Source: an uncultured Thermoleophilia bacterium
GTDB taxonomy: Bacteria > Actinomycetota > Thermoleophilia > Solirubrobacterales > 70-9
Reading direction: 5' to 3'
Assembly: GCA_963715735.1 (NCBI GenBank)
Contig: OY970268.1
Location: forward strand, 2,513,529-2,577,528
Length of the DNA stretch: 64,000 nucleotides
Part shown: positions 1 to 64,000 of the stretch, piece by piece
How the letters are laid out: every line of letters starts with the position of its first letter
How positions within the stretch are numbered: position 1 is the first letter of the stretch
Notes under the pieces: model-generated
Seen by the model: the letters and a program-made list of their open reading frames with translations, nothing else
Databases searched by the model: none
What the model was told of the DNA's origin: nothing
Translations under genes and position numbers: made by a program

Positions 1-36
1 GATCAGGCAGCCGCCAAGCGTCGGGTCGAGCTGGCC

Positions 37-387
37 GTGAGTCAGCCTGCGTTCGATGCCCTCGCCGCTGAGGTAGAGACCCGGGCCGCCATCACCGCTT
101 CCAGAATGGAGAGCGCCGTTCGCCTCTACCTGAACGACAAGGGAGCGGGCCGACCGGCGTGGCCCTACCCCTCGTTTCTGCAAGGAAGCGAGACCGCGAA
201 GGACGTCGGTCTCGAACTGGAGATCGACGAAGCTCTCTGGCGATCGTTTGAGGCTGAGGCGGCCGAGCAGAGCGTCTCGCTGCAGCAACTCGCCGAGCAC
301 GCCGCCTTCTACTACTCCGCCGAGGTCGACGCCGGCAGGATCACCCAGCGCATCCTCGACGACCCAGCCTCGGCTGAGAGCGACTAG
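37..387 (+). CDS. small hypothetical protein with a ribbon-helix-helix-like C-terminus (paralog A of 1338..1664)
   Basis: It shares these motifs with 1338..1664: AGR(R)P..(F/Y)P.FL, ELE(I/V)D, E.EA, V(S/T)L.Q(L/I)..H....Y.AE. The segment LELEIDEALWRSFEAEAAEQSVSLQQLAEHAAFYY fits the strand-helix-turn-helix pattern of CopG/Arc RHH domains. The frame is open back to base 1, so the real start may lie upstream of the window. GTG at 37 is the first start in the window. Confidence 0.5.
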   Translation: MSQPAFDALAAEVETRAAITASRMESAVRLYLNDKGAGRPAWPYPSFLQGSETAKDVGLELEIDEALWRSFEAEAAEQSVSLQQLAEHAAFYYSAEVDAGRITQRILDDPASAESD

Positions 388-403
388 TCCTTTTTAGGAG
401 GGA

Positions 404-997
404 CTAGGCCCCAGGGCGCGTCGCGACGACCGGCGCTGCGTCCAGCTCGGTCAGGCTGGCGCGGAGCGAGCGCCGGCCGCGGTGGTGAAGCCCGTGGACG
501 GAGCTCTCGGACTTGTCGAGGGTCCCGGCGATCTCGACCGGCGAGAGACCGACGATGTGCCGGAGGACGAGCACCTCGCGCTGGTCCTCGGGAAGGGCTT
601 CGAGCGCCTGGCGCAGTGCCCTGCCGCGATCCAGCCCGGTTTGGGCGCGGCCGGTGTCGGTCAGCCGCACCTCCTCGGTCGGGATCGCCCGCTTGGCGCG
701 CAGATGGTCCAGGGCGGCGTTGCGGGAAACCCGCAGGATCCAAGCGTCGAAGGGAACCTCCCTCTCCTCGTAGCGTTGGATCGCGGACATCAGCTTGGCG
801 AACACGTTCTGGGTGATGTCTTCCGCGTCGTGGGGGTCGCGGACGACGCTCGTCACGAACCGAAGGACGTCGTCGGCGTAGCGAACGTAGAGATAGTGCA
901 ACCCCTCTGAATCCCCAGCCTTGGCCTGCGCGATGGCCTCGCGAGTGAGGCGGCTGGCCCCGCGAGCTCTCGCTTCGCTTTCGGGCTTACCGTTCAT
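404..997 (-). CDS. ECF-type RNA polymerase sigma-70 factor
   Basis: Region 2 is present (DAEDITQNVFAKLM, PFDAWILRVSRNAALDHLR). Region 4 is present (LPEDQREVLVLRHIVGLSPVEIAGTLDKSESSVHGLHHRGRRSL). I moved the start to ATG 997 (MNGKPESE), which is preceded by GGGGAG. The upstream 41 codons of the tracked ORF are low in GC and look non-coding. Confidence 0.9.
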   Translation of the reverse strand: MNGKPESEARARGASRLTREAIAQAKAGDSEGLHYLYVRYADDVLRFVTSVVRDPHDAEDITQNVFAKLMSAIQRYEEREVPFDAWILRVSRNAALDHLRAKRAIPTEEVRLTDTGRAQTGLDRGRALRQALEALPEDQREVLVLRHIVGLSPVEIAGTLDKSESSVHGLHHRGRRSLRASLTELDAAPVVATRPGA

Positions 998-1229
998 AAG
1001 AGTTCTCCCCGCATGCTCACCGCATGCTGTACCACCAGAAATCGGTTTCCAAGAAGCGTCTACGTAAATCCCGTTCGCACTTTGGATGAGAATCTCATCC
1101 CAAAATGGGGACTCATACAAACGGTGCGGCTGGTTTTGACAGCAACCGGGTGAGAGATTTATGAACTATCGGTCGAATGTCAATCCCCAATATTCGTCCA
1201 AATTTCGTTCTGAGCCTCAAGTCGCTGGA

Positions 1230-1266
1230 ATTGCACAGGTATTACGAGCGGATTGCACAAGTATTA
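1230..1266. promoter_or_regulatory. 15-bp direct repeat ATTGCACA(G/A)GTATTA, two copies with a 22-bp period
   Basis: Copies lie at 1230-1244 and 1252-1266 and match at 14 of 15 positions. They sit in an unusually long (about 340 bp), comparatively AT-rich divergent intergenic region between the ECF sigma gene and 1338..1664. Function is unknown; an operator is the candidate role. Confidence 0.45.
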
Positions 1267-1337
1267 GGGGGGCTGAAGTTCGGAGGGTGTTTACAAACCG
1301 GGGCAAATCGGGAGGGCCTTCCGGAGTTCATAGGTAG

Positions 1338-1664
1338 ATGGGCATGAGGGTGGCGCTGAACAAACTTGCTTGTTCGGGTCTCGAATCGCATCTCGGTGGA
1401 GTTTCGGCCGGAGTGCGCGCGGCCTTGTTTCACTACGCCGTAAAGCTCAAGGCGGGCCGGCGGCCACTCGCCTTCCCGCGCTTTCTCGCCGGCGTAGAGG
1501 CCCGGCCCCCGCACCTCGTCTTCGAGCTGGAGGTAGATAGGGAGACCGAGGCCCTGCTCGAACGCGAGGCGAAAGCGAACCAGGTAACCCTGAATCAGAT
1601 CATCGGCCATTCGGTCCTCATCTACCTGGCCGAGACGGAGTTCCTCAGCGCCGCCACCAGCTGA
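1338..1664 (+). CDS. small hypothetical protein with a ribbon-helix-helix-like C-terminus (paralog B of 37..387)
   Basis: Clear paralogy to 37..387: KAGRRPLAFPRFLAG, FELEVDRETEALLEREAKANQVTLNQIIGHSVLIYLAE. Transcribed divergently from the ECF sigma gene. Confidence 0.55.
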   Translation: MGMRVALNKLACSGLESHLGGVSAGVRAALFHYAVKLKAGRRPLAFPRFLAGVEARPPHLVFELEVDRETEALLEREAKANQVTLNQIIGHSVLIYLAETEFLSAATS

Positions 1665-1719
1665 CCTGGCGCTGACGCTCCGCCGACTGGAGCGAGGAGA
1701 CCGTCGTTTGCAGCGAGAT

Positions 1720-2808
1720 CTACTTGGCGCCGGGGCGCGGCGCGGCGAGGTACCCGGCGGTCGCCGCCTGGAGCACCTCGTCGACATCGCGGACCGCGAC
1801 CGGTTCTCCGCGGGCCGCCAGGGACCGCTCCAGGGCTTCCAGGCCGAGCACGATCTCCAGGCCCAAGCGCGAGTTCGAAACCGGTGTCGTGCCCTCTCGA
1901 ATCGCTTCCGCGAAGTCACGCAGCTCCTGCCCGAGCGGCTCCAACGCCTCGATCCGCGGCGCCACCATGTCACCGCTCCGGTAGGTAAGTCGGTACTCGC
2001 CGAAGTTGGCGGGGGGCTCCGCGAAGTCAAGGCCGCGGTCGTAGATTCGAACCGAGTCGTCGGCGGCGGTGTCTTCGTACTGGATCATCCGACGACTGCC
2101 GACCACGACCATCTGCCGCATCTTCCGCGGCGCCAGCCATGAGAGCTGGACGTTGGCCTGGGCGCCACCCTCGAAGCGCAGGGTGAGGAAGGCGGTCTCG
2201 TGGACGCCCTCCTGGTAGACGCTGCGCCCGGTGGCGGAGACCTCGACCAACGGTTTGCCGAGCCAGTGCAGGAGAATCGAGAGGTCGTGCGGGGCAAGGT
2301 CCAGCACCACTCCGTCCTGCTGGTAGAGGCCGAGGTTCATGCGCGAAGAGGTGGCAAAGTAGATCTCGCCGAGCTCGTCGGCCTGAATCAGGTCACGAAC
2401 CTTGTTCACCGACGGGCTGTAGACGAAGGTGTGGCCGGGCATCAGCACCAGGTCGAGCTCCTCTGCCAGCGCAATCAGCGTCGCTGCCTCGTCCGCGGTG
2501 CGGGCGAGTGGCTTCTCCACCAACACATGCTTGCCGGCCTCGAGCGCGCGGCGCACCAGGCTGTAGTGGGTGTGGGGAGGGGTGGCGATGGCAACCGCTT
2601 CGATTCGCGGGTCAGCCAGGGCGGCGTCGAGGTCACCCTCCACCCAGACTCCGGGGTGACGGCGGCGGAAGTCTTCGGCGCGGCCTTCGTCGAGCTCGCA
2701 GAGGCACATCAAGCGGAACTCGGGGCGCTCGACGACGTTGCGAACGATGTTGGGTCCCCAGTAGCCGTATCCGACCACCATCGTCCCTATTTGTCCGGCT
2801 GGGTTCAT
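1720..2808 (-). CDS. Gfo/Idh/MocA-family NAD-dependent sugar oxidoreductase
   Basis: N-terminal Rossmann motif MVVGYGYWGPNIVRN, then EKPLA and the typical C-terminal alpha/beta domain. I moved the start to ATG 2808 (MNPAGQIG), which overlaps the upstream stop as ATGA. Confidence 0.85.
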   Translation of the reverse strand: MNPAGQIGTMVVGYGYWGPNIVRNVVERPEFRLMCLCELDEGRAEDFRRRHPGVWVEGDLDAALADPRIEAVAIATPPHTHYSLVRRALEAGKHVLVEKPLARTADEAATLIALAEELDLVLMPGHTFVYSPSVNKVRDLIQADELGEIYFATSSRMNLGLYQQDGVVLDLAPHDLSILLHWLGKPLVEVSATGRSVYQEGVHETAFLTLRFEGGAQANVQLSWLAPRKMRQMVVVGSRRMIQYEDTAADDSVRIYDRGLDFAEPPANFGEYRLTYRSGDMVAPRIEALEPLGQELRDFAEAIREGTTPVSNSRLGLEIVLGLEALERSLAARGEPVAVRDVDEVLQAATAGYLAAPRPGAK

Positions 2809-3491
2809 GCTGCTCCCTTTCTGGAGAGGACGGTCAGAGGGGTTCTGAGAAGGATCGAAAGGTCGAGGCTCAGCGAGCGACGATCGGCGTACTCGATGTC
2901 GAGCCGGACCATTTCCTCGTAGGTGCGCTCGCTGCGACCGCTGACCTGCCAGAGGCCGGTCAGGCCGGGCTTTACCGTAAAGCGCTTCAGGTACCAAGCC
3001 GGATACTCAGAGACCTCGTAGGGGATCGCCGGACGCGGTCCGACGAGGGTCATGTTTCCGAGCAGGACATTGAAGAGCTGGGGAAGCTCGTCGAGGCTCC
3101 AGCGGCGGATAAAGCGTCCCACCGGGGTGATCCGATTGTCTACCGCCAGCTTGTAGAGGCTCTCGCCGCCGCCGGGCTGGGAGTCGGCGCCCTTGATCAG
3201 AGCGGTCACGTATTCCTGGTGCCCACGCGGGTCGGCATCGAGGCACATGCTGCGGAACTTGAAGAGCGTGAACTCGCGTTCCGCGAAGCCGACGCGGCGC
3301 TGCCGGAACAGGGCCGGCCCGCGGCTGTCAATGCGGATCGCGAGCGCGACCGCGATCATGATCGGGCCGAACACCAAGATCAGCACCATCGAGAAGATCA
3401 GGTCGACGAACCGCCGCAGCGCCGAGAGCAGGCGCGGTTCGGTCTCCGACCGGCTCAGTGCGTGCTCGTGGTTGAGTCGGTGTGCCTCCAT
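2805..3491 (-). CDS. small monotopic phosphoglycosyl transferase (bacterial sugar transferase, PglC/WbaP C-terminal type)
   Basis: One N-terminal re-entrant helix ([22 protein letters not shown]), then [38 protein letters not shown] and [14 protein letters not shown]. Confidence 0.9.
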
Positions 3492-3634
3492 CGTCGCCTA
3501 AGACAACGGCCCCGCACCGCAAACTCTTGCGCCGCGACCGCTGCGAGGGGGTTGAAAATCGGTCGCGATCCGAATCGGGCGGATAACTTTTCTCCCCCGC
3601 GCAAAGACCTGGCCGCCTGGTGCGTTGTTTGGCC

Positions 3635-4699
3635 ATGGCACCCCGCATCATTTCCATCATCGGGTCCCGCCCCGAGATCGTCCAAGCGGCGCCGCTCTCA
3701 CTGGCATACGCGAGCTGCGTCGAGGAGATCCTCGTCCACACCGGCCAGCACTACGACCCGGGGATGTCAGACCTGCAGATCGCCGACCTGCGGCTACCGC
3801 TGCCGGAGTTCAACCTCGGGGTCGGTTCGCTGCCCCCTGAGGAAGGCGTCGCGGTGGCTCAGGCTCGGATCGCGCAAGTGATCGACCGCAAGAATCCGGA
3901 CGCGGTCCTGGTCCGCGGCGACACCAACGCGACGATCGCCGGCGCGCGCGCCGCGGTAGCCGCCGGGGTGCCGCTGCTCCACGTCGAGGCCGGCCTGCGC
4001 AGCTACCGCGACGACATGCCCGAGGAGGCCAACCGGATCGAGACCGACCGGCTCTCCGACCTGCTCTTCGCTCCCTGCCAGCACGCTCGCGATGTCCTGG
4101 TAAAGGAGCGCGTCCCCGGCGTCGTGCACGTCACCGGCGACGTCCTCGCCGACGTCATGCTGGCGACCCGGAGTCGCCTGCCGGATGCGACCGAGCAGGG
4201 CGAGTACGTCCTCGCCACGGCGCACCGCAACTACAACACCGACTCGCGCGAGCGGCTCGCCGCGGTGCTCGACTGCCTGCGGGCGGCGCAGTGCCGGGTG
4301 ATCTGGCCGCTGCACCCGCGGACCCGCAAGAGCCTCGAGGCGTGGGGCCTGGAGCTGCCTGCCAACGTCGAGGTCCGCGACCCCGTCAACTACACGGAGA
4401 TGCTGGCGCTCGAGCGCGACGCGGTGGCGATCGCGACCGACTCCGGCGGGGTCCAGCGCGAGGCCTACCTCTGGGGCGTCCCCTGCATCACGATGCGCGA
4501 GGAGACCGAGTGGATCGAGACCGTCTCGACCGGTTGGAACACCCTCGTCGGCGTCGACGCCGAGCTCTTCGCGCAGGCGCTGGCGAAGCCGGCTCCGACC
4601 ACCCGGCCGCCGATCTTCGGCGAAGGCCGAGCGGCGGAGCGGATCGCCGAGCTGACCATCTCCCACCTCGATCGCCAACTGGAGGCCTCCGTTGTCTGA
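3635..4699 (+). CDS. UDP-N-acetylglucosamine 2-epimerase (WecB/WbpI-like, non-hydrolysing type)
   Basis: MAPRIISIIGSRPEIVQAAPL, HTGQHYD, GDTNATIAGA.AA, HVEAGLRS, TDSGGVQREA. Start set at ATG 3635. Confidence 0.85.
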   Translation: MAPRIISIIGSRPEIVQAAPLSLAYASCVEEILVHTGQHYDPGMSDLQIADLRLPLPEFNLGVGSLPPEEGVAVAQARIAQVIDRKNPDAVLVRGDTNATIAGARAAVAAGVPLLHVEAGLRSYRDDMPEEANRIETDRLSDLLFAPCQHARDVLVKERVPGVVHVTGDVLADVMLATRSRLPDATEQGEYVLATAHRNYNTDSRERLAAVLDCLRAAQCRVIWPLHPRTRKSLEAWGLELPANVEVRDPVNYTEMLALERDAVAIATDSGGVQREAYLWGVPCITMREETEWIETVSTGWNTLVGVDAELFAQALAKPAPTTRPPIFGEGRAAERIAELTISHLDRQLEASVV

Positions 4700-5750
4700 A
4701 CAACTGCGAGTCGGCGTCATCGGCTGCGGCCGGATGGGCGCCTTCCACATGCGCAACTTCGGCCAGCTCGATTGCGCGAGGCTGGTGGCGGTGGCCGAGC
4801 CTGACGAGACGGCGCGGCGGCGCGCCGTCGGCGAGACCCGGGTCACCGAGTACAGCGACTGGCGCGACCTGATCGAGTTCGGCGTCGAGGAACTCGACGC
4901 GATCTCGATCGCCTGTCCGTCCGAGCAGCACGCCGAGGTCGCGCTGGGAGCGCTCGAGGCCGGCCTGCACGTGCTGGTCGAGAAGCCGATCGCGACGACG
5001 CTTCCGGACGCGCTACGGATGCGCGGCGCGGCCTTCGAAGCGGATCGCAAGTTGATGGTGGGCCATGTCGAGCGCTTCAACCCTGCCGTCGCAAAGCTGC
5101 GTGAGCTGGTCGCTTCCGGGCGCCTGGGCACCGTCTATCGAGCGCATACGACCCGGGTCGGGCCGCTGCCGACGCGGATCCAGGACACGGGGGTGGCAAT
5201 CGACCTAGCCACCCACGACCTCGACGTCATGCAGCACGTGCTCGGCCTCTCGATCCACGAGATCTACGCCGACGGCGGCCGTTTCCAGCACAACTCCCAG
5301 GAGGACCTGCTGACCTGTCTCGCCCGCTTCGGAGAGGAAGGCAAGGGGCAGACCCTGGGCCTGCTCGATGTCAACTGGCTGACCCCCGAGAAGAAGCGCG
5401 AGATCACCCTGATCGGCGAGAACGGGATGCTGCGGGCCAGCTACATCACCCAGGACGTCTGGTTCGTCGAGTCGACGACCGCGCCCCTGCAGTGGGACGG
5501 GCTCTCGATGCTGCGCGGCGACGGCGAGGGGGCGGCGGTGCGCTTCTCGCTGGCCAAGGCGGAGCCGCTGGGAGCCGAGCTCGAAGCCTTCTGCCACTGC
5601 GTCCTCGACGACACCCCGGAGCCGGTCAGCGCCCACGACGGCGTCAAGGCCCTGGCGGCGGCGCTGGCGGTGCGCGAGTCGGCCGCCGTGCGCCGCCCGG
5701 TCGAGCTACTCGACATTCCCGAGCCCCGCCCCCTGGAGGTGCTGGCGTGA
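4692..5750 (+). CDS. Gfo/Idh/MocA-family oxidoreductase (WbpB/WlbA-like sugar 3-dehydrogenase candidate)
   Basis: LRVGVIGCGRMGAFHMRNF Rossmann motif, then VEKPIA and GHVERFNPA. The TTG start overlaps the stop of the epimerase gene. Confidence 0.85.
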   Translation: MSEQLRVGVIGCGRMGAFHMRNFGQLDCARLVAVAEPDETARRRAVGETRVTEYSDWRDLIEFGVEELDAISIACPSEQHAEVALGALEAGLHVLVEKPIATTLPDALRMRGAAFEADRKLMVGHVERFNPAVAKLRELVASGRLGTVYRAHTTRVGPLPTRIQDTGVAIDLATHDLDVMQHVLGLSIHEIYADGGRFQHNSQEDLLTCLARFGEEGKGQTLGLLDVNWLTPEKKREITLIGENGMLRASYITQDVWFVESTTAPLQWDGLSMLRGDGEGAAVRFSLAKAEPLGAELEAFCHCVLDDTPEPVSAHDGVKALAAALAVRESAAVRRPVELLDIPEPRPLEVLA

Positions 5751-6598
5751 TCCGCTTCGTGATCCCGGCCTACAACGAGGCCGAAAACATCCCCCGCCTG
5801 CTCGCCGACCTGGCCCCGGTTGCCCGCGAGCTCGGCGCCCGCGTGATCATCGTCGACGACGGCTCGACCGACGGCACCGGCGAGGTGATCCGCGAACACG
5901 CCCAGGACATGCACCTGGCAGTGGTCACTCACACCGTCAACCGCGGCCTCGGGACGGCGATCAACACCGGCATCCGCTCGGCTTTGAAGGAGTCCTCCGA
6001 CGAGGACGCGATCGTCACCCTCGAGGCCGACACCACCTCCGACCTCTCCGACCTGCCGCGCATGCTGGAGCTGTTCGACCAGGGCACCGACATCGTGCTC
6101 GCCTCGGTCTACGCCCCCGGCGGCGAGATCATCGGGGTCGCCGGCTGGCGGCTGGCGGCGAGCAAATCGGTCTCGAACACCTTCCGCTACCTCGGTGGGC
6201 TGCGCGAGATGCACACGCTCTCCTCCCTGTACCGGGTCTACCGGGCGGGAACGCTGCGCAAGGCCGCCGACACCTACGGCTACCTGCTGGTTCGCGAGCC
6301 CGGGTTCGCCGCCAACGTCGAGCTCCTGCTGAAGCTCTACAACGCCGGCGCCAGCGTCGCCGAGGTGCCGACCACGAACGACTGGACGACGCGCAAAGGC
6401 GTCTCGAAGATGCAGCTGAAACCGACCGTGCTGGCCTACTTCCGGGTGATGACGGCGCATCTGGTGGGCCGCATCCAGCCGCCGCCGGTCTCGCCGCTGG
6501 CCGAGGCGACGGCGCCGCTGGGCGTGCCCGAGCCGGCCGCCGCGACGGTCGCGCCGGGCGGCAACCGGAACGGGCGCGAGTCGGCCGCCCGCGCCTGA
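5747..6598 (+). CDS. GT2 glycosyltransferase, polyprenyl-phosphate sugar synthase type (DPM1/GtrB/ArnC-like)
   Basis: VIRFVIPAYNEAENIPRLL, VIIVDDGSTDGT and TLEADTTSD (DxD-like). It is about 283 aa with no long membrane domain. The GTG start at 5747 overlaps the previous stop. Confidence 0.8.
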   Translation: MIRFVIPAYNEAENIPRLLADLAPVARELGARVIIVDDGSTDGTGEVIREHAQDMHLAVVTHTVNRGLGTAINTGIRSALKESSDEDAIVTLEADTTSDLSDLPRMLELFDQGTDIVLASVYAPGGEIIGVAGWRLAASKSVSNTFRYLGGLREMHTLSSLYRVYRAGTLRKAADTYGYLLVREPGFAANVELLLKLYNAGASVAEVPTTNDWTTRKGVSKMQLKPTVLAYFRVMTAHLVGRIQPPPVSPLAEATAPLGVPEPAAATVAPGGNRNGRESAARA

Positions 6599-7983
6599 TG
6601 GACGCCGCGACCCCCCGGGTGGGGATCGTCGGCGGCGGGGTGCTCGGCACCTCGCTCGCCCTGCGCCTGGCCCAGGCCGGCGCCGCGGTGACCGTGATCG
6701 AGCGCGGACCCAGCCTCGGCGGCCTCGCCGGCACCTTCGACTTCGGCGGCCACGAGGTCGACCGCTTCTACCACGTCATCACCCCCGCCGACCAGCGCAT
6801 GATCGCGATGGCGGAGGAGGTCGGGCTCGGCGACCAGCTGCGCTTCACGCCGGTCGGCGCCGGCTTCTTCGCCGACGGCGAGATGCACGACTTCAACGGG
6901 GTCGCCGACCTGCTGCGGTTCTCACCGCTCGGACCGGTCGCGCGGCTGCGCCTGGGGATGTTCGTCGCCCAGTGCCAGCTGCGCAGCTCCTACGAGAAGC
7001 TGGAGACGATCCCGCTCGAGACCTGGCTGCGGCGGATCTGCGGCAACCAGGTCTGGGAGCGGATCTGGAAGCCGCTGCTGGACACGCGCTTCGACGGCGA
7101 CCCCGCGGGGCTGCCGGCGACTTACCTCTGGGCGCGCACCCGGCGGATGTCGGGCGCCCGCAGCGGCGGCGGCAAGGGCGGCGAGGAAATGGGCCACATC
7201 GTCGGCGGCCACCAGCGCCTGATCGACGCGATGGTCGCCCGCGCCCGTGAGCTCGGGGTCGAGATGCTCACCGACGCCCCGGTCAGCGGCCTCGCGCTCG
7301 ACGAGGCCGGCAACGTCACCGGCGTCGAGTTGGGCGAGCGCAAGCTCGAGTTCGACCTGACGATCCCGACCCTGCAACCGCCCGCCCTGCGCTTCCTCCT
7401 GCCCGAGCGCCACCAAGACCTGCTCGAGCCCTACCCGCAGCGCTGGCTCGGCTGCGTCTGCCCGATCATCAAGGTGCGGCGCTCGCTGCTCCCCTACTAC
7501 GCGATCAACATCGTCGAGCCGACCCCGCTGACCAGCGCGGTCGAGACGACCCAGGTGCTGGGCACCGACCACACCGACGGCCTGCACCTCGTCTACCTGC
7601 CCAAGTACTGCGCCCCGGACGCGCCCGAGCAGAGCGAGGACGACGAGTCCGTCTACCGCCGCTTCACCGACTACCTCGCCCGCCTCTCCCCCGGCTTCAG
7701 CCGCGACGACGTCGTCGACTGGACGGTGCAGCGGGCGAAGCTGGTCGAGCCGGTGCACACGCTGGCGCCCGCGGGCGGGGTCCGGGTCGCGCCGATCTGG
7801 CCTGGCGTCGAGGGGCTGGCGCTGGCCTCCAACGCGCAGATCTACCCCTACCTGCTGAACGGCGACTCGGTGATGGGCTTTGCCGAAACGGTGGCCGCCG
7901 AAGTCGCCGAGCGCCTCGATCTCGCCGCAGCTGCCGGCGAGGGGAGTGCGAGAAAAGGACTAGTTGGATCGTTGACTTCTTAG
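6598..7983 (+). CDS. FAD/NAD(P)-binding oxidoreductase (amine-oxidase/phytoene-desaturase-like fold)
   Basis: N-terminal dinucleotide motif VGIVGGGVLGTSLALRLAQAGAAVTVIERGPSLGGLA. ATGA overlap with the GT2 gene. Confidence 0.7.
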   Translation: MDAATPRVGIVGGGVLGTSLALRLAQAGAAVTVIERGPSLGGLAGTFDFGGHEVDRFYHVITPADQRMIAMAEEVGLGDQLRFTPVGAGFFADGEMHDFNGVADLLRFSPLGPVARLRLGMFVAQCQLRSSYEKLETIPLETWLRRICGNQVWERIWKPLLDTRFDGDPAGLPATYLWARTRRMSGARSGGGKGGEEMGHIVGGHQRLIDAMVARARELGVEMLTDAPVSGLALDEAGNVTGVELGERKLEFDLTIPTLQPPALRFLLPERHQDLLEPYPQRWLGCVCPIIKVRRSLLPYYAINIVEPTPLTSAVETTQVLGTDHTDGLHLVYLPKYCAPDAPEQSEDDESVYRRFTDYLARLSPGFSRDDVVDWTVQRAKLVEPVHTLAPAGGVRVAPIWPGVEGLALASNAQIYPYLLNGDSVMGFAETVAAEVAERLDLAAAAGEGSARKGLVGSLTS

Positions 7984-8023
7984 AGGGTGGGCCGTCCTGG
8001 GCTCGGTCCTCACACCGAGCGCC

Positions 8024-9283
8024 ATGTACCAAGTAGAAGCTTCGAAAGCCCTCCTCAAGCCGCGCCTCTGGGCGCGCCGCTCCGCCCGCCTACGGGTGCC
8101 ACGCAACGTGGTCATGCTCGGCACGGTCAGCCTGCTGACCGACGTCTCCTCGGAGATGGTGGCGACGATCCTGCCGCTCTACCTCGTCTTCTCGCTCGGC
8201 GCCAGCCCGCTGGCACTGGGGGCGATCGACGGCATCTACCGCGGCGCCGCGGCGATCGTCCAGGTCCTCAGCGGCGTCGTCTCCGACCGCTGGCACCGCC
8301 ACAAGGAGGTGGCCGAGAGCGGTTACGGGATCTCCGCCCTGGGCAAGGTCGGGCTGGTGATCGCCGGCAACTCGATTGGCGGAATCGGCGCGATCGTCGC
8401 CTTCGACCGGATCGGCAAGGGAATCCGCACGGCCCCGCGCGACGCCCTGATCTCGCTCTCCAGCACCAAGGCGGGTCTCGCGACCTCGTTCGGCGTGCAC
8501 CGGGCGATGGACAGCTTCGGGGCGATGCTGGGCCCGCTCATCGCCTTCGGGATCCTGCTCGCCGCGCCGGCCCGCTTCGACGCCGTCTTCGTGGTCAGCA
8601 CGCTGTTCGCGCTGCTCGGCCTCGCCGTCCTCTTCCTCGCGGTCGAGGGACGGCCGCGGCGGATGCCCCGCGAGGGCGCGCCGCCCTCGCTTCGAGCCGC
8701 CGCCGGGCTGCTCCGCGACCGCCGCTTCACGCCGCTTTTGATCGCCGCCGCGGGGCTCTCGGTGGCGAGCGTCTCCGACGCCCTGATCTACGTCGGCCTG
8801 CAGGGGAAGATCGAATTCGAGCCCGCCGTCTTCCCGCTGCTCTACGTGATCACCGCGGTCGCCTTCATGGGCTTGGCGATCCCCTTCGGGCAGCTGGCCG
8901 ACCGGGTCGGCCGGATCCGCGTGCTGCTCGGCGGCCAGGCGCTGCTCTTCGTCGTCTACGCGGCCCTGCTCTCCGGCTCGCTCGGGTACGCCGGCCTGAT
9001 CGTCTGCCTGATCGCGCTCGGCGGCTACTTCGCCGCGACCGAAGGCGTGATGACCGCGATCGCCGGCTCGATCCTGCCGGAGGAGCTACAGGCGAGCGGA
9101 ATCGGCATTCTGATCACCGTGATCAGCCTCGGCCGCCTCGTCTCCTCGGTCGCCTTCGGGGCACTCTGGCTGGCCGCCGGCCTGCAGGACGCCGTGCTCG
9201 TCTTCGCCGTCGCCCTGGTTGCGGCGATCGCCGCCGCGGCGGTGCTGCTGAAGCGCTCGCAGGAGAGCGTCGCGCATGGGTAG
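8024..9283 (+). CDS. MFS-type transporter
   Basis: About 12 hydrophobic segments. It has an MFS-like loop motif (SGVVSDRWHRHK) and a second-half repeat (GQLADRVGR). Confidence 0.8.
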   Translation: MYQVEASKALLKPRLWARRSARLRVPRNVVMLGTVSLLTDVSSEMVATILPLYLVFSLGASPLALGAIDGIYRGAAAIVQVLSGVVSDRWHRHKEVAESGYGISALGKVGLVIAGNSIGGIGAIVAFDRIGKGIRTAPRDALISLSSTKAGLATSFGVHRAMDSFGAMLGPLIAFGILLAAPARFDAVFVVSTLFALLGLAVLFLAVEGRPRRMPREGAPPSLRAAAGLLRDRRFTPLLIAAAGLSVASVSDALIYVGLQGKIEFEPAVFPLLYVITAVAFMGLAIPFGQLADRVGRIRVLLGGQALLFVVYAALLSGSLGYAGLIVCLIALGGYFAATEGVMTAIAGSILPEELQASGIGILITVISLGRLVSSVAFGALWLAAGLQDAVLVFAVALVAAIAAAAVLLKRSQESVAHG

Positions 9284-10268
9284 CGGCCGTGCCAAGGCGC
9301 TGGTCGCGCTGGCCGTCGTCTGCGTGCTCGCCGGCGGCGCCTACGTCGCCTTCGCCGCCACCGGGCCGGGCGAGACGACCAGCGACGCCGCGCCGCGGGC
9401 GGGCGAGGTGCTTGCCCGCACGAAGCTGATGGTGCGGGCGGTCGACCCGGACAACCCGCGCCTCAACGGCCGCGTCTACGTGCTCGACGACGGCAAGCTG
9501 CAGCGCTCCCCCGGCGACCTCGGCTGCGAGCGTGTCTACTTCGCCGCCGGGCACGGGATCTGCATGGGGGTGGCGGGCTCGGGGGTCGACTACACGGCGA
9601 CTGTCTTCGACTCCGACCTGCAGCCGGTGCACTCCTTCCCGCTGACCGGGCTGCCCTCGCGCGCCCGGGTCTCAGCCGACGGCCGCTACGGCTCGATGAC
9701 CGTATTCGTCAGCGGCGACGCCTATCTGGAATCCAGCGTCGCCTTCTCGACCCGCACCTATGTGGTCGACATGGAGAGCGGTGAGGTCCTGACGCAGCTC
9801 GAGCAGTTCGATGCGAGCAAGGACGGCGAGTCCTTCGGCGCCCCCGACTTCAACTACTGGGGGATCACCTTCGACCCCAACGACTCCGACCGCTTCTTCG
9901 CCACCCTGGCGACCGGCGAGCACCACTACCTGGTCGAAGGCAGCGTCAGCGGGCGCTCGGTGAAGGTCCTGCGCGACGGGGTCGAGTGCCCCTCACTCTC
10001 CCCCGACGGCACCCGGATCGCCTTCAAGAGCCGGGTCGACAAGGGCGAGAACTGGCGAGTCCGGGTGCTCGACGTGGCGACGCTGGAGGACCACGCGGTG
10101 GCCGAGGACCGCTCGGTCGACGACCAGGTCGAGTGGCTCGACAACGAGACGCTTGCCTACTCCGACGAAATCAACGTCTACACCGTGCCCGCCGACGGCA
10201 GCGGCGAAGAGAAGGTGCTGGTCAAGGACGCGACCTCGCCGGTACGGCTCAGCGAATCGCTGGGCTAG
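9276..10268 (+). CDS. membrane-anchored or secreted beta-propeller protein (TolB/WD40-like repeats)
   Basis: N-terminal hydrophobic anchor (ALVALAVVCVLAGGAYVAFAA). TolB-like repeats are present (SLSPDGTRIAFKS, SADGRYGS). The start overlaps the MFS stop by 8 nt. Confidence 0.6.
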   Translation: MGSGRAKALVALAVVCVLAGGAYVAFAATGPGETTSDAAPRAGEVLARTKLMVRAVDPDNPRLNGRVYVLDDGKLQRSPGDLGCERVYFAAGHGICMGVAGSGVDYTATVFDSDLQPVHSFPLTGLPSRARVSADGRYGSMTVFVSGDAYLESSVAFSTRTYVVDMESGEVLTQLEQFDASKDGESFGAPDFNYWGITFDPNDSDRFFATLATGEHHYLVEGSVSGRSVKVLRDGVECPSLSPDGTRIAFKSRVDKGENWRVRVLDVATLEDHAVAEDRSVDDQVEWLDNETLAYSDEINVYTVPADGSGEEKVLVKDATSPVRLSESLG

Positions 10269-11820
10269 CCGCGGTCTCGTCGAGCAGGGCGAGCATCGCC
10301 TTGCGATCGAACTTGCCGTTGGCATTGAGGGGAAGCTCGGCGATCAGCTCGATCCGCCGCGGCACCATGTACTCGGGCAGGCGCTCGGCGAGCTGTTCCC
10401 GAAGCGCGCGCACGTCGGCCTCTGGGTCGGCCAGAAAGGCGGCGATGCCGCCGGCGCCGCTCTCGGTCAAGGGCCAGCCGACGGCGATCGCGGCGTCGAT
10501 GCCGGAGGCGTCGCGGAGGGCCGCCTCGATCTCCCCGATCTCAACCCTGTGCCCCATCACCTTGATCTGGTGATCGAGGCGACCGAGGTAGACGAGCGGA
10601 TCCTGGGGGCGAGCGGGCCTGCGGACACGGTCGCCGGTCCGGTAGTGGATGCCCTCGGTTCCCGGGGGTTCGACGAAGGCAGCCGCGGTCTTCTCGGCGT
10701 CCTGCCAGTAGCCCGGCGTCACCTGGGGTCCGGAGAGCAGCAGCTCACCGTCTTCGCCGGGTTCGACCTGGCGCAGGCTCTCGTCGACGACGATCGTGCC
10801 AGTGGCCCCCAGCGCCGCTCCGATCGAGACGATGCCGTTGACCTCGTCCTCTCCGTCGAGCTCGGGCCGGACGCGCTGGATCGTGCAGGCGATCGTCGCC
10901 TCGGTCGGACCGTAGAGATTCTCAACCGTCGAAGCGGGCGCGGCGGCGGCCCAGGCCCGGGCCAGCTCCCCCGGCAACGGCTCACCGCAGAACAGGCTCC
11001 AGCGGAGGGCCGGATAGCTGTCGGGCTTCAGCATCCGCAGCTTCCGCATCATCGCTCCCAGCGAGGGCACCGAGAACCAGACCGTCAGCTCGGAGTCGCG
11101 GATGAAGCGGGCGGGCGAGATCAGCTGCGCGGTCGACGGGCAGCAGAGGCAGCCGCCGCATCCCCAGGCCGCGAACATGTCGAAGACGGAGAGATCGAAG
11201 GTGAGGTCGAAGGTCTGCGAGAAGCGATCCTCGGGGCCGAAGTCGTATCGCTTCCGGATCGCATCCAGAAAGGCGACGACGTTCCGCTGGGCGACGCCGA
11301 CGCCCTTCGGCCGGCCGGTGCTGCCGGAGGTGAAGAGCAGGTAGGCGATCGCGTCACCGCCGAGCCTCGGCGGGAGCGGATCGATCGGCTCGAGCCCGGA
11401 GTCGGCGACCGCGTCGGCGGCGATCACCGTCGGCGGATCCGAGAGGCCCTCCAGCAGCTCGGCGACCAGCTCTTCGCGTTCACCGTCGACCACGAGAGTC
11501 CGCGCGCCGGAGCGGAGCAGCATCTCGCGGCAGCGATCGACGGGGAAGCTCGGGTTGAGCGGCACGTAGCCGTTGCCAGCCCATAGAGCGCCGAGGATGC
11601 CGGCGTAGGCCGCCGTGGAGCGCGAGCCGTAGACGGCGGTCAGGGCCGGGTCGCCGTCGGACTGCGCGGCCGCGATCGCGGCGCCGATCCGTGCGGCCCG
11701 CAGCGCCAGCTCGCCGTAGCTGAGACGTTCCGCGGCGACCTCGAGGGCGAGGCCCTCCGGCGTCTCGTCTGCGCAGCGCAGAAAGCCGCTGAGCAGGGTG
11801 GCGCCACTCGGTGCAGTCAT
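10249..11820 (-). CDS. stand-alone adenylation enzyme (ANL superfamily, DltA/NRPS A-domain-like)
   Basis: Core motifs LFTSGSTGRPKGV, FDLTFDLSVFD, NLYGPTE, YRTGDRV, GRLDHQIKVMGHRVEIGEIE and NANGKFDRKA. No fused carrier, condensation or thioesterase domain. Confidence 0.9.
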   Translation of the reverse strand: MTAPSGATLLSGFLRCADETPEGLALEVAAERLSYGELALRAARIGAAIAAAQSDGDPALTAVYGSRSTAAYAGILGALWAGNGYVPLNPSFPVDRCREMLLRSGARTLVVDGEREELVAELLEGLSDPPTVIAADAVADSGLEPIDPLPPRLGGDAIAYLLFTSGSTGRPKGVGVAQRNVVAFLDAIRKRYDFGPEDRFSQTFDLTFDLSVFDMFAAWGCGGCLCCPSTAQLISPARFIRDSELTVWFSVPSLGAMMRKLRMLKPDSYPALRWSLFCGEPLPGELARAWAAAAPASTVENLYGPTEATIACTIQRVRPELDGEDEVNGIVSIGAALGATGTIVVDESLRQVEPGEDGELLLSGPQVTPGYWQDAEKTAAAFVEPPGTEGIHYRTGDRVRRPARPQDPLVYLGRLDHQIKVMGHRVEIGEIEAALRDASGIDAAIAVGWPLTESGAGGIAAFLADPEADVRALREQLAERLPEYMVPRRIELIAELPLNANGKFDRKAMLALLDETAASPAIR

Positions 11821-11947
11821 ACCTCGAAAACGTCAGCGCGGCGCCGATTCTTGCGGGCCGTGCCTGGGGATTCCCGAGCCGGCTGAAAGTACAACGTCTT
11901 CGAGTCGTTGTTTCGGTATGGATACCGGCGCCGAGGCAGGAGCGACT

Positions 11948-12247
11948 ATGGAGTCATCCACCCGCGGCGAGGCCGCCGCGGCGGCGCGGACGAAGATTCT
12001 CGATTTCTGCGGTCCGGCGCTAGCCGCCTACGGTGTCGATCCCGCCGCTGCGACCGACGATCTCGACCTCCGCGCCAGCGGCGCGATCGACTCGCTCGGA
12101 TTCGTCGAGCTGGTGGTGGTGCTGGAGGAAGCGTTCGGGGTCGAGCTGGATCTGGAAGACATCGATCCCGAGGCGCTTACCGTGCTGGGACCGTTCAGCG
12201 GGCACGTCGGTGCTCAGGTCGCAGCGGCGACGGGGCCGGCGGAATGA
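11948..12247 (+). CDS. acyl/peptidyl carrier protein
   Basis: Phosphopantetheine attachment motif GAIDSLGFVELVVVLEEAFG. ATG 11948 is preceded by AGGAGC; ATG 11918 is an alternative start. Confidence 0.75.
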   Translation: MESSTRGEAAAAARTKILDFCGPALAAYGVDPAAATDDLDLRASGAIDSLGFVELVVVLEEAFGVELDLEDIDPEALTVLGPFSGHVGAQVAAATGPAE

Positions 12248-12744
12248 GGTATGAGTCGACCGCGGCCGGAGCGAAGCGCCGAGTGCTGGCGATCTTGGCC
12301 CTCTACGGACCGGGAGCGGAGACGGTCCGGGTTCGTCTCCACCGCCGCCGCGGGGTCAGGATCGGCAGCGGCTGTTTCATCGGCACCGACGTCATCCTCG
12401 AGACCGCGTTCCCTCATCTGATCGAGATCGGCAATCGCGTGGACGTCGGCATGCGAACCACGATGATCGCCCATCAGCAAGGTGAGATCGCCGACGAAAC
12501 CAAGCCTTCGGTGCGAATCGGGGACGACGTCTTCATCGGGCCCGGCTCGATGATCCTGCCGCACGTGACGATCGGGGCCGGCGCCGTGGTCGCCGCGGGC
12601 AGCATCGTCACCACCTCGGTACCGCCGCTGACGATGGTCCGCGGCAATCCCGCTGCGCCGGTGGCGACCTGCAAGGTGCCGCTCGGCCGATCGACTCCCC
12701 TGCGTGAGTTCTACCGCGGCATGCGCCCCGTGCGGGCGAAATGA
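12244..12744 (+). CDS. left-handed beta-helix (hexapeptide-repeat) acyltransferase
   Basis: Hexapeptide repeats (IGSGCFIGTDVIL, IGNRVDVG, IGDDVFIGPGSMILPHVTIGAGAVVAAGSIV) and GNPA. ATGA overlap with the carrier-protein gene. Confidence 0.85.
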   Translation: MRYESTAAGAKRRVLAILALYGPGAETVRVRLHRRRGVRIGSGCFIGTDVILETAFPHLIEIGNRVDVGMRTTMIAHQQGEIADETKPSVRIGDDVFIGPGSMILPHVTIGAGAVVAAGSIVTTSVPPLTMVRGNPAAPVATCKVPLGRSTPLREFYRGMRPVRAK

Positions 12745-13898
12745 AGCGGTTCCTCCGTCGGCCGGAGATCTGGGGACTCGCCGTGGTCGCGGCGATGGTC
12801 GCCTGGATCGCCTGGCCGGATTCCGACAGCGCGGCTCCCGCCGCCCAGACCTCGAAGCAGGTGGGGGGCGCAGCCTGCACCAGGATCGTCGGATCGATCG
12901 AGGCCGCCCGCGATTCCGTCGGAGCTGCCGCTCCCGGCTCGGTCATCTGCCTCCGGGATGGTGAATTCGGAGAGCTCGACCTCAACGCGTCGAAGACCCG
13001 TCCGGGCGTGACTCTGCGTGCCGAGCACCCCGGGAAGGCTTCGCTCGAGGGTCTCTCCATGGATGGGAAGAACCTCACGGTCGCTCGCTTCAAGATCACC
13101 GGCGACATCGAGATCCAACCCGGCTCGACCGCGATGTCGGTCAAGTACAACCGCATCGGTGGCGGCTACTTCGGCATCGACGCCGGCCCGACGACGACGG
13201 TCACGGTGAACGACGTCGCGATCGTCGGCAACAAGTTCGTGGGACCCTTCGGCGAGGACGCGATCCGTCTCAACCGCTACCACGACGCCGACGGCGACGG
13301 GGTCGGCGCCCTGGTCTCCGGCAACGAGTTCACCAACGTTCGCGAGAACGGCAACCACAGCGACTGCCTGCAGACCGTGTGGTACGGCGACCACCTCGTC
13401 TACACCCGCAACTACGTGCACGACAACCGCTGCCAAGGGTTCTTCGTCAAGGACCAGGAGCGCCCGATCGTCGGCATCAGCGTCCTCGACAACCTCTTCC
13501 TACGCAATAACGCCGAGTGCGCACCGGGCGCGTCGGGATGCGGACAGCCCAGCGACTTCCAGGTGTTCGGTCCCTACTCCAAGTTCAAGATGCGCCACAA
13601 CACGATCTGGGGCAACGGCGCGATCGCGGCCTTCCAGGAAGGGACCGGCCCCGGCACGGCGATCCGCGACAACGTCATCTTCAAGTTCTACACCTCGACC
13701 GACCTCGGCTCGGTCCGCTACGAGGACAACACCCGCTGCCAGCGCCAGTCCTCCGAAGGCGGCTCCTGGCCGCGGCGCGCGCCAGGAGAGGTCATCGACT
13801 GCGATCCCGCCTTTCTCGCCCCGGCCGCAGACGACTACCGCCTCGCAAACGAGCGCGGCGTGCGCTGGGCACCGCGCGATCAGCACTACGGCCCCTGA
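12741..13898 (+). CDS. secreted right-handed parallel beta-helix protein (paralog of the C-terminal half of 14145..16403)
   Basis: N-terminal hydrophobic signal/anchor. It shares long motifs with the next gene: DADGDGVG.LV.GNEF, (N/G)H(S/N)D..Q.VW.GDHLV..RNY.HD...QGFFVKDQE and DC.PAF..PAA.DYRLA..RGV.W.P..QHYGP. ATGA overlap with the acyltransferase gene. Confidence 0.7.
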   Translation: MKRFLRRPEIWGLAVVAAMVAWIAWPDSDSAAPAAQTSKQVGGAACTRIVGSIEAARDSVGAAAPGSVICLRDGEFGELDLNASKTRPGVTLRAEHPGKASLEGLSMDGKNLTVARFKITGDIEIQPGSTAMSVKYNRIGGGYFGIDAGPTTTVTVNDVAIVGNKFVGPFGEDAIRLNRYHDADGDGVGALVSGNEFTNVRENGNHSDCLQTVWYGDHLVYTRNYVHDNRCQGFFVKDQERPIVGISVLDNLFLRNNAECAPGASGCGQPSDFQVFGPYSKFKMRHNTIWGNGAIAAFQEGTGPGTAIRDNVIFKFYTSTDLGSVRYEDNTRCQRQSSEGGSWPRRAPGEVIDCDPAFLAPAADDYRLANERGVRWAPRDQHYGP

Positions 13899-13998
13899 GG
13901 TACTCGAACCTCAAAAGGATGAAATTCGGCCATAGCCTGGGTGCAATTCCCGCCTTTTCAAGCCGTTTCCAGTTTTCCGCTCAGGTACGAACCTGAGT
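13898..13998. promoter_or_regulatory. two related palindromes: GAGGTactcgaACCTC (13898-13913) and CTCAGGTacgaACCTGAG (13981-13998)
   Basis: Both contain AGGTAC(T)CGAACCT and lie about 83 bp apart. They sit in a 246-bp lower-GC spacer upstream of the large beta-helix gene. The first could also act as a weak terminator hairpin for 12741..13898. Confidence 0.35.
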
Positions 13999-14061
13999 CT
14001 CCCGACCACGAGCAGTGTGTGTAGGGGGCGTTTCCGCAGTGGCGGTTTGGGTATCGGATAT

Positions 14062-14085
14062 GCGTCCGCCAAGTGGTGGACGCAG
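14062..14085 (+). promoter_or_regulatory. hairpin TGCGTCC-n10-GGACGCA in the putative 5' leader of 14145..16403
   Basis: Perfect 7-bp inverted repeat about 60 nt upstream of the ATG at 14145. Function unknown. Confidence 0.3.
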
Positions 14086-14144
14086 TTCAAGCAAGGGAAC
14101 CGCCGCCCGATGCAGTGGACCTGATGGCGGAAAGGGGGCTGGCA

Positions 14145-16403
14145 ATGCAGTGCACCAACGCACTCAAAATCAAGAGGGTCGCTCGCATGGTGGGTGGCCT
14201 ATCGGCGCTCGTGGCGCTCGCTGCCTGCACCGCAGCGCTCGGCGCTGGACCTGCCGCCGCCCGTGAGGTCGCGCGCAGCGTATGCGTGGTCGGCTTCGGC
14301 GCCGATCTAGGCCACGGCTTCGGCGCCTGGGCCAACCTTGACCGTGACTGCCGGTTCCAGCCCGCACGGGGAGATCGTGCGGTCGCCAAACGGGTCGCCG
14401 TTGGTCCCAAACGCCATCGGCACCGCCGCCGTCCCCCGCGGGCGGTCCAGCAGACGCCACCAGCACCCACTCCTGGTCAGCCGGCGACGAACCCGCCGGT
14501 GACCCCGCCGTCCCATCCTTCGCCCCCCAGCCCGACCGACACCAGCCCGCCCCAGACTTCCCTGAGCGCCGGGCCGAACGGTGCTACTAGCGCGACCTCC
14601 GCGAGTTTCTCGTTCAGTTCGAGCGAGTCCGGCTCGAGCTTCGCCTGCCGCATCGACAGCGGCGGCTGGAGTTCGTGCAGCTCCCCGAAGGGCTACGCCA
14701 GCCTCGCGACCGGCAGCCACCAGTTCTCGGTGCGCGCCACGGACGCGGCGGGGAACACCGATACCTCTCCCGCCACGCGCGGTTGGACGGTCACCTCGAC
14801 GACGACGCCGCCGCCGGCCGACACCACGGCGCCGGAGACCACGATCGCCTCGGGCCCGAGCGGATCCACCGCCGCGACCGCCGCTTCGTTCACCTTCAGC
14901 TCGAGTGAGTCCGGGTCCAACTTCGCCTGCCAGATCGACACCGGCAGCTGGGGCTCGTGCGGCTCGCCAAAGAGCTACTCGGGTCTCGCGGTCGGCGCCC
15001 ATGACTTCTCGGTCCGCGCGACCGACGCGGCCGGTAACACCGACGCCTCGCCGGCGACCCGCAGTTGGACGGTGACCTCAACGCCGCCGCCGGCCGACAC
15101 GACCGCACCGGAGACGACGATCTCCTCCGGACCGAGCGGCTCCACCAGCGCGACTACCGCTTCCTTCGGCTTCGGCTCGAGCGAGTCGGGATCGACCTTC
15201 GACTGCCGCATCGACAGTGGCAGCTGGGGTTCGTGCAGCTCGCCTCAGGGGTACTCCGGGCTCGCGGTCGGCGCCCATGACTTCTCGGTCCGCGCGACCG
15301 ACGCGGCCGGCAACGCCGACGCTTCCCCGGCCACGCGCAGCTGGACCGTGACCGTGACGACGCCGCCGGCGACCGGCTGCGCGTCGACCGTCTCCAGCGT
15401 CACCGCGGCGCAATCGGCGCTCTCCTCGGCCTCGCCGGGGCAGACCGTCTGCCTCGCCGACGGCACCTACGGCAAACTCACGCTGAGCTCCTCGAAGGCG
15501 GCGCCGGGCGTCACCCTGCGCGCGGCCAACCCGGGGAACGCCACCATCGGCAGCGTGCAAGTCTCGGGATCCGGTTACACCATCTCCCGCTTCGTCATCG
15601 ACGGGGGCGTGACCATCGCCCGTAACACCGACCGGACGGTGGTCGACCACAACCGGATCCTCGCCGGCAATCACTACGGCGTGTTCGTCTGCACGGCGAC
15701 TCCGCCGGATCAGTGCGATGACACGAAGATCGTCGGCAACCTGTTCGACGGCGCGATGGAAGAGGATCAGATCCGCGCCAACGTCTTCCACGATGCCGAC
15801 GGCGACGGGGTCGGCCTATTGGTGGAAGGCAACGAGTTCAGGGGCAACACCGAGCGCGGTGGCCACAACGACGTCTTCCAGTCCGTCTGGGTCGGTGACC
15901 ACCTCGTCTTCAACAGGAACTACCTCCATGACTTCGGCGGCCAGGGCTTCTTCGTCAAGGACCAGGAGACCGCGATCAAAGGCTTCATCGCCAACAACAA
16001 CCTGATCGTCGACCAGGACCGCCCCTGCGAACCGTCGACGCTGTGCACCGGCTACCAGCTCTCGCCGTGGCAGATCTACGGGCCGATCTCCGGCGGGGAA
16101 ATGAGGAACAACACGGTCGGCTGGGGTGCCGGGGGCGGCGGCGCGGTGCTGACTGGGAGCTACACGGACATCGACTTCTCGAACAACGTCTTCAACCGCC
16201 TCTCCAGCACCAACGGCGGCGGCAGCGTGCCGACCCTGACCGGCTCGGGCAACACCTATTGCAACTCGAGCGGCTGGGCGGTGCCTGCGGGGACGACCAA
16301 AGATTGCGCGCCGGCGTTCCTCAACCCCGCCGCCGGGGACTACCGACTGGCCAGCGGCCGCGGCGTCACCTGGGTTCCGGCCGAACAGCACTACGGCCCC
16401 TGA
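14145..16403 (+). CDS. large secreted protein: signal peptide, Pro-rich linker, three tandem Ig-like Cys-containing repeats, C-terminal parallel beta-helix domain
   Basis: ATG 14145 is preceded by AAGGGGG. The signal-like segment is MVGGLSALVALAACTAALGAGPAAA. The C-terminal 400 aa are paralogous to 12741..13898. Confidence 0.75.
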   Translation: MQCTNALKIKRVARMVGGLSALVALAACTAALGAGPAAAREVARSVCVVGFGADLGHGFGAWANLDRDCRFQPARGDRAVAKRVAVGPKRHRHRRRPPRAVQQTPPAPTPGQPATNPPVTPPSHPSPPSPTDTSPPQTSLSAGPNGATSATSASFSFSSSESGSSFACRIDSGGWSSCSSPKGYASLATGSHQFSVRATDAAGNTDTSPATRGWTVTSTTTPPPADTTAPETTIASGPSGSTAATAASFTFSSSESGSNFACQIDTGSWGSCGSPKSYSGLAVGAHDFSVRATDAAGNTDASPATRSWTVTSTPPPADTTAPETTISSGPSGSTSATTASFGFGSSESGSTFDCRIDSGSWGSCSSPQGYSGLAVGAHDFSVRATDAAGNADASPATRSWTVTVTTPPATGCASTVSSVTAAQSALSSASPGQTVCLADGTYGKLTLSSSKAAPGVTLRAANPGNATIGSVQVSGSGYTISRFVIDGGVTIARNTDRTVVDHNRILAGNHYGVFVCTATPPDQCDDTKIVGNLFDGAMEEDQIRANVFHDADGDGVGLLVEGNEFRGNTERGGHNDVFQSVWVGDHLVFNRNYLHDFGGQGFFVKDQETAIKGFIANNNLIVDQDRPCEPSTLCTGYQLSPWQIYGPISGGEMRNNTVGWGAGGGGAVLTGSYTDIDFSNNVFNRLSSTNGGGSVPTLTGSGNTYCNSSGWAVPAGTTKDCAPAFLNPAAGDYRLASGRGVTWVPAEQHYGP
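14538..15366 (+). repeat. three in-frame tandem coding repeats (periods 282 and 276 bp, about 92-94 aa)
   Basis: Each unit reads DT(S/T)(P/A)P(Q/E)T..(S/A)(S/G)GP.G.T....ASF.F.SSESGS.F.C.IDSG.W.SC.SP..YS.LA.G.H.FSVRATDAAGN.D.SPATR.WTV. Confidence 0.9.
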
Positions 16404-16418
16404 GGGGCCCGTACGGCC

Positions 16419-17972
16419 TCAAGCAGCCGGAGCGGCGGGCGTCGCCCGCCGCCGCGACTTGAGGAAACCCAGGGGGAGTGATCGCAGCACGACGTCGACC
16501 TGGCTCGGGGCGACCAGCGGCAGCAGCGCCAGGTAGAGCACGGAACCGAGGCCTCCCGCGACCACCGCGCCGATCATGGTGCTGCCGAGCGCCGCTCCGA
16601 TCCCGGCGCCGAGGCCGTAGCAGCCGGCGGCGAGGAGAAGGAAGCGGAGGGCGTCGCGGCCGGTCTCGCGGGCCAGGTGCCCAGCGATCGCGGGGGCTCC
16701 GGTTCGGAGCATCGTCAGCGCGAAGAGAAGCGGCGCGACGAAGGCGGCGCCGACCACCCCGACCGCCCCGAACAGCGCTCCGCCGAGCAGTGAGGCGGCG
16801 ACGTGGACGGCGAGCAGCGCCGGGGTCAGGAGGTTGGTGAACCGAGCCCGCCCGAGCGCGAACATCGCCGGCAGCAGCAGGTTGACCAGCAGCGCGGCGA
16901 CGGTCCAGATCGCCAGCAGCGCCCCGAACTCCTGCAGGATCCGAACGTCGCCGGAGTCGAAGCTCGCGGAGAAGACGACGCCGATGATCGGCGCCCCGGC
17001 GGCGACGAAGGCGGCGAGGGCGGGAGCGCAGATCAGCATCGAGTACCGGAAGCCCTGAGGAACGGTGCCGCCGACGGCTTTGAGCGCGTTGGACCGAGCG
17101 TCCCGGCTCATGTCGGCGATCCGGGACAAACCCAGCGCGAAGGCGGTTCCGGCGACCAGGTAGCTGGCGAACAGGTACGCGTAGGAGAGGACCGTCGCGT
17201 CGCCGGGCGCGTAGGAGGTGGTGAGGGCCAGGGTGACCAGGTAGAGGGCGTTGAAGGCGAGGTAGATGCTGGTGCGGCCGAGGATCAGGCCGGCGTCGGC
17301 GACCAGCAGCCGCAGTCGCAGCGGTCGCGGCGGGGCGGCGGGCCCGGCCGGTTGGCTGCGGCGCACCGCGATCAGCATCAGCGTGCAGGTGACGACGGCC
17401 ATCGCCAGCATCGAGTACCCCAGCGAGAGCGCGCCGGCGCTGCCGGAGCTGACCAGGTAGGTGACGAGGCCGGCGCCGGCGCCGGCGATGTACGCGCCCG
17501 CGACCGCGTCGAAGCGGTCCCGCACCGCGAGCACCGTCGCTCCCCCGGAGGCCCAGAGCTGCAGGATCATGGCGCCGCCGAGGATCGGCAGCGCCTCTTC
17601 GGTGACGCCGCGGCCGGCGTCGCTCAGCCCCGGCGCGAGCGCCAGCGAGAGCGGATGCGCCAACGGGATCGTCAGCACCGCGACGACGAGGGCGATGAAG
17701 ACGAGCGTCGCCCCGAACTCGCGCAGCGGCAGCGCCCGGGTGGGGTGAACCAGCAGCGGCGCCGAGGTGACCCGGATGCTCTGGCTGAAGACCCCGAAGA
17801 CGGTGTAGAGAGAGAAGGCGACGAAGAAGCCGTCGGTGAGCGCGTCGGTGCCGTTGGAGTGAAGGTAGAGAGCCGCCTGGATCGCCGAAGCCACGGCCAT
17901 CGCGAAGGTGGCGACCGCCATCAGCATCCCCGCCCGAGCATGCTTGCTGTGGGTCGCTTTTTCGGTCATCAC
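16419..17972 (-). CDS. MOP-superfamily flippase (MurJ/MviN-like)
   Basis: About 14 hydrophobic segments. The N-terminal pattern GTDALTDGFFVAFSLYTVFGVFSQSIRVTSAPLL resembles the MurJ N-lobe. The GTG/ATG start overlaps the stop of the upstream Wzx-like gene. Confidence 0.65.
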   Translation of the reverse strand: MMTEKATHSKHARAGMLMAVATFAMAVASAIQAALYLHSNGTDALTDGFFVAFSLYTVFGVFSQSIRVTSAPLLVHPTRALPLREFGATLVFIALVVAVLTIPLAHPLSLALAPGLSDAGRGVTEEALPILGGAMILQLWASGGATVLAVRDRFDAVAGAYIAGAGAGLVTYLVSSGSAGALSLGYSMLAMAVVTCTLMLIAVRRSQPAGPAAPPRPLRLRLLVADAGLILGRTSIYLAFNALYLVTLALTTSYAPGDATVLSYAYLFASYLVAGTAFALGLSRIADMSRDARSNALKAVGGTVPQGFRYSMLICAPALAAFVAAGAPIIGVVFSASFDSGDVRILQEFGALLAIWTVAALLVNLLLPAMFALGRARFTNLLTPALLAVHVAASLLGGALFGAVGVVGAAFVAPLLFALTMLRTGAPAIAGHLARETGRDALRFLLLAAGCYGLGAGIGAALGSTMIGAVVAGGLGSVLYLALLPLVAPSQVDVVLRSLPLGFLKSRRRATPAAPAA

Positions 17973-19498
17973 TGGGCTAACGCTTCGGGGGCGGTGGAAC
18001 TTTTCGCGAGCCGGCTCGGCAGCAGGCGGCGGAGCAGGCGGGCGACGTCGCCCCAGACCTCCGGAAAGAGGGCACGGAGGGCGAGTGCCTGCATGCAGCA
18101 GCCGACGAGGCCGGCGAGGAGGACGGTCAGGACCGGGGAGGCGTCGGCCCCGCGCATCAGGTCCGCCACCGGCAGTCCGACGACCAGGACCAGGGCGGCG
18201 GTCGCCACGGCCGGGGCCAAGTCGGTGAAGAGGCGGCCGACCGGCATCCCGAGGACGCGGCGGAAGAGGACCAGGTAGACGGCGGCGAGCATCGCGACGT
18301 GGATCCCGACCACGGCGAGCGCCACCGTGGTCAAGCCCTGCCTGGCGGTAAAGAACACGGCGACCGCGTAGACCACCAGGACCGCGAAGTTGAAGATCAG
18401 CAGGGGACGCGGCCGGCCGGCGGCGAGCATCACCTGGGGATAGCCGGTGAGGATCGCGGCGATCATCCCCGCGACCGCGAGCACCTGGGTCGGCTCAATC
18501 GCCGCCCGCCAGGCATCTCCGAAGACGATTGGGATCAGCTCCGGCGCGGTCACGATCAGGATCGCCAACAGCGGCACGACCACGGCGCCGTGGATGCGGG
18601 TGGCGCGCTCGTGCAGGCTCTTCATCTCCTCCAGATTGTTGGTCCGGGAGTAGATCGGGAAGGCGAGCCGCATCATGATGCCGCTGATCTTGTCCTGGTA
18701 GAGAACGCCGATCTGGAAAGCGCGCCAGTAGATGCCGACCTGGGCGGGATTGAGCCGGGCGGCGAGGACCGCGTAGTCGACATTGCTGATCGCCACGTAG
18801 AGGATCCCCGCGGCCGAGGCCGGAGCGCCGAAGCGGCTGACTTCGACCAACTCCTTGCGCCGCCAGCGTGGGCGGCCCGGCGGCGAGACGGCGACCATCG
18901 CCAGTGAGGTGAAGCCGATCCCCGCCACCGCTCCGATCACTACCGCTTCGCCGCCGAGGCCGATCGCGGCGAGGCCGATCGCGACGAAACCGCCGACGGC
19001 GAGGGCGCCGGTTTCGATCATGCTGATCGGGCGGAACTCGAGCCGGCGCGAGAGTCGGGCCCGGGAGACCGCGCCGAGGCCGGCGAGGGCGAAGGCCGGC
19101 GCCGCGACCTGGATCAGATGGGCGATCTCGCCGCTGAAGATCGGCGTCGCGATCACCGGCGCCAGGACGTAGATCAGAAGGCTGAGGATCACGCCGGTCG
19201 CGAGGCTGGTCAGGGTGGCCGCCTCGAAGTGGCCCGTCTCGATCAATTTGCGTTGGACCAGGGCGCTGCCGAACCCCTCGTAGGTAAGGATCACCGCCAG
19301 CGGGATCAGGATCAGGGCCACCGCGGCGTTGCCGAAGCCGGCCGGGCTGACGAGGCGAGCCAGCGCCACCGCAACGACGAGCTGCAGCGCCTCGGTAGCG
19401 ACCCGGGCGATCGCGAACCAGCGCATTCCTGAAACCGCCGCCTCGCGCAGCTGATCGCCATCGAGCTCGTGCTGGTCCTCCTGGTCGGTGGCACTCAT
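17969..19498 (-). CDS. Wzx-like oligosaccharide flippase (polysaccharide biosynthesis protein, MOP superfamily)
   Basis: Start set at ATG 19498 (MSATDQED). It has RWFAIARVATEALQLVVAVALARLVSPAGFGNAAVA and later RFGAPASAAGILYVAISNVDYAVLAARL, with multiple TM segments. The 360 upstream codons of the tracked ORF are antisense to the Wzz-like gene and were rejected. Confidence 0.8.
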   Translation of the reverse strand: MSATDQEDQHELDGDQLREAAVSGMRWFAIARVATEALQLVVAVALARLVSPAGFGNAAVALILIPLAVILTYEGFGSALVQRKLIETGHFEAATLTSLATGVILSLLIYVLAPVIATPIFSGEIAHLIQVAAPAFALAGLGAVSRARLSRRLEFRPISMIETGALAVGGFVAIGLAAIGLGGEAVVIGAVAGIGFTSLAMVAVSPPGRPRWRRKELVEVSRFGAPASAAGILYVAISNVDYAVLAARLNPAQVGIYWRAFQIGVLYQDKISGIMMRLAFPIYSRTNNLEEMKSLHERATRIHGAVVVPLLAILIVTAPELIPIVFGDAWRAAIEPTQVLAVAGMIAAILTGYPQVMLAAGRPRPLLIFNFAVLVVYAVAVFFTARQGLTTVALAVVGIHVAMLAAVYLVLFRRVLGMPVGRLFTDLAPAVATAALVLVVGLPVADLMRGADASPVLTVLLAGLVGCCMQALALRALFPEVWGDVARLLRRLLPSRLAKSSTAPEALAQ

Positions 19499-19630
19499 CT
19501 GAGAACAAACGCGCGTCGGCGGCGCTCTCTTGTGGACGGGCGACGAGTTGTGCGAGCAAGTTTTCCGCGGCGGCCTCCGTTCTTGAATTGTGGACCGAGT
19601 GAGCAGACCCATGAGAAAAACGGAGCGAGC

Positions 19631-20632
19631 ATGGAGGTAGTCGGATTCGTCAGGGCACTTCTGGAGCGGAAGGCCGTCGTCGGCGTCCTTCTCGCTGTTG
19701 CTGTTCTGGCCGCCTTCCTGACCGCGTTCAGGGTCGGTCCCGACGGGATCGAACGGCGCTCGGTCGCGGTCGGCGCCGCCACCGGTCAGATCCTCGTCGA
19801 CTCCGCCGAATCGACCCTGGTCGAGGGCGCGGGCTCCGATCAGATCGCCGCGCTCGGGACCCGGGCGCGGGTCTACGCCCAGTATCTGAGCAGCCGCGAC
19901 GCGGTCAACAAGATCGGCCGCGAAGTCAACGTCAATCCGGCCCTGATCACCGCCGCCGGCCCCTTCAGCGAAGGAACCGGCATCCAGGACTACGACCAGC
20001 AGGGGGCCGAGTCCCGCGCCCGCGATCTCGTCGACGAGGGCAAGCAGTCCCGCCTCGTCTTCGCCGCCCAGGAAGACGTGCCGATCATCACCGTCTACTC
20101 GACCGGGCCCGACACCGCCCAGGCACTGGCCCTCGCGAAAAGCTCCTTCAACGTCCTCAAGCGGTACATCGCCGAACTCAAGGTCGACGCTCGCCGCGCG
20201 GAAGCCGAGGCCCCGCCCCGGGAAACCTCGGAGGCCGCCGCCGCGGTGCCTCTGGTCGAAAACATCGTCGTCCGCGAGCTCGGCGCCCCTGAGGGCGGTT
20301 TGGTCGGGGGCAATGCCGACTACGTCCTGATGATCCTCGCCTTCCTCGCCGTGCTGGGCCTCGGCTGCCTCGTGATCGCCGCCGCCTCCGGCTTCATGCG
20401 CCATTGGCGTCTTGCCGGAGACATGGAACGGGTCGGCACCGAGGCCAGTGACTGGCTCCAGGAGAAGAACGCCGCGCCTCGATCTCCGCCCGAGAAGGAG
20501 ACGAGCAACGTCAAGGAGGCGCGGAGGAACGGGGGTCGCTCCGAACCGAAGCCGGCGCCGGCGCTGTCCGCGGCTCAACGTAGACGCCGCGAGGAGAAGC
20601 GCGCGAGCGGTACGGCGGCTGCCGGGCCGTGA
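19631..20632 (+). CDS. Wzz-like polysaccharide co-polymerase (chain-length determinant topology, no kinase domain)
   Basis: ATG 19631 is preceded by GGAG. There is one TM near each end (VVGVLLAVAVLAAFLTAF; YVLMILAFLAVLGLGCLVIAAASGF) with a soluble middle and a charged tail. Confidence 0.5.
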   Translation: MEVVGFVRALLERKAVVGVLLAVAVLAAFLTAFRVGPDGIERRSVAVGAATGQILVDSAESTLVEGAGSDQIAALGTRARVYAQYLSSRDAVNKIGREVNVNPALITAAGPFSEGTGIQDYDQQGAESRARDLVDEGKQSRLVFAAQEDVPIITVYSTGPDTAQALALAKSSFNVLKRYIAELKVDARRAEAEAPPRETSEAAAAVPLVENIVVRELGAPEGGLVGGNADYVLMILAFLAVLGLGCLVIAAASGFMRHWRLAGDMERVGTEASDWLQEKNAAPRSPPEKETSNVKEARRNGGRSEPKPAPALSAAQRRRREEKRASGTAAAGP

Positions 20633-22056
20633 CCCCGGCGCGTCGCGACAGGTCGGGCGGCCTGTCAGACCTGACTGCGACCCACCGCCGCACCCTGAGA
20701 AGCCTGGCCGGCGACTGGCCGCACACGACTCGCCTGATGCCGTGGTGCCTCGCCGGCTTCATGGCGATGCTCTTCCTGGTCCCTTTCGACAGCGTCGAGC
20801 TGCCGGTCAGCCTGCCGCTCGAAGCGAAGTTGGACCGTCCCTTCCTGCTTGCGATCGTCGCTCTCTGGGTTCTCTCCGTGGTGATGATGGGGGGCTCGAA
20901 GCGCTTGCAGATGACGGCGATTCACTACGCCTTCTTCGGCTTCGCCCTGATCGCGATCCTCAGCCTGGTCCACAACGCCGAGACGACGGTGCGGCTGGGC
21001 GAGCTCGAACTGGGGGTACGCAAGCTCGCGCTGTTGCTGTCCTACCTGGCCCTGTTCGTCGTCGTCGCCTCCAGCGTGCGCGCCTCCGAGGTGCGGCCGC
21101 TGATGAACCTGATGTGCGGGTTGGCGGTGCTCACCGCGATCGGGGTCATCTGGGAGTACCGGGCGGAATACAACTTCTTCTTCGAAGGCCTCGGCCAGAT
21201 CATCCCGGTCTCGCTGCCGCCCGAACTCCACAGCTCCGACTCGATCGGCCGTCGCTCGGTGATCGGTCCCACGATCCACCCGCTGGCGCCGGCGATGATG
21301 ATGGCCTGCGCGCTTCCCTACGCGCTGATCTCCCTGTACGAAAGCCGCGAGCTGCGGCGCAAGATCATCTGGGGATTGGCGGCGGCGATCATGATCGCCG
21401 CCGCGCTCGCCACCCAGAGGAAAACCAGCATCGTCGCCCCGGTGGCGGCGGTCGCGGTCCTGATGGCCTATCGCCCGCGGATGCTGCGGATGCTGGTGCC
21501 GGGCGTGGTCGCTTTCTTCGTTCTCGTCCACATCGTCACCCCCGGCGCGCTCGGCGGCGTCACCTCGCAGCTGCTGCCCCAGAACTTCTTCGGCTTCGGC
21601 AGCACCGTCGATCGCCAGAGCGACTACGCGGCGATCGAGCCGGACGTGATCAACCAACCGCTCCTGGGTCGCGGCTACGAGACCTACGACCAGAAGAAGT
21701 ACCGGATCCTCGACAACCAGTACCTGACCACGATCATCGGCACCGGCATCGTCGGGGTCCTCGCCTATCTCTCGATCTTCGCCGCGATCTTCCTGCTCGC
21801 CCACCGGGTCGCCCGAAACGGCGGCCCCGATCGCGCCGGACCCGCGATCGCGATCGCCGCGGCGGCGAGCGCGATGGTGATCGGAGGCGCGCTGCTCGAC
21901 CTCCTCGCCCTGCCGCAGCTGCCGTACCTGATCTGCTTCTTCGGGGGCTTCGTCGCGGTGCTCTGGAAGGACGTGCGGCCGGCGGGCTACCCGGCGGTCC
22001 GGCCGGTCGAGCGACCGATCCGCGGCCAGGCGGATCCGCTACCCCTCAACGGCTGA
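20629..22056 (+). CDS. O-antigen ligase/polymerase family membrane protein (Wzy-like)
   Basis: Polytopic membrane protein. It has a periplasmic-loop region and the terminal motif RILDNQYLTTIIGTGIVGVLAYL typical of Wzy_C-family proteins. The GTG start overlaps the upstream stop. Confidence 0.7.
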   Translation: MTPARRDRSGGLSDLTATHRRTLRSLAGDWPHTTRLMPWCLAGFMAMLFLVPFDSVELPVSLPLEAKLDRPFLLAIVALWVLSVVMMGGSKRLQMTAIHYAFFGFALIAILSLVHNAETTVRLGELELGVRKLALLLSYLALFVVVASSVRASEVRPLMNLMCGLAVLTAIGVIWEYRAEYNFFFEGLGQIIPVSLPPELHSSDSIGRRSVIGPTIHPLAPAMMMACALPYALISLYESRELRRKIIWGLAAAIMIAAALATQRKTSIVAPVAAVAVLMAYRPRMLRMLVPGVVAFFVLVHIVTPGALGGVTSQLLPQNFFGFGSTVDRQSDYAAIEPDVINQPLLGRGYETYDQKKYRILDNQYLTTIIGTGIVGVLAYLSIFAAIFLLAHRVARNGGPDRAGPAIAIAAAASAMVIGGALLDLLALPQLPYLICFFGGFVAVLWKDVRPAGYPAVRPVERPIRGQADPLPLNG

Positions 22057-22063
22057 GCGAACC

Positions 22064-23212
22064 ATGGACGTCCTCTTCAGCTTCGCCTACGCCACCTGGG
22101 GGACCGCCGTCGAGCGCGGCATGTGCTTCTCCGAAGACCGTTTGGCCGAGACCCTGATCGGCGACCGGCGGGTGGAGCGGCTGGTGGTGGCGGAGACGCC
22201 CCGCAGCCTGCCGATCAAGCTGCTGAAGGACCGGGTGCGGCGGCGGCCGCGGCCGCCCGGGGGCGACAGGGTCTCGCTCTACGGCCCGACCCGGTTGCGG
22301 CGGGGCGACCCGACCTCGGTCCGAGCCGTGGCGGGTAGCTTCCGGCACTGGGACGCCCGGCTGCGACGCGCCTGCCGGCGGCAGGGACTGGTTCGTCCCG
22401 CGGTGATCACCACCCATCCGCTGGTCGCCGGGTTCGCCCCGCTGGAGTGGGCCTCGTCGGTGACCTACTACGCCTACGACGACCTCGCCGAGCTGCCCGA
22501 ACTGCGGCGCTCCAGGCCCGCGATCCTCGAGGCCTACCGGCGGGTGCGGGAGCTCGGCCGCGGCGTTGCCGCCGTCTCACCCGCGATCCTCGACGTGATT
22601 CGGCCCAGCGGCCCCGGCGTCGTCGTTCCCAACGGAGTCGATCCGGTGGAATGGAGCAGCCCGCAACCGACTCCCGACTGGTTTCGGTCGCTGCCGGGCC
22701 CGCGGCTGCTCTACGTCGGCAGCCTCGAGTCGAGAGTCGACGTCGACGCCCTGGCGGCGGCGGCGAGGTCGTTGCCCGATGCCTCCTTCTCGCTGGTCGG
22801 ACCGCTGCTCGAACCGGATCATTTCGCCGCGCTGCGTCGCCTGCCCAACGTCCACCTGCGGCCGCCGGCCTCGCGGGCCGAAGTGGTCGGCCTGGTGACG
22901 GCGGCGGACGCCTGCCTGCTGCCGCACCTGAACAACGCCTTGACCAGGGCGATGAGCCCCTTGAAGCTCTACGAGTACCTCGCCGGCGGCGCGCCGGTGG
23001 CGGCCCTGGACCTGCAGCCGATCCGCGACGTCTCTCCCCGCGTCGTCATCCGCGACGACCTCGGGCAGGCGATCGGCGAGGCGCTGGCCCTGGGGCGAGC
23101 GCCTGACTCCGAGCGCCGGGCGTTCGCCGAGGCCAACTCTTGGAGCAGGCGCCAGGAGCCGATTCTCCAGCTGGCCCTGGATGCGGCTCCGAAGCAGCCG
23201 GTCGCCCGCTAG
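22064..23212 (+). CDS. GT-B glycosyltransferase (GT4-like)
   Basis: C-terminal nucleotide-sugar binding region with PLKLYEYLAGGAPVAALDL (EX7E-like). Confidence 0.7.
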   Translation: MDVLFSFAYATWGTAVERGMCFSEDRLAETLIGDRRVERLVVAETPRSLPIKLLKDRVRRRPRPPGGDRVSLYGPTRLRRGDPTSVRAVAGSFRHWDARLRRACRRQGLVRPAVITTHPLVAGFAPLEWASSVTYYAYDDLAELPELRRSRPAILEAYRRVRELGRGVAAVSPAILDVIRPSGPGVVVPNGVDPVEWSSPQPTPDWFRSLPGPRLLYVGSLESRVDVDALAAAARSLPDASFSLVGPLLEPDHFAALRRLPNVHLRPPASRAEVVGLVTAADACLLPHLNNALTRAMSPLKLYEYLAGGAPVAALDLQPIRDVSPRVVIRDDLGQAIGEALALGRAPDSERRAFAEANSWSRRQEPILQLALDAAPKQPVAR

Positions 23213-23227
23213 GAGCCGCTCCCTAAA

Positions 23228-24829
23228 TCAGGCGCGGCCGGGCAGGCGCGAGAGGGCCGGGGTGAGGCGATCGTGTGCCTCGCCCGCCAGGCGCCGGGCG
23301 AGGCGTCGGATCTCGCGCCGCGGCGGCGCCACCTGGCTCGGGGACACCGCGTTCGGCGACTCCAGCGCCAGCTCGATCCGCTCCCGTCCGGAGACCGGGA
23401 TCGGCTCTCCGATCCCGACCCGGACGCCCCCCGACAGAACCGATTCGTCCTCGCGGGTGCCCGTCGGCGCGACGACGAGGGTCGAGACGCCGGCCGGGAT
23501 CTCGACCGACAGCCGGCGCGAATGGGGGCGCACCAGCAGCTGCTCGCCGTCCTGGCGAGAGCTGAAGTTGGCGGCCGCGATCTCCCCCATCGATGCCCAG
23601 CGGACCTCGCCCAGGCTCTCGATCTCGGCCGTCCGCTCGGCCAGTAGGTCGAGGCCGTCGCGAAGGTCGTCGTGATGCCCGTAAAGGATCAGCGGCTGGT
23701 CGAGGTAGGCGCGCAGGGCGACCTCGGCGGGTGAGTGGAGCGGCGGCGCGACGGGGTGGCGGAGGAGCACCGGCGGCAGGCCCGGCGCCGAGTCCGCCGG
23801 CCACCAGCCGACCGGCGATCCGGCCGACGGGGGCGAGGCGAGCCAGGACGGGGACGTCTCCGCCCAGGGATAGGGACGAGTCATCGTGATCGCGTCGAAC
23901 CCGGTCCGCACCAGGGCCCGCGCCATCGGCTCCGAGCAGGCCTCGTGCGGCGGCACCATTACCCGTGGCACCGCGACCCCGGTTCGGCGCTCGAAGGCCG
24001 CGATCCGACGCAGCGCCTGCGAGGCGAGCGTCAGCGCCTCCTGCTCGGTGACCTCGCGGCCGAGCTCGCCGCCGAAGTGATCGTTGCCGTGGACGAGCAG
24101 CGACAGCGAGCGGTGCCGCCGCAGCAGCGAGACCGCGCCGGGATGGTTGAGGCGAGCGTCGAGGGGGACCATCGCCAAGGCGAGATGATAGCCGTGGCGG
24201 TCGGCGTGCTGGGCAACCGCCGGCAGCGAGAGATAGCCGTAGGACGGCCAGTGGAGGTTGGGATCGTCGAGCAGGAAGGTGGCCCGCAGCGGTGGCGGTC
24301 GCCAGCCGTTCCGGGCGGTCAAGGACCGCAGCAGCTCGACGAAGGGAAGCAGTGCGAGCGAACGGGTCCCACAGAGGCGACAGCGCAGAGATTCGGCCTC
24401 GTCCAGCTCCGCGGGCGCGAGCGCGGCGACGTCGAGGGATCCGCGGCGCACCCAAAGCGGTCCGCCGCCGAAACCGGCGATCGGCCCCGAGCCCGAGATC
24501 TCGAGCGGCGCCAGGTCGGCGGCGAGGTGGCGGTCCGCCAACCCGCGACCGCGCAGGCGCCGGTCGACCGCCTCGACCGGGGCGATCTCGAAGGGGACGG
24601 CGGCGCCGTCCCCGCCCTCGGGCTTGAGCGCGGCGAGACCGCGGACGCCGGCGCTCGTCGCCTCGCTCGCCTGGGCCGAGCCGCCGAACTCGAGCAGGGC
24701 ATCCAGCGCGGCGAACGCGCCCGCGTCCCTCGCCTCGAAGACGACGTCCGGAAACGCCGCGGAGAGGGCGGCGAAAAGACGCGGGCGCTTGCTCAGCTCG
24801 GCGCCGGGGAAGACGCCCACACGAGGCAT
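23228..24829 (-). CDS. hypothetical protein with a central NodB/CE4-like (polysaccharide deacetylase-like) core
   Basis: FLLDDPN (TFDD-like) and LVHGNDH (H-x-x-x-H-like) motifs, plus PPHE. The flanking N- and C-terminal regions are not recognisable. The CDS call is solid on codon bias and tight spacing to the GT-C gene; the functional call is weak. Confidence 0.5.
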   Translation of the reverse strand: MPRVGVFPGAELSKRPRLFAALSAAFPDVVFEARDAGAFAALDALLEFGGSAQASEATSAGVRGLAALKPEGGDGAAVPFEIAPVEAVDRRLRGRGLADRHLAADLAPLEISGSGPIAGFGGGPLWVRRGSLDVAALAPAELDEAESLRCRLCGTRSLALLPFVELLRSLTARNGWRPPPLRATFLLDDPNLHWPSYGYLSLPAVAQHADRHGYHLALAMVPLDARLNHPGAVSLLRRHRSLSLLVHGNDHFGGELGREVTEQEALTLASQALRRIAAFERRTGVAVPRVMVPPHEACSEPMARALVRTGFDAITMTRPYPWAETSPSWLASPPSAGSPVGWWPADSAPGLPPVLLRHPVAPPLHSPAEVALRAYLDQPLILYGHHDDLRDGLDLLAERTAEIESLGEVRWASMGEIAAANFSSRQDGEQLLVRPHSRRLSVEIPAGVSTLVVAPTGTREDESVLSGGVRVGIGEPIPVSGRERIELALESPNAVSPSQVAPPRREIRRLARRLAGEAHDRLTPALSRLPGRA

Positions 24830-24833
24830 CAGC

Positions 24834-26684
24834 TCACCTCAGCGCGTAGACGCGGAAGCCCCGCGAGGGGTTGCCGCCGCCGGGAGCGGCGGCGACGTCG
24901 CCGAAGGTCGCGACCAGGGGCTTGGAGCGCAAGTAGGCGCCGAGGACGCGGTCGTAGCCGACACCGAAGCGACCGGTTTCGAAGGCGGAGGTGTCGCGGG
25001 TGCTGACCAGCGCGTAGGGAACGCGCTCGCGCTCGATCCGGGCGATCGCGGCGCGCTCCTCGGCGGGAGTATCGATCAGACCGGGAAGGAACATGTTCTC
25101 GTAGAGGGCCTGGGGCCGGTCGTTGAGGAAGTACATGCCGGCGTCGGCGGGCATCGCCAGAATCGGTTCGCCGGCCCGGGTGCGTTCACGGATGAAGTCG
25201 ATCGCTTCCTGTTGAGCGGCGGCGCTGCGAGTGTCGCCCACGTAGGACCCGGCCGCGGTGTGGATCGTCGTGCTCTTGTCGGGGTAGAGGGCGACGGCGG
25301 CGTAGAAGGCGATCCCCGCGGCCACCGCGGCCAGCATCGCCATCACGGCCGGCCGGGCGGTCGGCCAACGATCGCCGATCCGCTGGTGCAGGAGGCCCAG
25401 CAGCAGCACCGCCGGAGCCGCGTAGTAAGGCGCGGCGGAGTCCATCGTGAACTGGTCGTAGGCGCGCGAGCAGAGCAGGACGGCGACCGCGGCCAGCGCC
25501 AGGTCGAGCGGCCAGCGGCCGCTCAGCGGGGCATCGGGTTCGCGGCGCCACAGCGCCCGCGCGAGCAGCGCCGCGGCGAGCAGCGAGAGCAACGGCAGCC
25601 AGCTCATCCCGAGCAGCAGCTGCTTGCCCTCTTCCTGCACGGCGGCCTCGGCGCCGGCGAAAACGCCGCTCGCCTTCCAGGCGGCGAGCAGAAGCAGGGA
25701 TCCGAGGCAGGCGGCGGCCAGCGGCCAGAGCGCCTTGACCCGTCCCAGACCACGCGCCGCCTGGACCCTGACCGCGGTCGCGGTCAGGCCCGCCAGCAGG
25801 CCGAGGTAGATCGCCCCGCGGGCCAGGGAGGAGGCGACGCTGGCGGCGTCGAAGGGCGTCCACTCGCGGTAGGCGTTGAAGCCGGCGGCGCGGAGGAAGT
25901 CGATCGGCCAGAGGTTCTGCCAGAAGAGGCGGTCGAAGCCGACCGAGGCGGCGAGCGTTCCGAGCACGGCGATCGGGATCGCCAGCGCCGGCGCCGCGAT
26001 CCAGGCGAGCGCGCGCAGCGCCGCGCGCAGATTCTCTTCGCGCCAGATGCCGACGGCCCAGGCGATCCCGGCGAGCCCCGCGGCGGCGGCGAACTCGACC
26101 CGGGTCAGCGCGGTCAGCCCGATCGCCGTGCCGGCGAGCAGGAAGTGTCCGCGGGCGAGCGCCAGCAGAGTCAGGATCAACAGCAGCAGGCCGAAGGTGG
26201 CGGAGTTGGTATGGGGCAGGACGAAGTTGAACTGGGTGCCGGAGAACCCGATCGCGATCAGCACCGCGGTCGAGAGCGCCGCCGCCAGCGGCCGCAACAG
26301 CTGGCGGGCAAGGGCGAAAAAGGAGCCGGCGATCGCCACGGTCAGCGTCAGCCCGAGCGCGTAGGCGGTTGCGAGGCTGGTCCCGAACAGCTTGAAGGCG
26401 CCGGTCAGCGTGTAGACGCCGAGCGGCCCGTAGAAGTAGCGGACTTCCTCGTAGGGGAGGTGGCCGTGCACGGCCTGGGCGGCGGTGGTCAGCTCGGCGC
26501 CGGCGTCGATCTCCGGCGTCCCCCACTTTCGCCAGCTGATCGCCGCGAGCACGACGATGAACAGGCCGAGGCCGGCCAGGGCGATGCCGTCGGCCGAGCG
26601 CGCCAGGGCCAGCAGCCGCGCCGGGAGGGCGCGGCGGCCAGCGCCGCGCAGGGGTTCGGAGACGATCGCGTCGTTCGCACTCAC
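24834..26684 (-). CDS. GT-C fold glycosyltransferase (ArnT/PMT, GT39-like) with a C-terminal extracytoplasmic domain
   Basis: About 12-13 TM segments. The first loop is WRKWGTPEIDAGAELTTAAQAVHGHLPYEEVRYFYGPLGVY. The soluble C-terminal part is about 150 aa. GTG start at 26684. Confidence 0.7.
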   Translation of the reverse strand: MSANDAIVSEPLRGAGRRALPARLLALARSADGIALAGLGLFIVVLAAISWRKWGTPEIDAGAELTTAAQAVHGHLPYEEVRYFYGPLGVYTLTGAFKLFGTSLATAYALGLTLTVAIAGSFFALARQLLRPLAAALSTAVLIAIGFSGTQFNFVLPHTNSATFGLLLLILTLLALARGHFLLAGTAIGLTALTRVEFAAAAGLAGIAWAVGIWREENLRAALRALAWIAAPALAIPIAVLGTLAASVGFDRLFWQNLWPIDFLRAAGFNAYREWTPFDAASVASSLARGAIYLGLLAGLTATAVRVQAARGLGRVKALWPLAAACLGSLLLLAAWKASGVFAGAEAAVQEEGKQLLLGMSWLPLLSLLAAALLARALWRREPDAPLSGRWPLDLALAAVAVLLCSRAYDQFTMDSAAPYYAAPAVLLLGLLHQRIGDRWPTARPAVMAMLAAVAAGIAFYAAVALYPDKSTTIHTAAGSYVGDTRSAAAQQEAIDFIRERTRAGEPILAMPADAGMYFLNDRPQALYENMFLPGLIDTPAEERAAIARIERERVPYALVSTRDTSAFETGRFGVGYDRVLGAYLRSKPLVATFGDVAAAPGGGNPSRGFRVYALR

Positions 26685-26732
26685 GGGTAATCAACGAATC
26701 GGGCCCCGACCGGCTTGCGGCCGGGTTCCGGC

Positions 26733-29700
26733 TTACGGTTTGCCGGCGTCGTAGTGCGCCAGCACCGTCGCCGCGGAAAGCGCCGAGGTGTAGAGCGCGG
26801 GCTCGTCGACCGTGCCCTGCAGGTAGCGCTGGGCGAGGCTGGTCGAGGAGATCGGGCGGCCGATCCGCAGGTCCCGACTGCCGGACCAGGTCGGGCCATT
26901 GTTGAAGTTCGCGTTGGCGCGTTCGACGCCGTCGACGTAGATGCGCACGCGGCTGCCGTCGTAGGTGCCGACCAGGTGGTGGGTCGTGTTGGGCGGGACC
27001 GTGGTCGCGCTGGTCGCCTGCCCGCGGGTGACGATCCCGATGATGTTTTCTCTGGCGGCGACGAAGATCGGTCGGTTGCTGGAGTCGATGACCAGCGAGA
27101 AGCCGTTGTCGAAGTCGGTGCTCGAGTCGCTGACGACGAAGTGGTAGCCGCCCGAACTTTTGGCCGCGCTGGTCCGGACCCAGGCCTCGACCGAGAAGGT
27201 CGACGGGGTGCCGAACGGAGTCGGCGACAGGTCGACGTACTGGCTGGTGCCGTTGAGGGAGCGCGCGAAGCTGTTCGTCTCACCGCCGATCAGCGGCGCG
27301 ACCGAAGCCGGGGCGCTGACGTAGGTGCCGTTGTTGTTGGCGCCGTTGGCGTCGGCGGCGGTCGTGCCCGAGGTCTCGTCGAGGCGCCAGAGGTCGCTGA
27401 TCCCGGTGGTCCCGAGGACCGCCGCGCGATAGGCGCTGTTGACGGTCAGCGAGCGGGTCGTCGTCGCGGTCGCGCCTTTGTTGTCGGTGACCCGCAGGCC
27501 GAGGGTCAGGGTCGCCGTGGCGGTGAAGGCTTTGGTCGTCGTGGCCGTCGTCCCGGTGCTCGTCTCGAAGCTGCCGTTGCCGTCGAGGTCCCACTCGTAT
27601 TTCGTGATCGTGCCGTCGGGGTCGGTGGAGGCGGAGCCGTTGAGGGTGACGGTCTGACGGGTGTTGGCCGGACTCGGGCTGACGGTGAAGGACGGGACGG
27701 GCAGGCGGTTGTTGATGGTGACCGTGCGACTGGTGGTCGCCGTCTGGCCATCGTCGTCGGTGACCCGCAGTTTCACTTCGACGGCGCCCGCGGCGGCGTA
27801 GGAGCGGCTGGTCGTGGCCGTCGTCCCGGTGCTCGTCTCGAAGCTGCCGTTGCCGTCGAGGTCCCACTCGTATTTCGTGATCGTGCCGTCGGGGTCGGTG
27901 GAGGCGGAGCCGTTGAAATTGACGGTCGCGCCGGTGTCGGCCGGGTTCGGAGTCGTGGTGAAGGAGGCGCTCGGGGGCAGCAACGTGACGGTGACGGTTC
28001 GCGCCGACACCGTGGTCGCGCCTTTGTCGTCGGTGACCCGCAGTTTCACTTCGACGTTGCCCGCCGCGGTGTAGGAGCGGCTGGTGGTCGGGGTAGTCCC
28101 CGTGTTCGTCTCATACGTGCCGTTGCCGTCGAGATCCCACTCGTATTTCGTGATCGTGCCGTCGGGGTCGGTGGAGGCGGAGCCGTTGAAGGTGACCGTC
28201 TGCCCTTTGTTGACCGCGCTCGGGGTGGCGGTGAAGGAGGAAACCGGGGCGCGGTTGGTAACCGTGATCGTGCGCAGGGTCGTCGATTTGTTGCCGCTCG
28301 AGTCGGTGACGCGCAGGCGCACGTCGTAGCTGCCGGCCGTCGTGAAGCTCCGGCTCGCGACCGGTTCGGCGCCGGTTTCGGTCTCGAAGCTGCCGTTGCC
28401 ATCGAGGTCCCATTCGTATTTCGTGATCGTGCCGTCGGCGTCGGTGGAGGCGGAGCCGTCGAAGTTGACCGGTTCGCCGGTCTGCGCCGGGCTCGGCGTC
28501 GGGGTGAAGGAAGCGACCGGAGGCTCGCCGCCGCCGACCGTGCCGAAGTAATGGTCTTCGATCGTCGCCGCCGGCAGCGCCCGGTTGTAGAGGGCCACCT
28601 CGTCGAGGTCGCCGGCACCGAACAGGGCGCTCGCCGCGCGCGACATGAAGTACAGGGTCGAGTTGGCGAAGTTCCCCGCGCCGGTGCCGCTGCGCGTCTT
28701 CACGTAAGGGACGGCCTGCCCGTCGACGTAGGGGGTGATCTGGTTCGCCGCGTCCGCACTGGTGTCGAAAACCAGCGCGTAGTGGTGCCAGGCGGCCGCG
28801 CTCGGCCGGTCGAAATAGGCGGTGTTGCGGCTTTCGCCGCTGCCGATCCCGACGCCGAATTTGCCGCCTTCCTCAGGGGCGTTCGGGTCGACCAGGAAGC
28901 CGCCTGGGTTCGAGTTGAAGTTCGGGGTGAACTCGAAGGCGAGGTCGTCGTCGTCGGCGAAGGCGTCCCACTTCATCCAGAACTCGAGCGTCAGCTTGTT
29001 CGTCGCCGAGAGGTTCAGCACCGCCTGCGCCGCGCTGTTGGTCCCGTCGAAGCTGACCGCGGTGTCGGAGCCTCCGGGCAGGGCGCTGGCGACCCCGAAT
29101 TCCGGCGTGCCAGCGACCGCGGCGTGGGCGCCGCCTTTGCCGTCGGTCAGGGCCGTGCCGGCGGCGTCGTTCATCCGCCAGTAGTCGATCAACCCGGCGG
29201 TCGCCTGGACGCGGCTCGAGTAGGCGCCGGAGCCCGACGCTTCGACCGTGACCGTGCGGGTCGTCTGGCCGCTGTTGCCGGCGTTGTCGGTGGCCCGCAG
29301 CTTGACGTCGTAGGAACCGGCCGAGGCGAAGCTGGTGCTGACGGTCGCCGTCGTCCCGGTGTTCGTCTCATACGTGCCGTTGCCGTCGAGGTCCCACTCG
29401 TATTTCGTGATCGTGCCGTCGGCGTCGCTGGAGGCGGAGCCGTCGAGGTTGACCTGCTGGCCGGCCTGGGCCGGGTTCGGCGATGCGGTGAAGGATGCGA
29501 GCGGCGCCTGGCTGTTGCCGCCGAAGTGCTGGGCGATCGTCGCCGCCGGCAGCGCCCGGTTGTAGATCGCGACCTCGTCGAGATCGCCGGCGGCGTAGAG
29601 GGCGCTGGCGGCGCGCGACATGAAGAAGAGCGTCGAGTTGGCGAAGTTGCCGGCGCCGGTCCCGGTCCGGGTCTTCACGTACGGAACGGGTTGGCCGTCG

Positions 29701-32700
29701 ACGTAGGGAATGACCTGTTCGGCGGCCGCCGCGGTGGTGTCGAAGACCAGCGCGTAGTGGTGCCACTGGCCGACGCTGGGCCGCGTGAAGTAGGCGGTGT
29801 TGCGGCTTTCGCCGCTGCCGATCCCGACGCCGAATTTGCCGCCTTCCTCAGGGGCGTTCGGGTCGACCAGGAAGCCGCCCGCGTTGGAGTTGAAGTTCGG
29901 GGTGAACTCGAAGGCGAGGTCGTCGTCGTTGGCGAAGGCGTCCCACTTCATCCAGAACTCGAGCGTCAGCTTGCTGGTGCCCGAGAGGTTGAGCGCCGCC
30001 TGGGCGGCGCTGTTCGCGCCGTTGAAGCTGACCGCGGTGTCGGCGTCGCCGGCAACCGCGCCCTCGGCTCCGAGGCTGGGCGAGCCGGTCAGCGTGGCCG
30101 GCGCCGTGCCTTTGCTGTCGGCCAGCGAGGTCCCGGAGGTCTCGCCCATTCGCCAGTAGTCGACCAGCCCCGCCGTGGAGAGCACGCGGGTCGAGTAGGT
30201 GCCGGTGCCGGCACCGTCGATGCTGACGGTCTCCGTGCTCGTCGCGGTTTTGCCGGCGGCGTCGGTGACCCGCAGGCCGACCGTGGCCGGGCCCGGGGCC
30301 GAGTAGCTGTTGCTCGCGGTCGCGGTCGCCCCGGTGTTGGTCTCATACGTACCGTTGCCGTCGAGGTCCCACTCGTATTTCGTGATCGCCCCGTTCGGCG
30401 AGCTCGAGGAAGAGGCGTCGAAGCTGACCGTCTGGCCGACGTCGGCCGGGTTCGGCGAGCTGGTGAACGAGGCGGTCGGCGGCTGCGGGTTCCCGGCGTA
30501 GTGGGCGGCGATCGTCGCGCCGTCGAGAGCACGGTTGTAGACCGCCAGCTCGTCGAGCGAGCCGGCGCCGTAGAGGGCGCTGGCGGCGCGCGACATGAAG
30601 TGCAGCGAGGAGTTGGCGAAGTTGCCGGCCCCGGTGCCGGAGGCGGTCTTGGTGAACGTCACCGCTTTGCCGTCGACGTAGGGCTTGATCTGGTCGGCGG
30701 CCGCGGCGGAGCTGTCCATCACGAAGGCGTAGTGGTGCCACTGGCCGGCGCTCGGACGGGCGAAGAAGACGTTGTTGCGGCTGGAGCCGTTGCCGATCGC
30801 CACCCCGAACTTGCCGCCCTCCTGGGGCGCGTTGGGGTCGACCAGGAAGCCGCCGGCCGTCGAGTTGAAGTTCGGCGTGTACTCGAGCGCCAGGTCGTCG
30901 TCGTTGGCGAAGCCGTTCCACCTCATCCAGAACTCGACCGTGACTTTGCTCGTACCGGAGAGCGAGAGGTTCGCGCTCGCTGCGTCGTCGAGACCGTCGA
31001 AGCTAGCCGCGGTGTCGGCGTCGCCGACCAGGGCGCCGGCAACGCCCAGCGTCGGCGCGCCGCTCGTCGTCGCGTTGCTGGTCCCGAAGGAGTCGATCAG
31101 CGTGCCCGAGCCGCCGGCGTCGCCGAAACGCCAGTAGCTGAGCAGGCCGGTCGTCCCGAGGACGCGGGAGGGGTAGCTGCCGCTGCCGCTGTTGTCGATC
31201 GAGAGGGCGCGGTTGGTGGTGCTGCGGACGCCCTGTTCGTCGGTCACTCGCAGGCGCACCGTGTAGACGCCGGTGGTCGCGTAGGTGGTGGTGGCGATCG
31301 GGTTGGAGCCGCGGTCGGTCTCGTAGCTGCCGTTGCCGTCGAGGTCCCATTCGTAGCGGGCGATGCCGCCGTCGAGATCGGTCGAGGAGCTGGCGTCGAA
31401 GGTGACGGTCTGGTTGGTCTGCGCCGGGTTTGGCGAGATCGTGAACGAGGCGGTCGGCGGCTGCGGGCCCGAGGGCGGGTCAAGGGTCACGTCGACCGGG
31501 GTCTGCGGCTGCACACCCATGTCGGAGAAGATGTTGTAGGTCGCCTGGATGATGCGACTGTCGGGATTCGGCGCCAGCGCGTTCGCCCAGTCGTTGGTCC
31601 CGGCCGCGAAGACGAGCGCGCCGCTGGGAGCCGTGTACTTGACCGCCTGGCCGCAGGCGCACTGGCCGGGCGGCGCGGTTTTCGCGTAGATCCGTCCCTC
31701 GTCCTGGATCCAGTCGACGTTCTGCCCGAGCGGGATCGGCGAGCTGGTCAGCGGTTTGACCCCGGCCGGCTGTTTGCTCAGGTACTGGGCCTGGGTCGGG
31801 ATCGCGTCCCACTCCCAGCCGACCAGGTTGGAGCCGATCGTCGTCGCCGAGCCGGTCGGGATGCCGGTGTTGCGCCAGATCCGGTCGCCGGCGTAGGCAC
31901 CGCCGGAGGAGGCGGGAATCTGCAGCGGGAAGGCGCCGGCCTGCAGCTCGGCCCCGTAGTACATGTTCCCGAGCAGCTGGTTCTCGGGCATGTTGGGACC
32001 GACCCGACCCCCCTCGGGGGCGTTCGGGTCGCCGTTGGGCGCGCCGTTGTCGCGGAAGGTGGTGGTCGAGTTCTCGGGGTGATCGTCGGCGGTGCCGGCG
32101 ATCTGATCGACGCCGAGCGCGTCGTCGGCGGTGCCGAGTTTGCCGTCGGGACCCCAGTCGTTGGCACCGTCCTCGCCGCTGCCGTTGGAGCCCGACCCCT
32201 CGACGGTCTTGTAACAGACGAGGGTGCGGCCGCCGTCCTCGTAGCGGACCTTCCAGTAGGCGGTGTTGCCACTGAAGGAGGCGACGTCGACGCCGGCGTC
32301 GCGGGCGGCGAGGAACCCTTTCATCTGCTCCAGGGACCAGTACTCGCTGTGGCCGGAGATCACGTCGACGCCGTGTCCGAGCAGCTGCGCGGGCGTCTGG
32401 TGCACCGCCACGTCCTCCGAATAGGAGACGTCGTAGCCCTGCTTCTCCAGCCACTGGACCAGGTAGAAGTCGGGCCCGATGAAGCGGTTGCCCTGACGCG
32501 GGTCGTTGAGCGGCCGGTCGAAGGAGACCTTGACCGCCCGCGGGGTGCCGGCGATCGTGTTTTCACCGCCACCGCCACCGGTGTCGAAGTAGAGGGACTT
32601 GCCGCCCCAATCGTTGTAGGCCTCATACGTCGCGGTGGGGACGACGAAGAGCATTTCGGCTTTGGGGACTCGCGAGTCGTCGCGGACGACGAAGGTGATC

Positions 32701-33215
32701 GTGTTTTCGAGCCCGCCGGGGGTCGTCAGCTTGACCGTGTAGACGCCGGAGGCGGGGATCGCGGAGCCGGGGATCGTGTAGCTGTTGGCCCAGCTGGTGC
32801 AGCTCTTGAGGCCGGTCGTGGCATTGGTCGCGGAGCAACTGGCGAAGAGGTTGTTGACGGCGACGCTGGCGCTCGAGGCGGGGGTGATCAGGCGGCCACC
32901 GCTATTCCCGTAGTAGCCCATGCGGTAGACGTCGACGCGGACGCTGGCGGCGGCGCCGGTGCTCGCCCGGCCCAGTTTCAACGTCACGCTTTCGCCGAGG
33001 TTGACGCTGCTCTTGGTCGCGAAGCCGGCGACGTTGGGGTCGTACTCGATCAGGCGCCAGCCGTCGGAGCCCGGGCCGGAGCAGTTGTTCTCCTGGACGA
33101 CCGGGTTGTCGCTCGGGCAGCTGACTTCGGCACTGGCCTGACCGCAGATGAGCAGCAGCGCGCTGCTCGCGAAGAGCGCCAGGATCGTCAGGGATTTAGT
33201 GCGGGGGATGGTCAT
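26733..33215 (-). CDS. giant secreted multidomain protein (2160 aa): signal peptide, about 555-aa N-terminal domain, (PKD-LamG)x3, PKDx4, LamG
   Basis: Signal peptide MTIPRTKSLTILALFASSALLLICGQASA. The N-terminal domain (VDVYRMGYYGNSGGRL, VVPTATYEAYNDWGG, HSEYWS) resembles the family I recall being annotated as N,N-dimethylformamidase beta-subunit-like. There are seven PKD units (ASFT..P.P......V.F.GS.S.D.DG.I..YEWDLDGNG.(Y/F)ET) and four LamG/concanavalin-like units (YWR......G....D, FW(M/V), W(H)HY). Confidence 0.9.
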   Translation of the reverse strand: MTIPRTKSLTILALFASSALLLICGQASAEVSCPSDNPVVQENNCSGPGSDGWRLIEYDPNVAGFATKSSVNLGESVTLKLGRASTGAAASVRVDVYRMGYYGNSGGRLITPASSASVAVNNLFASCSATNATTGLKSCTSWANSYTIPGSAIPASGVYTVKLTTPGGLENTITFVVRDDSRVPKAEMLFVVPTATYEAYNDWGGKSLYFDTGGGGGENTIAGTPRAVKVSFDRPLNDPRQGNRFIGPDFYLVQWLEKQGYDVSYSEDVAVHQTPAQLLGHGVDVISGHSEYWSLEQMKGFLAARDAGVDVASFSGNTAYWKVRYEDGGRTLVCYKTVEGSGSNGSGEDGANDWGPDGKLGTADDALGVDQIAGTADDHPENSTTTFRDNGAPNGDPNAPEGGRVGPNMPENQLLGNMYYGAELQAGAFPLQIPASSGGAYAGDRIWRNTGIPTGSATTIGSNLVGWEWDAIPTQAQYLSKQPAGVKPLTSSPIPLGQNVDWIQDEGRIYAKTAPPGQCACGQAVKYTAPSGALVFAAGTNDWANALAPNPDSRIIQATYNIFSDMGVQPQTPVDVTLDPPSGPQPPTASFTISPNPAQTNQTVTFDASSSTDLDGGIARYEWDLDGNGSYETDRGSNPIATTTYATTGVYTVRLRVTDEQGVRSTTNRALSIDNSGSGSYPSRVLGTTGLLSYWRFGDAGGSGTLIDSFGTSNATTSGAPTLGVAGALVGDADTAASFDGLDDAASANLSLSGTSKVTVEFWMRWNGFANDDDLALEYTPNFNSTAGGFLVDPNAPQEGGKFGVAIGNGSSRNNVFFARPSAGQWHHYAFVMDSSAAAADQIKPYVDGKAVTFTKTASGTGAGNFANSSLHFMSRAASALYGAGSLDELAVYNRALDGATIAAHYAGNPQPPTASFTSSPNPADVGQTVSFDASSSSSPNGAITKYEWDLDGNGTYETNTGATATASNSYSAPGPATVGLRVTDAAGKTATSTETVSIDGAGTGTYSTRVLSTAGLVDYWRMGETSGTSLADSKGTAPATLTGSPSLGAEGAVAGDADTAVSFNGANSAAQAALNLSGTSKLTLEFWMKWDAFANDDDLAFEFTPNFNSNAGGFLVDPNAPEEGGKFGVGIGSGESRNTAYFTRPSVGQWHHYALVFDTTAAAAEQVIPYVDGQPVPYVKTRTGTGAGNFANSTLFFMSRAASALYAAGDLDEVAIYNRALPAATIAQHFGGNSQAPLASFTASPNPAQAGQQVNLDGSASSDADGTITKYEWDLDGNGTYETNTGTTATVSTSFASAGSYDVKLRATDNAGNSGQTTRTVTVEASGSGAYSSRVQATAGLIDYWRMNDAAGTALTDGKGGAHAAVAGTPEFGVASALPGGSDTAVSFDGTNSAAQAVLNLSATNKLTLEFWMKWDAFADDDDLAFEFTPNFNSNPGGFLVDPNAPEEGGKFGVGIGSGESRNTAYFDRPSAAAWHHYALVFDTSADAANQITPYVDGQAVPYVKTRSGTGAGNFANSTLYFMSRAASALFGAGDLDEVALYNRALPAATIEDHYFGTVGGGEPPVASFTPTPSPAQTGEPVNFDGSASTDADGTITKYEWDLDGNGSFETETGAEPVASRSFTTAGSYDVRLRVTDSSGNKSTTLRTITVTNRAPVSSFTATPSAVNKGQTVTFNGSASTDPDGTITKYEWDLDGNGTYETNTGTTPTTSRSYTAAGNVEVKLRVTDDKGATTVSARTVTVTLLPPSASFTTTPNPADTGATVNFNGSASTDPDGTITKYEWDLDGNGSFETSTGTTATTSRSYAAAGAVEVKLRVTDDDGQTATTSRTVTINNRLPVPSFTVSPSPANTRQTVTLNGSASTDPDGTITKYEWDLDGNGSFETSTGTTATTTKAFTATATLTLGLRVTDNKGATATTTRSLTVNSAYRAAVLGTTGISDLWRLDETSGTTAADANGANNNGTYVSAPASVAPLIGGETNSFARSLNGTSQYVDLSPTPFGTPSTFSVEAWVRTSAAKSSGGYHFVVSDSSTDFDNGFSLVIDSSNRPIFVAARENIIGIVTRGQATSATTVPPNTTHHLVGTYDGSRVRIYVDGVERANANFNNGPTWSGSRDLRIGRPISSTSLAQRYLQGTVDEPALYTSALSAATVLAHYDAGKP
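27440..28530 (-). repeat. four tandem PKD-module coding repeats of about 268-278 bp
   Basis: The WDLDGNG codons recur near 28413, 28145, 27867 and 27597, with highly similar GSASTDPDGTITKYEWDLDGNG stretches. Confidence 0.9.
28530..31460 (-). repeat. three tandem coding repeats of about 975-987 bp, each one PKD plus one LamG module
   Basis: The WDLDGNG codons recur near 31350, 30375 and 29400. Units 2 and 3 are near-identical over long stretches; the antisense ORFs at 28822 and 29797 translate almost identically. Confidence 0.9.
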
Positions 33216-33280
33216 TCAGCGAGCGCCGATTCTCGGGCAGGGCGAGAGGCCCTACTTCGACAACGTTCGTAATACGCCAA

Positions 33281-34170
33281 TCAGTCCGAGCCGATGGGAT
33301 GAAAAAGGGACGAGCCGCCCCTGACCCTGGCCCGGAGCTCCCCTCGGACGAAGCGCTTGAACCGCGCATCCTCAACCTTAGGTTGAGAGTGAGTCAAGGC
33401 GCTGAGGTAGCCGTAGAGGAAGGCGATTCCGGAGAGCCCGCGCGGCTTCTGCAGCGCCACCTTGAAGGACCTCGCGACCACCCAGGGCAGGCCGTAGCGG
33501 AGGATGTAGGCGCAGCGGCCGTGCCGGGCACGGCCCCGCAGCGCTCCCCCCGGGTCGCCACCGGACGATGGTGCTTGGCGCTCAGCTCCGGCAGCGAACG
33601 GGTCGCGAAGCCTTCCATCCGCGCGTAGGTCTCGTCGATCGTGTCCCAACCGAGTCTCTCCTCGATCCCGCCGATCGCCTCGAAGCACTCGCGGCTGTAG
33701 AGCTTCAGAGCGCCGCGGACATGGTGCTCGGGGACCTTCGTCGGGCGCCATCCTCGCCGGCCGTGCTCGAGCAGTGAGCCGCCGGCAATTCCCAGCTGCG
33801 GCTCCTCCTCGAAGCGCTCGATCAGGCACTCGAAGTAGTCGGGCGGCAGCTCGACGTCGGCGTCGAGCTTGCCGACGTGGGTGAACTGCGTGAGGTCAAC
33901 CGTAGCCAGGGCAGCGTTGAAGGCGCGCGCCTCGGCCGCGAGGGTGAGCCCGTCCTCCTCGGTGCGATCCTGGGGGGGCATCGGCATCGTCTCCAGGAAC
34001 GGCACCCGCGCCGCCATGCTCCTGAGAATCGACGGGGTGTCGTCGCTGGAGCCGTCGTCGACGACGAGCCAGAGATCGGGCGGGCGGCTCTGCTCAGTGA
34101 CCGCGCGGATCGTCGTCGCCAGGTAGGCGGCCTCGTCGCGGGCGGGAGTGATCAGCAGCACGCGAGACAT
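33281..34170 (-). pseudogene. GT2 glycosyltransferase interrupted by a 1-nt frameshift in a homopolymer
   Basis: The N-terminal part (MSRVLLITPARDE..VVDDGSSDDT..GKLDADV..HHRPVATRG) runs in one frame. The conserved continuation (GALRGRARHGRCAYILRYGLPWVVARSFKVALQKPRGLSGIAFLYGYL..ED.RFKRFVR) runs in another. The switch lies at the C6 run (G6 on the coding strand) at 33546-33551. One extra G would restore a single frame of about 296 aa. Confidence 0.7.
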
Positions 34171-34171
34171 C

Positions 34172-35404
34172 TCAGCTCCGCCTCGAGCGCTCGACCAGGT
34201 CGTCGACCAACTCCAGGTAGCCCTGCCGCTGGCGTCGCCACTCGATCGCGGCGAGCTTTTCCGCCGCGCGCTCGGCCCGTTCCTGAGCCAGACGGGGCTC
34301 GCTCCGAACACCTTCGATCGCGGCGGCGATCGAGCTCGGGTCGCCGGGCTCGGCCAGCAGCACGTCGTCGCCAAAGTAGCTCTCGATCACCGGCAGGCGG
34401 GAGGCGACAACCGGCAGCCCCATGTGCACGTACTCGAGCAACTTGACCGGCAGCAGCAGCTCGGTGAAGTCATCGCGCAGGGTCGGTACGACGCCGAGAT
34501 GAGCTTCCCGAAGGCGATCGGGGATCTGCTCGACCGGCGTCGGACGGGGTGCGATCCGCACTCCCTCGGGGACGAGCGCCGCCGCCGTCGCCGCCAGCTC
34601 CCGCGCCGCCTCGGCATCGGCGCCGAAGACGTCGAGCACGACCGGGGTGGCGCGCTCCCGCAGCAAAGCCACGGCTCGGACCAGGTTCTCGACCCCGAAG
34701 CGGTCGGCGAGACCACCGTGGTAGACGACCCGCAGCTCCCCGTCGGCGGGCGGCAGCTGGGGCGGGCGGCGCTCGCCGAAGACCCGCTCGTCGGGCGTGT
34801 TCATCACGACCTGGGTTCGGGCGGCGCCCACCCCCCGGGCGGCGAGCAGGTCCCGGGCCTCAGCGGTGACGAAGATGTGGCCGTCGGCCATTGCCGCGCT
34901 GACCCGCTCCTCCGCCCGGATCAGGCGCACGAGCGGGTGACCCGGCGAGCGGCCGAACAGGGTGGCGAACAGCTCGGGAAAGGTGTCGTGGAAGTTGAGG
35001 ACGAGCGGAGTCCCCCGCAGCTTCGGCGCCAACGCCGCGAAGACGAGCGCGTCGGGCATGTTGTGGACCTCGACCAGGTCGAAGCGCAGTTGGCGATCCA
35101 GGGCGGTGACCTTGCGCGCGGCGCCGGCGAGGAAGCGGGCGTTGCCGTCGAGGTAGTTGCGGGTTCCCCCGCGCGGCTTTGCCGCCGCGGCGCGGTGGAG
35201 GACGATCTTGCCGCTGCCGACCGCGATCTCCCGATCGTCGTTGAGGCAGACGCAGTCGACTCGGTCCCCGCGTTCGGCCAAGGCCCTCGCCTGGCGCTGG
35301 ATCCGCGAATCGACCTCGAAGTCGGAGTAGTGGATCATGCAGACCCGAAGGCCACCCGCGACCGGGGTGCGGGCGACGCTCTCAGCCGTCTGCTGGGAGC
35401 TCAA
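34172..35404 (-). CDS. GT-B glycosyltransferase (GT4-like)
   Basis: RVCMIHYSDFEVDSRIQRQARALAERGD (WbuB/GT4-like N-terminus) and a C-terminal LLPVKLLEYVHMGLPVVAS motif. ATG 35338 is an alternative start that would remove the 23-nt overlap with the aminotransferase gene. Confidence 0.8.
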   Translation of the reverse strand: MSSQQTAESVARTPVAGGLRVCMIHYSDFEVDSRIQRQARALAERGDRVDCVCLNDDREIAVGSGKIVLHRAAAAKPRGGTRNYLDGNARFLAGAARKVTALDRQLRFDLVEVHNMPDALVFAALAPKLRGTPLVLNFHDTFPELFATLFGRSPGHPLVRLIRAEERVSAAMADGHIFVTAEARDLLAARGVGAARTQVVMNTPDERVFGERRPPQLPPADGELRVVYHGGLADRFGVENLVRAVALLRERATPVVLDVFGADAEAARELAATAAALVPEGVRIAPRPTPVEQIPDRLREAHLGVVPTLRDDFTELLLPVKLLEYVHMGLPVVASRLPVIESYFGDDVLLAEPGDPSSIAAAIEGVRSEPRLAQERAERAAEKLAAIEWRRQRQGYLELVDDLVERSRRS

Positions 35405-36551
35405 AGCTCTTCACCGCCGCGACGATCTCGCTGATCTGCCAGTCCTCGATCGCCGGGAAGATCGGCAGCGAGCAGTTTTCGTCGGCCAGCCGCTCGGCGA
35501 CCGGCAGGGCGCCGGGGCCGAGGCCGAGGTGGGCGTAGGCGGGCTGGAGATGGATCGGCGTCGGGTAATGGATCGCGCTGGCGATGCCGCTGCCGTCGAG
35601 GTGGTCGCGGAGCGCGTCGCGGCGATCGCTGCGAATGACGAAGAGGTGGTAGACGTGGTCGGAGTCCGCTGCCGGCAGGGCCGGGGGAATCACGGCGCGG
35701 CCGGCGAGTCCGGCGCGCAGGGCGTCGGCGGCCTCGCGGCGGCGCTGGTTCCAGTCGGGAAGATGACGCAGCTTGACCGCGAGGATCGCCGCCTGCAGGG
35801 TGTCGAGCCGGTGGGTGCCGGTGGCAAGGCGGTGATTGTGACGGGGGGACTCGCCGTGGGAGCGCAGCAGGCGCACGCGCTCGTCGAGCGCGGCGTCGCT
35901 GGTTACGAGAGCGCCACCGTCGCCCCAGCCGCCGAGGTTCTTGGTCGGGTAGAAGCTGAAGCAGCCGGCATCGCCGAGCGAGCCGACCGGACGGCCGCGG
36001 TAGATCGCGCCATGCGCCTGGCAGGCGTCCTCGACGACGTAGATGTCGCGCTCGCGGCAGAGCCTCAGCAGCGGGTCCATGTCGACCGGGCGCCCGAAGA
36101 GGTGGACCGGGATCACGCAGCGGGTTCTCTCGGTCAAGGCCGCTTCGACGATCTCAGCCGTGATCAGCGCCGTCTCCGGGTCGACGTCGACGATCACCGG
36201 CGTGGCGCCGACGGTGCTGACCGCCTCGGCGGTGGCGATAAAGCTGTAGGTCGGGACGATGACCTCGTCCCCGGGCCCGATGCCGAGTGCGTGCAGGGCG
36301 ATCTCCAGGGCCGCGGTGCCCGAGGAGACCCCGGCCGCGTGTTCGGTCCCGCAGAACTCGGCGAAAGCGTCCTCGAAGCGCTCCAGTTCGGGGCCGAGGG
36401 TGAAGGCGGAGTCGCGGCCGATCCGCTCGATCGTCTCCATCAGCTCCGCGAAGAGATCGGGAAAGGCGCTGTCGAGGCGAATGAAGGGGACCTTCGTGCC
36501 CTCGGTGGCTGCCAGCGGCAGCGGACTGCCCGTCGCGGTCGGTGCGTTCAC
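35382..36551 (-). CDS. DegT/DnrJ/EryC1/StrS-family PLP-dependent sugar aminotransferase (WbpE/WlbC/ArnB-like)
   Basis: VSSGTAALEIAL, PTYSFIATAEAV, VEDACQAHGA, FSFYPTKNLGGWGDGGA (PLP Lys) and HYP.P.H. GTG start at 36551 preceded by GGAGGAGG. GTGA overlap with the regulator gene. Confidence 0.9.
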   Translation of the reverse strand: MNAPTATGSPLPLAATEGTKVPFIRLDSAFPDLFAELMETIERIGRDSAFTLGPELERFEDAFAEFCGTEHAAGVSSGTAALEIALHALGIGPGDEVIVPTYSFIATAEAVSTVGATPVIVDVDPETALITAEIVEAALTERTRCVIPVHLFGRPVDMDPLLRLCRERDIYVVEDACQAHGAIYRGRPVGSLGDAGCFSFYPTKNLGGWGDGGALVTSDAALDERVRLLRSHGESPRHNHRLATGTHRLDTLQAAILAVKLRHLPDWNQRRREAADALRAGLAGRAVIPPALPAADSDHVYHLFVIRSDRRDALRDHLDGSGIASAIHYPTPIHLQPAYAHLGLGPGALPVAERLADENCSLPIFPAIEDWQISEIVAAVKSFELPADG

Positions 36552-37207
36552 GATGCCTCCTCCTGGCGCGGTTGCTCCAGCTCGTTGAACAGGGCGGCGG
36601 CCTCGCGGCGCGAGCGCACGCCGAACTTTCCGAACACCGAGGCGAGGTGGCTCTTGATCGTGCTCTCGGAGAGAAAGAGCGCCTCGGCGATCTGGGCGTT
36701 CGTCATCCCCTGCGACACGTATTCCATGACCTGGCGCTCGCGATGGGAGAAGGTCGGCCGCTCGACGCTCGCGCGGAGCTTGCGGGGGACGACGGACTGT
36801 CCGGAGCCGACCGCCCTCACCGTTACCGCCAGGGTCGACTCGAGATCGGTCTCGAAGACGATCGCGTCCGCCCCCGCGTCGAGCGCGCGGCGAACACCGG
36901 TCCCGGTGGCGGTCGGCGAGACGACGACTATCGCCGGTCCCCGAAGCTCGCGCCGGAGGCGCCGCAGCGCCGCCATCTCGCTCGGCAGATCGAGATCGCA
37001 GACGAAGACCACGATCGCGCTCGCCGCAAGTCCCACTCCGGCCAGCTCGCTCGGACCCTCGAACACGACCAGCTCGAGGTCTAGATCCTGCTCGCTCAGC
37101 GTCGCCTCGATCCGACGGCGCGCGTCGGAGGAAGCAGGGCAAACGATCGCGCAAACCTGCCCGGATCTGGACAAGATGCCTTCGATCGGATCGCTGAGGA
37201 CCGCCAT
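36548..37207 (-). CDS. LuxR/NarL-family regulator with an atypical receiver-like N-terminal domain
   Basis: C-terminal HTH: FSHRERQVMEYVSQGMTNAQIAEALFLSESTIKSHLASVFGKFGV. In the N-terminal receiver-like fold the acidic pair is CP (AIVCPASS) and the conserved Lys position reads E (GADAIVFET). An Asp is retained in VFVCDLDLP. Confidence 0.85.
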   Translation of the reverse strand: MAVLSDPIEGILSRSGQVCAIVCPASSDARRRIEATLSEQDLDLELVVFEGPSELAGVGLAASAIVVFVCDLDLPSEMAALRRLRRELRGPAIVVVSPTATGTGVRRALDAGADAIVFETDLESTLAVTVRAVGSGQSVVPRKLRASVERPTFSHRERQVMEYVSQGMTNAQIAEALFLSESTIKSHLASVFGKFGVRSRREAAALFNELEQPRQEEAS

Positions 37208-37287
37208 GGACCACCAACGGCGCGACCGTATGAAAGTTTGCGCGGATCAGGACGGAAGTCCCGGGCCGGAAGTACGTTCATCGTCCG

Positions 37288-37815
37288 ATGACCCCCAGCG
37301 CGCAGAGGCTCCCGGCGAACGAGGCGCCGCATCGACTACTCGACGACGTCGAGCTCGGCGAGGGGGTGGTGATCCAGGCGTTCACCAACCTCTACGGCTG
37401 CCAAATCGGCTCCCGCAGTCGGATCGGGACCTTCGTGGAGATCCAGCGCGGCGCCATCGTCGGCTCCGCTTGCAAGATCCAGAGCCACACCTTCATCTGC
37501 GACGGGGTGAGGATCGAGGACGGGGTGTTCGTCGGTCACGGCGTGATGTTCATCAACGACAAGCGACCGCGGGCGCTCACCCCCGAGGGTGAGCTTCAGG
37601 ACGAGTCTGACTGGGAGCTGATGAGGTCCGTGGTCGAGGCGGGGGCCTCGATCGGATCCGGGGCGACGATTCTCGGCGGCTTGCGGATCGGTGCCGGCGC
37701 GACCGTCGGCGCCGGCGCCGTGGTCACGCGCGACGTGGCGCCGGGGTCGACCGTCGTCGGCAATCCCGCGCGGCCGCTCAGTCCCTCGCCCCGGTCAGCG
37801 CCAGCGCTCCAGTAA
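37288..37815 (+). CDS. LbH sugar N-acetyltransferase (FdtC/QdtC/WbpD-like)
   Basis: GCQIGSRSRIGTFVEIQRGAIVGSACKIQSHTFICDGVRIEDGVFVGHGVMFINDKRPRA plus C-terminal repeats. Confidence 0.85.
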   Translation: MTPSAQRLPANEAPHRLLDDVELGEGVVIQAFTNLYGCQIGSRSRIGTFVEIQRGAIVGSACKIQSHTFICDGVRIEDGVFVGHGVMFINDKRPRALTPEGELQDESDWELMRSVVEAGASIGSGATILGGLRIGAGATVGAGAVVTRDVAPGSTVVGNPARPLSPSPRSAPALQ

Positions 37816-38370
37816 GTCGCCCTCGGGCACCTCGCGGACCGCCTTGGCCGGTACGCCCATCACCACCGCGCGGGGCGCGACGTCCGCGGCGACCACGGCG
37901 CCGGCGGCGACGAACGCCTCCTCGCCGACCTCGACGCCGGGACAGATCACGACCCCGCCGCCGATCCTGCAAGCCCGGCGCAGCAGCGGTCCGGCGAAGC
38001 CGGACCGCGGCGGATGGCGGTCCATCGTGTCGTCGTTGGTCAGAGTCACTCCAGGGCCGATGAAGACGTCGTCCTCGATTACCGAGCCGCCGGTCAGGTA
38101 GCAGCGCGTCTGCACGCTGACCCGGGCGCCGATCGCGACGCCGGGGTCCACGGAGGTGAAGCTGCCGATCGTCGAGCCGGCGCCGATCGTGGCGCCGTCC
38201 CGGACCTGGGCATGGTCGCCGATCCGAGCCCCGGCGCCGATGCGAACACCGGAATGGATGATCGCGTGACCACCGAGCAGCACGCCCTCGCCGATCACCA
38301 CGTCGTCGCCGAGCAGGAGGCCGGGCGCCAGGTCGGATCGCTGCAGCTCGGCCCCGCTCACCGGCGGCAT
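37795..38370 (-). CDS. LbH sugar N-acetyltransferase (second copy, WbpD/FdtC-like)
   Basis: Start at ATG 38370 (MPPVSGAE). Hexapeptide repeats and IEDDVFIGPGVTLTNDDTMDRHP. Its 3' end overlaps the convergent 37288..37815 gene by 21 nt. Confidence 0.8.
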   Translation of the reverse strand: MPPVSGAELQRSDLAPGLLLGDDVVIGEGVLLGGHAIIHSGVRIGAGARIGDHAQVRDGATIGAGSTIGSFTSVDPGVAIGARVSVQTRCYLTGGSVIEDDVFIGPGVTLTNDDTMDRHPPRSGFAGPLLRRACRIGGGVVICPGVEVGEEAFVAAGAVVAADVAPRAVVMGVPAKAVREVPEGDLLERWR

Positions 38371-38433
38371 GCTAGCGGTGCCGCTGGCAACCACGCCGCA
38401 AGCTGGGCGACGCGGCGGTCGTTTACCAGGTGT

Positions 38434-39366
38434 ATGCACGACGTCTGCGTAGTCATCGTCTCCCACAACGGCAAGCGCTGGCTGGAGGGCGCACTGATGA
38501 CTCTCTTCGAGCGGGTGGGCGAGGTCGCCGTGGACGTCGTGGTGGTGGACAACGGCAGCGACGGCGCCGCCGAGTACGTCCAGGAACGCTTCCCGAGCGT
38601 CCGCACGCTCCATTGCCCGAACAAGGGCTTTGGCCACGCCAACAACCAGGCCCTGGCGACGGCCGATGCCCGCTACGTCCTCTTCCTCAACCCCGATACG
38701 GAATTCCTCGCCGGCAACCTCGGAGAGCTGGTCGCCGCGGTCGATCGGCGCCCCGAGGTCGGCCTGGCGGGCACGCGCCAGGTCGGCAGCGACGGCAGCC
38801 TGGCCCCCAGCATCAGGCGGTTCCCGTCGGTCCCCAACATGTTTGCCGAAGCACTCGGCGTGGAGCGGATGCCGGGGGTCAGGCGGATCCTCGGAGAGCG
38901 GGAGCTCGACCTCGACCAGTACGGGCGCGAAACCCCCTGCGACTGGACTTCGGGATCCTTCATGCTCGCTCGCAGCGAGGCGCTCAGGAGCACCGGAGGA
39001 TTCGACGAACGCTTCTTCCTCTTCTCCGAGGAGACCGACCTCTGTTGGCGGCTCAAGCAGGCGGGATGGCAGGTCGCGCACATCCCCTGCGTGACGATCC
39101 GCCACTACGAGCACGACGGCAAGGCGAGCCCGCTGCTGGAAGCGCAGGCCGCCTACGCGCGCCTGCAGTTCGCGCAAAAGAACCTCGGCCGGTTCTGGGA
39201 GTACCGGCTGGCGTTGGGGCTCCGCTACGGCCTGCGGTTCTGCCTGTACCTGCTGCGGGGAAGCGGCGGGCGCGGGCGCCGCGAGGCAGCCGCCGCGGCG
39301 CTCTCCACCGTGCTCAGCGGGCGACCGCCCTTCGATCGCCAGGCGGGTGAGCCCGCGCCCGCCTGA
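38434..39366 (+). CDS. GT2 glycosyltransferase (rhamnosyltransferase-like)
   Basis: Start at ATG 38434. VCVVIVSHNGKRWL, VVVVDNGSDGAAEY, LFLNPDTEF and FFLFSEETDLCWR. Confidence 0.85.
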   Translation: MHDVCVVIVSHNGKRWLEGALMTLFERVGEVAVDVVVVDNGSDGAAEYVQERFPSVRTLHCPNKGFGHANNQALATADARYVLFLNPDTEFLAGNLGELVAAVDRRPEVGLAGTRQVGSDGSLAPSIRRFPSVPNMFAEALGVERMPGVRRILGERELDLDQYGRETPCDWTSGSFMLARSEALRSTGGFDERFFLFSEETDLCWRLKQAGWQVAHIPCVTIRHYEHDGKASPLLEAQAAYARLQFAQKNLGRFWEYRLALGLRYGLRFCLYLLRGSGGRGRREAAAAALSTVLSGRPPFDRQAGEPAPA

Positions 39367-39448
39367 TCGCGATCGGCCTGCACGAAATGTGGCGGCTGTC
39401 TCCGGGGTGCAACTTTTCGGGTCCCGGCCTGGTTGTAATGACCAAGCG

Positions 39449-41227
39449 ATGCACCGACGCCCCCGACCTCAGCTCCTTCCCGGCCTCGTCCGCGCCGCGT
39501 TCGGCGCCACGCTGCTCCTGCTGGCCGCCTGGCAGGTAACCGCGCCGGACCACGCCTCCGCCCGCAGCGTCGAGTTCGACGGCAAACAGGTCCGGGTACC
39601 GCCATCGTGGCCGGTCTACCGGCTGGCCGAGCACCCCGGCGTCTGTGTGCGACTCGACCGCCGCGCCGTCTACCTCGGCACCCCCTCCGCCAACCAGCGC
39701 TGTCCCGCCACGGCGATCGGCCGGCGGCGGGCGATCCTGGTCGAACCCACGGTGTCGCGCCCGTCCCGCCCGGCTCTGCCCAGCGCCTCGGCGTCAGGCG
39801 CCGCCGCCTCCGCCGGCGGCGCCCTCTTCACCGGGCTCGGCTTCGACGCCTGCACCGCCCCCTCCTCGAAGTCGATGAGCGCCTGGCGGGCGTCATCGCC
39901 CTACGAAGCTGTCGGCGTCTACATCGGCGGCGGCAACCGCGGCTGCTCGCAGCCGAACCTGACCGCGAGCTGGGTCGGCGCACAGACCGCCGCCGGCTGG
40001 CACCTGATCCCCACCTACGTCGGCCTGCAGGCGCCGACCAGCGCCTGCACGAGCTGCGCCAAGCTCAACGCCAACCAGGCGACCGCGCAAGGGGCGGCCG
40101 CGGCTGCCGACGCGGTCGTCCAGGCGGGCGCCCTGGGGATGGGCCCCGGCAGCCCGATCTACTTCGACATGGAGGCCTACACGCGGACCTCCAGCGCCAC
40201 CGCCGCCACCCTCGCCTTCCTCGAGTCCTGGACCAACAAGCTGCACGCGCTCGGCTACACCTCCGGCGTCTACAGCAGCAGCGCCTCGGGGATCGCCGAT
40301 CTCGCCGCCCAGGTCGGCAGCGGCTACGTCCTTCCCGACGACATCTGGTTCGCCAACTGGAACGGCGTCGCCAGCACCTCCGACCCCTACGTGCCCACCA
40401 ACGCCTGGACCCCGCACCAGCGGATCCACCAGTACCGCGGCGGCCACGACGAGACCTACGGCGGCGTCACGATCAACATCGACAACAACTACGTCGACGG
40501 GGCGACCGTCGGCGGCGGGTCGTTCGCGGGAGAAGACGACCCGATCGGCTGGCTCGACCTCACCGGCGCCCCGAAGCCCGGGCAGGTGCGGGTCAAAGGC
40601 TGGGCTTTCGACCCCAACGTCCCGACGCAGCCGCTGGCGATCCGCCTCTTCGTCGGTGGCCGTGCCGGCTCGCCGAACGCGCTCGAATACGAACTCGGCG
40701 CGGTCGCGACCGGGTCCCGGGCCGATGTCGTCGCCGAGTACCCGGAGGCCGGTCCCCTGCACGGCTTCGACGTCAGCCTCGCGACCGTCAAGTCGGGGCC
40801 GCAGCCGGTCTGCGTCTACGCGGTCGACGTCGGAGCCGGGGCCGACCGCCTGCTCGCCTGCAAGACGACCAGGATCCCGGTCGCGATCTCCCTCTCCAAC
40901 GTCCGCGCCACGCCAAACGGGGTCCGCGTCCGCATTACCTGCGCCTGGCCGCAGGGAACCGCGTGCCCCGGCCAGCTGGCGCTGCGAACGCGCTTCAAGA
41001 TCGCGGTCCGTCGCGGCCACGGCCGGCCGCCGCTCCTGCGGACCGTCAAACGCTCCCTCGCTCGCCGGACCTTCCAGCTAACCGGCGAGCGCTCGCACGC
41101 CTACACGATTCCACTCAGCCCGGGCGGCCGTGAGCTGCTGCGCCAGCGCGGGACCCTGCGGACCCAGCTGGTCGCCGCGATCCCCGGCGGGCGCCGGGTG
41201 ACCGTGCTGGCGATCGAGCACCGCTAG
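39449..41227 (+). CDS. secreted DUF1906/Rv2525c-like glycoside-hydrolase-like domain protein with C-terminal beta-rich domains
   Basis: Signal peptide (LLLLAAWQVTAPDHASA). GLGFDACTAPSSKSMSAWRASSPYEAVGVYIGGGNRGCSQPNLTASWV..GWHLIPTYVGLQA..IYFDMEAY..GYTSGVYSS. Start set at ATG 39449. Confidence 0.7.
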   Translation: MHRRPRPQLLPGLVRAAFGATLLLLAAWQVTAPDHASARSVEFDGKQVRVPPSWPVYRLAEHPGVCVRLDRRAVYLGTPSANQRCPATAIGRRRAILVEPTVSRPSRPALPSASASGAAASAGGALFTGLGFDACTAPSSKSMSAWRASSPYEAVGVYIGGGNRGCSQPNLTASWVGAQTAAGWHLIPTYVGLQAPTSACTSCAKLNANQATAQGAAAAADAVVQAGALGMGPGSPIYFDMEAYTRTSSATAATLAFLESWTNKLHALGYTSGVYSSSASGIADLAAQVGSGYVLPDDIWFANWNGVASTSDPYVPTNAWTPHQRIHQYRGGHDETYGGVTINIDNNYVDGATVGGGSFAGEDDPIGWLDLTGAPKPGQVRVKGWAFDPNVPTQPLAIRLFVGGRAGSPNALEYELGAVATGSRADVVAEYPEAGPLHGFDVSLATVKSGPQPVCVYAVDVGAGADRLLACKTTRIPVAISLSNVRATPNGVRVRITCAWPQGTACPGQLALRTRFKIAVRRGHGRPPLLRTVKRSLARRTFQLTGERSHAYTIPLSPGGRELLRQRGTLRTQLVAAIPGGRRVTVLAIEHR

Positions 41228-41233
41228 TCCCTC

Positions 41234-41920
41234 CTAGCTCTCGCCCAGAGCTTTGCGCAGGCTGGCCAGCTCGCCGCGAAGCGCCTTCAGCTCGTCTTCC
41301 AGCCGCCGCAGACGATCGTCTTCGGCCACCGGATCGCCGCTGCCGACGACGTCGTCCGGGATGCCCATGGAGGCCGGCTCACCACCAATCGGCGTCGGCG
41401 GCTCCGAGGTCGCGCTCGCCGTCTCCGCCTCGTCGTCGGCCCCGCCGAGCAGCTGCGAGAACCGCTCCTCCTTCTGTCCGGGGCGCCGCTCCTGGCGGCT
41501 GACCCAGCCGCGCTCGATCAGACCGTCGAGCGTCCCCTGCACGGCGGCGAGGTCGGCGAAGCCGTGCAAGCGCTCGCTGCGCTGTTTCAGCTCGCCCGGC
41601 GTCTGCTCCCCGCGCAGCATCAGCACCGCCAACAGCGCCACCTCGGCGTCATCGAGTCCCAGCGCCTCAGGGAGAAGGTGGCGGTATTTGCGGGCGCGGC
41701 TGCCGGCGCCGCTGGCGAGCCGGGTCCAGCCCCGCTGCGCCAGTCTGCGCAGCGCGGCGCTGACCGTTTCCTCCTCGTAGGCGACGACCGGGTCGCGGTT
41801 GGTCGACTGGTTGCAGGCCAGCCGCAGCGCGTTCAGCGAGAGCGGGTAGGCATCGGGCGTCGTTCGCTGCTTCTCGACCAGGCAGCCGAGCACGCGGATC
41901 TCGACGGCGTCGGGCTCCAC
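41234..41920 (-). CDS. yceH: YceH/DUF480-family protein
   Basis: EIRVLGCLVEKQRTTPDAYPLSLNALRLACNQSTNRDPV, AEVALLAVLMLRGEQTPGELKQRSERL and PGQKEERFSQLL match my recollection of E. coli YceH. Confidence 0.8.
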   Translation of the reverse strand: MEPDAVEIRVLGCLVEKQRTTPDAYPLSLNALRLACNQSTNRDPVVAYEEETVSAALRRLAQRGWTRLASGAGSRARKYRHLLPEALGLDDAEVALLAVLMLRGEQTPGELKQRSERLHGFADLAAVQGTLDGLIERGWVSRQERRPGQKEERFSQLLGGADDEAETASATSEPPTPIGGEPASMGIPDDVVGSGDPVAEDDRLRRLEDELKALRGELASLRKALGES

Positions 41921-41923
41921 GCT

Positions 41924-42499
41924 CTAGCCCCGGTCGGGGCGATCCGGATAGATCTCGTCGATCGTGACCAGGGCCCGGTAGGGAGCGGCCGCGGCCGCTT
42001 CGATCTTCTCGCCGCCGTCGGCGAGCCGGTCGACCACCGCGACGACGCCGACGACCTCGAGCTCCTGCTCGCGGATCCGCCCGATCGCGGTGGCGGTCGA
42101 GCCGCCGGTGGTCACCGTGTCCTCGACCACCAGGCACTTCATCTCCGGCTCGACCGGCCCCTCGACCCAGCGCTGCAGCCCGTGCTCCTTGCGCTCGCCG
42201 CGGACGAAGTAGGCGACCAGGCCGGCCCCGGCGGGGACGGCGATCGCCGCGCAGGCGGGCGGGATCGCCGCGGTGGCCGGGCCGCCGACGGCCTCGGCCC
42301 CGAGCTCGGTCGCGGTCGCCGCGATCAGCTCGCCGGCCGCGTGGAAGCCGTCGGGACGCATCAGGGTTCGCCTGGCGTCGACGTAGTACTGGGCGGTCGC
42401 GCCGCTGGCCAGGGTCACCTCGCCGAGAATCAGCGAGTGCTCGCGGAGCACCGCGAGCAGAGTCGACTTGGCGGTGGCGAGGTCGGTCACCGCCGGCAT
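41924..42499 (-). CDS. pyrE: orotate phosphoribosyltransferase
   Basis: Start at ATG 42499. GEVTLASGATAQYYVD and the PRPP-binding motif CLVVEDTVTTGGST. Confidence 0.85.
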   Translation of the reverse strand: MPAVTDLATAKSTLLAVLREHSLILGEVTLASGATAQYYVDARRTLMRPDGFHAAGELIAATATELGAEAVGGPATAAIPPACAAIAVPAGAGLVAYFVRGERKEHGLQRWVEGPVEPEMKCLVVEDTVTTGGSTATAIGRIREQELEVVGVVAVVDRLADGGEKIEAAAAAPYRALVTIDEIYPDRPDRG

Positions 42500-42500
42500 C

Positions 42501-43442
42501 CTACGGGGCCGGATCGAGCTCGTCGTGGAAGCCGCGGCGCCAGCTCCGATGAGTCGGCTCCCAACCGAGCTCGCGTTTCGCCTTCGCGTTGGAGGCACCG
42601 CGCAGCTCGAGGGCGGCGCCGGCCGACGCCGCGCCGGCGACGAGCCGGGCGAGCCAGGCCGGCACCCGGCGCGGCGGCTTGGCCCCGAGCGCCTGGGCGT
42701 AGACCGGCAACCACTCGCTCAGCCTCGCTGGCTCATCGTCGACGACGTTGTAGACGCCGGCAGTGCCCCGCTCGAGCGCGGCGACGGTCGCCGCGGCGGC
42801 GTCCTCGGTGTGGAGGAAGGAGAACATCCCGGTCCCCTTGCCGACGATCGGAAAGCGCCGGCGCTCGACTTCTTCGGCCTGCTGGCCGCCCCGGTCGTAG
42901 TAGGTGCCCGGCCCATACAGCCAGCCGTACCTGAGGACGACGCCGTCCATCCCGGCGGCGCCGAGAACCTGCTCTTCGAGGTCGGCAACCGCCCGCGTCG
43001 CGCCGCCGAAGGACCCGGGGGCGCTGTCGAAGATCGGCGCCCCCTCGTCCTTCACCCAGCCGCCCTGCGGCAGGTAGAGGAAAGCGATGCTCTCGGCGAT
43101 CAGGCGACGCGCGCCGGCCGCCGCGGCGGCGGCCACCAGGTTTCGCGTCCCCTCGATCCGGACCCGGTTGGTGGCCGCAAGGTAGTCGCTCTTGGGAGCG
43201 AAGCGCTGCGGCAGAGCCGTCAGCAGATGGACGACCGCGTCCGGCCGCGCTGCCGCAACGGCCTCGCGCAACCCCGCCGCATCGAAGGCGTCGCAAACCA
43301 CCGCCTCCGCCCCAGCCGCCCGAATCTCCGCCGCCGCCTCCTCCCGCCTCGTCATCCCCGTCACCCGGTGCCCCTTCTCCAAGAGCTGCCGCACCACCGG
43401 CCTCCCAAGCACCCCACTCGCCCCCGCCACAAAGACCTTCAT
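42501..43442 (-). CDS. NAD-dependent epimerase/dehydratase (extended SDR)
   Basis: MKVFVAGASGVLGRPVVRQLLEKGHRV. AGGAGGG lies upstream of the ATG. Confidence 0.85.
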   Translation of the reverse strand: MKVFVAGASGVLGRPVVRQLLEKGHRVTGMTRREEAAAEIRAAGAEAVVCDAFDAAGLREAVAAARPDAVVHLLTALPQRFAPKSDYLAATNRVRIEGTRNLVAAAAAAGARRLIAESIAFLYLPQGGWVKDEGAPIFDSAPGSFGGATRAVADLEEQVLGAAGMDGVVLRYGWLYGPGTYYDRGGQQAEEVERRRFPIVGKGTGMFSFLHTEDAAAATVAALERGTAGVYNVVDDEPARLSEWLPVYAQALGAKPPRRVPAWLARLVAGAASAGAALELRGASNAKAKRELGWEPTHRSWRRGFHDELDPAP

Positions 43443-43599
43443 CCCGCCCTCCTGTTCTCTGCCGCTTTCCTCAACATCAATTCTCCCAATAGAGACGTCC
43501 CATCGGTGTCCCGTCCCCCAAGTTCATCTGGGAGGTGGTCGGGCAAGCGAGTGCGCAGCCGAGGGCGAGTGTGGCCAAGCAGATCAAGGACGCAGGGCG

Positions 43600-43622
43600 C
43601 CTGAATAGCAGCGCTATTCAGG
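43600..43622 (-). terminator. hairpin CCTGAATAGC-agc-GCTATTCAGG downstream of the L,D-transpeptidase gene
   Basis: Perfect 10-bp stem with a 3-nt loop, about 70 nt after the stop at 43691, in a 248-bp spacer. The stem is unusually AT-rich for this genome and there is no clear U-tract. Confidence 0.3.
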
Positions 43623-43690
43623 CAACCGAGGACGCCGAGCTGCGCAGCGCCACGCTCGGCCGCAGGAGCGCAATCGCGCCGCCCGCCCAC

Positions 43691-44647
43691 CTACCAGATG
43701 AAGATGTCTTCCCCGAAATTGATGCGGTTGTAGATCTCGGGCTGGTCGGCGATGAACGTCCGCAGGCAGCCGTGGCTGGCCGGATAGTCGGGCACCGATT
43801 CGTAGCCGTGGACCGCGTAGCCGCCGTAGAAGTAAAACGAGTAGTACATCCCGTGGGAGTTGTAGCCGGGTTCGGTGCGGATGAACTCGAAGTGGCCGGT
43901 CACCGTCGGGGTCGAGGACTTGCCGGAGGAGATCGGGTAGATCGCGGTCGCCTGGTCGCCGTCGGCGAAGACCAGGACCTGCTTGTCGAGCGGCGCCTCG
44001 ACGTGCTGGCCGGCTCCCGGGTAGCGCACGCGGTAGCCGCCCTTGCCGGCATAAACGCTGCGGACCAGGCCGGCACCCGCCCGCATGCTGCGACTCTGGT
44101 TGTTGACTTTGCGGTAGGCGAGGACGCCGCGGGCGGTCTTGCCGCCGAAGCAGGAACCGCTGTTGGCGATGTAGCCCATCTCCCGCATCGCCTTCTTGAA
44201 TCCGATCACGGCTTTGCCGCACTCCCCCTGGCGCAGCGCTGGGAAGCTCACCTTCCAGAGCTTGCGGACGGTGCTGTCGCCGCCGAGCTCGGCGGTCGCC
44301 TCGTGGGTGGCGCTGACCGTGTACCTGCCGTCCTCGCGCACGATCACGCTCGACTTGAACTTGCCGAAGTCGCCGCCGCCCTTGCTGACCGCGACCTTCT
44401 TGGTCACCAGCGGCTTGCCGTCGAGGAAGAAGTCGACCTGGACCTTCTGGCCGGGGACGAAGGGCTTGACCGTGCCGAAGACGGGAACGGTGGAGAAGAT
44501 CTCGGCGCGAGCGCCGTCGAGCTTGCCGAGCTTGATCTTCACGGTCGCGTCCGGGACCGAACCGGCGCGCTGGGGCGCGGCGAGGGCGGAGGCGGGGAGC
44601 GCCAGCAACGTCAGCGCGGCGAGGATCGGGGCGAGGCGGCGAATCAC
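43691..44647 (-). CDS. L,D-transpeptidase (YkuD domain) with a peptidoglycan-binding domain
   Basis: Signal peptide. PG-binding-like GECGKAVIGFKKAMREMGYI..GKTARGVLAYRKVN. Catalytic region HGY...PDYPASHGCLR. Confidence 0.85.
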   Translation of the reverse strand: MIRRLAPILAALTLLALPASALAAPQRAGSVPDATVKIKLGKLDGARAEIFSTVPVFGTVKPFVPGQKVQVDFFLDGKPLVTKKVAVSKGGGDFGKFKSSVIVREDGRYTVSATHEATAELGGDSTVRKLWKVSFPALRQGECGKAVIGFKKAMREMGYIANSGSCFGGKTARGVLAYRKVNNQSRSMRAGAGLVRSVYAGKGGYRVRYPGAGQHVEAPLDKQVLVFADGDQATAIYPISSGKSSTPTVTGHFEFIRTEPGYNSHGMYYSFYFYGGYAVHGYESVPDYPASHGCLRTFIADQPEIYNRINFGEDIFIW

Positions 44648-44659
44648 GGGCCGGGAATC

Positions 44660-45370
44660 CTACTGGGCGAGCAGGGCGACAGAGTTGTTCAGCATGTGCA
44701 GCAAGATGCAGGGCACGATCGAACCGGTTTTCTCGTAAAGCAGGGCGAGGACGAAGCCAAAGGCGATCAGCGGGGGCACGGCGCTGACGCCGGTGAGAGC
44801 GTGCAGGGCCCCGAAGATGGCGCCGCTCAGCAGCGCCGCGCCGATCCGCGGCATCTTCTCGCGCAGGCCGCCGAACAACATGCCGCGAAAGCAGACCTCC
44901 TCGGATATGGGAGCGGCGATCGCGATCAGCAGGATCTGCACCGGCAGCGCCCCGAAGCCCTCGGCGATGTCCTCCTGTTCGGGCGTGACGATGACCAGCG
45001 AGTAGAGCATCGCGAACAGCAGATAGGCGCCGACCGCCGCCGCCATCCACTTGAAGGCCGAGGGAGCGAAGCGCCTGATCCCGAGCCGGTGCAGGATCTC
45101 CCCGAGCGAGTCGGCGCCACGCCAGGCGGCGATCGCCATCGGCACGAGCAGGAAACCGAGCGCGGTCGCCGCCTGGACGACGATGTTGCCGGCGGTGCTG
45201 AGGTCGCCGTCGCCCTCCTGGCCGAAGAAGGCCGCGGGGATCGAGAGCATGATGCCGGCGCCCAGCGCGAGGACGACGCCGAGCACCGCGGCGAGCGGGC
45301 CCCAGTTGGAGTAGGGGAAGCGCGGTTCGGGGGTGCGAGCGAGCGCCTGCGCAGCTAGGTTGGCCTCCAT
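44660..45370 (-). CDS. CPBP-family intramembrane glutamic endopeptidase (CAAX protease-like)
   Basis: APISEEVCFRG, FGALH and HMLNN motifs, with multiple TM segments. Start at ATG 45370. Confidence 0.85.
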   Translation of the reverse strand: MEANLAAQALARTPEPRFPYSNWGPLAAVLGVVLALGAGIMLSIPAAFFGQEGDGDLSTAGNIVVQAATALGFLLVPMAIAAWRGADSLGEILHRLGIRRFAPSAFKWMAAAVGAYLLFAMLYSLVIVTPEQEDIAEGFGALPVQILLIAIAAPISEEVCFRGMLFGGLREKMPRIGAALLSGAIFGALHALTGVSAVPPLIAFGFVLALLYEKTGSIVPCILLHMLNNSVALLAQ

Positions 45371-45809
45371 GTCGCCGCAAGTCTCACAGGTCTCCCGCTC
45401 GACCAAAACCCGCCTGCGCCTGCTGCGGCGCCTGATCGTGGTCGCGGTCCTGGTGATCCTGGGGATGATCGCCCTCGGCCAGTTCACCGACCTCGAGCGA
45501 CTGGCCACCGGCGTCCTCGCCTCCTCGGCCGTGATCGCCCTGATCGTCGGCTTCGCCGCCCAGCACACGCTCGGGAACATGGTCGCGGGGGTCCAGATCG
45601 GCGTCTCGCAGCCGTTCCGGATCGGCGACAAGGTCACCTTCGAAGAGACCGAGGGAAGGGTCACCGACATCTCGCTCTCCTACACCTACATCGATCCCGG
45701 CGACGGCAGCTCGGTCGTGATCCCCAACCAGCTCCTGGTCGACGGGATCGTCCACAACCACTCGACCGCCGAGACCCAGGAACTGCAGAAGGTCAACAAG
45801 CCGGGCTGA
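45369..45809 (+). CDS. small MscS-family mechanosensitive channel-like protein
   Basis: A pore-helix-like segment (SSAVIALIVGFAAQHTLGNMVAGVQI) followed by a beta-domain (FRIGDKVTFEETEGRVTDISLSYTYI). The start is uncertain: ATG 45369, TTG 45360 or GTG 45333. Confidence 0.6.
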   Translation: MSPQVSQVSRSTKTRLRLLRRLIVVAVLVILGMIALGQFTDLERLATGVLASSAVIALIVGFAAQHTLGNMVAGVQIGVSQPFRIGDKVTFEETEGRVTDISLSYTYIDPGDGSSVVIPNQLLVDGIVHNHSTAETQELQKVNKPG

Positions 45810-45845
45810 GCTTCGCCCAACCTGGTCTGAGTACCCTCTGAGCCG

Positions 45846-47984
45846 ATGGCGCAGCAGCGCATCCGGCGGAGGCAGAGGCGCCGCGGAGGAGTCGGCGGCA
45901 AGGTGCTGCTGGTCTTCGGCGCGATCTTCGCGGTGCTCGCGATCGCCGTGATCGCGATCGCCTCCTGGGTCCTCGACGTCGCCGCCGAGGCGCCGTCGCT
46001 GTCGACCTGCAAACCGGTCGAGCGGCGCGGCAACACGACCATCTACGCCGCCGACGGCACCAGGCTCGGCCGCGTCGTCTCCAGCGAGACCCACATCCCG
46101 GTTTCGATCGAGCGGATCCCCAAGAGCCTGCAGCGGGCGACGGTGGCGATCGAGGACCAGCGCTTCTACGAGCACGGCGGCGTCGACACCGAGGGCATCC
46201 TCCGCGCCGCGATCAAGAACCTCGAAGCCGGGGAAACGGTCGAGGGCGGCTCGACGATCACCCAGCAGCTCGTCCGCAACCTCTGCATCAAGGACCCCGA
46301 GCGGACGCTCGAGCGCAAGATCGTCGAGGCGGAGCTGGCGATCGAGTACTCCGAGCAGCACACCCGCAGGGAAATTCTCGGCCAGTACCTCAACGTGGCG
46401 ACCTATGGGACCGTCGAGGGGAGCACCGCGGTCGGCGTCGGCGCCGCCGCGCGGATCTACTTCTCGCGCCCGGTCGCGAAGCTGAGCCTGCCGCAGGCGG
46501 CGCTGCTGGCAGGGCTGCCGCAGGCGCCCTCGGAATACAACCCGATCCTCAACCCCGGGGCGGCAAAAGACCGACGCGACCAGGTGCTGCGGCAGATGGC
46601 GAAGCTCGACTACCTCAGCCCCGAGCGGGCCCGCGAAGCGCAGCAGCGGGGGCTCGGACTCGACGTCTCCGACAGCTACTTCGAGCACCGCGAGCCCTAC
46701 TTCTTCGACTACGTCGAAAACGAGCTGATCGAGGACTACGGACCGCGCTTGGTGCGCCAGGGCGGGCTCCAGGTCCACACCACGATCGACCTCGACCTGC
46801 AGGAAGTCGGGCTGGCGGCGATCCGGCGCACCCTGCCCTACTCGACCGACCCCGCCGCGGCGCTGGTCTCGGTCGATCCACGCAACGGCCGGGTGCGGGC
46901 GATGGTCTCCAGCGCCGCCTACGACCAGACCCAGTTCAACCTCGCCGCCCAGGGGCGCCGGCAGCCGGGCTCGACCTTCAAGACCTTCGTGCTGACGGCG
47001 GCGATCAAGCAGGGCATCGACCCCTACTCGACCTATTACACCTCGAAACCGCTCGACCTCGACCTGCCCTACTGGGGCCATTGGGAGGTCGCCACCGCCG
47101 ACGAGGGCTACCAGGGGACCGTCAACCTGCAACAGGCGACGGTCAGCTCCGACAACACCGTCTTTGCCCAGCTCGATCTCGACGTCGGCCCCAAGAGCGT
47201 CGCGCAAACGGCGAAGTCGATGGGGATCACGACCGAACTCGACGGGATCCCGGCCGAGGGGATCGGTGGTCTGCGGATCGGCGTCTCGCCGCTGGAGATG
47301 GCCGACGCCTACGCGACCCTGGCGGCCGGCGGCACCCATCGCAACCCGGTGGCGATCGAGCGCGTCGTCTTCCCCAGCGGACACGTCGACAAGCCGGAGT
47401 CGCCACGGCCCGAGCAGGCCGTCTCGCCGGCCGTCGCCTGGGAGGTGACGCGCCTGCTGCACGACAACATCACCGAAGGCACTGGCACCGCCGCCTACAC
47501 CGGCTGCGCCGGGCAGGCGGGCAAGACCGGAACTACCGACGAATACACCGACGCTTGGTTCACCGGCTACCAACCGAACCTGGCGACGGCCGTCTGGGTC
47601 GGCTACCCGGAGTCAAATGACATCTCGATGTCTTCGGTGCACGGGATCACCGTCTTCGGCGGCACCTTCCCGGCCGAGATCTGGCACTCGCTGTACTCCG
47701 AAGGCGGCGTCGAGTGCGAGGAATTCAGCGAACCCGAGGAGAAGATCCAGTGGGCTCCCTACTACGGCCGCTTCGCTCGATCGGCGCCTGGCGGCGATGA
47801 CCTCGGGGGCGGCGGGGGCGATGGGGGCGGCGAACCGCTACCGGGGAGTGCCGCGGTCGGTGGCTACGACCCCAACGCCTACGCGCCGGGTGCCGGGCAG
47901 GAGCCGGCGCCACTGCCGCCCCCTTATGAACCGCCGCCCGCGGGCGGCGTCAGCGGCGGCGAGTCGGCCGGCTCCAGCGGGTAG
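45846..47984 (+). CDS. class A penicillin-binding protein (glycosyltransferase plus transpeptidase)
   Basis: GT51 motifs EDQRFYEHGGVD, GGSTITQQLVRN and RKI.EA. Transpeptidase motifs GSTFK, SSDN and KTGTT. N-terminal TM anchor and a Gly/Pro-rich tail. Confidence 0.92.
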   Translation: MAQQRIRRRQRRRGGVGGKVLLVFGAIFAVLAIAVIAIASWVLDVAAEAPSLSTCKPVERRGNTTIYAADGTRLGRVVSSETHIPVSIERIPKSLQRATVAIEDQRFYEHGGVDTEGILRAAIKNLEAGETVEGGSTITQQLVRNLCIKDPERTLERKIVEAELAIEYSEQHTRREILGQYLNVATYGTVEGSTAVGVGAAARIYFSRPVAKLSLPQAALLAGLPQAPSEYNPILNPGAAKDRRDQVLRQMAKLDYLSPERAREAQQRGLGLDVSDSYFEHREPYFFDYVENELIEDYGPRLVRQGGLQVHTTIDLDLQEVGLAAIRRTLPYSTDPAAALVSVDPRNGRVRAMVSSAAYDQTQFNLAAQGRRQPGSTFKTFVLTAAIKQGIDPYSTYYTSKPLDLDLPYWGHWEVATADEGYQGTVNLQQATVSSDNTVFAQLDLDVGPKSVAQTAKSMGITTELDGIPAEGIGGLRIGVSPLEMADAYATLAAGGTHRNPVAIERVVFPSGHVDKPESPRPEQAVSPAVAWEVTRLLHDNITEGTGTAAYTGCAGQAGKTGTTDEYTDAWFTGYQPNLATAVWVGYPESNDISMSSVHGITVFGGTFPAEIWHSLYSEGGVECEEFSEPEEKIQWAPYYGRFARSAPGGDDLGGGGGDGGGEPLPGSAAVGGYDPNAYAPGAGQEPAPLPPPYEPPPAGGVSGGESAGSSG

Positions 47985-48052
47985 CGACGATCGACCCCGG
48001 GCTCGCCTACGCCCTCGTCTGGGCCGGCTTCCTCGCCTATCTCGGGGTCCTG

Positions 48053-49075
48053 GTGGCGGCGCCGCGATTGGGGGCGCGGTTGGTCTGGGGGGCAATCGTC
48101 CTCCTCGTGACCGGTTTCGCGCTGGCGCCGGTGCTGCTCTCCCACGACGTCTTCAGCTACGTCGACTACGCCCGCCTCGGGGTCGTCCACGGGCTCGACC
48201 CCTACGCGCACCCGCCGCTGGCCGCTCCCGCGGACCCGGCCTTCGACGACGTCACCTGGACCGAAGCGACGAGCGCCTACGGGCCGCTGTTCACGCTCGC
48301 GACCTACCCGCTCGCCTGGCTGCCGGTCGGAGCCGCGGTGGCGGTGCTGAAGGGCGTCGCGGCGCTCTCGGTGCTGGCGCTGGCGGTACTCGTGGGACGG
48401 ATCGCCGCCTGGCGCGGCGTCGACCCGCTGCGAGCCGCCGCCTTCGTCGCCCTCAACCCGCTCGTCCTCGTCCACGTGGTCGGGGGCGCGCACAACGACG
48501 GCCTGACGATGCTGGCGGTGATGGCCGGCGTGGCCGGCGTCCTGGCCGCTCGCGAGCTCTCGGGCGGGTTCGCCTTCGTGGCCGCGATCGCCGTCAAGGC
48601 CTCCGCCCTCGTCGTCGCCCCCTTCGCCCTGGTCGGCGCCCGGCGCCGCGGCGTGCTTCTGCTCGGCGAGCTGATCGCGGCCGTCGCGGTTACCGCCAGC
48701 GCCAGCATCGCCTTCGGTTGGGACTGGACCGGCGCCCTCGGCCTGGCCGGGGAGAACCAGGACCGGACCAGCCACATGAGCATCCCGATCACCTTCGCCC
48801 GGCTGAGCGGGCTCGACCCCGATCCCGTGCGCGCCGCGGCGCTGCTGCTCTACGCGGCGGCCGTGGTCGTTCTGCTCCTCCGCGCCTGGCGCGGCCACGA
48901 CTGGATCGACGCCGCCGCCTGGGCCACCCTGGGCCTGCTCCTGGCCACCGCCTGGCTGCTCCCCTGGTACCTGATCTGGCTCCTCCCGCTCGCAGCCGTC
49001 TCCAGAAGCCGGACCCTGGTTCTTCTCACCCTCGCTCTAACCGCGTATCAGCTAGGAGCCCGCATCCCCCTCTGA
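48053..49075 (+). CDS. GT87/DUF2029-like polytopic membrane glycosyltransferase (PimE-like)
   Basis: SHDVFSYVDYARLGVVHGLDPY, YGPLFT and multiple TM segments. The same frame upstream (47990-48052) encodes a TM-like IDPGLAYALVWAGFLAYLGVLV without a canonical start, so the N-terminus is uncertain. Confidence 0.6.
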   Translation: MAAPRLGARLVWGAIVLLVTGFALAPVLLSHDVFSYVDYARLGVVHGLDPYAHPPLAAPADPAFDDVTWTEATSAYGPLFTLATYPLAWLPVGAAVAVLKGVAALSVLALAVLVGRIAAWRGVDPLRAAAFVALNPLVLVHVVGGAHNDGLTMLAVMAGVAGVLAARELSGGFAFVAAIAVKASALVVAPFALVGARRRGVLLLGELIAAVAVTASASIAFGWDWTGALGLAGENQDRTSHMSIPITFARLSGLDPDPVRAAALLLYAAAVVVLLLRAWRGHDWIDAAAWATLGLLLATAWLLPWYLIWLLPLAAVSRSRTLVLLTLALTAYQLGARIPL

Positions 49076-49110
49076 GGGCCTGAGAGGGCTCCCGATCCTC
49101 CTCACCGCGC

Positions 49111-50181
49111 TCAGAGGATTTCGGGCGAGTGCCGAGCCGGTTCGGGCTCCGCCTCCTGCTCCTCCTTGGAGGGATGCAGGATCCCCGTGTCGATGCTCCA
49201 ACCCTCGCGCCGGCCAAGCGCCGTCACCGCCCCGACGTAGATCAGTTCGCCCACCGTCATCACGCCGCGCACGGCGATCGCGATCAGCGAGCCGAGGGCG
49301 AAGCTACGACTCGGCAGCGCCGCCTTCAGGCCCCAGGCAAAGGCGGCGTCGCGGACGCCGATGCCGGCCGGGGCGACCAGCGTCACCAGCGCGGCGAAGT
49401 AGCCGATCGCCTGCGCGGAGCCAACCAGGAGGATGTCGTCGAAGGGGATGTAGGTGACCGAGCGGGCGACGCAGTAGATGCCGAAGGCGACGACGATCCA
49501 ATTCAGGGAGTAAAAGACGACCAGCGCGAGCACGCCGCGCAGCGGCACCACCGCCGGCAGCGGCTCGCGGCCGAAGGCGCGTAAGGCTCGGTTCGCCAGC
49601 GGCCCGAAGACCCGCGGCTGCAGGATCACGATCGCCAGCGGGATCAGCAGCAGCACCGCCCAGCGCAGCGGCTGCCCTTCGAGGTCGGGGTGGTTGATGA
49701 TGAAGTAGGAGGCGACGACCACGGCAGAGGTCGCCGAGATCGCCTGTTCGTAGACGATGCTGGCGATCGTCATCCGCCGCGGGATCCCGGCTCGTTCGGA
49801 GAGCAGCACCCGCCCGAGGACGTAGAGGACGCTGCCGGGCACGTAGCGCGCCAGCAGCGGTTGGCCCCAGGCAACCTGGGCGCGGCCAAAGCCGATCCGG
49901 TAGCCGAGGAAGCGCAGGATCAGGTCCCAGCCATAGGCGCTGAAGACGTAGAACATCGGCAGGATCACGATCGCCGGCGCCAGCCAACCGACGTGGAAGT
50001 GGACCCCCTCCTCTTTGATCTCCGACCACTGGTTGATCACGGTCAGGACCAGGAAGCCGAAGATGACCACGGCGAGGCCGATTTGAAGGGCCAGGCGGAC
50101 TCGGCGGCTGCGCGGCGGCTTGGTGCCGACCTTGGCCCCGGCCTCACCGATCCGGTGCAGAAGTGGTTGGCGGCGCTCCAC
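49111..50181 (-). CDS. UPF0104 / lysylphosphatidylglycerol-synthase-TM-region-like membrane protein
   Basis: Polytopic protein. [11 protein letters not shown] and [13 protein letters not shown] fit my recollection of the family. GTG 50181 is preceded by GGTGAGG. The upstream part of the tracked ORF was rejected. Confidence 0.65.
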
Positions 50182-50220
50182 GAAAGCCTCACCATAGTGA
50201 GGGTTTGGGATAGTCAGCGG

Positions 50221-51222
50221 ATGGGCGAGTTCGAGCTGCTGGCGAAGCTGCGGGGACGATTGCCGGCGCCGGGGCCGCGAATTCGGGTCGGCAGTGGCGA
50301 CGACGCCGCGATCACCGTGCCGGGCGGTGCCACCGCGACCTCGGTCGACGCACTCGTCGACGGCGTCCACTTCCGCCGCGGACAACTTGGGCTCGAGGGG
50401 ATCGGCCACAAGGCGCTGGCCACCGCCCTCTCCGACCTGGCGGCGATGGGAGCGGAAGCCGGCGAGGCCTACGTGGTCCTCGGCGTCCCGCCCGACCTCG
50501 GCGAGGACGATTGCCTGCGGGTCCTCGACGGGATGGTGGCGTTGGCGGCGCGTACCGGCACCACCCTGGCCGGCGGCGACGTCACCCGAGCGCCGGCGCT
50601 GACGCTCGCCGTCACCGTCGTCGGTCACGCCGAGTCGGCCGGGGACATGGTCGGCCGTGACGGCGCCCGTCCCGGCGACGCCTTGGTCCTGACCGGCGAG
50701 CTCGGCGGGGCCGCTGCCGGCCTGCTGCTACTCGAACGCCCGGAGCTCGCCAGCTGCGTCTCCGAGGAAACGGCGGCCCGGCTGCGCAAGCGCCAGCAAG
50801 AGCCCTGGCCGCGGCTGCGCGCCGGGCGCGCCCTGGCCGCGGCGGGAGCGACGGCGATGATCGACCTCAGCGACGGGCTCGGCGCCGACGCCGGCCACCT
50901 CGCCGCACGCAGCGACGTGGCCCTGCGGATCGATGCGGCCTCGCTCCCCCTCGCCAAGGGCGTCGCCGAGGTTGCCGTCGCGGCTGGACGCGAGCCGCTC
51001 GCGCTCGCGACGGCGGCGGGCGAGGACTACGAGCTGCTGGCGGCGCTACCGGCGGATCATCTCGGGCACGCGTCCGTGACGATCGGCGGGGCCGAGGAAG
51101 CGGCGCTGACGCCGATCGGCGAGGTCGGCACCGGCTCGGGGGTTGAGATCAGGCTGCCCGGCGGGGGGAATCTGGAGGCGGGTGGTTACGACCAGCTGGC
51201 GCAACGGCCGACTGGGACATGA
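50221..51222 (+). CDS. thiL: thiamine-monophosphate kinase
   Basis: [49 protein letters not shown] and DLSDGL. Confidence 0.85.
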
Positions 51223-51331
51223 CCAGCAGCTCCCTGACGCCGCGGCGCTGCAGCATCGCCGCGGCTATCCGCGACGGGTCTGGCTTGTAGTGGCCGGACT
51301 CGACCAGGCTTTTCAGTTCCTGCGCTTGCAC
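51149..51331 (-). CDS. possible mini-ORF with a FlgM-like anti-sigma-28 motif
   Basis: [24 protein letters not shown] resembles the C-terminal FlgM signature (LK..I..G.Y.VD...IA..ML). It has a GTG start, no convincing SD, and its 3' end overlaps thiL by about 74 nt. It may be a remnant or a chance match. Confidence 0.2.
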
Positions 51332-51436
51332 GATTTTCTTATCGGCTCAGGCGACCAAGACCTTAGTTCTGAGTACTCGCACATGCGTCCAATCCAGGCG
51401 TCTGATTGATCCAAACTGCGGCCCGACTAACCTTGA

Positions 51437-52138
51437 GTGGTGGCAAATGGGTCCGCCCGCATTCTTCTCGTCGATGACGAGCAGTCGATACAGACGCTGC
51501 TCAGTTACCCGCTGCGCAAGGACGGCTATCACGTCACCTCCGCGCTCGACGGCTCCGAAGCGCTGCAGCGCTTCGACGACGGCCGCTTCGATCTGGTCAT
51601 CCTCGACCTGATGCTGCCGCGGCTCGACGGGGTCGAAGTCTGCCGCCAGCTGCGCTCCCGCAGCCAGGTGCCGATCATCATGCTGACCGCGAAAGGCAGC
51701 GAGACCGACAAGGTCGCCGGGCTCGAGGTCGGTGCCGACGACTACATCACCAAGCCGTTCTCGATGCGCGAGTTCCGCAGCCGGGTCAAAGCAGCACTGC
51801 GGCGATCGCGGATGGGCGGCCCCGAGCAAGGTGACGAAGGCGCGATCGAGTCCGGTCGGCTGACGATCGACTTCGACCGGCGGATGGTGACGCTGGGCGA
51901 GCAGGAGGTCGGCGTGACCTACGTCGAGTTCGAGATCCTCGGCGCCCTCGCCCGCTCTCCCGGCCGGGTGCTCACCCGCGAGACGCTGCTCGAGCACGTC
52001 TGGGGGGACTCCGAGTACCGCGATCCGCGCACCGTCGACGTCCACATCAGACATCTGCGCGAGAAGCTCGAGCAGGACCCCAAGCAGCCGGAGTTCCTGT
52101 TCACGGTGCGCGGGGTCGGCTACCGCTTCAAGGAGTAG
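51437..52138 (+). CDS. OmpR/PhoB-family response regulator
   Basis: ILLVDDE, LVILDLMLP, IIMLTAK, GADDYITKPF and the winged-helix C-terminus (FLFTVRGVGYRF). Confidence 0.92.
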   Translation: MVANGSARILLVDDEQSIQTLLSYPLRKDGYHVTSALDGSEALQRFDDGRFDLVILDLMLPRLDGVEVCRQLRSRSQVPIIMLTAKGSETDKVAGLEVGADDYITKPFSMREFRSRVKAALRRSRMGGPEQGDEGAIESGRLTIDFDRRMVTLGEQEVGVTYVEFEILGALARSPGRVLTRETLLEHVWGDSEYRDPRTVDVHIRHLREKLEQDPKQPEFLFTVRGVGYRFKE

Positions 52139-52140
52139 CC

Positions 52141-53214
52141 ATGCGCCGGCTGCGGTTGACGACCCTCGGCAGCCGGATCACGGTGACGGCGGTCGGCATC
52201 TGCCTCGGCACCGTCTTCGTCATCTACCTCTACACGGTGACGATCGCCGGCGGTGCCAGCGGGCTCTCCGCGGTCAAGCTGCAGATCGTCGTCGGCGGCC
52301 TGATCGCGACCGCGATCGCGACCCTGCTCGGCGTCTACTACGCGCAGCGGGCGGTCGGCAACGTCCGCCGGCTGCAGGATGCGGCGAACAAGGTCGCGGA
52401 GGGCAACTTCGAAACGACGATCCCGGTCGCCTCCGTCGGCCAGCTGGCACCGCTGGCCCGCACCTTCAACGAGATGCAGCGGCGGCTGGCCGAGCTCGAC
52501 AGCGCCCGCAAGCAGTTCATCGCCAACGCCTCGCACGAGCTGCGAACGCCGATCTTCAGCCTCGGCGGCTTCGTCGAGCTGCTCGACGAGGAGAACCCCA
52601 GCCCGGAGGAGCGGGCCGAGTTCGTGCGCACGATGCGCCAGCAGATCGAGCGGCTGACCAAGCTCACCGCCGACCTCCTCGACCTCTCCCAGCTCGACGC
52701 CGGAGCGATGGTGATGCAGGCGCGGTCGGTCGATCTCGGCGGCCTGGCAAGAGAGGTGACCAAGGAGTTCAGTGCGCGCGCCGAACTGCGCGGATCCCGC
52801 CTGGAGCTGCGTACCCCCGAGCAATCGGTGATCGCCAGAGGGGACCCTGATCGGGTCCGGCAGATCATCCGTATCCTGCTTGACAACGCCCTCACCCATA
52901 CGCCTGAGGGAACCAAGGTAACCGTGACCACCTACTCCGCCAACCGCCGCGCCGAGCTGACCGTCTCCGACGAAGGAGAAGGCATCCCCCAGCGCGTCCA
53001 GCCCAGGATCTTCGAGCGCTTCTACACGGCGGATTCGGCGGGCGGCTCCGGCCTCGGCCTGGCGATCGCCAGCGAGCTCGCACAGCGGATGCGGGGTCGG
53101 ATCACGATCAGCTCCAGCCGCCGCTTCACCGCCTTCACGCTCGATCTGCCGCCCGCCACCCGGCAGGAATCCCCGGCGCCGGCGCCGCGAGCGGTTGCCA
53201 GGGCAGCCAGATGA
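52141..53214 (+). CDS. sensor histidine kinase (two TM, HAMP, HisKA, HATPase_c)
   Basis: H-box FIANASHELRTP, N-box LLDNALTHTP, G1 DEGEGIP, G2 GGSGLGLAIA. Confidence 0.9.
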   Translation: MRRLRLTTLGSRITVTAVGICLGTVFVIYLYTVTIAGGASGLSAVKLQIVVGGLIATAIATLLGVYYAQRAVGNVRRLQDAANKVAEGNFETTIPVASVGQLAPLARTFNEMQRRLAELDSARKQFIANASHELRTPIFSLGGFVELLDEENPSPEERAEFVRTMRQQIERLTKLTADLLDLSQLDAGAMVMQARSVDLGGLAREVTKEFSARAELRGSRLELRTPEQSVIARGDPDRVRQIIRILLDNALTHTPEGTKVTVTTYSANRRAELTVSDEGEGIPQRVQPRIFERFYTADSAGGSGLGLAIASELAQRMRGRITISSSRRFTAFTLDLPPATRQESPAPAPRAVARAAR

Positions 53215-54359
53215 GCGCGCGGGCAGCGCTCGCCGCGCTGTTGCTCTGCCTGGCCCTGCTGGCCGGCTGCGGCTCCGGCGAGGAGGGCTCCGACTCCAGC
53301 GCCCAGGCGACCCAGACGGAAACTGCGGCGACCCAGGTGATCGTCGAGACCGCCGCCAGCGGCTTCAACGCCGCCGACGTCTACCGCCGCGCCTCGCCCG
53401 GCGTGGTCACGATCCGTTCGGTCTTCCCTGGCGCCGGCGGCGCCGCCGAGGGCTCGGGCTTCGTCCTCAACGACGACGGTGAGATCGTCACCAACGCCCA
53501 CGTCGTCACCGAAGAAGGCGGCGGCTCCCGTCGCCCCGCCGACGAAGTCTTCGTCGAGTTCCCCGACCGCAACGTGGTGGTGGCGGAGATCCTCGGCTTC
53601 GACCCCTTCGCCGACGTCGCCCTGCTCAGGGTCGACCCCGACGGCGTTCCCCTGCATCCGCTCGAGCTCGGCGACGACAGCGATCTCCAGGTCGGCCAGC
53701 CGGTGGCGGCGATCGGTAGTCCGTTCGGCGAGCAGCAGTCGCTCTCGGTCGGCGTGATCTCGGCCACCGACCGCTCGGTGCGCTCGTTGACCCAGTTCCA
53801 GATCGAGGGGGCGATCCAAACCGACGCTTCGATCAACCCCGGCAACTCGGGCGGGCCGCTGCTCGACGCCGGCGCCCGAGTGGTCGGCATCAACCAACAG
53901 ATCGAGACCAACTCCGGCGCCAACGACGGCGTCGGCTTTGCCGTGCCGATCTCTTCGATCAAGCGCTCGGTGTCCCAGCTCGAGGCCGACGGCAGCGTCG
54001 AATACGCCTACATCGGCGTCTCCAGCCAGGCGCTCTACCCGCAGCTGGCGGCGAAGCTCGGGCTCGACACCGATTTCGGCGGGCTGCTGGCGAGCATCGT
54101 CCCCGGCGGACCGGCCGAGAAGGCGGGGCTCGAGGGTGGCGACGAAGAACTCAAATTCCAGGCCGGCGAATACAGCACCGGTGGCGACGTGGTCCTCAAA
54201 GTCGACGACCATCCCGTGGTCGGGCCCGCCGATCTCTCGCGCTTGATCTCCACCTACCAGCCCGGTGACGAGGTGACGCTGACCGTCCTGCGCGACGGCG
54301 ATCAGGACCAGGTCGAGGTCACTCTGGGCCGCCGCCCCGACTCCGTTCCCGGGGGCTGA
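53211..54359 (+). CDS. HtrA/DegP-family serine protease with a PDZ domain (lipoprotein signal)
   Basis: Lipobox LLAGCGS. Catalytic triad contexts TNAHVV, DVALLRV and GNSGGPL. PDZ domain (GLLASIVPGGPAEKAGL). ATGA overlap with the kinase gene. Confidence 0.9.
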   Translation: MSARAALAALLLCLALLAGCGSGEEGSDSSAQATQTETAATQVIVETAASGFNAADVYRRASPGVVTIRSVFPGAGGAAEGSGFVLNDDGEIVTNAHVVTEEGGGSRRPADEVFVEFPDRNVVVAEILGFDPFADVALLRVDPDGVPLHPLELGDDSDLQVGQPVAAIGSPFGEQQSLSVGVISATDRSVRSLTQFQIEGAIQTDASINPGNSGGPLLDAGARVVGINQQIETNSGANDGVGFAVPISSIKRSVSQLEADGSVEYAYIGVSSQALYPQLAAKLGLDTDFGGLLASIVPGGPAEKAGLEGGDEELKFQAGEYSTGGDVVLKVDDHPVVGPADLSRLISTYQPGDEVTLTVLRDGDQDQVEVTLGRRPDSVPGG

Positions 54360-54396
54360 CCGACACAGCGCCGCCTGGCCGTGTAGAACTCCGGCC

Positions 54397-55638
54397 TTGC
54401 TTCAGGAAGTCGCCCTTGGCCAGAAGTCCCTCACCGACTACACCCACATAGTCGGGAAGGAGACGACCGAGCGCATTCGCGAGCTGGCCGAGCCGCTGAA
54501 AGGCAAGCGGGTCCTCCACGTCAGCGCCACCGCCTTCGGCGGCGGCGTCTCGGAGATCCTCTACACGATCGTGCCGCTGATGCGGGACGTCGGCCTCGAC
54601 GCCCACTGGCACGTGATCTTCGGCAAGGAGGAGTTCTTCAACGCGACCAAGCTCCTCCACAACTCGCTGCAGGGCGCCGAGGAGACGCTGAGCGACGAGC
54701 AGTGGAAGGTCTTCGACGAGATCAACCAGATCAACGCCGAGGGCCTGCAGGGCGAGTGGGACGCGGTGATCGTCCACGACCCGCAGCCGATCGGCCTGCA
54801 CCGCGGCGCCAAGGAGAAGGGAAAGCGCTGGATCTGGCGCTGCCACATCGACCTCTCGACGCCGAACCCGGCGCCGATCGAGCGGCTGCTGCCGATGATC
54901 GAAGAATACGACGCCAGCGTCTGGCATCTGCCCGCCTACGTGCCCGCCGCGATGGACGGCGCCCGCGCCGGGGTCAACATCATCCCGCCGGCGATCGACC
55001 CGCTCTCGCCGAAGAACATGGCCTTCTCGCCCGAGGACGCCGCCTTCATCTGCAAACAGTTCGGGATCGACGTCGAGCGCCCGCTGATCACCCAGGTCTC
55101 CCGCTTCGACCCCTGGAAGGACCCGATCGGCGTCATCGACGCCTACCGCGAGATCACCGAGCAGGTTCCCGAGGCACAGCTGGCGATGGTCGGCTCGATG
55201 GCCTCCGACGATCCCGAGGGTCGCGAGTACTTCCAGAAGACCTACGAATACGCCGACGCGGATCCCGACATCAAGATCCTCAGCAACCTCAACAACGTCG
55301 GCGCGATCGAGGTCAACGCCTTCCAGTCGCAGTCCGACGTCTGCCTGCAGAAGTCGATCCGCGAGGGCTTCGGGCTGACCGTCACCGAGGCGCTCTGGAA
55401 GGGCCGCCCGACGGTCGCCGGCAACGTCGGCGGCATCCCGCTGCAGATCGAGGACGGTGAGACCGGCTACCTGGTCAACTCGCCGTCGGAGTGCGCGCAG
55501 CGCTGCCTGCAGATTCTCGGCGACCCCGAGCTCGGCAAGCGGCTGGGCCGGGCCGGCAAGGAGCACGCCCGCCGCGAGTTCCTCTCACCGCGGCTGCTGC
55601 GCGACTGGCTCGGTCTGCTGACCGATCTCGACACCTAG
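54397..55638 (+). CDS. treT: trehalose glycosyltransferring synthase (TreT-like GT4)
   Basis: The N-terminus SLTDYTHIVGKETTERIRELAEPLKGKRVLHVSATAFGGGVSEILYTIVPLMRDVGLDAHWHVI.G.EEFFNATKLLHNSLQG matches my recollection of the TreT pattern. The C-terminal part is GT4-like (REGFGLTVTEALWKGRPTVAGNVGGI). TTG start. Confidence 0.7.
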   Translation: MLQEVALGQKSLTDYTHIVGKETTERIRELAEPLKGKRVLHVSATAFGGGVSEILYTIVPLMRDVGLDAHWHVIFGKEEFFNATKLLHNSLQGAEETLSDEQWKVFDEINQINAEGLQGEWDAVIVHDPQPIGLHRGAKEKGKRWIWRCHIDLSTPNPAPIERLLPMIEEYDASVWHLPAYVPAAMDGARAGVNIIPPAIDPLSPKNMAFSPEDAAFICKQFGIDVERPLITQVSRFDPWKDPIGVIDAYREITEQVPEAQLAMVGSMASDDPEGREYFQKTYEYADADPDIKILSNLNNVGAIEVNAFQSQSDVCLQKSIREGFGLTVTEALWKGRPTVAGNVGGIPLQIEDGETGYLVNSPSECAQRCLQILGDPELGKRLGRAGKEHARREFLSPRLLRDWLGLLTDLDT

Positions 55639-55661
55639 CCCCAGCGCGTAACCTAGGCGGC

Positions 55662-57119
55662 GTGGACGCTTCGCCGCTGATCATCGTCTCGAACCGGGGG
55701 CCCGCCCAGTTCGAGCTCGACGAGAACGGTCAACGCACCGTGCGTCGCGGCGGCGGCGGCCTCGTCACCGCCCTCTCCGGGCTGGTCTCCCACCGCGACG
55801 CGCTCTGGATCGCCTCGGCGATGACCGAGGAGGACGTCGTCGTCTCCGAAGAGCAGGGCGGCGCCGTCGAGCTCTCGATCGACGGCATCGATTACCGCGT
55901 CTGCCTGGTCGACAGCGACCCGGTCGCCTACGACCGCTTCTACAACGTGATCGCCAACCCGATCCTCTGGTTCATCCAGCACTACCTCTGGGACCTCTCC
56001 AACGCGCCCGACATCCGCCAGGAGGAGCGCGATGCCTGGGACTACGGCTACCAGGTGGTCAACCGCGACATCGCCGGGGCGGTCCTGGGCCAGATCGAGG
56101 GCCAGGAGCAGCCGCTGGTGATGCTGCACGACTACCACCTCTACACGGCCCCGCGGATGATCCGCGAACAGCGTCCCGACGTCTTCCTGCACCACTTCGT
56201 CCACATCCCCTGGTCCCAGCCCGACAGCTGGCGAGTGCTGCCGACCCGGATCCGCGACGCCATCTTCGACGGGCTGCTGGCCAACGACATCATCGGCTTC
56301 CACACCGTCGCCTACTGCATCAACTTCCTGCGCTGCTGCGACGAACTCCTGGAAGCCGAGGTCGACTACGCCAACGGCGAGGTCCGCCACGAGGGCGGTC
56401 GCACCCTCGCTCGCGCCTACCCGCTCGGGATCGACGCCGAGCGGCTGCGGCGGGCGGCGGAATCGCCGGAGGTCGCCGAGGCCGAGCGCGAGGTGCTGGA
56501 GCGCCGCCGCAAGCACCTGATCATCCGCGTCGACCGCGCCGACCTCTCCAAGAACGTGCTGCGCGGCTTCACCGCCTTCGACACCTTCCTCACCCAGCAC
56601 CCGGAGTTCCGCGAAGAGGTCACCTTCATCGCCCACCTGCAGCCCTCGCGCCAGGACGTGCCCGAGTACGCCGAGTACCTCGAGCGGATCGAGGCCCTCG
56701 TCGCGGTCGTCAACCACCGCCACGGCACCACCGACTGGATGCCGATCGACCTCAAGATCTACGAGAACTTCCCCGAGGCAGTGGCCCGCTACAAGCACTT
56801 CGACCTGCTGATGGTCAACTCGATTTTCGACGGTATGAACCTGGTCGCCAAGGAGGCGCCGGCCGTCAACACCAGGGATGGCGTCCTGATGCTCTCCGAG
56901 AACACCGGCTCCCACCACGAGCTCTGGGACTACGTGATCTCGGTCAACCCCTTCGACATCCAGCAGCAGGCCGACGCGATCTACCGGGCACTGACGATGC
57001 CGGCCGAGCAGCGACGCCAGTACTCGGAAGGGCTGAAGGAGATCATCTTCTCCCGCAACCCGGGCGATTGGGTCGACGACCAGTTGCAGGACATCAAGGC
57101 GGCCCAGGCGCGGGCCTAG
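55662..57119 (+). CDS. otsA: alpha,alpha-trehalose-phosphate synthase (GT20)
   Basis: LIIVSNRGP, GGLVTAL, HDYHL, FLH.P.P, VDR.D.SKN and NS..DGMNLVAKE. GTG start at 55662. Confidence 0.85.
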   Translation: MDASPLIIVSNRGPAQFELDENGQRTVRRGGGGLVTALSGLVSHRDALWIASAMTEEDVVVSEEQGGAVELSIDGIDYRVCLVDSDPVAYDRFYNVIANPILWFIQHYLWDLSNAPDIRQEERDAWDYGYQVVNRDIAGAVLGQIEGQEQPLVMLHDYHLYTAPRMIREQRPDVFLHHFVHIPWSQPDSWRVLPTRIRDAIFDGLLANDIIGFHTVAYCINFLRCCDELLEAEVDYANGEVRHEGGRTLARAYPLGIDAERLRRAAESPEVAEAEREVLERRRKHLIIRVDRADLSKNVLRGFTAFDTFLTQHPEFREEVTFIAHLQPSRQDVPEYAEYLERIEALVAVVNHRHGTTDWMPIDLKIYENFPEAVARYKHFDLLMVNSIFDGMNLVAKEAPAVNTRDGVLMLSENTGSHHELWDYVISVNPFDIQQQADAIYRALTMPAEQRRQYSEGLKEIIFSRNPGDWVDDQLQDIKAAQARA

Positions 57120-57162
57120 CGCCCCGGGGGGCGAGCCAAGGGCTGCCAGTCCTTGGTCTTGG

Positions 57163-57648
57163 ATGGGAGGAGTCAGAGTTCGGTGGCGGGGCGTTGGCAA
57201 GGTCGCGGCGGTCCTGGTCGGCGGCCTCGTCGCCCTGCGGTTGCTTCCCGGGGTGTTCGAGCCACCGCAGGCGCCGCCGTTGGCCGCGGACGTGGGGCTG
57301 CCGCGAGTCGCGCGAATGGGCGCGGGTGCTGCGGTCGTCGCCCACGAGGCAGTGCCGAGGCCGAAACCTCGGCCGAAGCGGAGGCCGTCCCGGGGCTCGG
57401 CGCCGGCAACCGCGGTAATCGGGACGATGCCGCGGCGGCACAGACCCAGGTCGCACCTTCGGCGCGGGTGCCCAAATGGCGACTTACCGTCGGGATGCGA
57501 CAGAAAGCCGCCAACGACCGCCGCACCGCCAGTGCCCGTGGCGCCGGCGCCTCCCGAACCGGTCGCCTCGAACCCCCCTCCCGAATCTGCCCCGCCCGCT
57601 CCCACCCCCGCTCCCGAAGACGGATCGAGGGAGTTCGCCCCGCACTGA
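57163..57648 (+). CDS. hypothetical Pro-rich protein with one N-terminal TM segment
   Basis: This is the best GC3 frame in the 57.12-57.67 kb gap. It has a TM-like segment (VAAVLVGGLVALRLL) and a Pro/Ala-rich tail. No recognisable family. Confidence 0.35.
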   Translation: MGGVRVRWRGVGKVAAVLVGGLVALRLLPGVFEPPQAPPLAADVGLPRVARMGAGAAVVAHEAVPRPKPRPKRRPSRGSAPATAVIGTMPRRHRPRSHLRRGCPNGDLPSGCDRKPPTTAAPPVPVAPAPPEPVASNPPPESAPPAPTPAPEDGSREFAPH

Positions 57649-57674
57649 CTCCACCGCTATAGTCCCTCGCCGTT

Positions 57675-58082
57675 TTGGCAGCCCCACGTGAATACGAGCT
57701 GGTCCTGATGCTGGACCCCCAGTTGGACGCCCCCGCGCGCGACGGGCTGGCCGGCGACGCCCGCGGCCAGATCGAGGCTTCCGGCACGCTGAAAACGGAA
57801 AACGACTGGGGCCTGCGCAAGATGGCCTACGAAATCAACAAGCGAACCGAGGCGGATTACCGCTGGTTCCGCTTCGAGGCCGCGAACGAGCTGCTCGACT
57901 CGCTCGACCACAACCTGAAGATCGCCGACGGCGTCCTGCGCTTCCGCATCTTCAAAGTCGATCCCGACGCCCCGGTCATCGTCCCCCCCGCCACCAGCGC
58001 CGCCCCCGGCCCGCGTGAGCGCAGTGCCCACGGAGCCCGCGAGGATCGCGGCGACTCCGGCGGCGACTCGGACGACGAGTAG
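57675..58082 (+). CDS. rpsF: 30S ribosomal protein S6
   Basis: REYELVLMLDP, WGLRKMAYEI and DYRWFRF, with an acidic tail. TTG start. Confidence 0.9.
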   Translation: MAAPREYELVLMLDPQLDAPARDGLAGDARGQIEASGTLKTENDWGLRKMAYEINKRTEADYRWFRFEAANELLDSLDHNLKIADGVLRFRIFKVDPDAPVIVPPATSAAPGPRERSAHGAREDRGDSGGDSDDE

Positions 58083-58188
58083 GACCCGCCCCCCGCTCTT
58101 TGCGGGAAGCCTTCGCCGACGGGGGAGAGTCACGCCGCCGGGCCTCTTAGACTGGAGTTCAGCAAGCAACTTCAGAGGAGTGAGTGCA

Positions 58189-58683
58189 TTGGCAGCTTCG
58201 AACGTCAACGTGGTGGTCATCACCGGGAACCTGACCCGGGACCCTGAGCTGCGAAGCACGGGTGGTGGAACCTCGGTATGTGAGCTTCGCGTCGCGGTCA
58301 ACAGCCGCCGCAAAGACGGTCAGTCCGGCCAGTGGGTCGACAAGCCCAACTACTTCGACGTGACCGTCTGGGGAGCGCAGGGTGAGAACTGCGCCAACTA
58401 CCTCGCCAAGGGACGGCCGGTGGCGATCGAAGGCCGGCTCGACTGGCGCGAGTGGGAAGCCAAAGACGGCGGTAAACGGCAGGCGGTCCAGATCATCGCC
58501 AACACGGTCCAGTTCCTCGGCTCCCGCGACGGGGCCGGCGGTGGTGGCGGTGGCCAGGGGGGTGGCGGCAACGGCAACGGCGGCTTCAGCAGCCCCAGCA
58601 GCGACGTCCCCGCCGACACCTCCGACTTCGAAGGCGCGCCCGCCGGCGCCGGCGGCGGCTCCGAAGACGACATTCCCTTCTAG
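58189..58683 (+). CDS. ssb: single-stranded DNA-binding protein
   Basis: NVVVITGNLTRDPELR, an OB fold, a Gly-rich linker and the acidic tip EDDIPF. TTG 58189 lies 8 nt after GGAG. Confidence 0.92.
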   Translation: MAASNVNVVVITGNLTRDPELRSTGGGTSVCELRVAVNSRRKDGQSGQWVDKPNYFDVTVWGAQGENCANYLAKGRPVAIEGRLDWREWEAKDGGKRQAVQIIANTVQFLGSRDGAGGGGGGQGGGGNGNGGFSSPSSDVPADTSDFEGAPAGAGGGSEDDIPF

Positions 58684-58743
58684 TCGGGGTCCCGAGGGCG
58701 CCAAGCGGCCTGCGCCCTCGGGTCTGTACCATCCGCCGTCGCG

Positions 58744-59010
58744 ATGGCTAGAGCTAGAGAGAACTCAGACAGCAGCAACCGACGTGGCCGCCGAGGCGCC
58801 GAGCGCGCCCGGCCGCGCAAGTACACCCGGGTCAACTCCGAGGTCGTCGACTACAAGGACCTGACCCTGCTGCGCCGCTTCCTCTCCGACAAGGGGAAGA
58901 CCCGCGGCCGCCGCGTCACCGGACTTTCCCGCCGCCATCAGCGACAGCTCTCGGTGGCGGTGAAGCGGGCGCGCGAGATCGCCCTGCTTCCCTACGTCGG
59001 AGAGCGCTGA
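58744..59010 (+). CDS. rpsR: 30S ribosomal protein S18
   Basis: [50 protein letters not shown]. Confidence 0.92.
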
Positions 59011-59462
59011 TGGCACAGGCGATCCTGCTCGAGGACGTCGAGTCCCTCGGCGAGCGCGGCCAGGCGATCGACGTCGCCCCCGGCTACCTTCGCAACTACC
59101 TGATCCCGCGCAAGCTGGCCCAGCCGGCGACCGCCGGAGCCCTCGAGGAGGCCCAGCGCCGGACCGCAGCGGCCCACCGAGCCGAGGCGGCGCGCGCCGA
59201 GCGCGAAGCCGAGGCGGCCGGACTGCTCGGCAAGACCGTGCTGACGATCCACCAGCGCGCCGGCGAGGACGGCAAGCTGTTCGGCTCGGTTGGCGCCAAG
59301 GAGATCGCCGAGGCGCTGCGCGACGCACGTGATCTGAGGATCGAGAAAAAACGCATCCGGCTCGAGCAGCCGCTGCGCGAGCTCGGCACCTTCATGGTCG
59401 AGATCGAGCTCGCCGACGGTACCGTCGCCGCGGTGAAGACGATCATCTCCGAGGAGAAGTAA
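59010..59462 (+). CDS. rplI: 50S ribosomal protein L9
   Basis: ILLEDVESLGERGQAIDVAPGYLRNYLIPRKLA. TGATG overlap with rpsR. Confidence 0.92.
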   Translation: MAQAILLEDVESLGERGQAIDVAPGYLRNYLIPRKLAQPATAGALEEAQRRTAAAHRAEAARAEREAEAAGLLGKTVLTIHQRAGEDGKLFGSVGAKEIAEALRDARDLRIEKKRIRLEQPLRELGTFMVEIELADGTVAAVKTIISEEK

Positions 59463-59484
59463 CCCCCTCACGCTAGGCTCGGTC

Positions 59485-60219
59485 GTGGGAGTGCCACGAC
59501 TGCCGACAAGGATCAAGCGTAGGGCCAAGGCGCGCACGCGCTTCGGCTGGGCGCGCTCGGAGCGCGCGACCGTCGGCCTCGCCAGCGTCGCCTGTGCCAC
59601 GGCGGGCGCGGTCCTGGTCGGCCAGTTCAGCCGCATGTTGGCCCGCCGGGCCAAAGAGGACCACGATCCCGAAGGCTTGATCGAATCGGCGCCGGCGGCG
59701 GCCGCGGACACGGTCGGGGTCGCCGTCCGCGGCTACGTCGAGGCGCCGCGCAGCGAGACGGTCCTCTTCAACCTGCTCGCCGGCTTCCTCGGATCGTTCG
59801 CGATGGTCCGCCTCTCGACCTGGGGGATCCGCGACCACTGGGGACCCTTCCGCAACGTCCGCATCGCCGGCCGCCACATCCACCACTTCGTCCCCGGGAT
59901 TCTGCTCGCCTTCGGCGCCGGCACGACCGCCCTGCTCACCGACGACGATCGCCTCGAGCAGCAACTGGCGGTGCCGATGGGCGTCGGGATCGGGCTGACT
60001 TTCGACGAGGCGGCCCTGCTGCTCGACCTGCGCGACGTCTACTGGACCCGGGAAGGGCTGCTCAGCGTCCAACTGAGCCTCGGCGCCACGGCGATCCTCA
60101 GCATCGCCATCCTCACCCTGCGTATGCTCCGCCGCGGCGAGCTCCGCCAGGAGGAGGAGGGGTTGATCCCACCGTCGCCCCACCATCAGCTCTCCTTCGG
60201 AACTGCCGGGATGGCGTAA
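59485..60219 (+). CDS. hypothetical integral membrane protein
   Basis: Four or so hydrophobic segments and HIHHFVPGILL. It lies between rplI and dnaB. No family assignment. Confidence 0.55.
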   Translation: MGVPRLPTRIKRRAKARTRFGWARSERATVGLASVACATAGAVLVGQFSRMLARRAKEDHDPEGLIESAPAAAADTVGVAVRGYVEAPRSETVLFNLLAGFLGSFAMVRLSTWGIRDHWGPFRNVRIAGRHIHHFVPGILLAFGAGTTALLTDDDRLEQQLAVPMGVGIGLTFDEAALLLDLRDVYWTREGLLSVQLSLGATAILSIAILTLRMLRRGELRQEEEGLIPPSPHHQLSFGTAGMA

Positions 60220-60347
60220 CCGAAGCGTCAATTCCTTTTCGCGGGATTTGCACATAAGGGTGACGTGGAGAGACGCCAGCTTTGGTTTGCTTGTCGTCCT
60301 CGGGAGCTCGCGCCCGGATCCGCCGCGCGGCGTCCTTTACTAACCCC

Positions 60348-61771
60348 ATGCCCCAGACCTCCACCAGCCACGTACCGCCGCAGAACATCGAGGCGGAGGA
60401 GTCGGTGCTGGGCGCGATGCTGGTCGCCGAGCCGGCGCTGACCCGGGTGATCGACGAGGTCAAGCTGAACGCGGCGGACTTCTATCTGGACCGCCACCGG
60501 GCGATCTTCGAGGCGGTCCACGACCTCTACGCGGCTTCGAAGCCGGTCGATGAGCTCAGCGTCAGTGAGGCGTTGACGCAGCGCAACATGATCGAGACCG
60601 CCGGCGGCAAGCACTACGTCTCCGAGCTGGCGGCGAAGGTGCCGGCGGCCGGCAACGCCAAGCACTACGCGGAGATCGTCCAGCAGAACTCGCTGCTGCG
60701 CCGCCTGCTCGGCGCCGGGCAGGAGATCCAGGGTTGGGTCAACGATCGCGACGGCGAGCCCCGAGAGCTCTCCGAGCGGGCCGAGAAGCTGCTCTTCGAG
60801 GTCGCCCACAAAGAGCAGGCGAGCGACTTCCGCCTGCTCTCGGAGATCCTCCACGACGAGATCGACCGGCTCGAGAAGCTCTCCACCGGCGAGATCGAAA
60901 TGACCGGTACCCCGTCCGGCTTCCGCGACATCGACGCGATCACCGGCGGCTTCCAGCCCGGCAACCTGATCATCGTCGCGGCGCGGCCGGCGATGGGCAA
61001 GAGCGCCCTGGTCGCCAACATCGCCGAAAACGTCGCGGTCAAGCGCAACAAGGCGGTCGCCTTCTTCTCGCTGGAGATGTCGGAGGTCGAGCTCGCCCAG
61101 CGCTTCATCGCCTGTCGCGCGCGGATCTCCGGCGACAAGCTGCGCAAGGGCCAGGTCTCCCCGCGCGACTGGCCGAAGGTGGTGCGGGCCTGCAACGAAC
61201 TCGAGGAAGCGCCGCTGTGGTTCGACGACTCCTCCGACCTCGGCATCCTCGACCTGCGGGCGAAGGCACGCCGCCTGCACGCCCAAGAACAGGAGCGCGG
61301 CGGGCTCGGCCTGATCATCCTCGACTACATGCAGCTGATGCGCTCCGACGACCACCGCGCCAACCGGGTCGAGCAGGTCGGCCAGATCAGCCGCGGGCTG
61401 AAGATCCTCGCCCGCGAGCTGGAGGTGCCGGTGGTGGCGATCTCCCAGCTCTCGCGCGCGCCCGAGCAGCGGACGCCGCCGAAGCCGCAGCTCTCCGACC
61501 TGCGCGAGTCGGGCCAGATCGAGCAGGACGCCGACGTCGTCGCCTTCCTCTTCCGGGCCGACTACTACCGCGACCCCGACGAGGAGCCCGACGGCCTCGC
61601 CGACCTGATCATCGCCAAGCATAGGAACGGCCCGATCGGGACCCGCTCGCTGGTCTTCCTCGACCGCTTCCCCAAATTCGCCGACTACTCCGGCCAGGAC
61701 TCGCCGATCGAGCAGCCGGCAGGAGAAGGACCGCCGCTGGAAGACGCCGCGGCGGCGGGGCCTGACTTCTG

Positions 61772-61772
<1 letters not shown>
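60348..61772 (+). CDS. dnaB: replicative DNA helicase DnaB
   Basis: PPQNIEAEESVLGAML, Walker A ARPAMGKSAL, IILDYMQLM, QISRGLKILARELEVPVVAISQLSRA and DADVV.FL.R. It is contiguous, with no intein. Confidence 0.95.
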
Positions 61773-63915
<2,143 letters not shown>

Positions 63916-63974
63916 GAGGGCTAGCCGGCCCCGCAGCGCACCGGTCGAAGCAAGACCCGGAGTTCGACCAAAGA

Positions 63975-64000
63975 GAAGGGCGGCCTCTCGGCCGCCCTTC
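63975..64000 (+). terminator. GC-rich hairpin GAAGGGCGGCC-tctc-GGCCGCCCTTC downstream of purA
   Basis: Perfect 11-bp stem with a 4-nt loop, 60 nt after the purA stop. The window ends at the stem, so any U-tract is not visible. Confidence 0.5.

Follow-up and report, generated by a model that had tools for sequence, protein, structure and literature searches.

A proposed carrier-protein-dependent aminoacylation module and its locus

In the AlmEFG system of V. cholerae, glycine is put on lipid A via a carrier protein, a cytoplasmic route that differs from Dlt, and RfbL/RfbK of the V. cholerae O1 O-antigen cluster provide a second precedent for such a route. The substrate of the adenylation enzyme AlmE (PDB ID: 4oxi) is Gly and that of DltA is D-Ala, whereas IdnL7 (PDB ID: 6akd) uses Gly, L-Ala, and L-Ser. 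Mutagenesis of AlmE has tied Leu236 and Cys301 to Gly selectivity, and the equivalent residues of DltA (Leu198 and Cys269) touch the methyl group of D-Ala.

The module described here lies in a surface-polysaccharide locus within a 64,000-nucleotide stretch of DNA (the window) from a soil actinobacterium (Table 1). The adenylation gene is divergent from a carrier–LbH–β-helix series (LbH, left-handed β-helix), and both promoters are presumably located in the intergenic region. A Shine-Dalgarno sequence (AGGAG) is found 6 nt upstream of the carrier ATG, and the chain of ATGA overlaps noted earlier was located at 12244–12247 (carrier/LbH) and 12741–12744 (LbH/β-helix). The closest known system is AlmEFG, the target of which is lipid A, not a glycan chain. 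The original prediction envisaged a cytoplasmic route distinct from Dlt; this holds in that the window contains no Dlt or NRPS partner, but such a route already has precedents in AlmEFG and RfbL/RfbK. The adenylation enzyme has a pocket similar to that of DltA and is related to NRPS A domains. A Pfam scan of ~60 ORFs of the window found neither MBOAT (DltB) and DltD nor condensation and thioesterase domains, as had been noted, and also no FemAB or GNAT domains. Likewise, when GNAT/NMT-like, FkbH, and FemAB proteins encoded in related loci were used as tblastn queries, the window gave no match.

Table 1. Features of the module and its neighborhood in the window
Feature	Position	Strand	Size	Basis
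Stand-alone amino-acid adenylation enzyme (carrier-protein ligase)	10249..11820	-	523 aa	Pfam, NCBIfam, PDB relatives
Divergent intergenic region, adenylation gene/carrier operon	11821..11947	.	127 bp	Read from sequence
Carrier protein	11948..12247	+	99 aa	Pfam PP-binding
Hexapeptide-repeat (LbH) acyltransferase	12244..12744	+	166 aa	Hexapep, 1.3e-13
Right-handed β-helix protein, probably exported or membrane-anchored	12741..13898	+	385 aa	Beta_helix, 29.5 bits
Paralogous β-helix protein, three Ig-like (Big_13) repeats	14073..16403	+	776 aa	Pfam Big_13
MurJ-like (MOP family) flippase, ~10 TM	16419..17972	-	517 aa	TIGR01695, Pfam MurJ of orthologues
CE4-fold protein, cytoplasmic	23228..24829	-	533 aa	AF2 model and Foldseek
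Polytopic membrane protein, at least 8 TM and C-terminal soluble domain	24834..26684	-	616 aa	Hydropathy profile
Second LbH protein (NeuD/PglB/VioB family)	37288..37815			

Adenylation enzyme, carrier protein, and LbH acyltransferase

The adenylation enzyme matches Pfam AMP-binding (1e-66) and AMP-binding_C, passes the cut-off of the NCBIfam model for amino acid adenylation domains (TIGR01733; 331 bits versus 317 bits), and stays far below those of the DltA models (263–268 bits versus 476–560). It contains FTSGSTGRPKG, NLYGPTE, YRTGDRV, and NANGKFDRK, in line with the full motif set noted in the original prediction, and alignment to solved structures identified D209, of the second FD in FDLTFDLSVFD, as the equivalent of GrsA D235, and K503 as the terminal Lys. 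The best solved relatives in the PDB are NRPS A domains (LgrA module 2), VinM, IdnL7, AlmE, and DltA. Because of these relatives and the passed TIGR01733 cut-off, the enzyme is assigned by sequence to the amino-acid-activating class, as had been proposed, and not to the fatty-acyl-AMP ligases or acetyl-CoA synthetases. Its ten specificity residues, read from the structure alignments, form the code DLFFLCLIAK, which recurs unchanged in 125 of 143 homologues from different phyla and resembles those of AlmE (DLHLFCLIAK) and DltA (DLMTLCTVAK). Leu236 and Cys301 are among these residues; position 322 is Leu in the window enzyme and AlmE, whereas it is Thr in DltA. The most likely substrate is glycine, followed by D-alanine, a choice that depends on a few pocket positions.

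The carrier protein exceeds the Pfam PP-binding cut-off (31 bits versus 20.8 bits), and the Ser motif pointed out earlier is part of AIDSLGFVEL, with Ser49 as the predicted phosphopantetheine attachment site. Its score against the DltC model (23.6 bits) does not reach the cut-off (68 bits), and its orthologues score 70–122 bits with the family HMM.

The Pfam domains anticipated for the four gene products (AMP-binding, PP-binding, Hexapep, and Beta_helix) were all matched. The LbH acyltransferase, however, for which LpxA and LpxD had served as models, scores only 36–38 bits against these two and groups with acetyl-CoA-dependent O-/N-acetyltransferases (YvoF, maltose/galactoside acetyltransferases, and DapH). 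Its nearest named families are O-acetyltransferases of the maltose/galactoside, WcaF, and YvoF types, every score being under cut-off, and the best NCBIfam match is heptaprenylglyceryl-phosphate O-acetyltransferase (77 bits versus a 300-bit cut-off). No other acyltransferase candidate in the window is linked to the module; the second LbH protein, 25 kb away, belongs to a family of sugar N-acetyltransferases. We propose it as the aminoacyl transferase, with His77 as a candidate catalytic residue, and its gene linkage points to the aminoacyl-carrier thioester as the putative donor. In acidobacterial loci, a second, FkbH-associated carrier protein directly precedes the LbH orthologue, so that members of this LbH family follow a carrier gene irrespective of the loader.

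Conservation of the module and its partners

The adenylation enzyme, carrier protein, and LbH acyltransferase co-occur in Actinobacteria and Acidobacteria, inside Wzx/Wzy-type loci. The linkage emerged from three independent queries. With the adenylation enzyme as query, the carrier gene neighbored it in all nine close loci and lay immediately downstream of it in 13 of the 14 cross-phylum loci, and an LbH orthologue was present in the same nine close loci and in 7 of the 14; in the other seven it was not found within the available flanks. LbH orthologues also accompany an adenylation gene in L080, L081, and the P0104 contig, and with LbH as query the adenylation–carrier–LbH set was found in 4 of 4 contigs, a CE4-like gene being next in three. 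The carrier/LbH ATGA overlap is kept in L080–L084, L087, and metagenome contigs. In every sampled genome of the two phyla, the module is located amid glycosyltransferases, Wzx/Wzy or MurJ-type flippases, a priming sugar transferase, and nucleotide-sugar enzymes. As judged from gene order, the recurrence of the adenylation–carrier–LbH set in different phyla is more than chance.

The conserved neighborhood expected in the original prediction is found for these three genes with their overlap, but the β-helix gene follows LbH directly only in the closest relatives (L001 and L020). The four-gene arrangement is not the conserved unit: the β-helix gene is absent from the module elsewhere, and the conserved partners lie outside the region first considered. 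Paralogues of the 385-aa β-helix protein are scattered across Solirubrobacterales loci, with none in acidobacterial modules. In the window, the gene is translationally coupled to LbH, and its product exceeds the Beta_helix cut-off (25.9 bits). The N-terminus, basic and then hydrophobic (MKRFLRRPEIWGLAVVAAMVAWIAW), is consistent with export or membrane anchoring. A weak PDB match to mannuronate lyase (E, 0.066) was obtained, and the AF2 model has a pLDDT of 38; the protein is possibly a glycan lyase, hydrolase, or other glycan-processing enzyme. The adjacent 776-aa protein has Beta_helix and Chondroitinase_B matches under the Pfam cut-offs, and shares 44% identity with the 385-aa protein over its C-terminal 347 aa. 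From its distribution, the β-helix gene is regarded as a lineage-specific neighbor, neither core to the module nor part of its chemistry.

According to gene linkage, the conserved partners of the adenylation–carrier–LbH set are the CE4-fold protein, the polytopic membrane protein, and the MurJ-like flippase. The CE4-fold protein has no match in Pfam (Polysacc_deac_1 included) or NCBIfam, and hhalign against canonical CE4 was insignificant (E, 0.22); its family comprises 2368 matching clusters at 50% identity. The AF2 model (pLDDT, 87; pTM, 0.89) consists of an N-terminal flavodoxin/GATase-like domain, a central CE4 (NodB) deacetylase fold, and a C-terminal β-sandwich, and Foldseek matched it to the CE4 deacetylases 3rxz, 2c1i, and 5lgc and to ArnD (8t0j) with probabilities of 0.97–1.0. 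Asp188, Asp189, His247, His251, Arg318, Pro319, His358, and His385 are invariant in the family, in which the Asp-Asp, His-x3-His, and Arg-Pro agree with CE4 motifs. The hydropathy profile contains neither a signal peptide nor a TM segment. The proposed role of the protein is to unmask or edit the acceptor amine, but it could also be an esterase, a deformylase, or inactive. The CE4-like gene is located directly 3' of LbH in eight loci (L081, L082, L084, L087, L007, L008, L013, and L015) and, when used as query, immediately behind either LbH or the membrane-protein gene in 3 of 3; in the window, it lies with the membrane-protein gene 10 kb away from LbH.

The membrane-protein gene shares an operon with the CE4-like gene, overlaps it by 4 bp in L085 and L086, and is upstream of carrier–LbH–CE4 in L007, L008, and L087. 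The protein has no Pfam, NCBIfam, or PDB match, and the only match of its L008 orthologue is PMT_2 (E, 0.013); it is possibly a GT-C-type transferase. The flippase, a second one besides the Wzx of the locus, travels with the module; it scores 41 bits against TIGR01695 (murJ), under the cut-off, and its orthologues carry Pfam MurJ in precomputed annotation. The flippase, membrane-protein, carrier, LbH, and CE4-like genes form one operon in L007, L008, L087, and the P0294 contig.

Proposed pathway and alternative explanations

We give an even chance to the reading that the module performs carrier-protein-dependent aminoacylation serving the surrounding Wzx/Wzy polysaccharide pathway. The adenylation enzyme would use ATP to activate a small amino acid and load it as a thioester on the phosphopantetheine arm of Ser49 in the carrier protein, and the LbH acyltransferase would use this aminoacyl-S-carrier, instead of an acyl-CoA, as the donor for transfer to an acceptor sugar at the cytoplasmic face. 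The CE4-fold protein most likely strips a nucleotide- or polyprenyl-linked amino sugar of its N-acetyl group, so that the freed amine would be open to N-aminoacylation, deacetylation being followed by reacylation as with LpxC and then LpxD. Export and attachment of the modified sugar would then fall to the MurJ-like flippase and polytopic membrane protein.

It is doubtful, though a possibility of some weight, that the LbH protein is an ordinary acetyl-CoA-dependent sugar O-/N-acetyltransferase, with the thioester being used by the CE4-fold protein as a transferase, the membrane protein, or, in other phyla, a GNAT/NMT-like protein. The closest named and solved LbH relatives are indeed CoA-dependent acetyltransferases, and half of the cross-phylum adenylation–carrier loci have no LbH orthologue in their flanks. 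Moreover, a 336-aa double-GNAT/NMT-like gene directly follows the carrier in eight loci, in three of which LbH was not found (L009, L010, and L018) and in five of which LbH is also present (L012, L013, L015, L017, and L019); its product could be the true aminoacyl transferase there, and L084 and the P0104 contig have FemAB-family genes in the vicinity of the module. Neither GNAT/NMT-like nor FemAB genes, however, occur in the window and its close relatives, which nevertheless retain the adenylation enzyme and carrier. The retention of the carrier/LbH overlap over large distances also speaks against this explanation, and the position of LbH orthologues behind an FkbH-type carrier would be hard to explain if only acetyl-CoA were needed.

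An improbable alternative is that the adenylation enzyme, like VinM and IdnL7, passes the amino acid straight to a carrier-tethered or sugar-borne amine, the carrier holding the acceptor and not the donor. VinM (PDB ID: 8k4r; E, 1.5e-87) and IdnL7 (E, 1.2e-85) rank among the top full-length matches and surpass all others across the pocket region, and IdnL7 shares five of the ten pocket positions (239, 278, 299, 322, and 330) as well as Asp235 and Lys517. At the positions of the reported VinM hallmarks Cys236, Ala301, and Thr331, however, the window enzyme has Leu, Cys, and Ala, which AlmE and DltA also have, and the minimal module lacks a further loading enzyme that could charge the carrier with an acyl group bearing an amine. 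Similarly remote is the idea that the module makes or modifies an aminoacylated lipid, lipid anchor, or small metabolite and only happens to lie in the polysaccharide locus. The lipid-directed nature of the best NCBIfam match of LbH and the lipid A target of AlmEFG favor it, as do Streptomyces adenylation homologues with nearly the same pocket, found in loci with additional adenylation enzymes and no LbH; against it stands the constant placement of the module amid polysaccharide genes in both phyla. Altogether, the module is likely a hitherto undescribed system related to Dlt and AlmEFG, which modify the envelope.

Gene organization and conservation of the module

ORFs of the window, which has a G+C content of ~70%, were picked by third-position GC content and then checked against family models. 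The four genes of the original prediction, encoding an adenylation enzyme, a carrier protein, an acyltransferase of the left-handed β-helix (LbH, hexapeptide-repeat) type, and an exported β-helix protein, were recovered with their domain matches and start/stop overlaps; the adenylation and carrier genes lie on opposite strands, with 127 bp between them. The absence of Dlt and NRPS partners was likewise confirmed, with no MBOAT, DltD, condensation, or thioesterase domain among the ~60 window ORFs in a Pfam scan. MBOAT and DltD are also missing from the Pfam annotations precomputed for related contigs, and neither a condensation domain nor a releasing thioesterase/reductase was found in the window or around the module in related loci. 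No lipid A acyltransferase-type (AlmG-type) domain was found in the window ORFs or in the gene lists of related contigs, the LbH gene occupying that place.

Features of the window, and example genes of an extended version in the related locus L015
Feature	Position	Strand	Description
Diamino-sugar-type enzyme gene	1720-2997	-	
Diamino-sugar-type enzyme gene	3620-5750	+	
Conserved block	5492-10268	+	Small GT2, FAD amine-oxidase-like protein, MFS transporter, PD40 β-propeller protein
Adenylation enzyme	10249-11820	-	523 aa; Pfam AMP-binding (1e-66) and AMP-binding_C
Carrier protein	11948-12247	+	99 aa; PP-binding, 31 bits; Ser49 in AIDSLGFVEL
LbH acyltransferase	12244-12744	+	166 aa; own ATG overlaps carrier TGA
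β-Helix protein	12741-13898	+	385 aa; ATG overlaps LbH TGA; N-terminus basic, then hydrophobic
β-Helix paralogue	14073-16403	+	Exported
MurJ-like flippase	16419-17972	-	
'Wzx' ORF	17969-20578	-	869 aa
Conserved gene	19469-20632	+	No Pfam match; antisense to first ~330 codons of 'Wzx' ORF
CE4-like protein	23228-24829	-	533 aa
Polytopic membrane protein	24834-26684	-	616 aa
Giant protein	26733-33215	-	2160 aa; DMFA2_C, seven PKD, four Laminin_G_3
Diamino-sugar-type enzyme gene	35382-~36450	-	
Diamino-sugar-type enzyme gene	37288-37815	+	
dnaB and AAA+ ATPase genes	60282-62515	+	dnaB helicase, then 247-aa IstB/DnaA-type ATPase; stop/start overlapping
L015, extended version	9860-10852, 12058-13791, 13601-14059, 14011-14559, 14484-16385		Example genes

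One genome per GTDB species was scanned, giving 79 loci that were compared with the window proteins by tblastn and family HMMs. In all nine close Thermoleophilia/Solirubrobacterales MAGs (adenylation enzyme, 68–92% identical), the carrier and LbH genes are found beside the adenylation gene. Across phyla, 14 loci were informative (adenylation enzyme, 48–55% identical; Terriglobia, Acidoferrales, Geomonas, Phycisphaeraceae, Myxococcota, and other Actinobacteria); the carrier orthologue directly follows the adenylation gene in 13 of them, and an LbH orthologue (>200 bits) is present in seven. Metagenome contigs with precomputed Pfam lists have the same gene order, and sampling from the LbH side gave the adenylation–carrier–LbH arrangement in four of four independent contigs, with the unannotated CE4-like protein encoded next in three. 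In the related locus L081, 4-bp overlaps link all four genes, which encode the adenylation enzyme, the carrier, LbH, and a 534-aa protein lacking any Pfam match. The anticipated adenylation–carrier–LbH neighborhood is thus conserved. The β-helix gene, put forward as a fourth member, did not hold its place: it follows the LbH gene only in the nearest relatives of the window, and its paralogues elsewhere are scattered or absent, so that the conserved unit consists of the adenylation enzyme, carrier, and LbH acyltransferase.

The exported β-helix paralogues, two in the window and others in five related loci (L002, L003, L007, L008, and L065; several per locus, and up to four in L008), have a common C-terminal motif (...DYRL..GRGV.W.P..QHYGP) and a weak similarity to PL6-type lyases. 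By sequence, the best PDB match of the β-helix protein is only a mannuronate lyase (E, 0.066), and an AF2 model built from an alignment of the two window paralogues was unusable (pLDDT, 38). The β-helix proteins may be enzymes specific to this clade that depolymerize or modify glycans.

The module is surrounded by a Wzx/Wzy-type polysaccharide locus with a priming sugar transferase, several GT2 and GT4 proteins, Wzx, Wzy, the MurJ-like flippase, a UDP-GlcNAc 2-epimerase, two GFO-type 3-dehydrogenase-like enzymes, a DegT aminotransferase, and an LbH N-acetyltransferase of the NeuD/PglB/VioB family. The two GFO-type enzymes resemble UDP-GlcNAc 3-dehydrogenase, and, together with the epimerase, aminotransferase, and N-acetyltransferase, compose a WbpB/WbpE/WbpD/WbpI-like set that resembles the route to 2,3-diamino-2,3-dideoxy sugars. 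The conserved gene antisense to the 869-aa 'Wzx' ORF has a product 67% identical to that of a called 321-aa gene in the related locus L085; the real Wzx gene therefore encodes ~520 aa, and an unannotated gene lies between Wzx and Wzy. The conserved block at 5492-10268 accompanies the module in L001, L020, L081, and L087, and its FAD amine-oxidase-like protein matches the NCBIfam 'hypothetical protein' model PRK07233 (359 bits; cut-off, 252 bits). The AAA+ ATPase encoded after dnaB may represent either a helicase loader similar to DnaC or a remnant of an IS21 element.

Class and predicted substrate of the adenylation enzyme

The adenylation enzyme scored 331.3 bits with the NCBIfam amino-acid adenylation model TIGR01733, above the cut-off of 317.4 bits, and 90–146 bits with fatty-acyl and CoA-ligase models. 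Its core motifs A3–A10 are all present, and D209 and K503 align to Asp235 and Lys517 of solved A domains. A fatty-acyl ligase was ruled out by the TIGR01733 match, the low scores with the ligase models, and the conserved Asp for the α-amino group; the A domain did not show the grouping with fatty-acyl ligases or acetyl-CoA synthetases that would have refuted the original prediction. That it is a fragment of an NRPS was ruled out by the lack of condensation and thioesterase domains and by the conservation of the genes as stand-alone units. The scores with the DltA models were far below their cut-offs (TIGR01734, 262.6 versus 559.85 bits; NF003417, 268.3 versus 476 bits). The PDB relatives comprise residues 1232–1713 of LgrA (6mfy; E, 2.4e-95), which we take to be module 2, activating glycine for linear gramicidin; VinM (8k4r; 1.5e-87); IdnL7 (6akd; 1.2e-85; substrates, Gly, L-Ala, and L-Ser); AlmE (4oxi; 1.6e-68; glycine, for lipid A); and several entries of the D-alanine-activating DltA (about 1e-54 to 1e-56).

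The ten specificity residues, in GrsA numbering, were read from residue-level alignments of the pocket segment alone, anchored at FDxS, LPPT, GSA/GGE, and NxYGPTE. The resulting code, DLFFLCLIAK, resembles those of AlmE and DltA.

Pocket residues of the window enzyme and its relatives (GrsA numbering)
Enzyme	235	236	239	278	299	301	322	330	331	517
Window enzyme	D	L	F	F	L	C	L	I	A	K
AlmE	D	L	H	L	F	C	L	I	A	K
B. cereus DltA	D	L	M	T	L	C	T	V	A	K
IdnL7	D	C	F	F	L	A	L	I	T	K

Seven of the ten residues are identical between AlmE and the window enzyme, including Leu236, Cys301, Leu322, Ile330, and Ala331. In AlmE, Leu248 and Cys316, corresponding to positions 236 and 301, are located next to the Cα atom, and mutagenesis tied both to selectivity for Gly; the equivalent pair in DltA, Leu198 and Cys269, contacts the D-methyl group, and the VinM type is marked by Cys236, Ala301, and Thr331 (reviewed in PMC11253843). 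The window enzyme has Leu, Cys, and Ala at these three positions, as in the AlmE/DltA set, and its residue 322 is Leu as in AlmE, versus Thr in DltA. On the basis of these pocket residues, the substrate is predicted to be glycine in the first place and D-alanine in the second. Of 143 homologues in several phyla, 125 carry exactly this code, so that the whole adenylation family probably uses one substrate.

Homologues from Streptomyces and related actinomycetes, of at most 45% identity, are found in loci with other adenylation enzymes and without LbH. In the loci L025–L060 (Streptomyces, Nonomuraea, Planomonospora, and others), the stand-alone enzymes are 42–45% identical to the window enzyme with the pocket DLFFLCLISK, and further adenylation enzymes and carrier proteins are encoded nearby; these are probably secondary-metabolite clusters using the same small amino acid.

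The acyltransferase and the linked CE4-like and membrane proteins

The carrier scored 23.6 bits with the DltC model NF003464 (cut-off, 68 bits) and is a generic PP-binding protein. The LbH protein matches Hexapep with 50.4 bits, above the cut-off of 27 bits, and its His77 (AHQ) aligns with the SHS sequence in the active-site loop of the maltose/galactoside type in 3ect, being the predicted catalytic residue. Its scores with the LpxA model NF003657 (37.7 bits; cut-off, 226) and the LpxD model NF002060 (36.5 bits; cut-off, 207) are low, and in the PDB, LpxA was matched with an E-value of about 6e-6, versus 1e-10 to 1e-15 for CoA-dependent acetyltransferases. This greatest similarity to acetyl-CoA-dependent enzymes is the main counter-evidence to the mechanism proposed below, in which the donor is bound to the carrier. 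Since acyl-CoA and acyl-carrier have the phosphopantetheine arm in common, a switch of the LbH donor from one to the other is plausible, if unproven.

Additional evidence on the donor comes from extended versions of the module (L009, L010, L012, L013, L015, L017, L018, and L019). In acidobacterial loci, as well as in two more from Actinobacteria, the adenylation–carrier pair precedes the gene for a 336-aa double-GNAT/NMT-like protein. Many extended loci also carry an FkbH-domain protein (TIGR01686, 211 bits; cut-off, 147 bits), and behind its gene lies that of another small carrier, with the serine motif WDSLA; in L012 and L015, the frame of this second carrier overlaps the start of the LbH orthologue. 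The extended order is thus adenylation enzyme, carrier, double-GNAT/NMT-like protein, FkbH-domain protein, second carrier, LbH orthologue, and CE4-like protein. The LbH family is therefore encoded directly behind a carrier gene of either type, which argues for its use of a carrier-bound donor. Where the GNAT-like protein is present, it competes with LbH as the candidate aminoacyl transferase; the extra genes have no homologue in the window, where a second transferase (GNAT/NMT-like, FemAB, or FkbH with a second carrier) was sought and not found. The additional FkbH, second-carrier, and GNAT-like genes suggest composite acyl-aminoacyl substituents in these bacteria.

The CE4-like protein of the window, which is 45% identical to those of L081 and L080, has no Pfam or NCBIfam match, no transmembrane segment, and no signal peptide. 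A word index gave 1072 homologues, all 'hypothetical' where named, and an exhaustive search gave 2368 clusters at 50% identity. In the AF2 model built with 42 homologues (pLDDT, 87; pTM, 0.89), the central domain matched CE4/NodB deacetylases in a Foldseek search of the PDB with probabilities of 0.97–1.0, the TM-scores normalized to the target being only 0.35–0.56; the matches include 3rxz (a putative polysaccharide deacetylase of M. smegmatis), 2c1i (SpPgdA), 5lgc, 4l1g (Bc1960), 8t0j (ArnD), and chitin deacetylases. The N-terminal domain matched class I glutamine amidotransferase-like folds. The invariant residues D188–D189, H247/H251, and R318–P319 fit CE4 motifs 1–3. At the sequence level, support for a CE4 assignment is weak: the family profile gave no match in the PDB, and hhalign with the canonical CE4 protein of L018, which aligned FLLDDPN with LTFDDGT, was insignificant (E, 0.22). 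The assignment of the protein to CE4 is thus tentative and based on its predicted fold.

When sampled from the CE4-like side, the gene lies directly downstream of either LbH or a 613–618-aa polytopic membrane protein orthologous to that of the window. The full operon, encoding the MurJ-like flippase, membrane protein, carrier, LbH, and CE4-like protein with the adenylation gene divergent, is found in L087, L007, L008, and the metagenome contig P0294. In the window, the carrier–LbH pair appears to have moved beside the adenylation gene, leaving the membrane-protein and CE4-like genes adjacent to each other and 10 kb off. In two acidobacterial loci, L013 and L015, the ORF after LbH likewise encodes an orthologue of the CE4-like protein, and L018 has a canonical Polysacc_deac_1 gene behind that of the carrier. 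The membrane protein has at least eight transmembrane segments, with invariant D60 and E64 after the first. Nothing significant was matched in Pfam (E up to 10), NCBIfam, or the PDB, by sequence or with a four-sequence profile, and the sole family match was PMT_2 in one orthologue (E, 0.013; 16 bits); its GT-C nature is a guess from this match. The giant protein adjoining the membrane-protein/CE4-like pair is also encoded at the same position in L085 and L086, with another near the module in the metagenome contig P0104, and may be a surface protein tied to the glycan of the module.

Proposed pathway and its relation to known systems

Based on the observed domains and folds, pocket residues, and gene linkage, we infer the following substrate, donor, acceptor, and membrane steps as the reading with the best support. 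The adenylation enzyme would form glycyl-S-carrier (or D-alanyl-S-carrier), which LbH would take as the donor for transfer, at the cytoplasmic side, to a sugar that belongs to the glycan pathway. The CE4-like enzyme would probably N-deacetylate this sugar, exposing the amine for formation of an N-aminoacyl sugar, and the linked MurJ-like flippase and membrane protein would serve for its export and attachment. An alternative acceptor is suggested by the WbpB/WbpE/WbpD/WbpI-like set in the locus, namely a 3-amino sugar, whose free 3-amine would need no deacetylase. Returning to the deacetylase-dependent route, its fullest form would be a six-gene pathway, widespread in soil Thermoleophilia and extended in Acidobacteria, that would replace the N-acetyl group of an amino sugar by N-glycyl or N-D-alanyl in the cytoplasm, using a CE4-fold deacetylase with no Pfam match and an LbH enzyme with an aminoacyl-S-carrier donor, followed by a dedicated MurJ-like flippase and GT-C-like grafting onto the polymer, to give a cationic surface glycan, with composite N-acyl-aminoacyl substituents in the acidobacterial version. 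Taken as a whole, this detailed scheme is tentative, and we consider it rather unlikely to hold in every part.

The module would work like AlmEFG and like the first half of Dlt, being a member of neither, and is not an NRPS. In AlmEFG of Vibrio cholerae El Tor, which adds glycine or diglycine to lipid A, AlmE loads glycine on the AlmF carrier, and AlmG, an LpxL-type lipid A acyltransferase, transfers it to the glycolipid on the cytoplasmic face. Common to both systems are a stand-alone DltA-like ligase and a small carrier, without DltB/DltD, and, as proposed here, an acyltransferase on the cytoplasmic face. However, the acceptor of AlmEFG is a hydroxyacyl chain of lipid A, whereas the module, which comes from soil bacteria of the Gram-positive type, lies in a Wzx/Wzy polysaccharide locus, has an LbH protein as its linked transferase candidate, and adds the CE4-like protein, MurJ-like flippase, and polytopic membrane protein. 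With Dlt it has in common a stand-alone ligase of about 510–520 aa with a small carrier, the pocket equivalents of Asp235, Leu236, Leu299, Cys301, and Ala331, and the modification, here proposed, of a cell-surface polymer. A Dlt variant was nevertheless ruled out, because the ligase and carrier fall far below the DltA/DltC equivalog cut-offs and DltB (MBOAT) and DltD are absent; moreover, a soluble LbH enzyme would carry out the transfer in the cytoplasm. VinM and IdnL7, the best matches over the pocket region, are also specific for small amino acids, but they aminoacylate the amine of an ACP-bound β-amino acid, sit in polyketide clusters, and have the Cys, Ala, and Thr hallmarks in place of Leu, Cys, and Ala.

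For the transfer and deacetylation steps, parallels are found in lipid A biosynthesis. LpxA and LpxD are LbH acyltransferases that use acyl-carrier-protein thioesters as donors and a UDP-sugar as the acceptor; LpxC deacetylates to the free 2-amine, which LpxD then N-acylates. The order proposed here, deacetylation and then N-acylation from a carrier thioester, is the same, although the window LbH is not a member of the LpxA/LpxD families (36–38 bits versus cut-offs of 207–226), the deacetylase-like protein has a predicted CE4 rather than LpxC fold, and the donor would be aminoacyl, not hydroxyacyl. In the ArnC/ArnD/ArnT pathway, which adds aminoarabinose to lipid A, a sugar linked to polyprenyl phosphate has its amine freed on the cytoplasmic face by the CE4 enzyme ArnD, and flipping and GT-C transfer follow. 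ArnD was one of the structures matched by the CE4-like model, and the module is likewise accompanied by a flippase and a polytopic membrane protein, but the Arn pathway has no re-acylation step. RfbL/RfbK (WbeL/WbeK) of Vibrio cholerae O1, an AMP-forming ligase and dedicated carrier inside the O-antigen cluster, supply an unusual N-acyl group, 2,4-dihydroxybutanoate, for an amino sugar and, by description, resemble the module in being encoded within a polysaccharide cluster. RfbL differs in its hydroxy-acid substrate and groups with acyl-ACP synthetases or CoA ligases, whereas the window enzyme belongs to the amino-acid adenylation domains and has the Asp that binds the α-amino group. Given this precedent, a ligase and carrier in a polysaccharide cluster are not new in principle. 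In the literature, as far as it was covered, we found no paper on a polysaccharide-locus module that combines an amino-acid ligase and a carrier with LbH, whether or not CE4 is included.

Amino acids on surface polymers alter surface charge, resistance to cationic antimicrobial peptides, and adhesion, and their addition is known for teichoic acids (Dlt) and lipid A (AlmEFG). The gene linkage points to a further route, acting on a Wzx/Wzy polysaccharide in abundant, poorly studied soil bacteria, with an LbH fold and a CE4-like partner. The general principle is already established; the partnership of LbH with a CE4-like protein and its breadth in soil phyla are noteworthy for cell-envelope modification. 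If the six-gene reading is true, the acceptor sugar would be lipid- or nucleotide-linked, and aminoacyl-S-carrier would be a donor type not known for the LbH superfamily, extending its donor range to aminoacyl-carrier thioesters. To our knowledge, N-aminoacyl amino sugars are known chemically in bacterial glycans, with their biosynthesis mostly unassigned. The proposed route would provide a genetic basis for such sugars and assign a role to the unannotated CE4-like family of about 2400 protein clusters.

Follow-up and report, generated by a model that had tools for sequence, protein, structure and literature searches.

Gene content of the window and architecture of the 2160-aa protein

The analysed window, a stretch of 64,000 nucleotides from an uncultured Solirubrobacterales bacterium (contig OY970268.1), contains on its minus strand an open reading frame (26733-33215) which starts with ATG and codes for 2160 residues. 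Its GC content at codon positions 1, 2 and 3 is 0.58, 0.56 and 0.93, respectively. No record was returned when the assembly collection was searched for the exact sequence of the protein. A plus-strand frame of 2185 aa read from the same DNA was discarded as a shadow ORF on the basis of its Arg/Gly/Ala-rich translation and wrong codon-position GC. The translated N-terminus, MTIPRTKSLTILALFASSALLLICGQASA followed by EV, displays the n, h and c regions and the ASA cleavage motif of a signal peptide, in agreement with the earlier note, which had reported both the frame and the signal. The following parts were delimited.

33129..33215, minus strand: signal peptide, aa 1-29, from the translation, with predicted cleavage between ASA and EV
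31461..33128, minus strand: Ig-like domain and DMFase-type alpha/beta/alpha catalytic domain (predicted), aa 30-585, from Pfam DMFA2_C, AF2 model, Foldseek and residue mapping
28551..31460, minus strand: three PKD-LamG (Laminin_G_3) modules, aa 586-1555, from Pfam and motif positions
27441..28550, minus strand: four tandem PKD domains, aa 1556-1925, from Pfam and motif positions
26733..27440, minus strand: terminal divergent LamG, aa 1926-2160, and stop codon, from Pfam and motif positions

Seven PKD_4 stretches (E = 3.5e-97; PKD being PF18911/PF00801) and four Laminin_G_3 stretches (PF13385; E = 6.4e-66) were detected with Pfam. The seven PKD cores (YEWDLDGNG) are found at aa 621, 947, 1272, 1600, 1691, 1782 and 1873 and the LamG ends at aa 887, 1212, 1537 and 2136. 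These positions confirm the order (PKD-LamG)x3, PKDx4 and final LamG which had been proposed from the letters alone, and the three motifs quoted with it were each located in the N-terminal part: YRMGYYG at aa 97-103, ATYEAYNDWGG at 195-205 and HSEYWS at 289-294. The eight cysteines of the protein all lie within aa 1-521. Neither an LPXTG or other cell-wall anchor motif nor a C-terminal transmembrane anchor was seen in the translation.

The gene belongs to a same-strand run in which the genes for a LuxR regulator, a DegT aminotransferase, a GT4 and a GT2 are followed, after a 65-nt gap, by the 2160-aa frame and then by a GT-C-like gene (48-nt gap) and a CE4-fold gene (4-nt gap). Other glycan-related genes are present elsewhere in the window, including a second module at 3587..7983.

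36548..37207, minus strand: LuxR/GerE-type regulator, head of the minus-strand run, syntenic in 44 loci
35382..36536, minus strand: DegT/ArnB-type sugar aminotransferase (profile matches)
34172..35404, minus strand: GT4 glycosyltransferase (profile match)
33281..34170, minus strand: GT2 glycosyltransferase, directly upstream of the 2160-aa frame, frameshifted at the G-run 33546-33551
24834..26684, minus strand: predicted ArnT/PMT_2-like GT-C, polytopic membrane protein of 616 aa, 48 nt downstream (annotated close homologues)
23228..24829, minus strand: protein of 533 aa lacking a signal peptide, its central domain predicted to have a CE4/NodB fold (ArnD-like), gene following the GT-C gene at a distance of 4 nt (AF2 and Foldseek)
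37288..37815, plus strand: NeuD/PglB/VioB-type sugar N-acetyltransferase, divergent (profile matches)
3587-4699, plus strand: WecB-type 2-epimerase, second module
4656-5750, plus strand: UDP-GlcNAc 3-dehydrogenase-like GFO/IDH protein, second module
about 5762-6598, plus strand: small DPM1/ArnC-like GT2, second module
6598-7983, plus strand: amine-oxidase-like flavoprotein, second module
16419-17972, minus strand: MurJ-like flippase (profile matches)
17969-20578, minus strand: Wzx/MOP flippase (profile matches)
20629-22056, plus strand: Wzy_C polymerase/ligase (profile matches)

The tight same-strand placement claimed in the earlier note holds for the two short gaps and for the neighbours it had listed, but the upstream GT2 is frameshifted in the window, the G-run containing 6 G against 7 in the intact orthologue. 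An ArnC-type identity of this GT2 was considered but has no support in NCBIfam, where the matches are weak and generic. Scans of positions 22500-38000 returned 0 promoters and 6 terminator-like sites against 5.6 expected, both at the level of the shuffle background. One terminator-like hairpin lies inside the coding end of the GT2 gene.

The 616-aa protein has no match in Pfam (E <= 10) or NCBIfam (E <= 1). Its translation contains many hydrophobic segments, and its homologues of 62-85% identity are named ArnT-like glycosyltransferases, four of them carrying PF13231 (PMT_2), which agrees with the GT-C glycosyltransferase expected at this place. A homologue of the gene is present in 37 of 90 related loci. 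The CE4-like character attributed to the next protein finds some support at the level of the predicted fold and none from profiles, the 533 aa having no match in Pfam (E <= 10) or NCBIfam (E <= 1). Its AF2 model (pLDDT 85) matches 3RXZ (E = 7e-6) and ArnD 8T0J (E = 2e-4) in Foldseek, followed by further CE4 enzymes at E values from 1e-3 to 1e-2, with a TM of about 0.5 on the target chain. Across 42 homologues there is no variation at D188-D189, H247 and H251, which match the Asp-Asp and His-x3-His metal motifs of the NodB fold. The gene is limited to the closest orthologue group (13 loci).

Family, fold and candidate active site of the N-terminal domain

Residues 93-550 match Pfam DMFA2_C (PF20254) over profile positions 1-371 of 374 (E = 8.8e-78; 262.7 bits for a cutoff of 27), a family which comprises 6771 cluster representatives at E <= 1e-3. 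The domain of aa 30-585 was modelled with AF2 at a pLDDT of 93.9 and a pTM of 0.94. When submitted to Foldseek, the model retrieved only two solved enzymes, at E values of about 1e-17 to 1e-20: N-acetyl-(R)-beta-phenylalanine acylase (8I5A/8HUY/8I59), the best match (E = 6e-20), and the large subunit of dimethylformamidase (DMFase; 6LVB/D/E; E = 5e-17 to 5e-19). The matches after these were mostly isolated Ig domains. In the PDB sequence search, a single N-terminal sequence reached the acylase only and DMFase was reached only with a 23-sequence profile. The resemblance to DMFase-beta which the earlier note had suspected is found by profile and by predicted fold alike, and on these grounds the N-terminal domain is assigned to the DMFase-beta family. 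The same note had held that the family has no established function outside DMFases; this view is out of date, since a structure of the acylase exists (PDB 8HUY, 8I59, 8I5A). Our literature search found no paper on that enzyme.

The acylase is the best sequence match of the protein (profile E = 1e-18), at an identity of 16-18%, and shares with it the TYxAY, HxEY, GNxxYW and GxExD motifs. As its name indicates, it removes an N-acetyl group, which is the type of reaction proposed below. It differs from the 2160-aa protein in its length (772 aa), its extra middle domain, its small-molecule substrate and its lack of a PKD/LamG array. Both solved enzymes, by name, split a formyl or an acetyl amide.

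DMFase of Paracoccus sp. DMF (6LVB/6LVC/6LVD/6LVE; PMC7686228) has the DMFA2_C family in common with the 2160-aa protein, and the two share the Ig-like domain and the ThuA-like alpha/beta/alpha catalytic domain (Foldseek E = 5e-17; TM of 0.56 on the query), whereas their identity is only about 15%. The pentraxin-like domain II of DMFase (residues 74-337, about 260 aa) is missing in the 2160-aa protein, the TM on the target chain being 0.42. Only about 45 profile positions are matched by residues from about 35 to 340 of DMFase, and in the alignment the 2160-aa protein passes directly from the Ig-like into the catalytic domain. DMFase is a cytoplasmic alpha2beta2 enzyme with a 15-kDa small subunit which hydrolyses DMF and is encoded in a solvent-catabolism locus; the protein described here carries a Sec signal, is fused to seven PKD and four LamG domains and is encoded in a glycan locus. 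The core of DMFase has a ThuA/GATase1-like fold, which serves several chemistries (PMC7686228).

In DMFase, iron is bound by Y399, Y440 and E521, and H519, N547 and E657 are essential (PMC7686228). Profile alignment places Y399 on Y200, H519 on H289, E521 on E291 and N547 on N317, and E657 probably corresponds to E468 through the alignment with the acylase (GfElD / GWEWD). The conserved catalytic-looking residues which the earlier note had proposed to look for were found: five of the six DMFase-essential residues map to positions which 95-97% of the 243 relatives retain, in a set that reaches to about 36% identity (Y200 in 218/225, H289 in 226/234, E291 in 227/234, N317 in 222/234 and E468 in 191/199). 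Y440 of DMFase falls within a DMFase-specific insertion which is absent here and has no aligned partner in the profile alignment; Y209 is a candidate second Tyr ligand. The candidate active site would thus comprise Y200, Y209, H289, E291, N317 and E468. More invariant residues (R98, Y102, R226, R234, E257, R324, R388, D389, E411 and D470) have no mapped counterpart in DMFase. Because five of the six essential residues are conserved across the relatives, the N-terminal domain is predicted to be an enzyme rather than a scaffold.

Relatives and their gene neighbourhoods

The neighbourhood was analysed in 90 related loci, drawn in part from the best 79 of 493 genome hits. At least two homologues of the glycan genes of the window lie within about 10 kb in 80 of the 90 loci, and four or more arrangements of the genes occur; these counts are not independent events, as each of the 79 top-ranking loci belongs to the order Solirubrobacterales. 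The recurring set consists of an acetamido-sugar pathway, a small GT2, a flippase and an ArnT/PMT-like GT-C. Homologues of the second module directly flank the DMFA2_C gene in six loci (L005, L028, L032, L056, L007 and L089), of which L056 is from Baekduia, the named genus closest among the loci. The more distant loci L005, L007, L089 and L090 also carry at least two glycan-gene homologues. Among the four contexts examined at 36-39% identity, the recurring set was found in two (L007 and L089); the other two are without glycan genes.

In L007, an Anaerolineae genome of a different phylum, and in L089, the order is AcT-DegT-GFO-smallGT2-EamA-epimerase-flavoprotein-PMT_2-DMFA2_C, with sugar-pathway genes 30-51% identical to those of the window and the DMFA2_C gene directly after the GT-C on the same strand. 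In L005 it adjoins the GT-C on the opposite strand. The relatives encoded in these three loci are 37-38% identical to the 2160-aa protein. Ten of the 90 loci show no glycan context: four are short contigs and six (L003, L034, L071, L083, L087 and L088) are paralogues on long contigs with frames of 681-843 aa. By contrast, PKD/LamG arrays are found in most of the copies from glycan loci. The earlier note had asked whether homologues sit in EPS loci or are scattered, and had suggested a polymer-coupled role from position; the recurring neighbourhood shows that they are not scattered and agrees with such a role. A glycan-locus link of DMFase-type proteins was not found in the literature searched.

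The N-terminus is complete in 99 relatives. A Sec-like hydrophobic region is present in 72 of these, and of the other 27, ten among the 12 listed bear a twin-arginine SRRRF/L motif. Sec-like or Tat-type export signals are predicted in nearly all of the 99. Orthologues of 72-94% identity with an intact frame not cut by a contig end have 2090-2707 aa and 3-4 LamG ends. Conservation of their LamG modules is close to that of the catalytic domain, with identities of 58-93% for the three PKD-LamG modules and 58-89% for the terminal LamG. Short relatives of 663-763 aa, for which no PKD or LamG is reported, occupy the same place beside GT-C genes.

Proposed role in surface-glycan assembly

The data show the predicted fold, the conservation of catalytic residues, the export signals and the conserved neighbourhood; from them we infer the following scheme, with its substrate, its metal, LamG/PKD binding and every chemical step. 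In the cytoplasm, the WecB-type epimerase, the UDP-GlcNAc 3-dehydrogenase-like enzyme, DegT and the NeuD-type N-acetyltransferase would make an acetamido, probably di-acetamido, sugar nucleotide. The small GT2 would put the sugar on polyprenyl phosphate, a MurJ/MOP-type flippase would carry it across the membrane and the ArnT/PMT_2-like GT-C would move it to an acceptor outside the cytoplasm, for which the polymer made by Wzx/Wzy is the likeliest candidate. The 2160-aa protein, exported by Sec, may be held on the polymer or cell surface by its four LamG and seven PKD modules, and its DMFase-type domain would hydrolyse an amide on the transferred sugar or on the polymer. In this site, Tyr200 and Glu291 would be metal ligands acting with His289, Asn317, Glu468 and possibly Tyr209, and most likely an N-acetyl (N-acyl) group would be taken off, so that a free amine remains. 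Trimming of amide (N-acetyl-type) groups on a surface polymer outside the cell is the most likely function on the present sequence and model data, because the domain is known only from two enzymes cleaving small amides and its glycan-locus setting is nearly constant. We give a probability of about 0.45 to the whole reading, in which the protein would be an extracytoplasmic metallo-amidohydrolase which LamG/PKD keep on the polymer and which removes N-acyl groups from the sugar or polymer on which the GT-C system acts.

The logic of this pathway resembles that of the CE4-type extracytoplasmic de-N-acetylases PgaB, IcaB and PgdA and of the Arn pathway (ArnB/C/D/E-F/T), as an analogy only and with no claim of membership. 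There, a GT-C acting outside transfers an N-acylated amino sugar carried on polyprenyl phosphate, and loss of the acyl group gives a free amine; the same is proposed for the locus. Its Arn-like parts are DegT (ArnB-type), the small GT2, the flippase, the ArnT-like GT-C and the CE4-fold protein, for which ArnD ranks second among the structural matches; none of these equivalences reaches the NCBIfam cutoff. The DMFase-type domain has a fold unrelated to CE4 and a putative Tyr/Glu metal site where CE4 has Asp-His-His. A second deacylase is not strictly needed, because the CE4-fold ArnD-like protein is already a candidate deacylase in the locus.

The earlier note had left the choice between anchor, lectin, scaffold and processing enzyme, among which the evidence favours a processing enzyme since the DMFase catalytic residues are conserved family-wide. 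S-layer glycoprotein genes often adjoin their glycosylation clusters, and the protein could be mainly an S-layer-like or adhesin-type surface protein glycosylated by the locus, or display or anchor the polymer, with the N-terminal domain as a binding module. The C-terminal 1570 aa of PKD and LamG modules are Thr/Ser-rich (13% Thr, 10% Ser), genes for a PMT_2/ArnT-like GT-C and a Wzy_C family protein lie close by, and LamG is conserved as much as the catalytic domain. This role is nevertheless rather unlikely to be the main one: a mere binding module would have no need of the catalytic-equivalent residues kept in nearly all relatives, the short relatives stand beside GT-C genes with no reported PKD or LamG, the Tat signals of several relatives point to an enzyme exported already folded and loaded with its cofactor, and no cell-wall anchor was seen. 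Acceptor and enzyme roles are compatible and can hold together.

If the protein is a processing enzyme, its chemistry could be another one on the same scaffold, cutting, releasing or transferring the polymer as a hydrolase, lyase or transferase. Synteny speaks for coupling to glycans and not for a type of reaction, one of the three DMFase iron ligands is not mapped, many invariant residues lack a DMFase counterpart and ThuA/GATase1-like cores are chemically versatile (PMC7686228). We hold such a chemistry to be improbable, given that the sole structural relatives are two amidases, that five of the six residues for amide hydrolysis are kept and that the protein has no match to a glycoside hydrolase or lyase family in Pfam, NCBIfam or PDB. 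The amidase might also act on something other than the product of the locus, such as environmental N-acyl nutrients, peptidoglycan or another microbe's wall, and be co-located through shared regulation or ancestry only. Such a substrate would suit the six paralogues outside glycan loci, the large and varied family and the small-molecule substrates of both characterised relatives. It has little probability in our view, for the association with glycan genes survives repeated rearrangement of gene order and is kept in two of the four contexts at 36-39% identity, Anaerolineae included, and the six paralogues are short where most glycan-locus copies bear PKD/LamG arrays.

Those who solved the DMFase structure saw no apparent evolutionary context for the fold and noted that DMF is not a natural compound (PMC7686228 and preprint). 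A large exported clade with DMFase catalytic residues in glycan-assembly loci gives the fold a testable natural role. More speculatively, the ancestral job of the DMFase fold may have been extracytoplasmic de-N-acylation of envelope glycans. The clade, with thousands of exported and often PKD/LamG-fused members, would then be a new, CE4-unrelated family of Tyr/Glu-metal carbohydrate deacylases and a fourth component of small-GT2/flippase/GT-C surface glycosylation, with DMFase and the beta-Phe acylase as cytoplasmic offshoots; we regard this extension as possible but doubtful. Should glycan de-N-acylation be true, the family would be new, with an unusual metal chemistry, and would join the few enzymes that determine how bacterial surface polymers are charged; GT-C glycosyltransferases would also gain a defined, recurrent partner. 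The protein offers a first functional entry point to the envelope of Solirubrobacterales, which are abundant and mostly uncultured soil actinobacteria.

The secreted protein and its N-terminal domain

The gene under study was found at the positions proposed earlier and was assigned to the minus strand:

26733-33215, minus strand: ORF of 2160 aa with an ATG start, secreted protein (the target)

The GC contents of its codon positions 1, 2 and 3 (0.58, 0.56 and 0.93) are those expected for a gene in a 70% GC window. A 2185-aa plus-strand ORF over the same DNA was rejected as a shadow ORF. The translation carries a Sec-type signal peptide (…LLLICGQASA followed by EV) and the motifs YRMGYYG, ATYEAYNDWGG and HSEYWS. 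Pfam analysis revealed a DMFA2_C domain (PF20254; aa 93-550, E 8.8e-78), seven PKD and four Laminin_G_3 stretches, and the motif positions are in agreement with the order signal peptide, catalytic region (30-585), (PKD-LamG)x3, PKDx4 and LamG. All eight cysteines lie within aa 1-521, and neither an LPXTG motif nor a C-terminal membrane anchor is visible in the sequence.

A PDB search with the single target sequence found N-acetyl-(R)-beta-phenylalanine acylase, and a 23-sequence profile retrieved this acylase (E 1e-18) together with the large subunit of N,N-dimethylformamidase (DMFase; E 3e-9). The AlphaFold2 model of aa 29-590, computed with 70 homologues as input, was of high confidence (pLDDT 93.9, pTM 0.94). 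In a Foldseek comparison with the PDB, only the acylase and DMFase were matched at E 1e-17 to 1e-20, the remaining matches beginning at E 6e-5 and being mostly isolated Ig domains. The resemblance to the DMFase family read from the sequence is thus borne out by Pfam, profile search and fold. The earlier note's statement that no function is established for the family beyond true dimethylformamidases is outdated and needs updating, because the acylase is a second solved relative. By their names, both enzymes take a formyl or acetyl group off an amide nitrogen.

In DMFase, Fe(III) is bound by Y399, Y440 and E521, and H519, N547 and E657 are essential (PMC7686228). The PDB chain numbering is that of the paper, as confirmed via the Y440A mutant entry 6LVD. 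Conservation was scored in 243 relatives, including 123 representatives of 50%-identity clusters.

Table. DMFase residues, target equivalents, motifs and relatives keeping the residue
Y399: Y200, ATYEAYN, 218/225
H519: H289, HSEYWS, 226/234
E521: E291, HSEYWS, 227/234
N547: N317, SGNTAYW, 222/234
E657: E468, GWEWD (mapped via the acylase GfElD block), 191/199

Y440, which sits in an insertion absent from the target, has no aligned target residue in the profile alignment; Y209, invariant in 216 of 226 relatives, is a candidate stand-in. Unlike DMFase, the target is exported and, in the alignment, lacks the pentraxin-like domain II. Since the fold and five of the six residues are shared whereas the Y440 insertion and domain II are missing, the target is a member of the DMFase superfamily but not a DMFase.

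The surrounding glycan genes

Features of the window
36548-37207, minus: LuxR
35382-36536, minus: DegT aminotransferase
34172-35404, minus: GT4
33281-34170, minus: GT2, 65-nt gap to the target
24834-26684, minus: 616-aa polytopic membrane protein, 48 nt after the target
23228-24829, minus: 533-aa protein, 4-nt gap after the preceding gene
upstream, plus: NeuD-type N-acetyltransferase, second GT2, Rv2525c-like protein
downstream: Wzy_C, GT4-like gene, Wzx, MurJ-like flippase
about 20 kb off, second module: WecB-type epimerase, UDP-GlcNAc 3-dehydrogenase-like GFO/IDH, small GT2, amine-oxidase-like flavoprotein
about 5762-6598, plus: small DPM1/ArnC/GtrB-like GT2 (…VIPAYNEAENI…VDDGSTDGT…), between the GFO/IDH and flavoprotein genes
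6598-7983, plus: amine-oxidase-like FAD protein (NCBIfam PRK07233 "hypothetical protein", E 4.5e-107, above cutoff)
12708-13898 and 14073-16403, plus: two right-handed beta-helix proteins, the second also with a Big_13 domain
17969-20578, minus: Wzx/MOP flippase ORF, 869 aa, flippase domain from near aa 377
39347-41227, plus: 626-aa protein, Rv2525c-like glycoside-hydrolase-like domain (E 4e-52)
43691-50727: further genes for the cell envelope, namely YkuD L,D-transpeptidase, Rce1-like CAAX protease, class A PBP (transglycosylase and transpeptidase), GT87, LPG-synthase-TM

The close, same-strand spacing of the upstream genes and the target was as noticed at first reading; promoter and terminator scans of 22500-38000 were uninformative on co-transcription. 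The two downstream assignments hold in part. The 616-aa protein itself gave no profile match, but its close homologues are named ArnT-like glycosyltransferase, some with PMT_2, compatible with a GT-C enzyme. The 533-aa protein, also without profile match and with no signal peptide seen, was modelled (pLDDT 85) with a NodB/CE4-fold core, its best structural matches being a mycobacterial putative polysaccharide deacetylase (E 7e-6) and ArnD (E 2e-4); its Asp-Asp and His-x3-His motifs are invariant in 42 homologues.

The GT2 gene at 33281-34170 is frameshifted: its minus-strand G-run (33546-33551) has 6 G where 7 are required, the intact locus L001 (86% orthologue) reading VATRGGALRGRARHG. This may be a homopolymer assembly error, on which the split genes also seen in related MAG contigs bear, or a real pseudogene or phase-variable site. 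Longer overlapping frames mask the small GT2 in ORF lists; it shares 77-81% identity with its counterparts in other Solirubrobacterales loci and 78% with that in L005, far more than its neighbours do. In distant lineages (L005, L007, L089, L090), the FAD protein occurs together with this GT2, the GT-C gene and DMFA2_C. Of 86 related loci, 27 encode homologues of the beta-helix proteins, as a rule 8-10 kb downstream of the DMFA2_C gene, with a Pel9A-like match at L002; these proteins may serve the system as enzymes that cleave glycan. The long N-terminal extension of the Wzx/MOP ORF may represent an additional domain or a start codon called too far upstream, and synteny of the 626-aa gene is restricted to the two closest orthologue loci (L061, L015).

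Conservation of the locus and export of the family

A scan of one genome per species gave 493 relatives of the target; the best 79 loci are all from Thermoleophilia/Solirubrobacterales MAGs, the closest 94% identical, which places the window in this group. When window neighbours were compared with 90 loci by tblastn, 80 had at least two homologues of window glycan genes within 8-10 kb, a figure which, as the top 79 share ancestry, is no count of independent events. The weight of the association lies in the variety of gene orders and in two distant lineages; homologues are not scattered. Orthologues (72-94%) mostly keep the window order and, where the frame is intact and uncut by a contig end, measure 2090-2707 aa with 3-4 LamG ends. 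A 54-61% group shows LuxR-DegT-GT4-GT2…Wzy-GT4-Wzx-homologue…beta-helix proteins, and another GT2-Wzx-GT4-GT-C(reverse)-homologue; in L028, L032 and L056, epimerase, GFO, small GT2 and flavoprotein lie on one side of the homologue and MurJ-like and GT-C genes on the other.

At 36-39% identity, two of the four contexts examined, L007 (an Anaerolineae genome) and L089, hold the glycan set, largely co-directional: AcT, DegT, GFO, small GT2, small EamA-type membrane protein, epimerase, flavoprotein, PMT_2 and, directly after, DMFA2_C. Their sugar-pathway genes are only 30-51% identical to those of the window. Glycan genes also surround the homologues at L005 and L090, whose neighbours share up to 78% identity with those of the window; both are therefore probably paralogues from related organisms. 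The other two contexts, L087 and L088, lack glycan genes, as do four short contigs and L003, L034, L071 and L083; these six named loci have short frames (681-843 aa). Metal-homeostasis genes adjoin the two distant short paralogues L087 8001-10247 (next to Nramp and an Fe-dependent repressor) and L088 8001-10142 (next to a ZnuA/ABC-3 transporter), which is curious for a putative metalloenzyme. No link of DMFA2_C to glycans was found in the literature searched.

Judged from N-terminal sequences, export is a family trait: a Sec-like hydrophobic region precedes the domain in 72 of 99 relatives with complete N-termini, and among the 27 lacking it, 10 of the 12 exceptions listed have a twin-arginine motif, SRRRF/L. 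Export by Tat fits folding, and maybe metal loading, of the protein prior to secretion. An SRRRFLQ signal replaces the Sec signal in many relatives at 36-46% identity (P0045, P0048, P0059, P0067, P0075, P0079 and others). The clade is large: at E <= 1e-3 it comprises 6771 cluster representatives, and at E <= 1e-30 it still comprises 1477. Of the 243 relatives sampled, 27 exceed 1500 aa. Homologues are broken into overlapping or fragmented ORFs inside the PKD/LamG repeats at L001 (12079-12109), L002 (12816-12850) and L004 (10001-17885). Such splits on metagenome contigs probably reflect frameshifts introduced when repetitive, high-GC DNA was assembled, and many members are therefore larger than their database lengths of 600-950 aa suggest.

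Proposed role

We propose, with a probability of about 0.45, that the target is a secreted amide hydrolase acting on the locus sugar. Cytoplasmic enzymes would build an acetamido, probably di-acetamido, sugar nucleotide, the small GT2 would load the sugar onto polyprenyl phosphate and a flippase would carry it out. Outside, the GT-C enzyme would pass it to an acceptor, of which the Wzx/Wzy polymer is the most likely. The LamG and PKD modules would keep the target on polymer or wall, where it would cleave an amide on the transferred sugar, most likely removing N-acetyl and leaving a charged amine. The fold, the retained residues, the export signals and the association with glycan genes are observed; the substrate, the metal, LamG binding and every chemical step are inferred. 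The weaker statement, that the target is an enzyme working outside the cytoplasm with a functional tie to the glycan pathway, is advanced with good confidence.

The earlier choice between anchor, lectin, scaffold and enzyme coupled to the polymer is supported and narrowed to enzyme by the conserved catalytic residues. These residues, the Tat signals of relatives and the presence in the same position of short relatives for which no PKD/LamG domain is reported argue against a protein that is mainly a scaffold or an acceptor glycosylated by the locus. Such a role, which we regard as unlikely, would be permitted by the Ser/Thr richness of the PKD array and by the GT-C and Wzy_C genes close by, and it could coexist with the enzymatic one. 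The unmapped metal ligand and the many Arg, Asp and Glu residues that are invariant specifically in this clade leave room for different chemistry on the same scaffold, which we consider improbable given the fit of the other residues in the table. An amidase with an unrelated substrate, suggested by paralogues outside glycan loci, seems equally improbable, as the association outlasts rearrangement and distance.

As a secreted amide hydrolase, the target would work like the DMFase and acylase amidohydrolases of its superfamily. Its pathway logic may resemble that of extracytoplasmic CE4 deacetylases and the Arn pathway, by analogy and not membership, their fold being unrelated to the target domain. 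What is new is a known kind of enzyme in a new cellular place and context. The proposal would give a natural function to a fold whose origin has been described as unclear, and it points to a candidate new class of enzymes that modify glycans.
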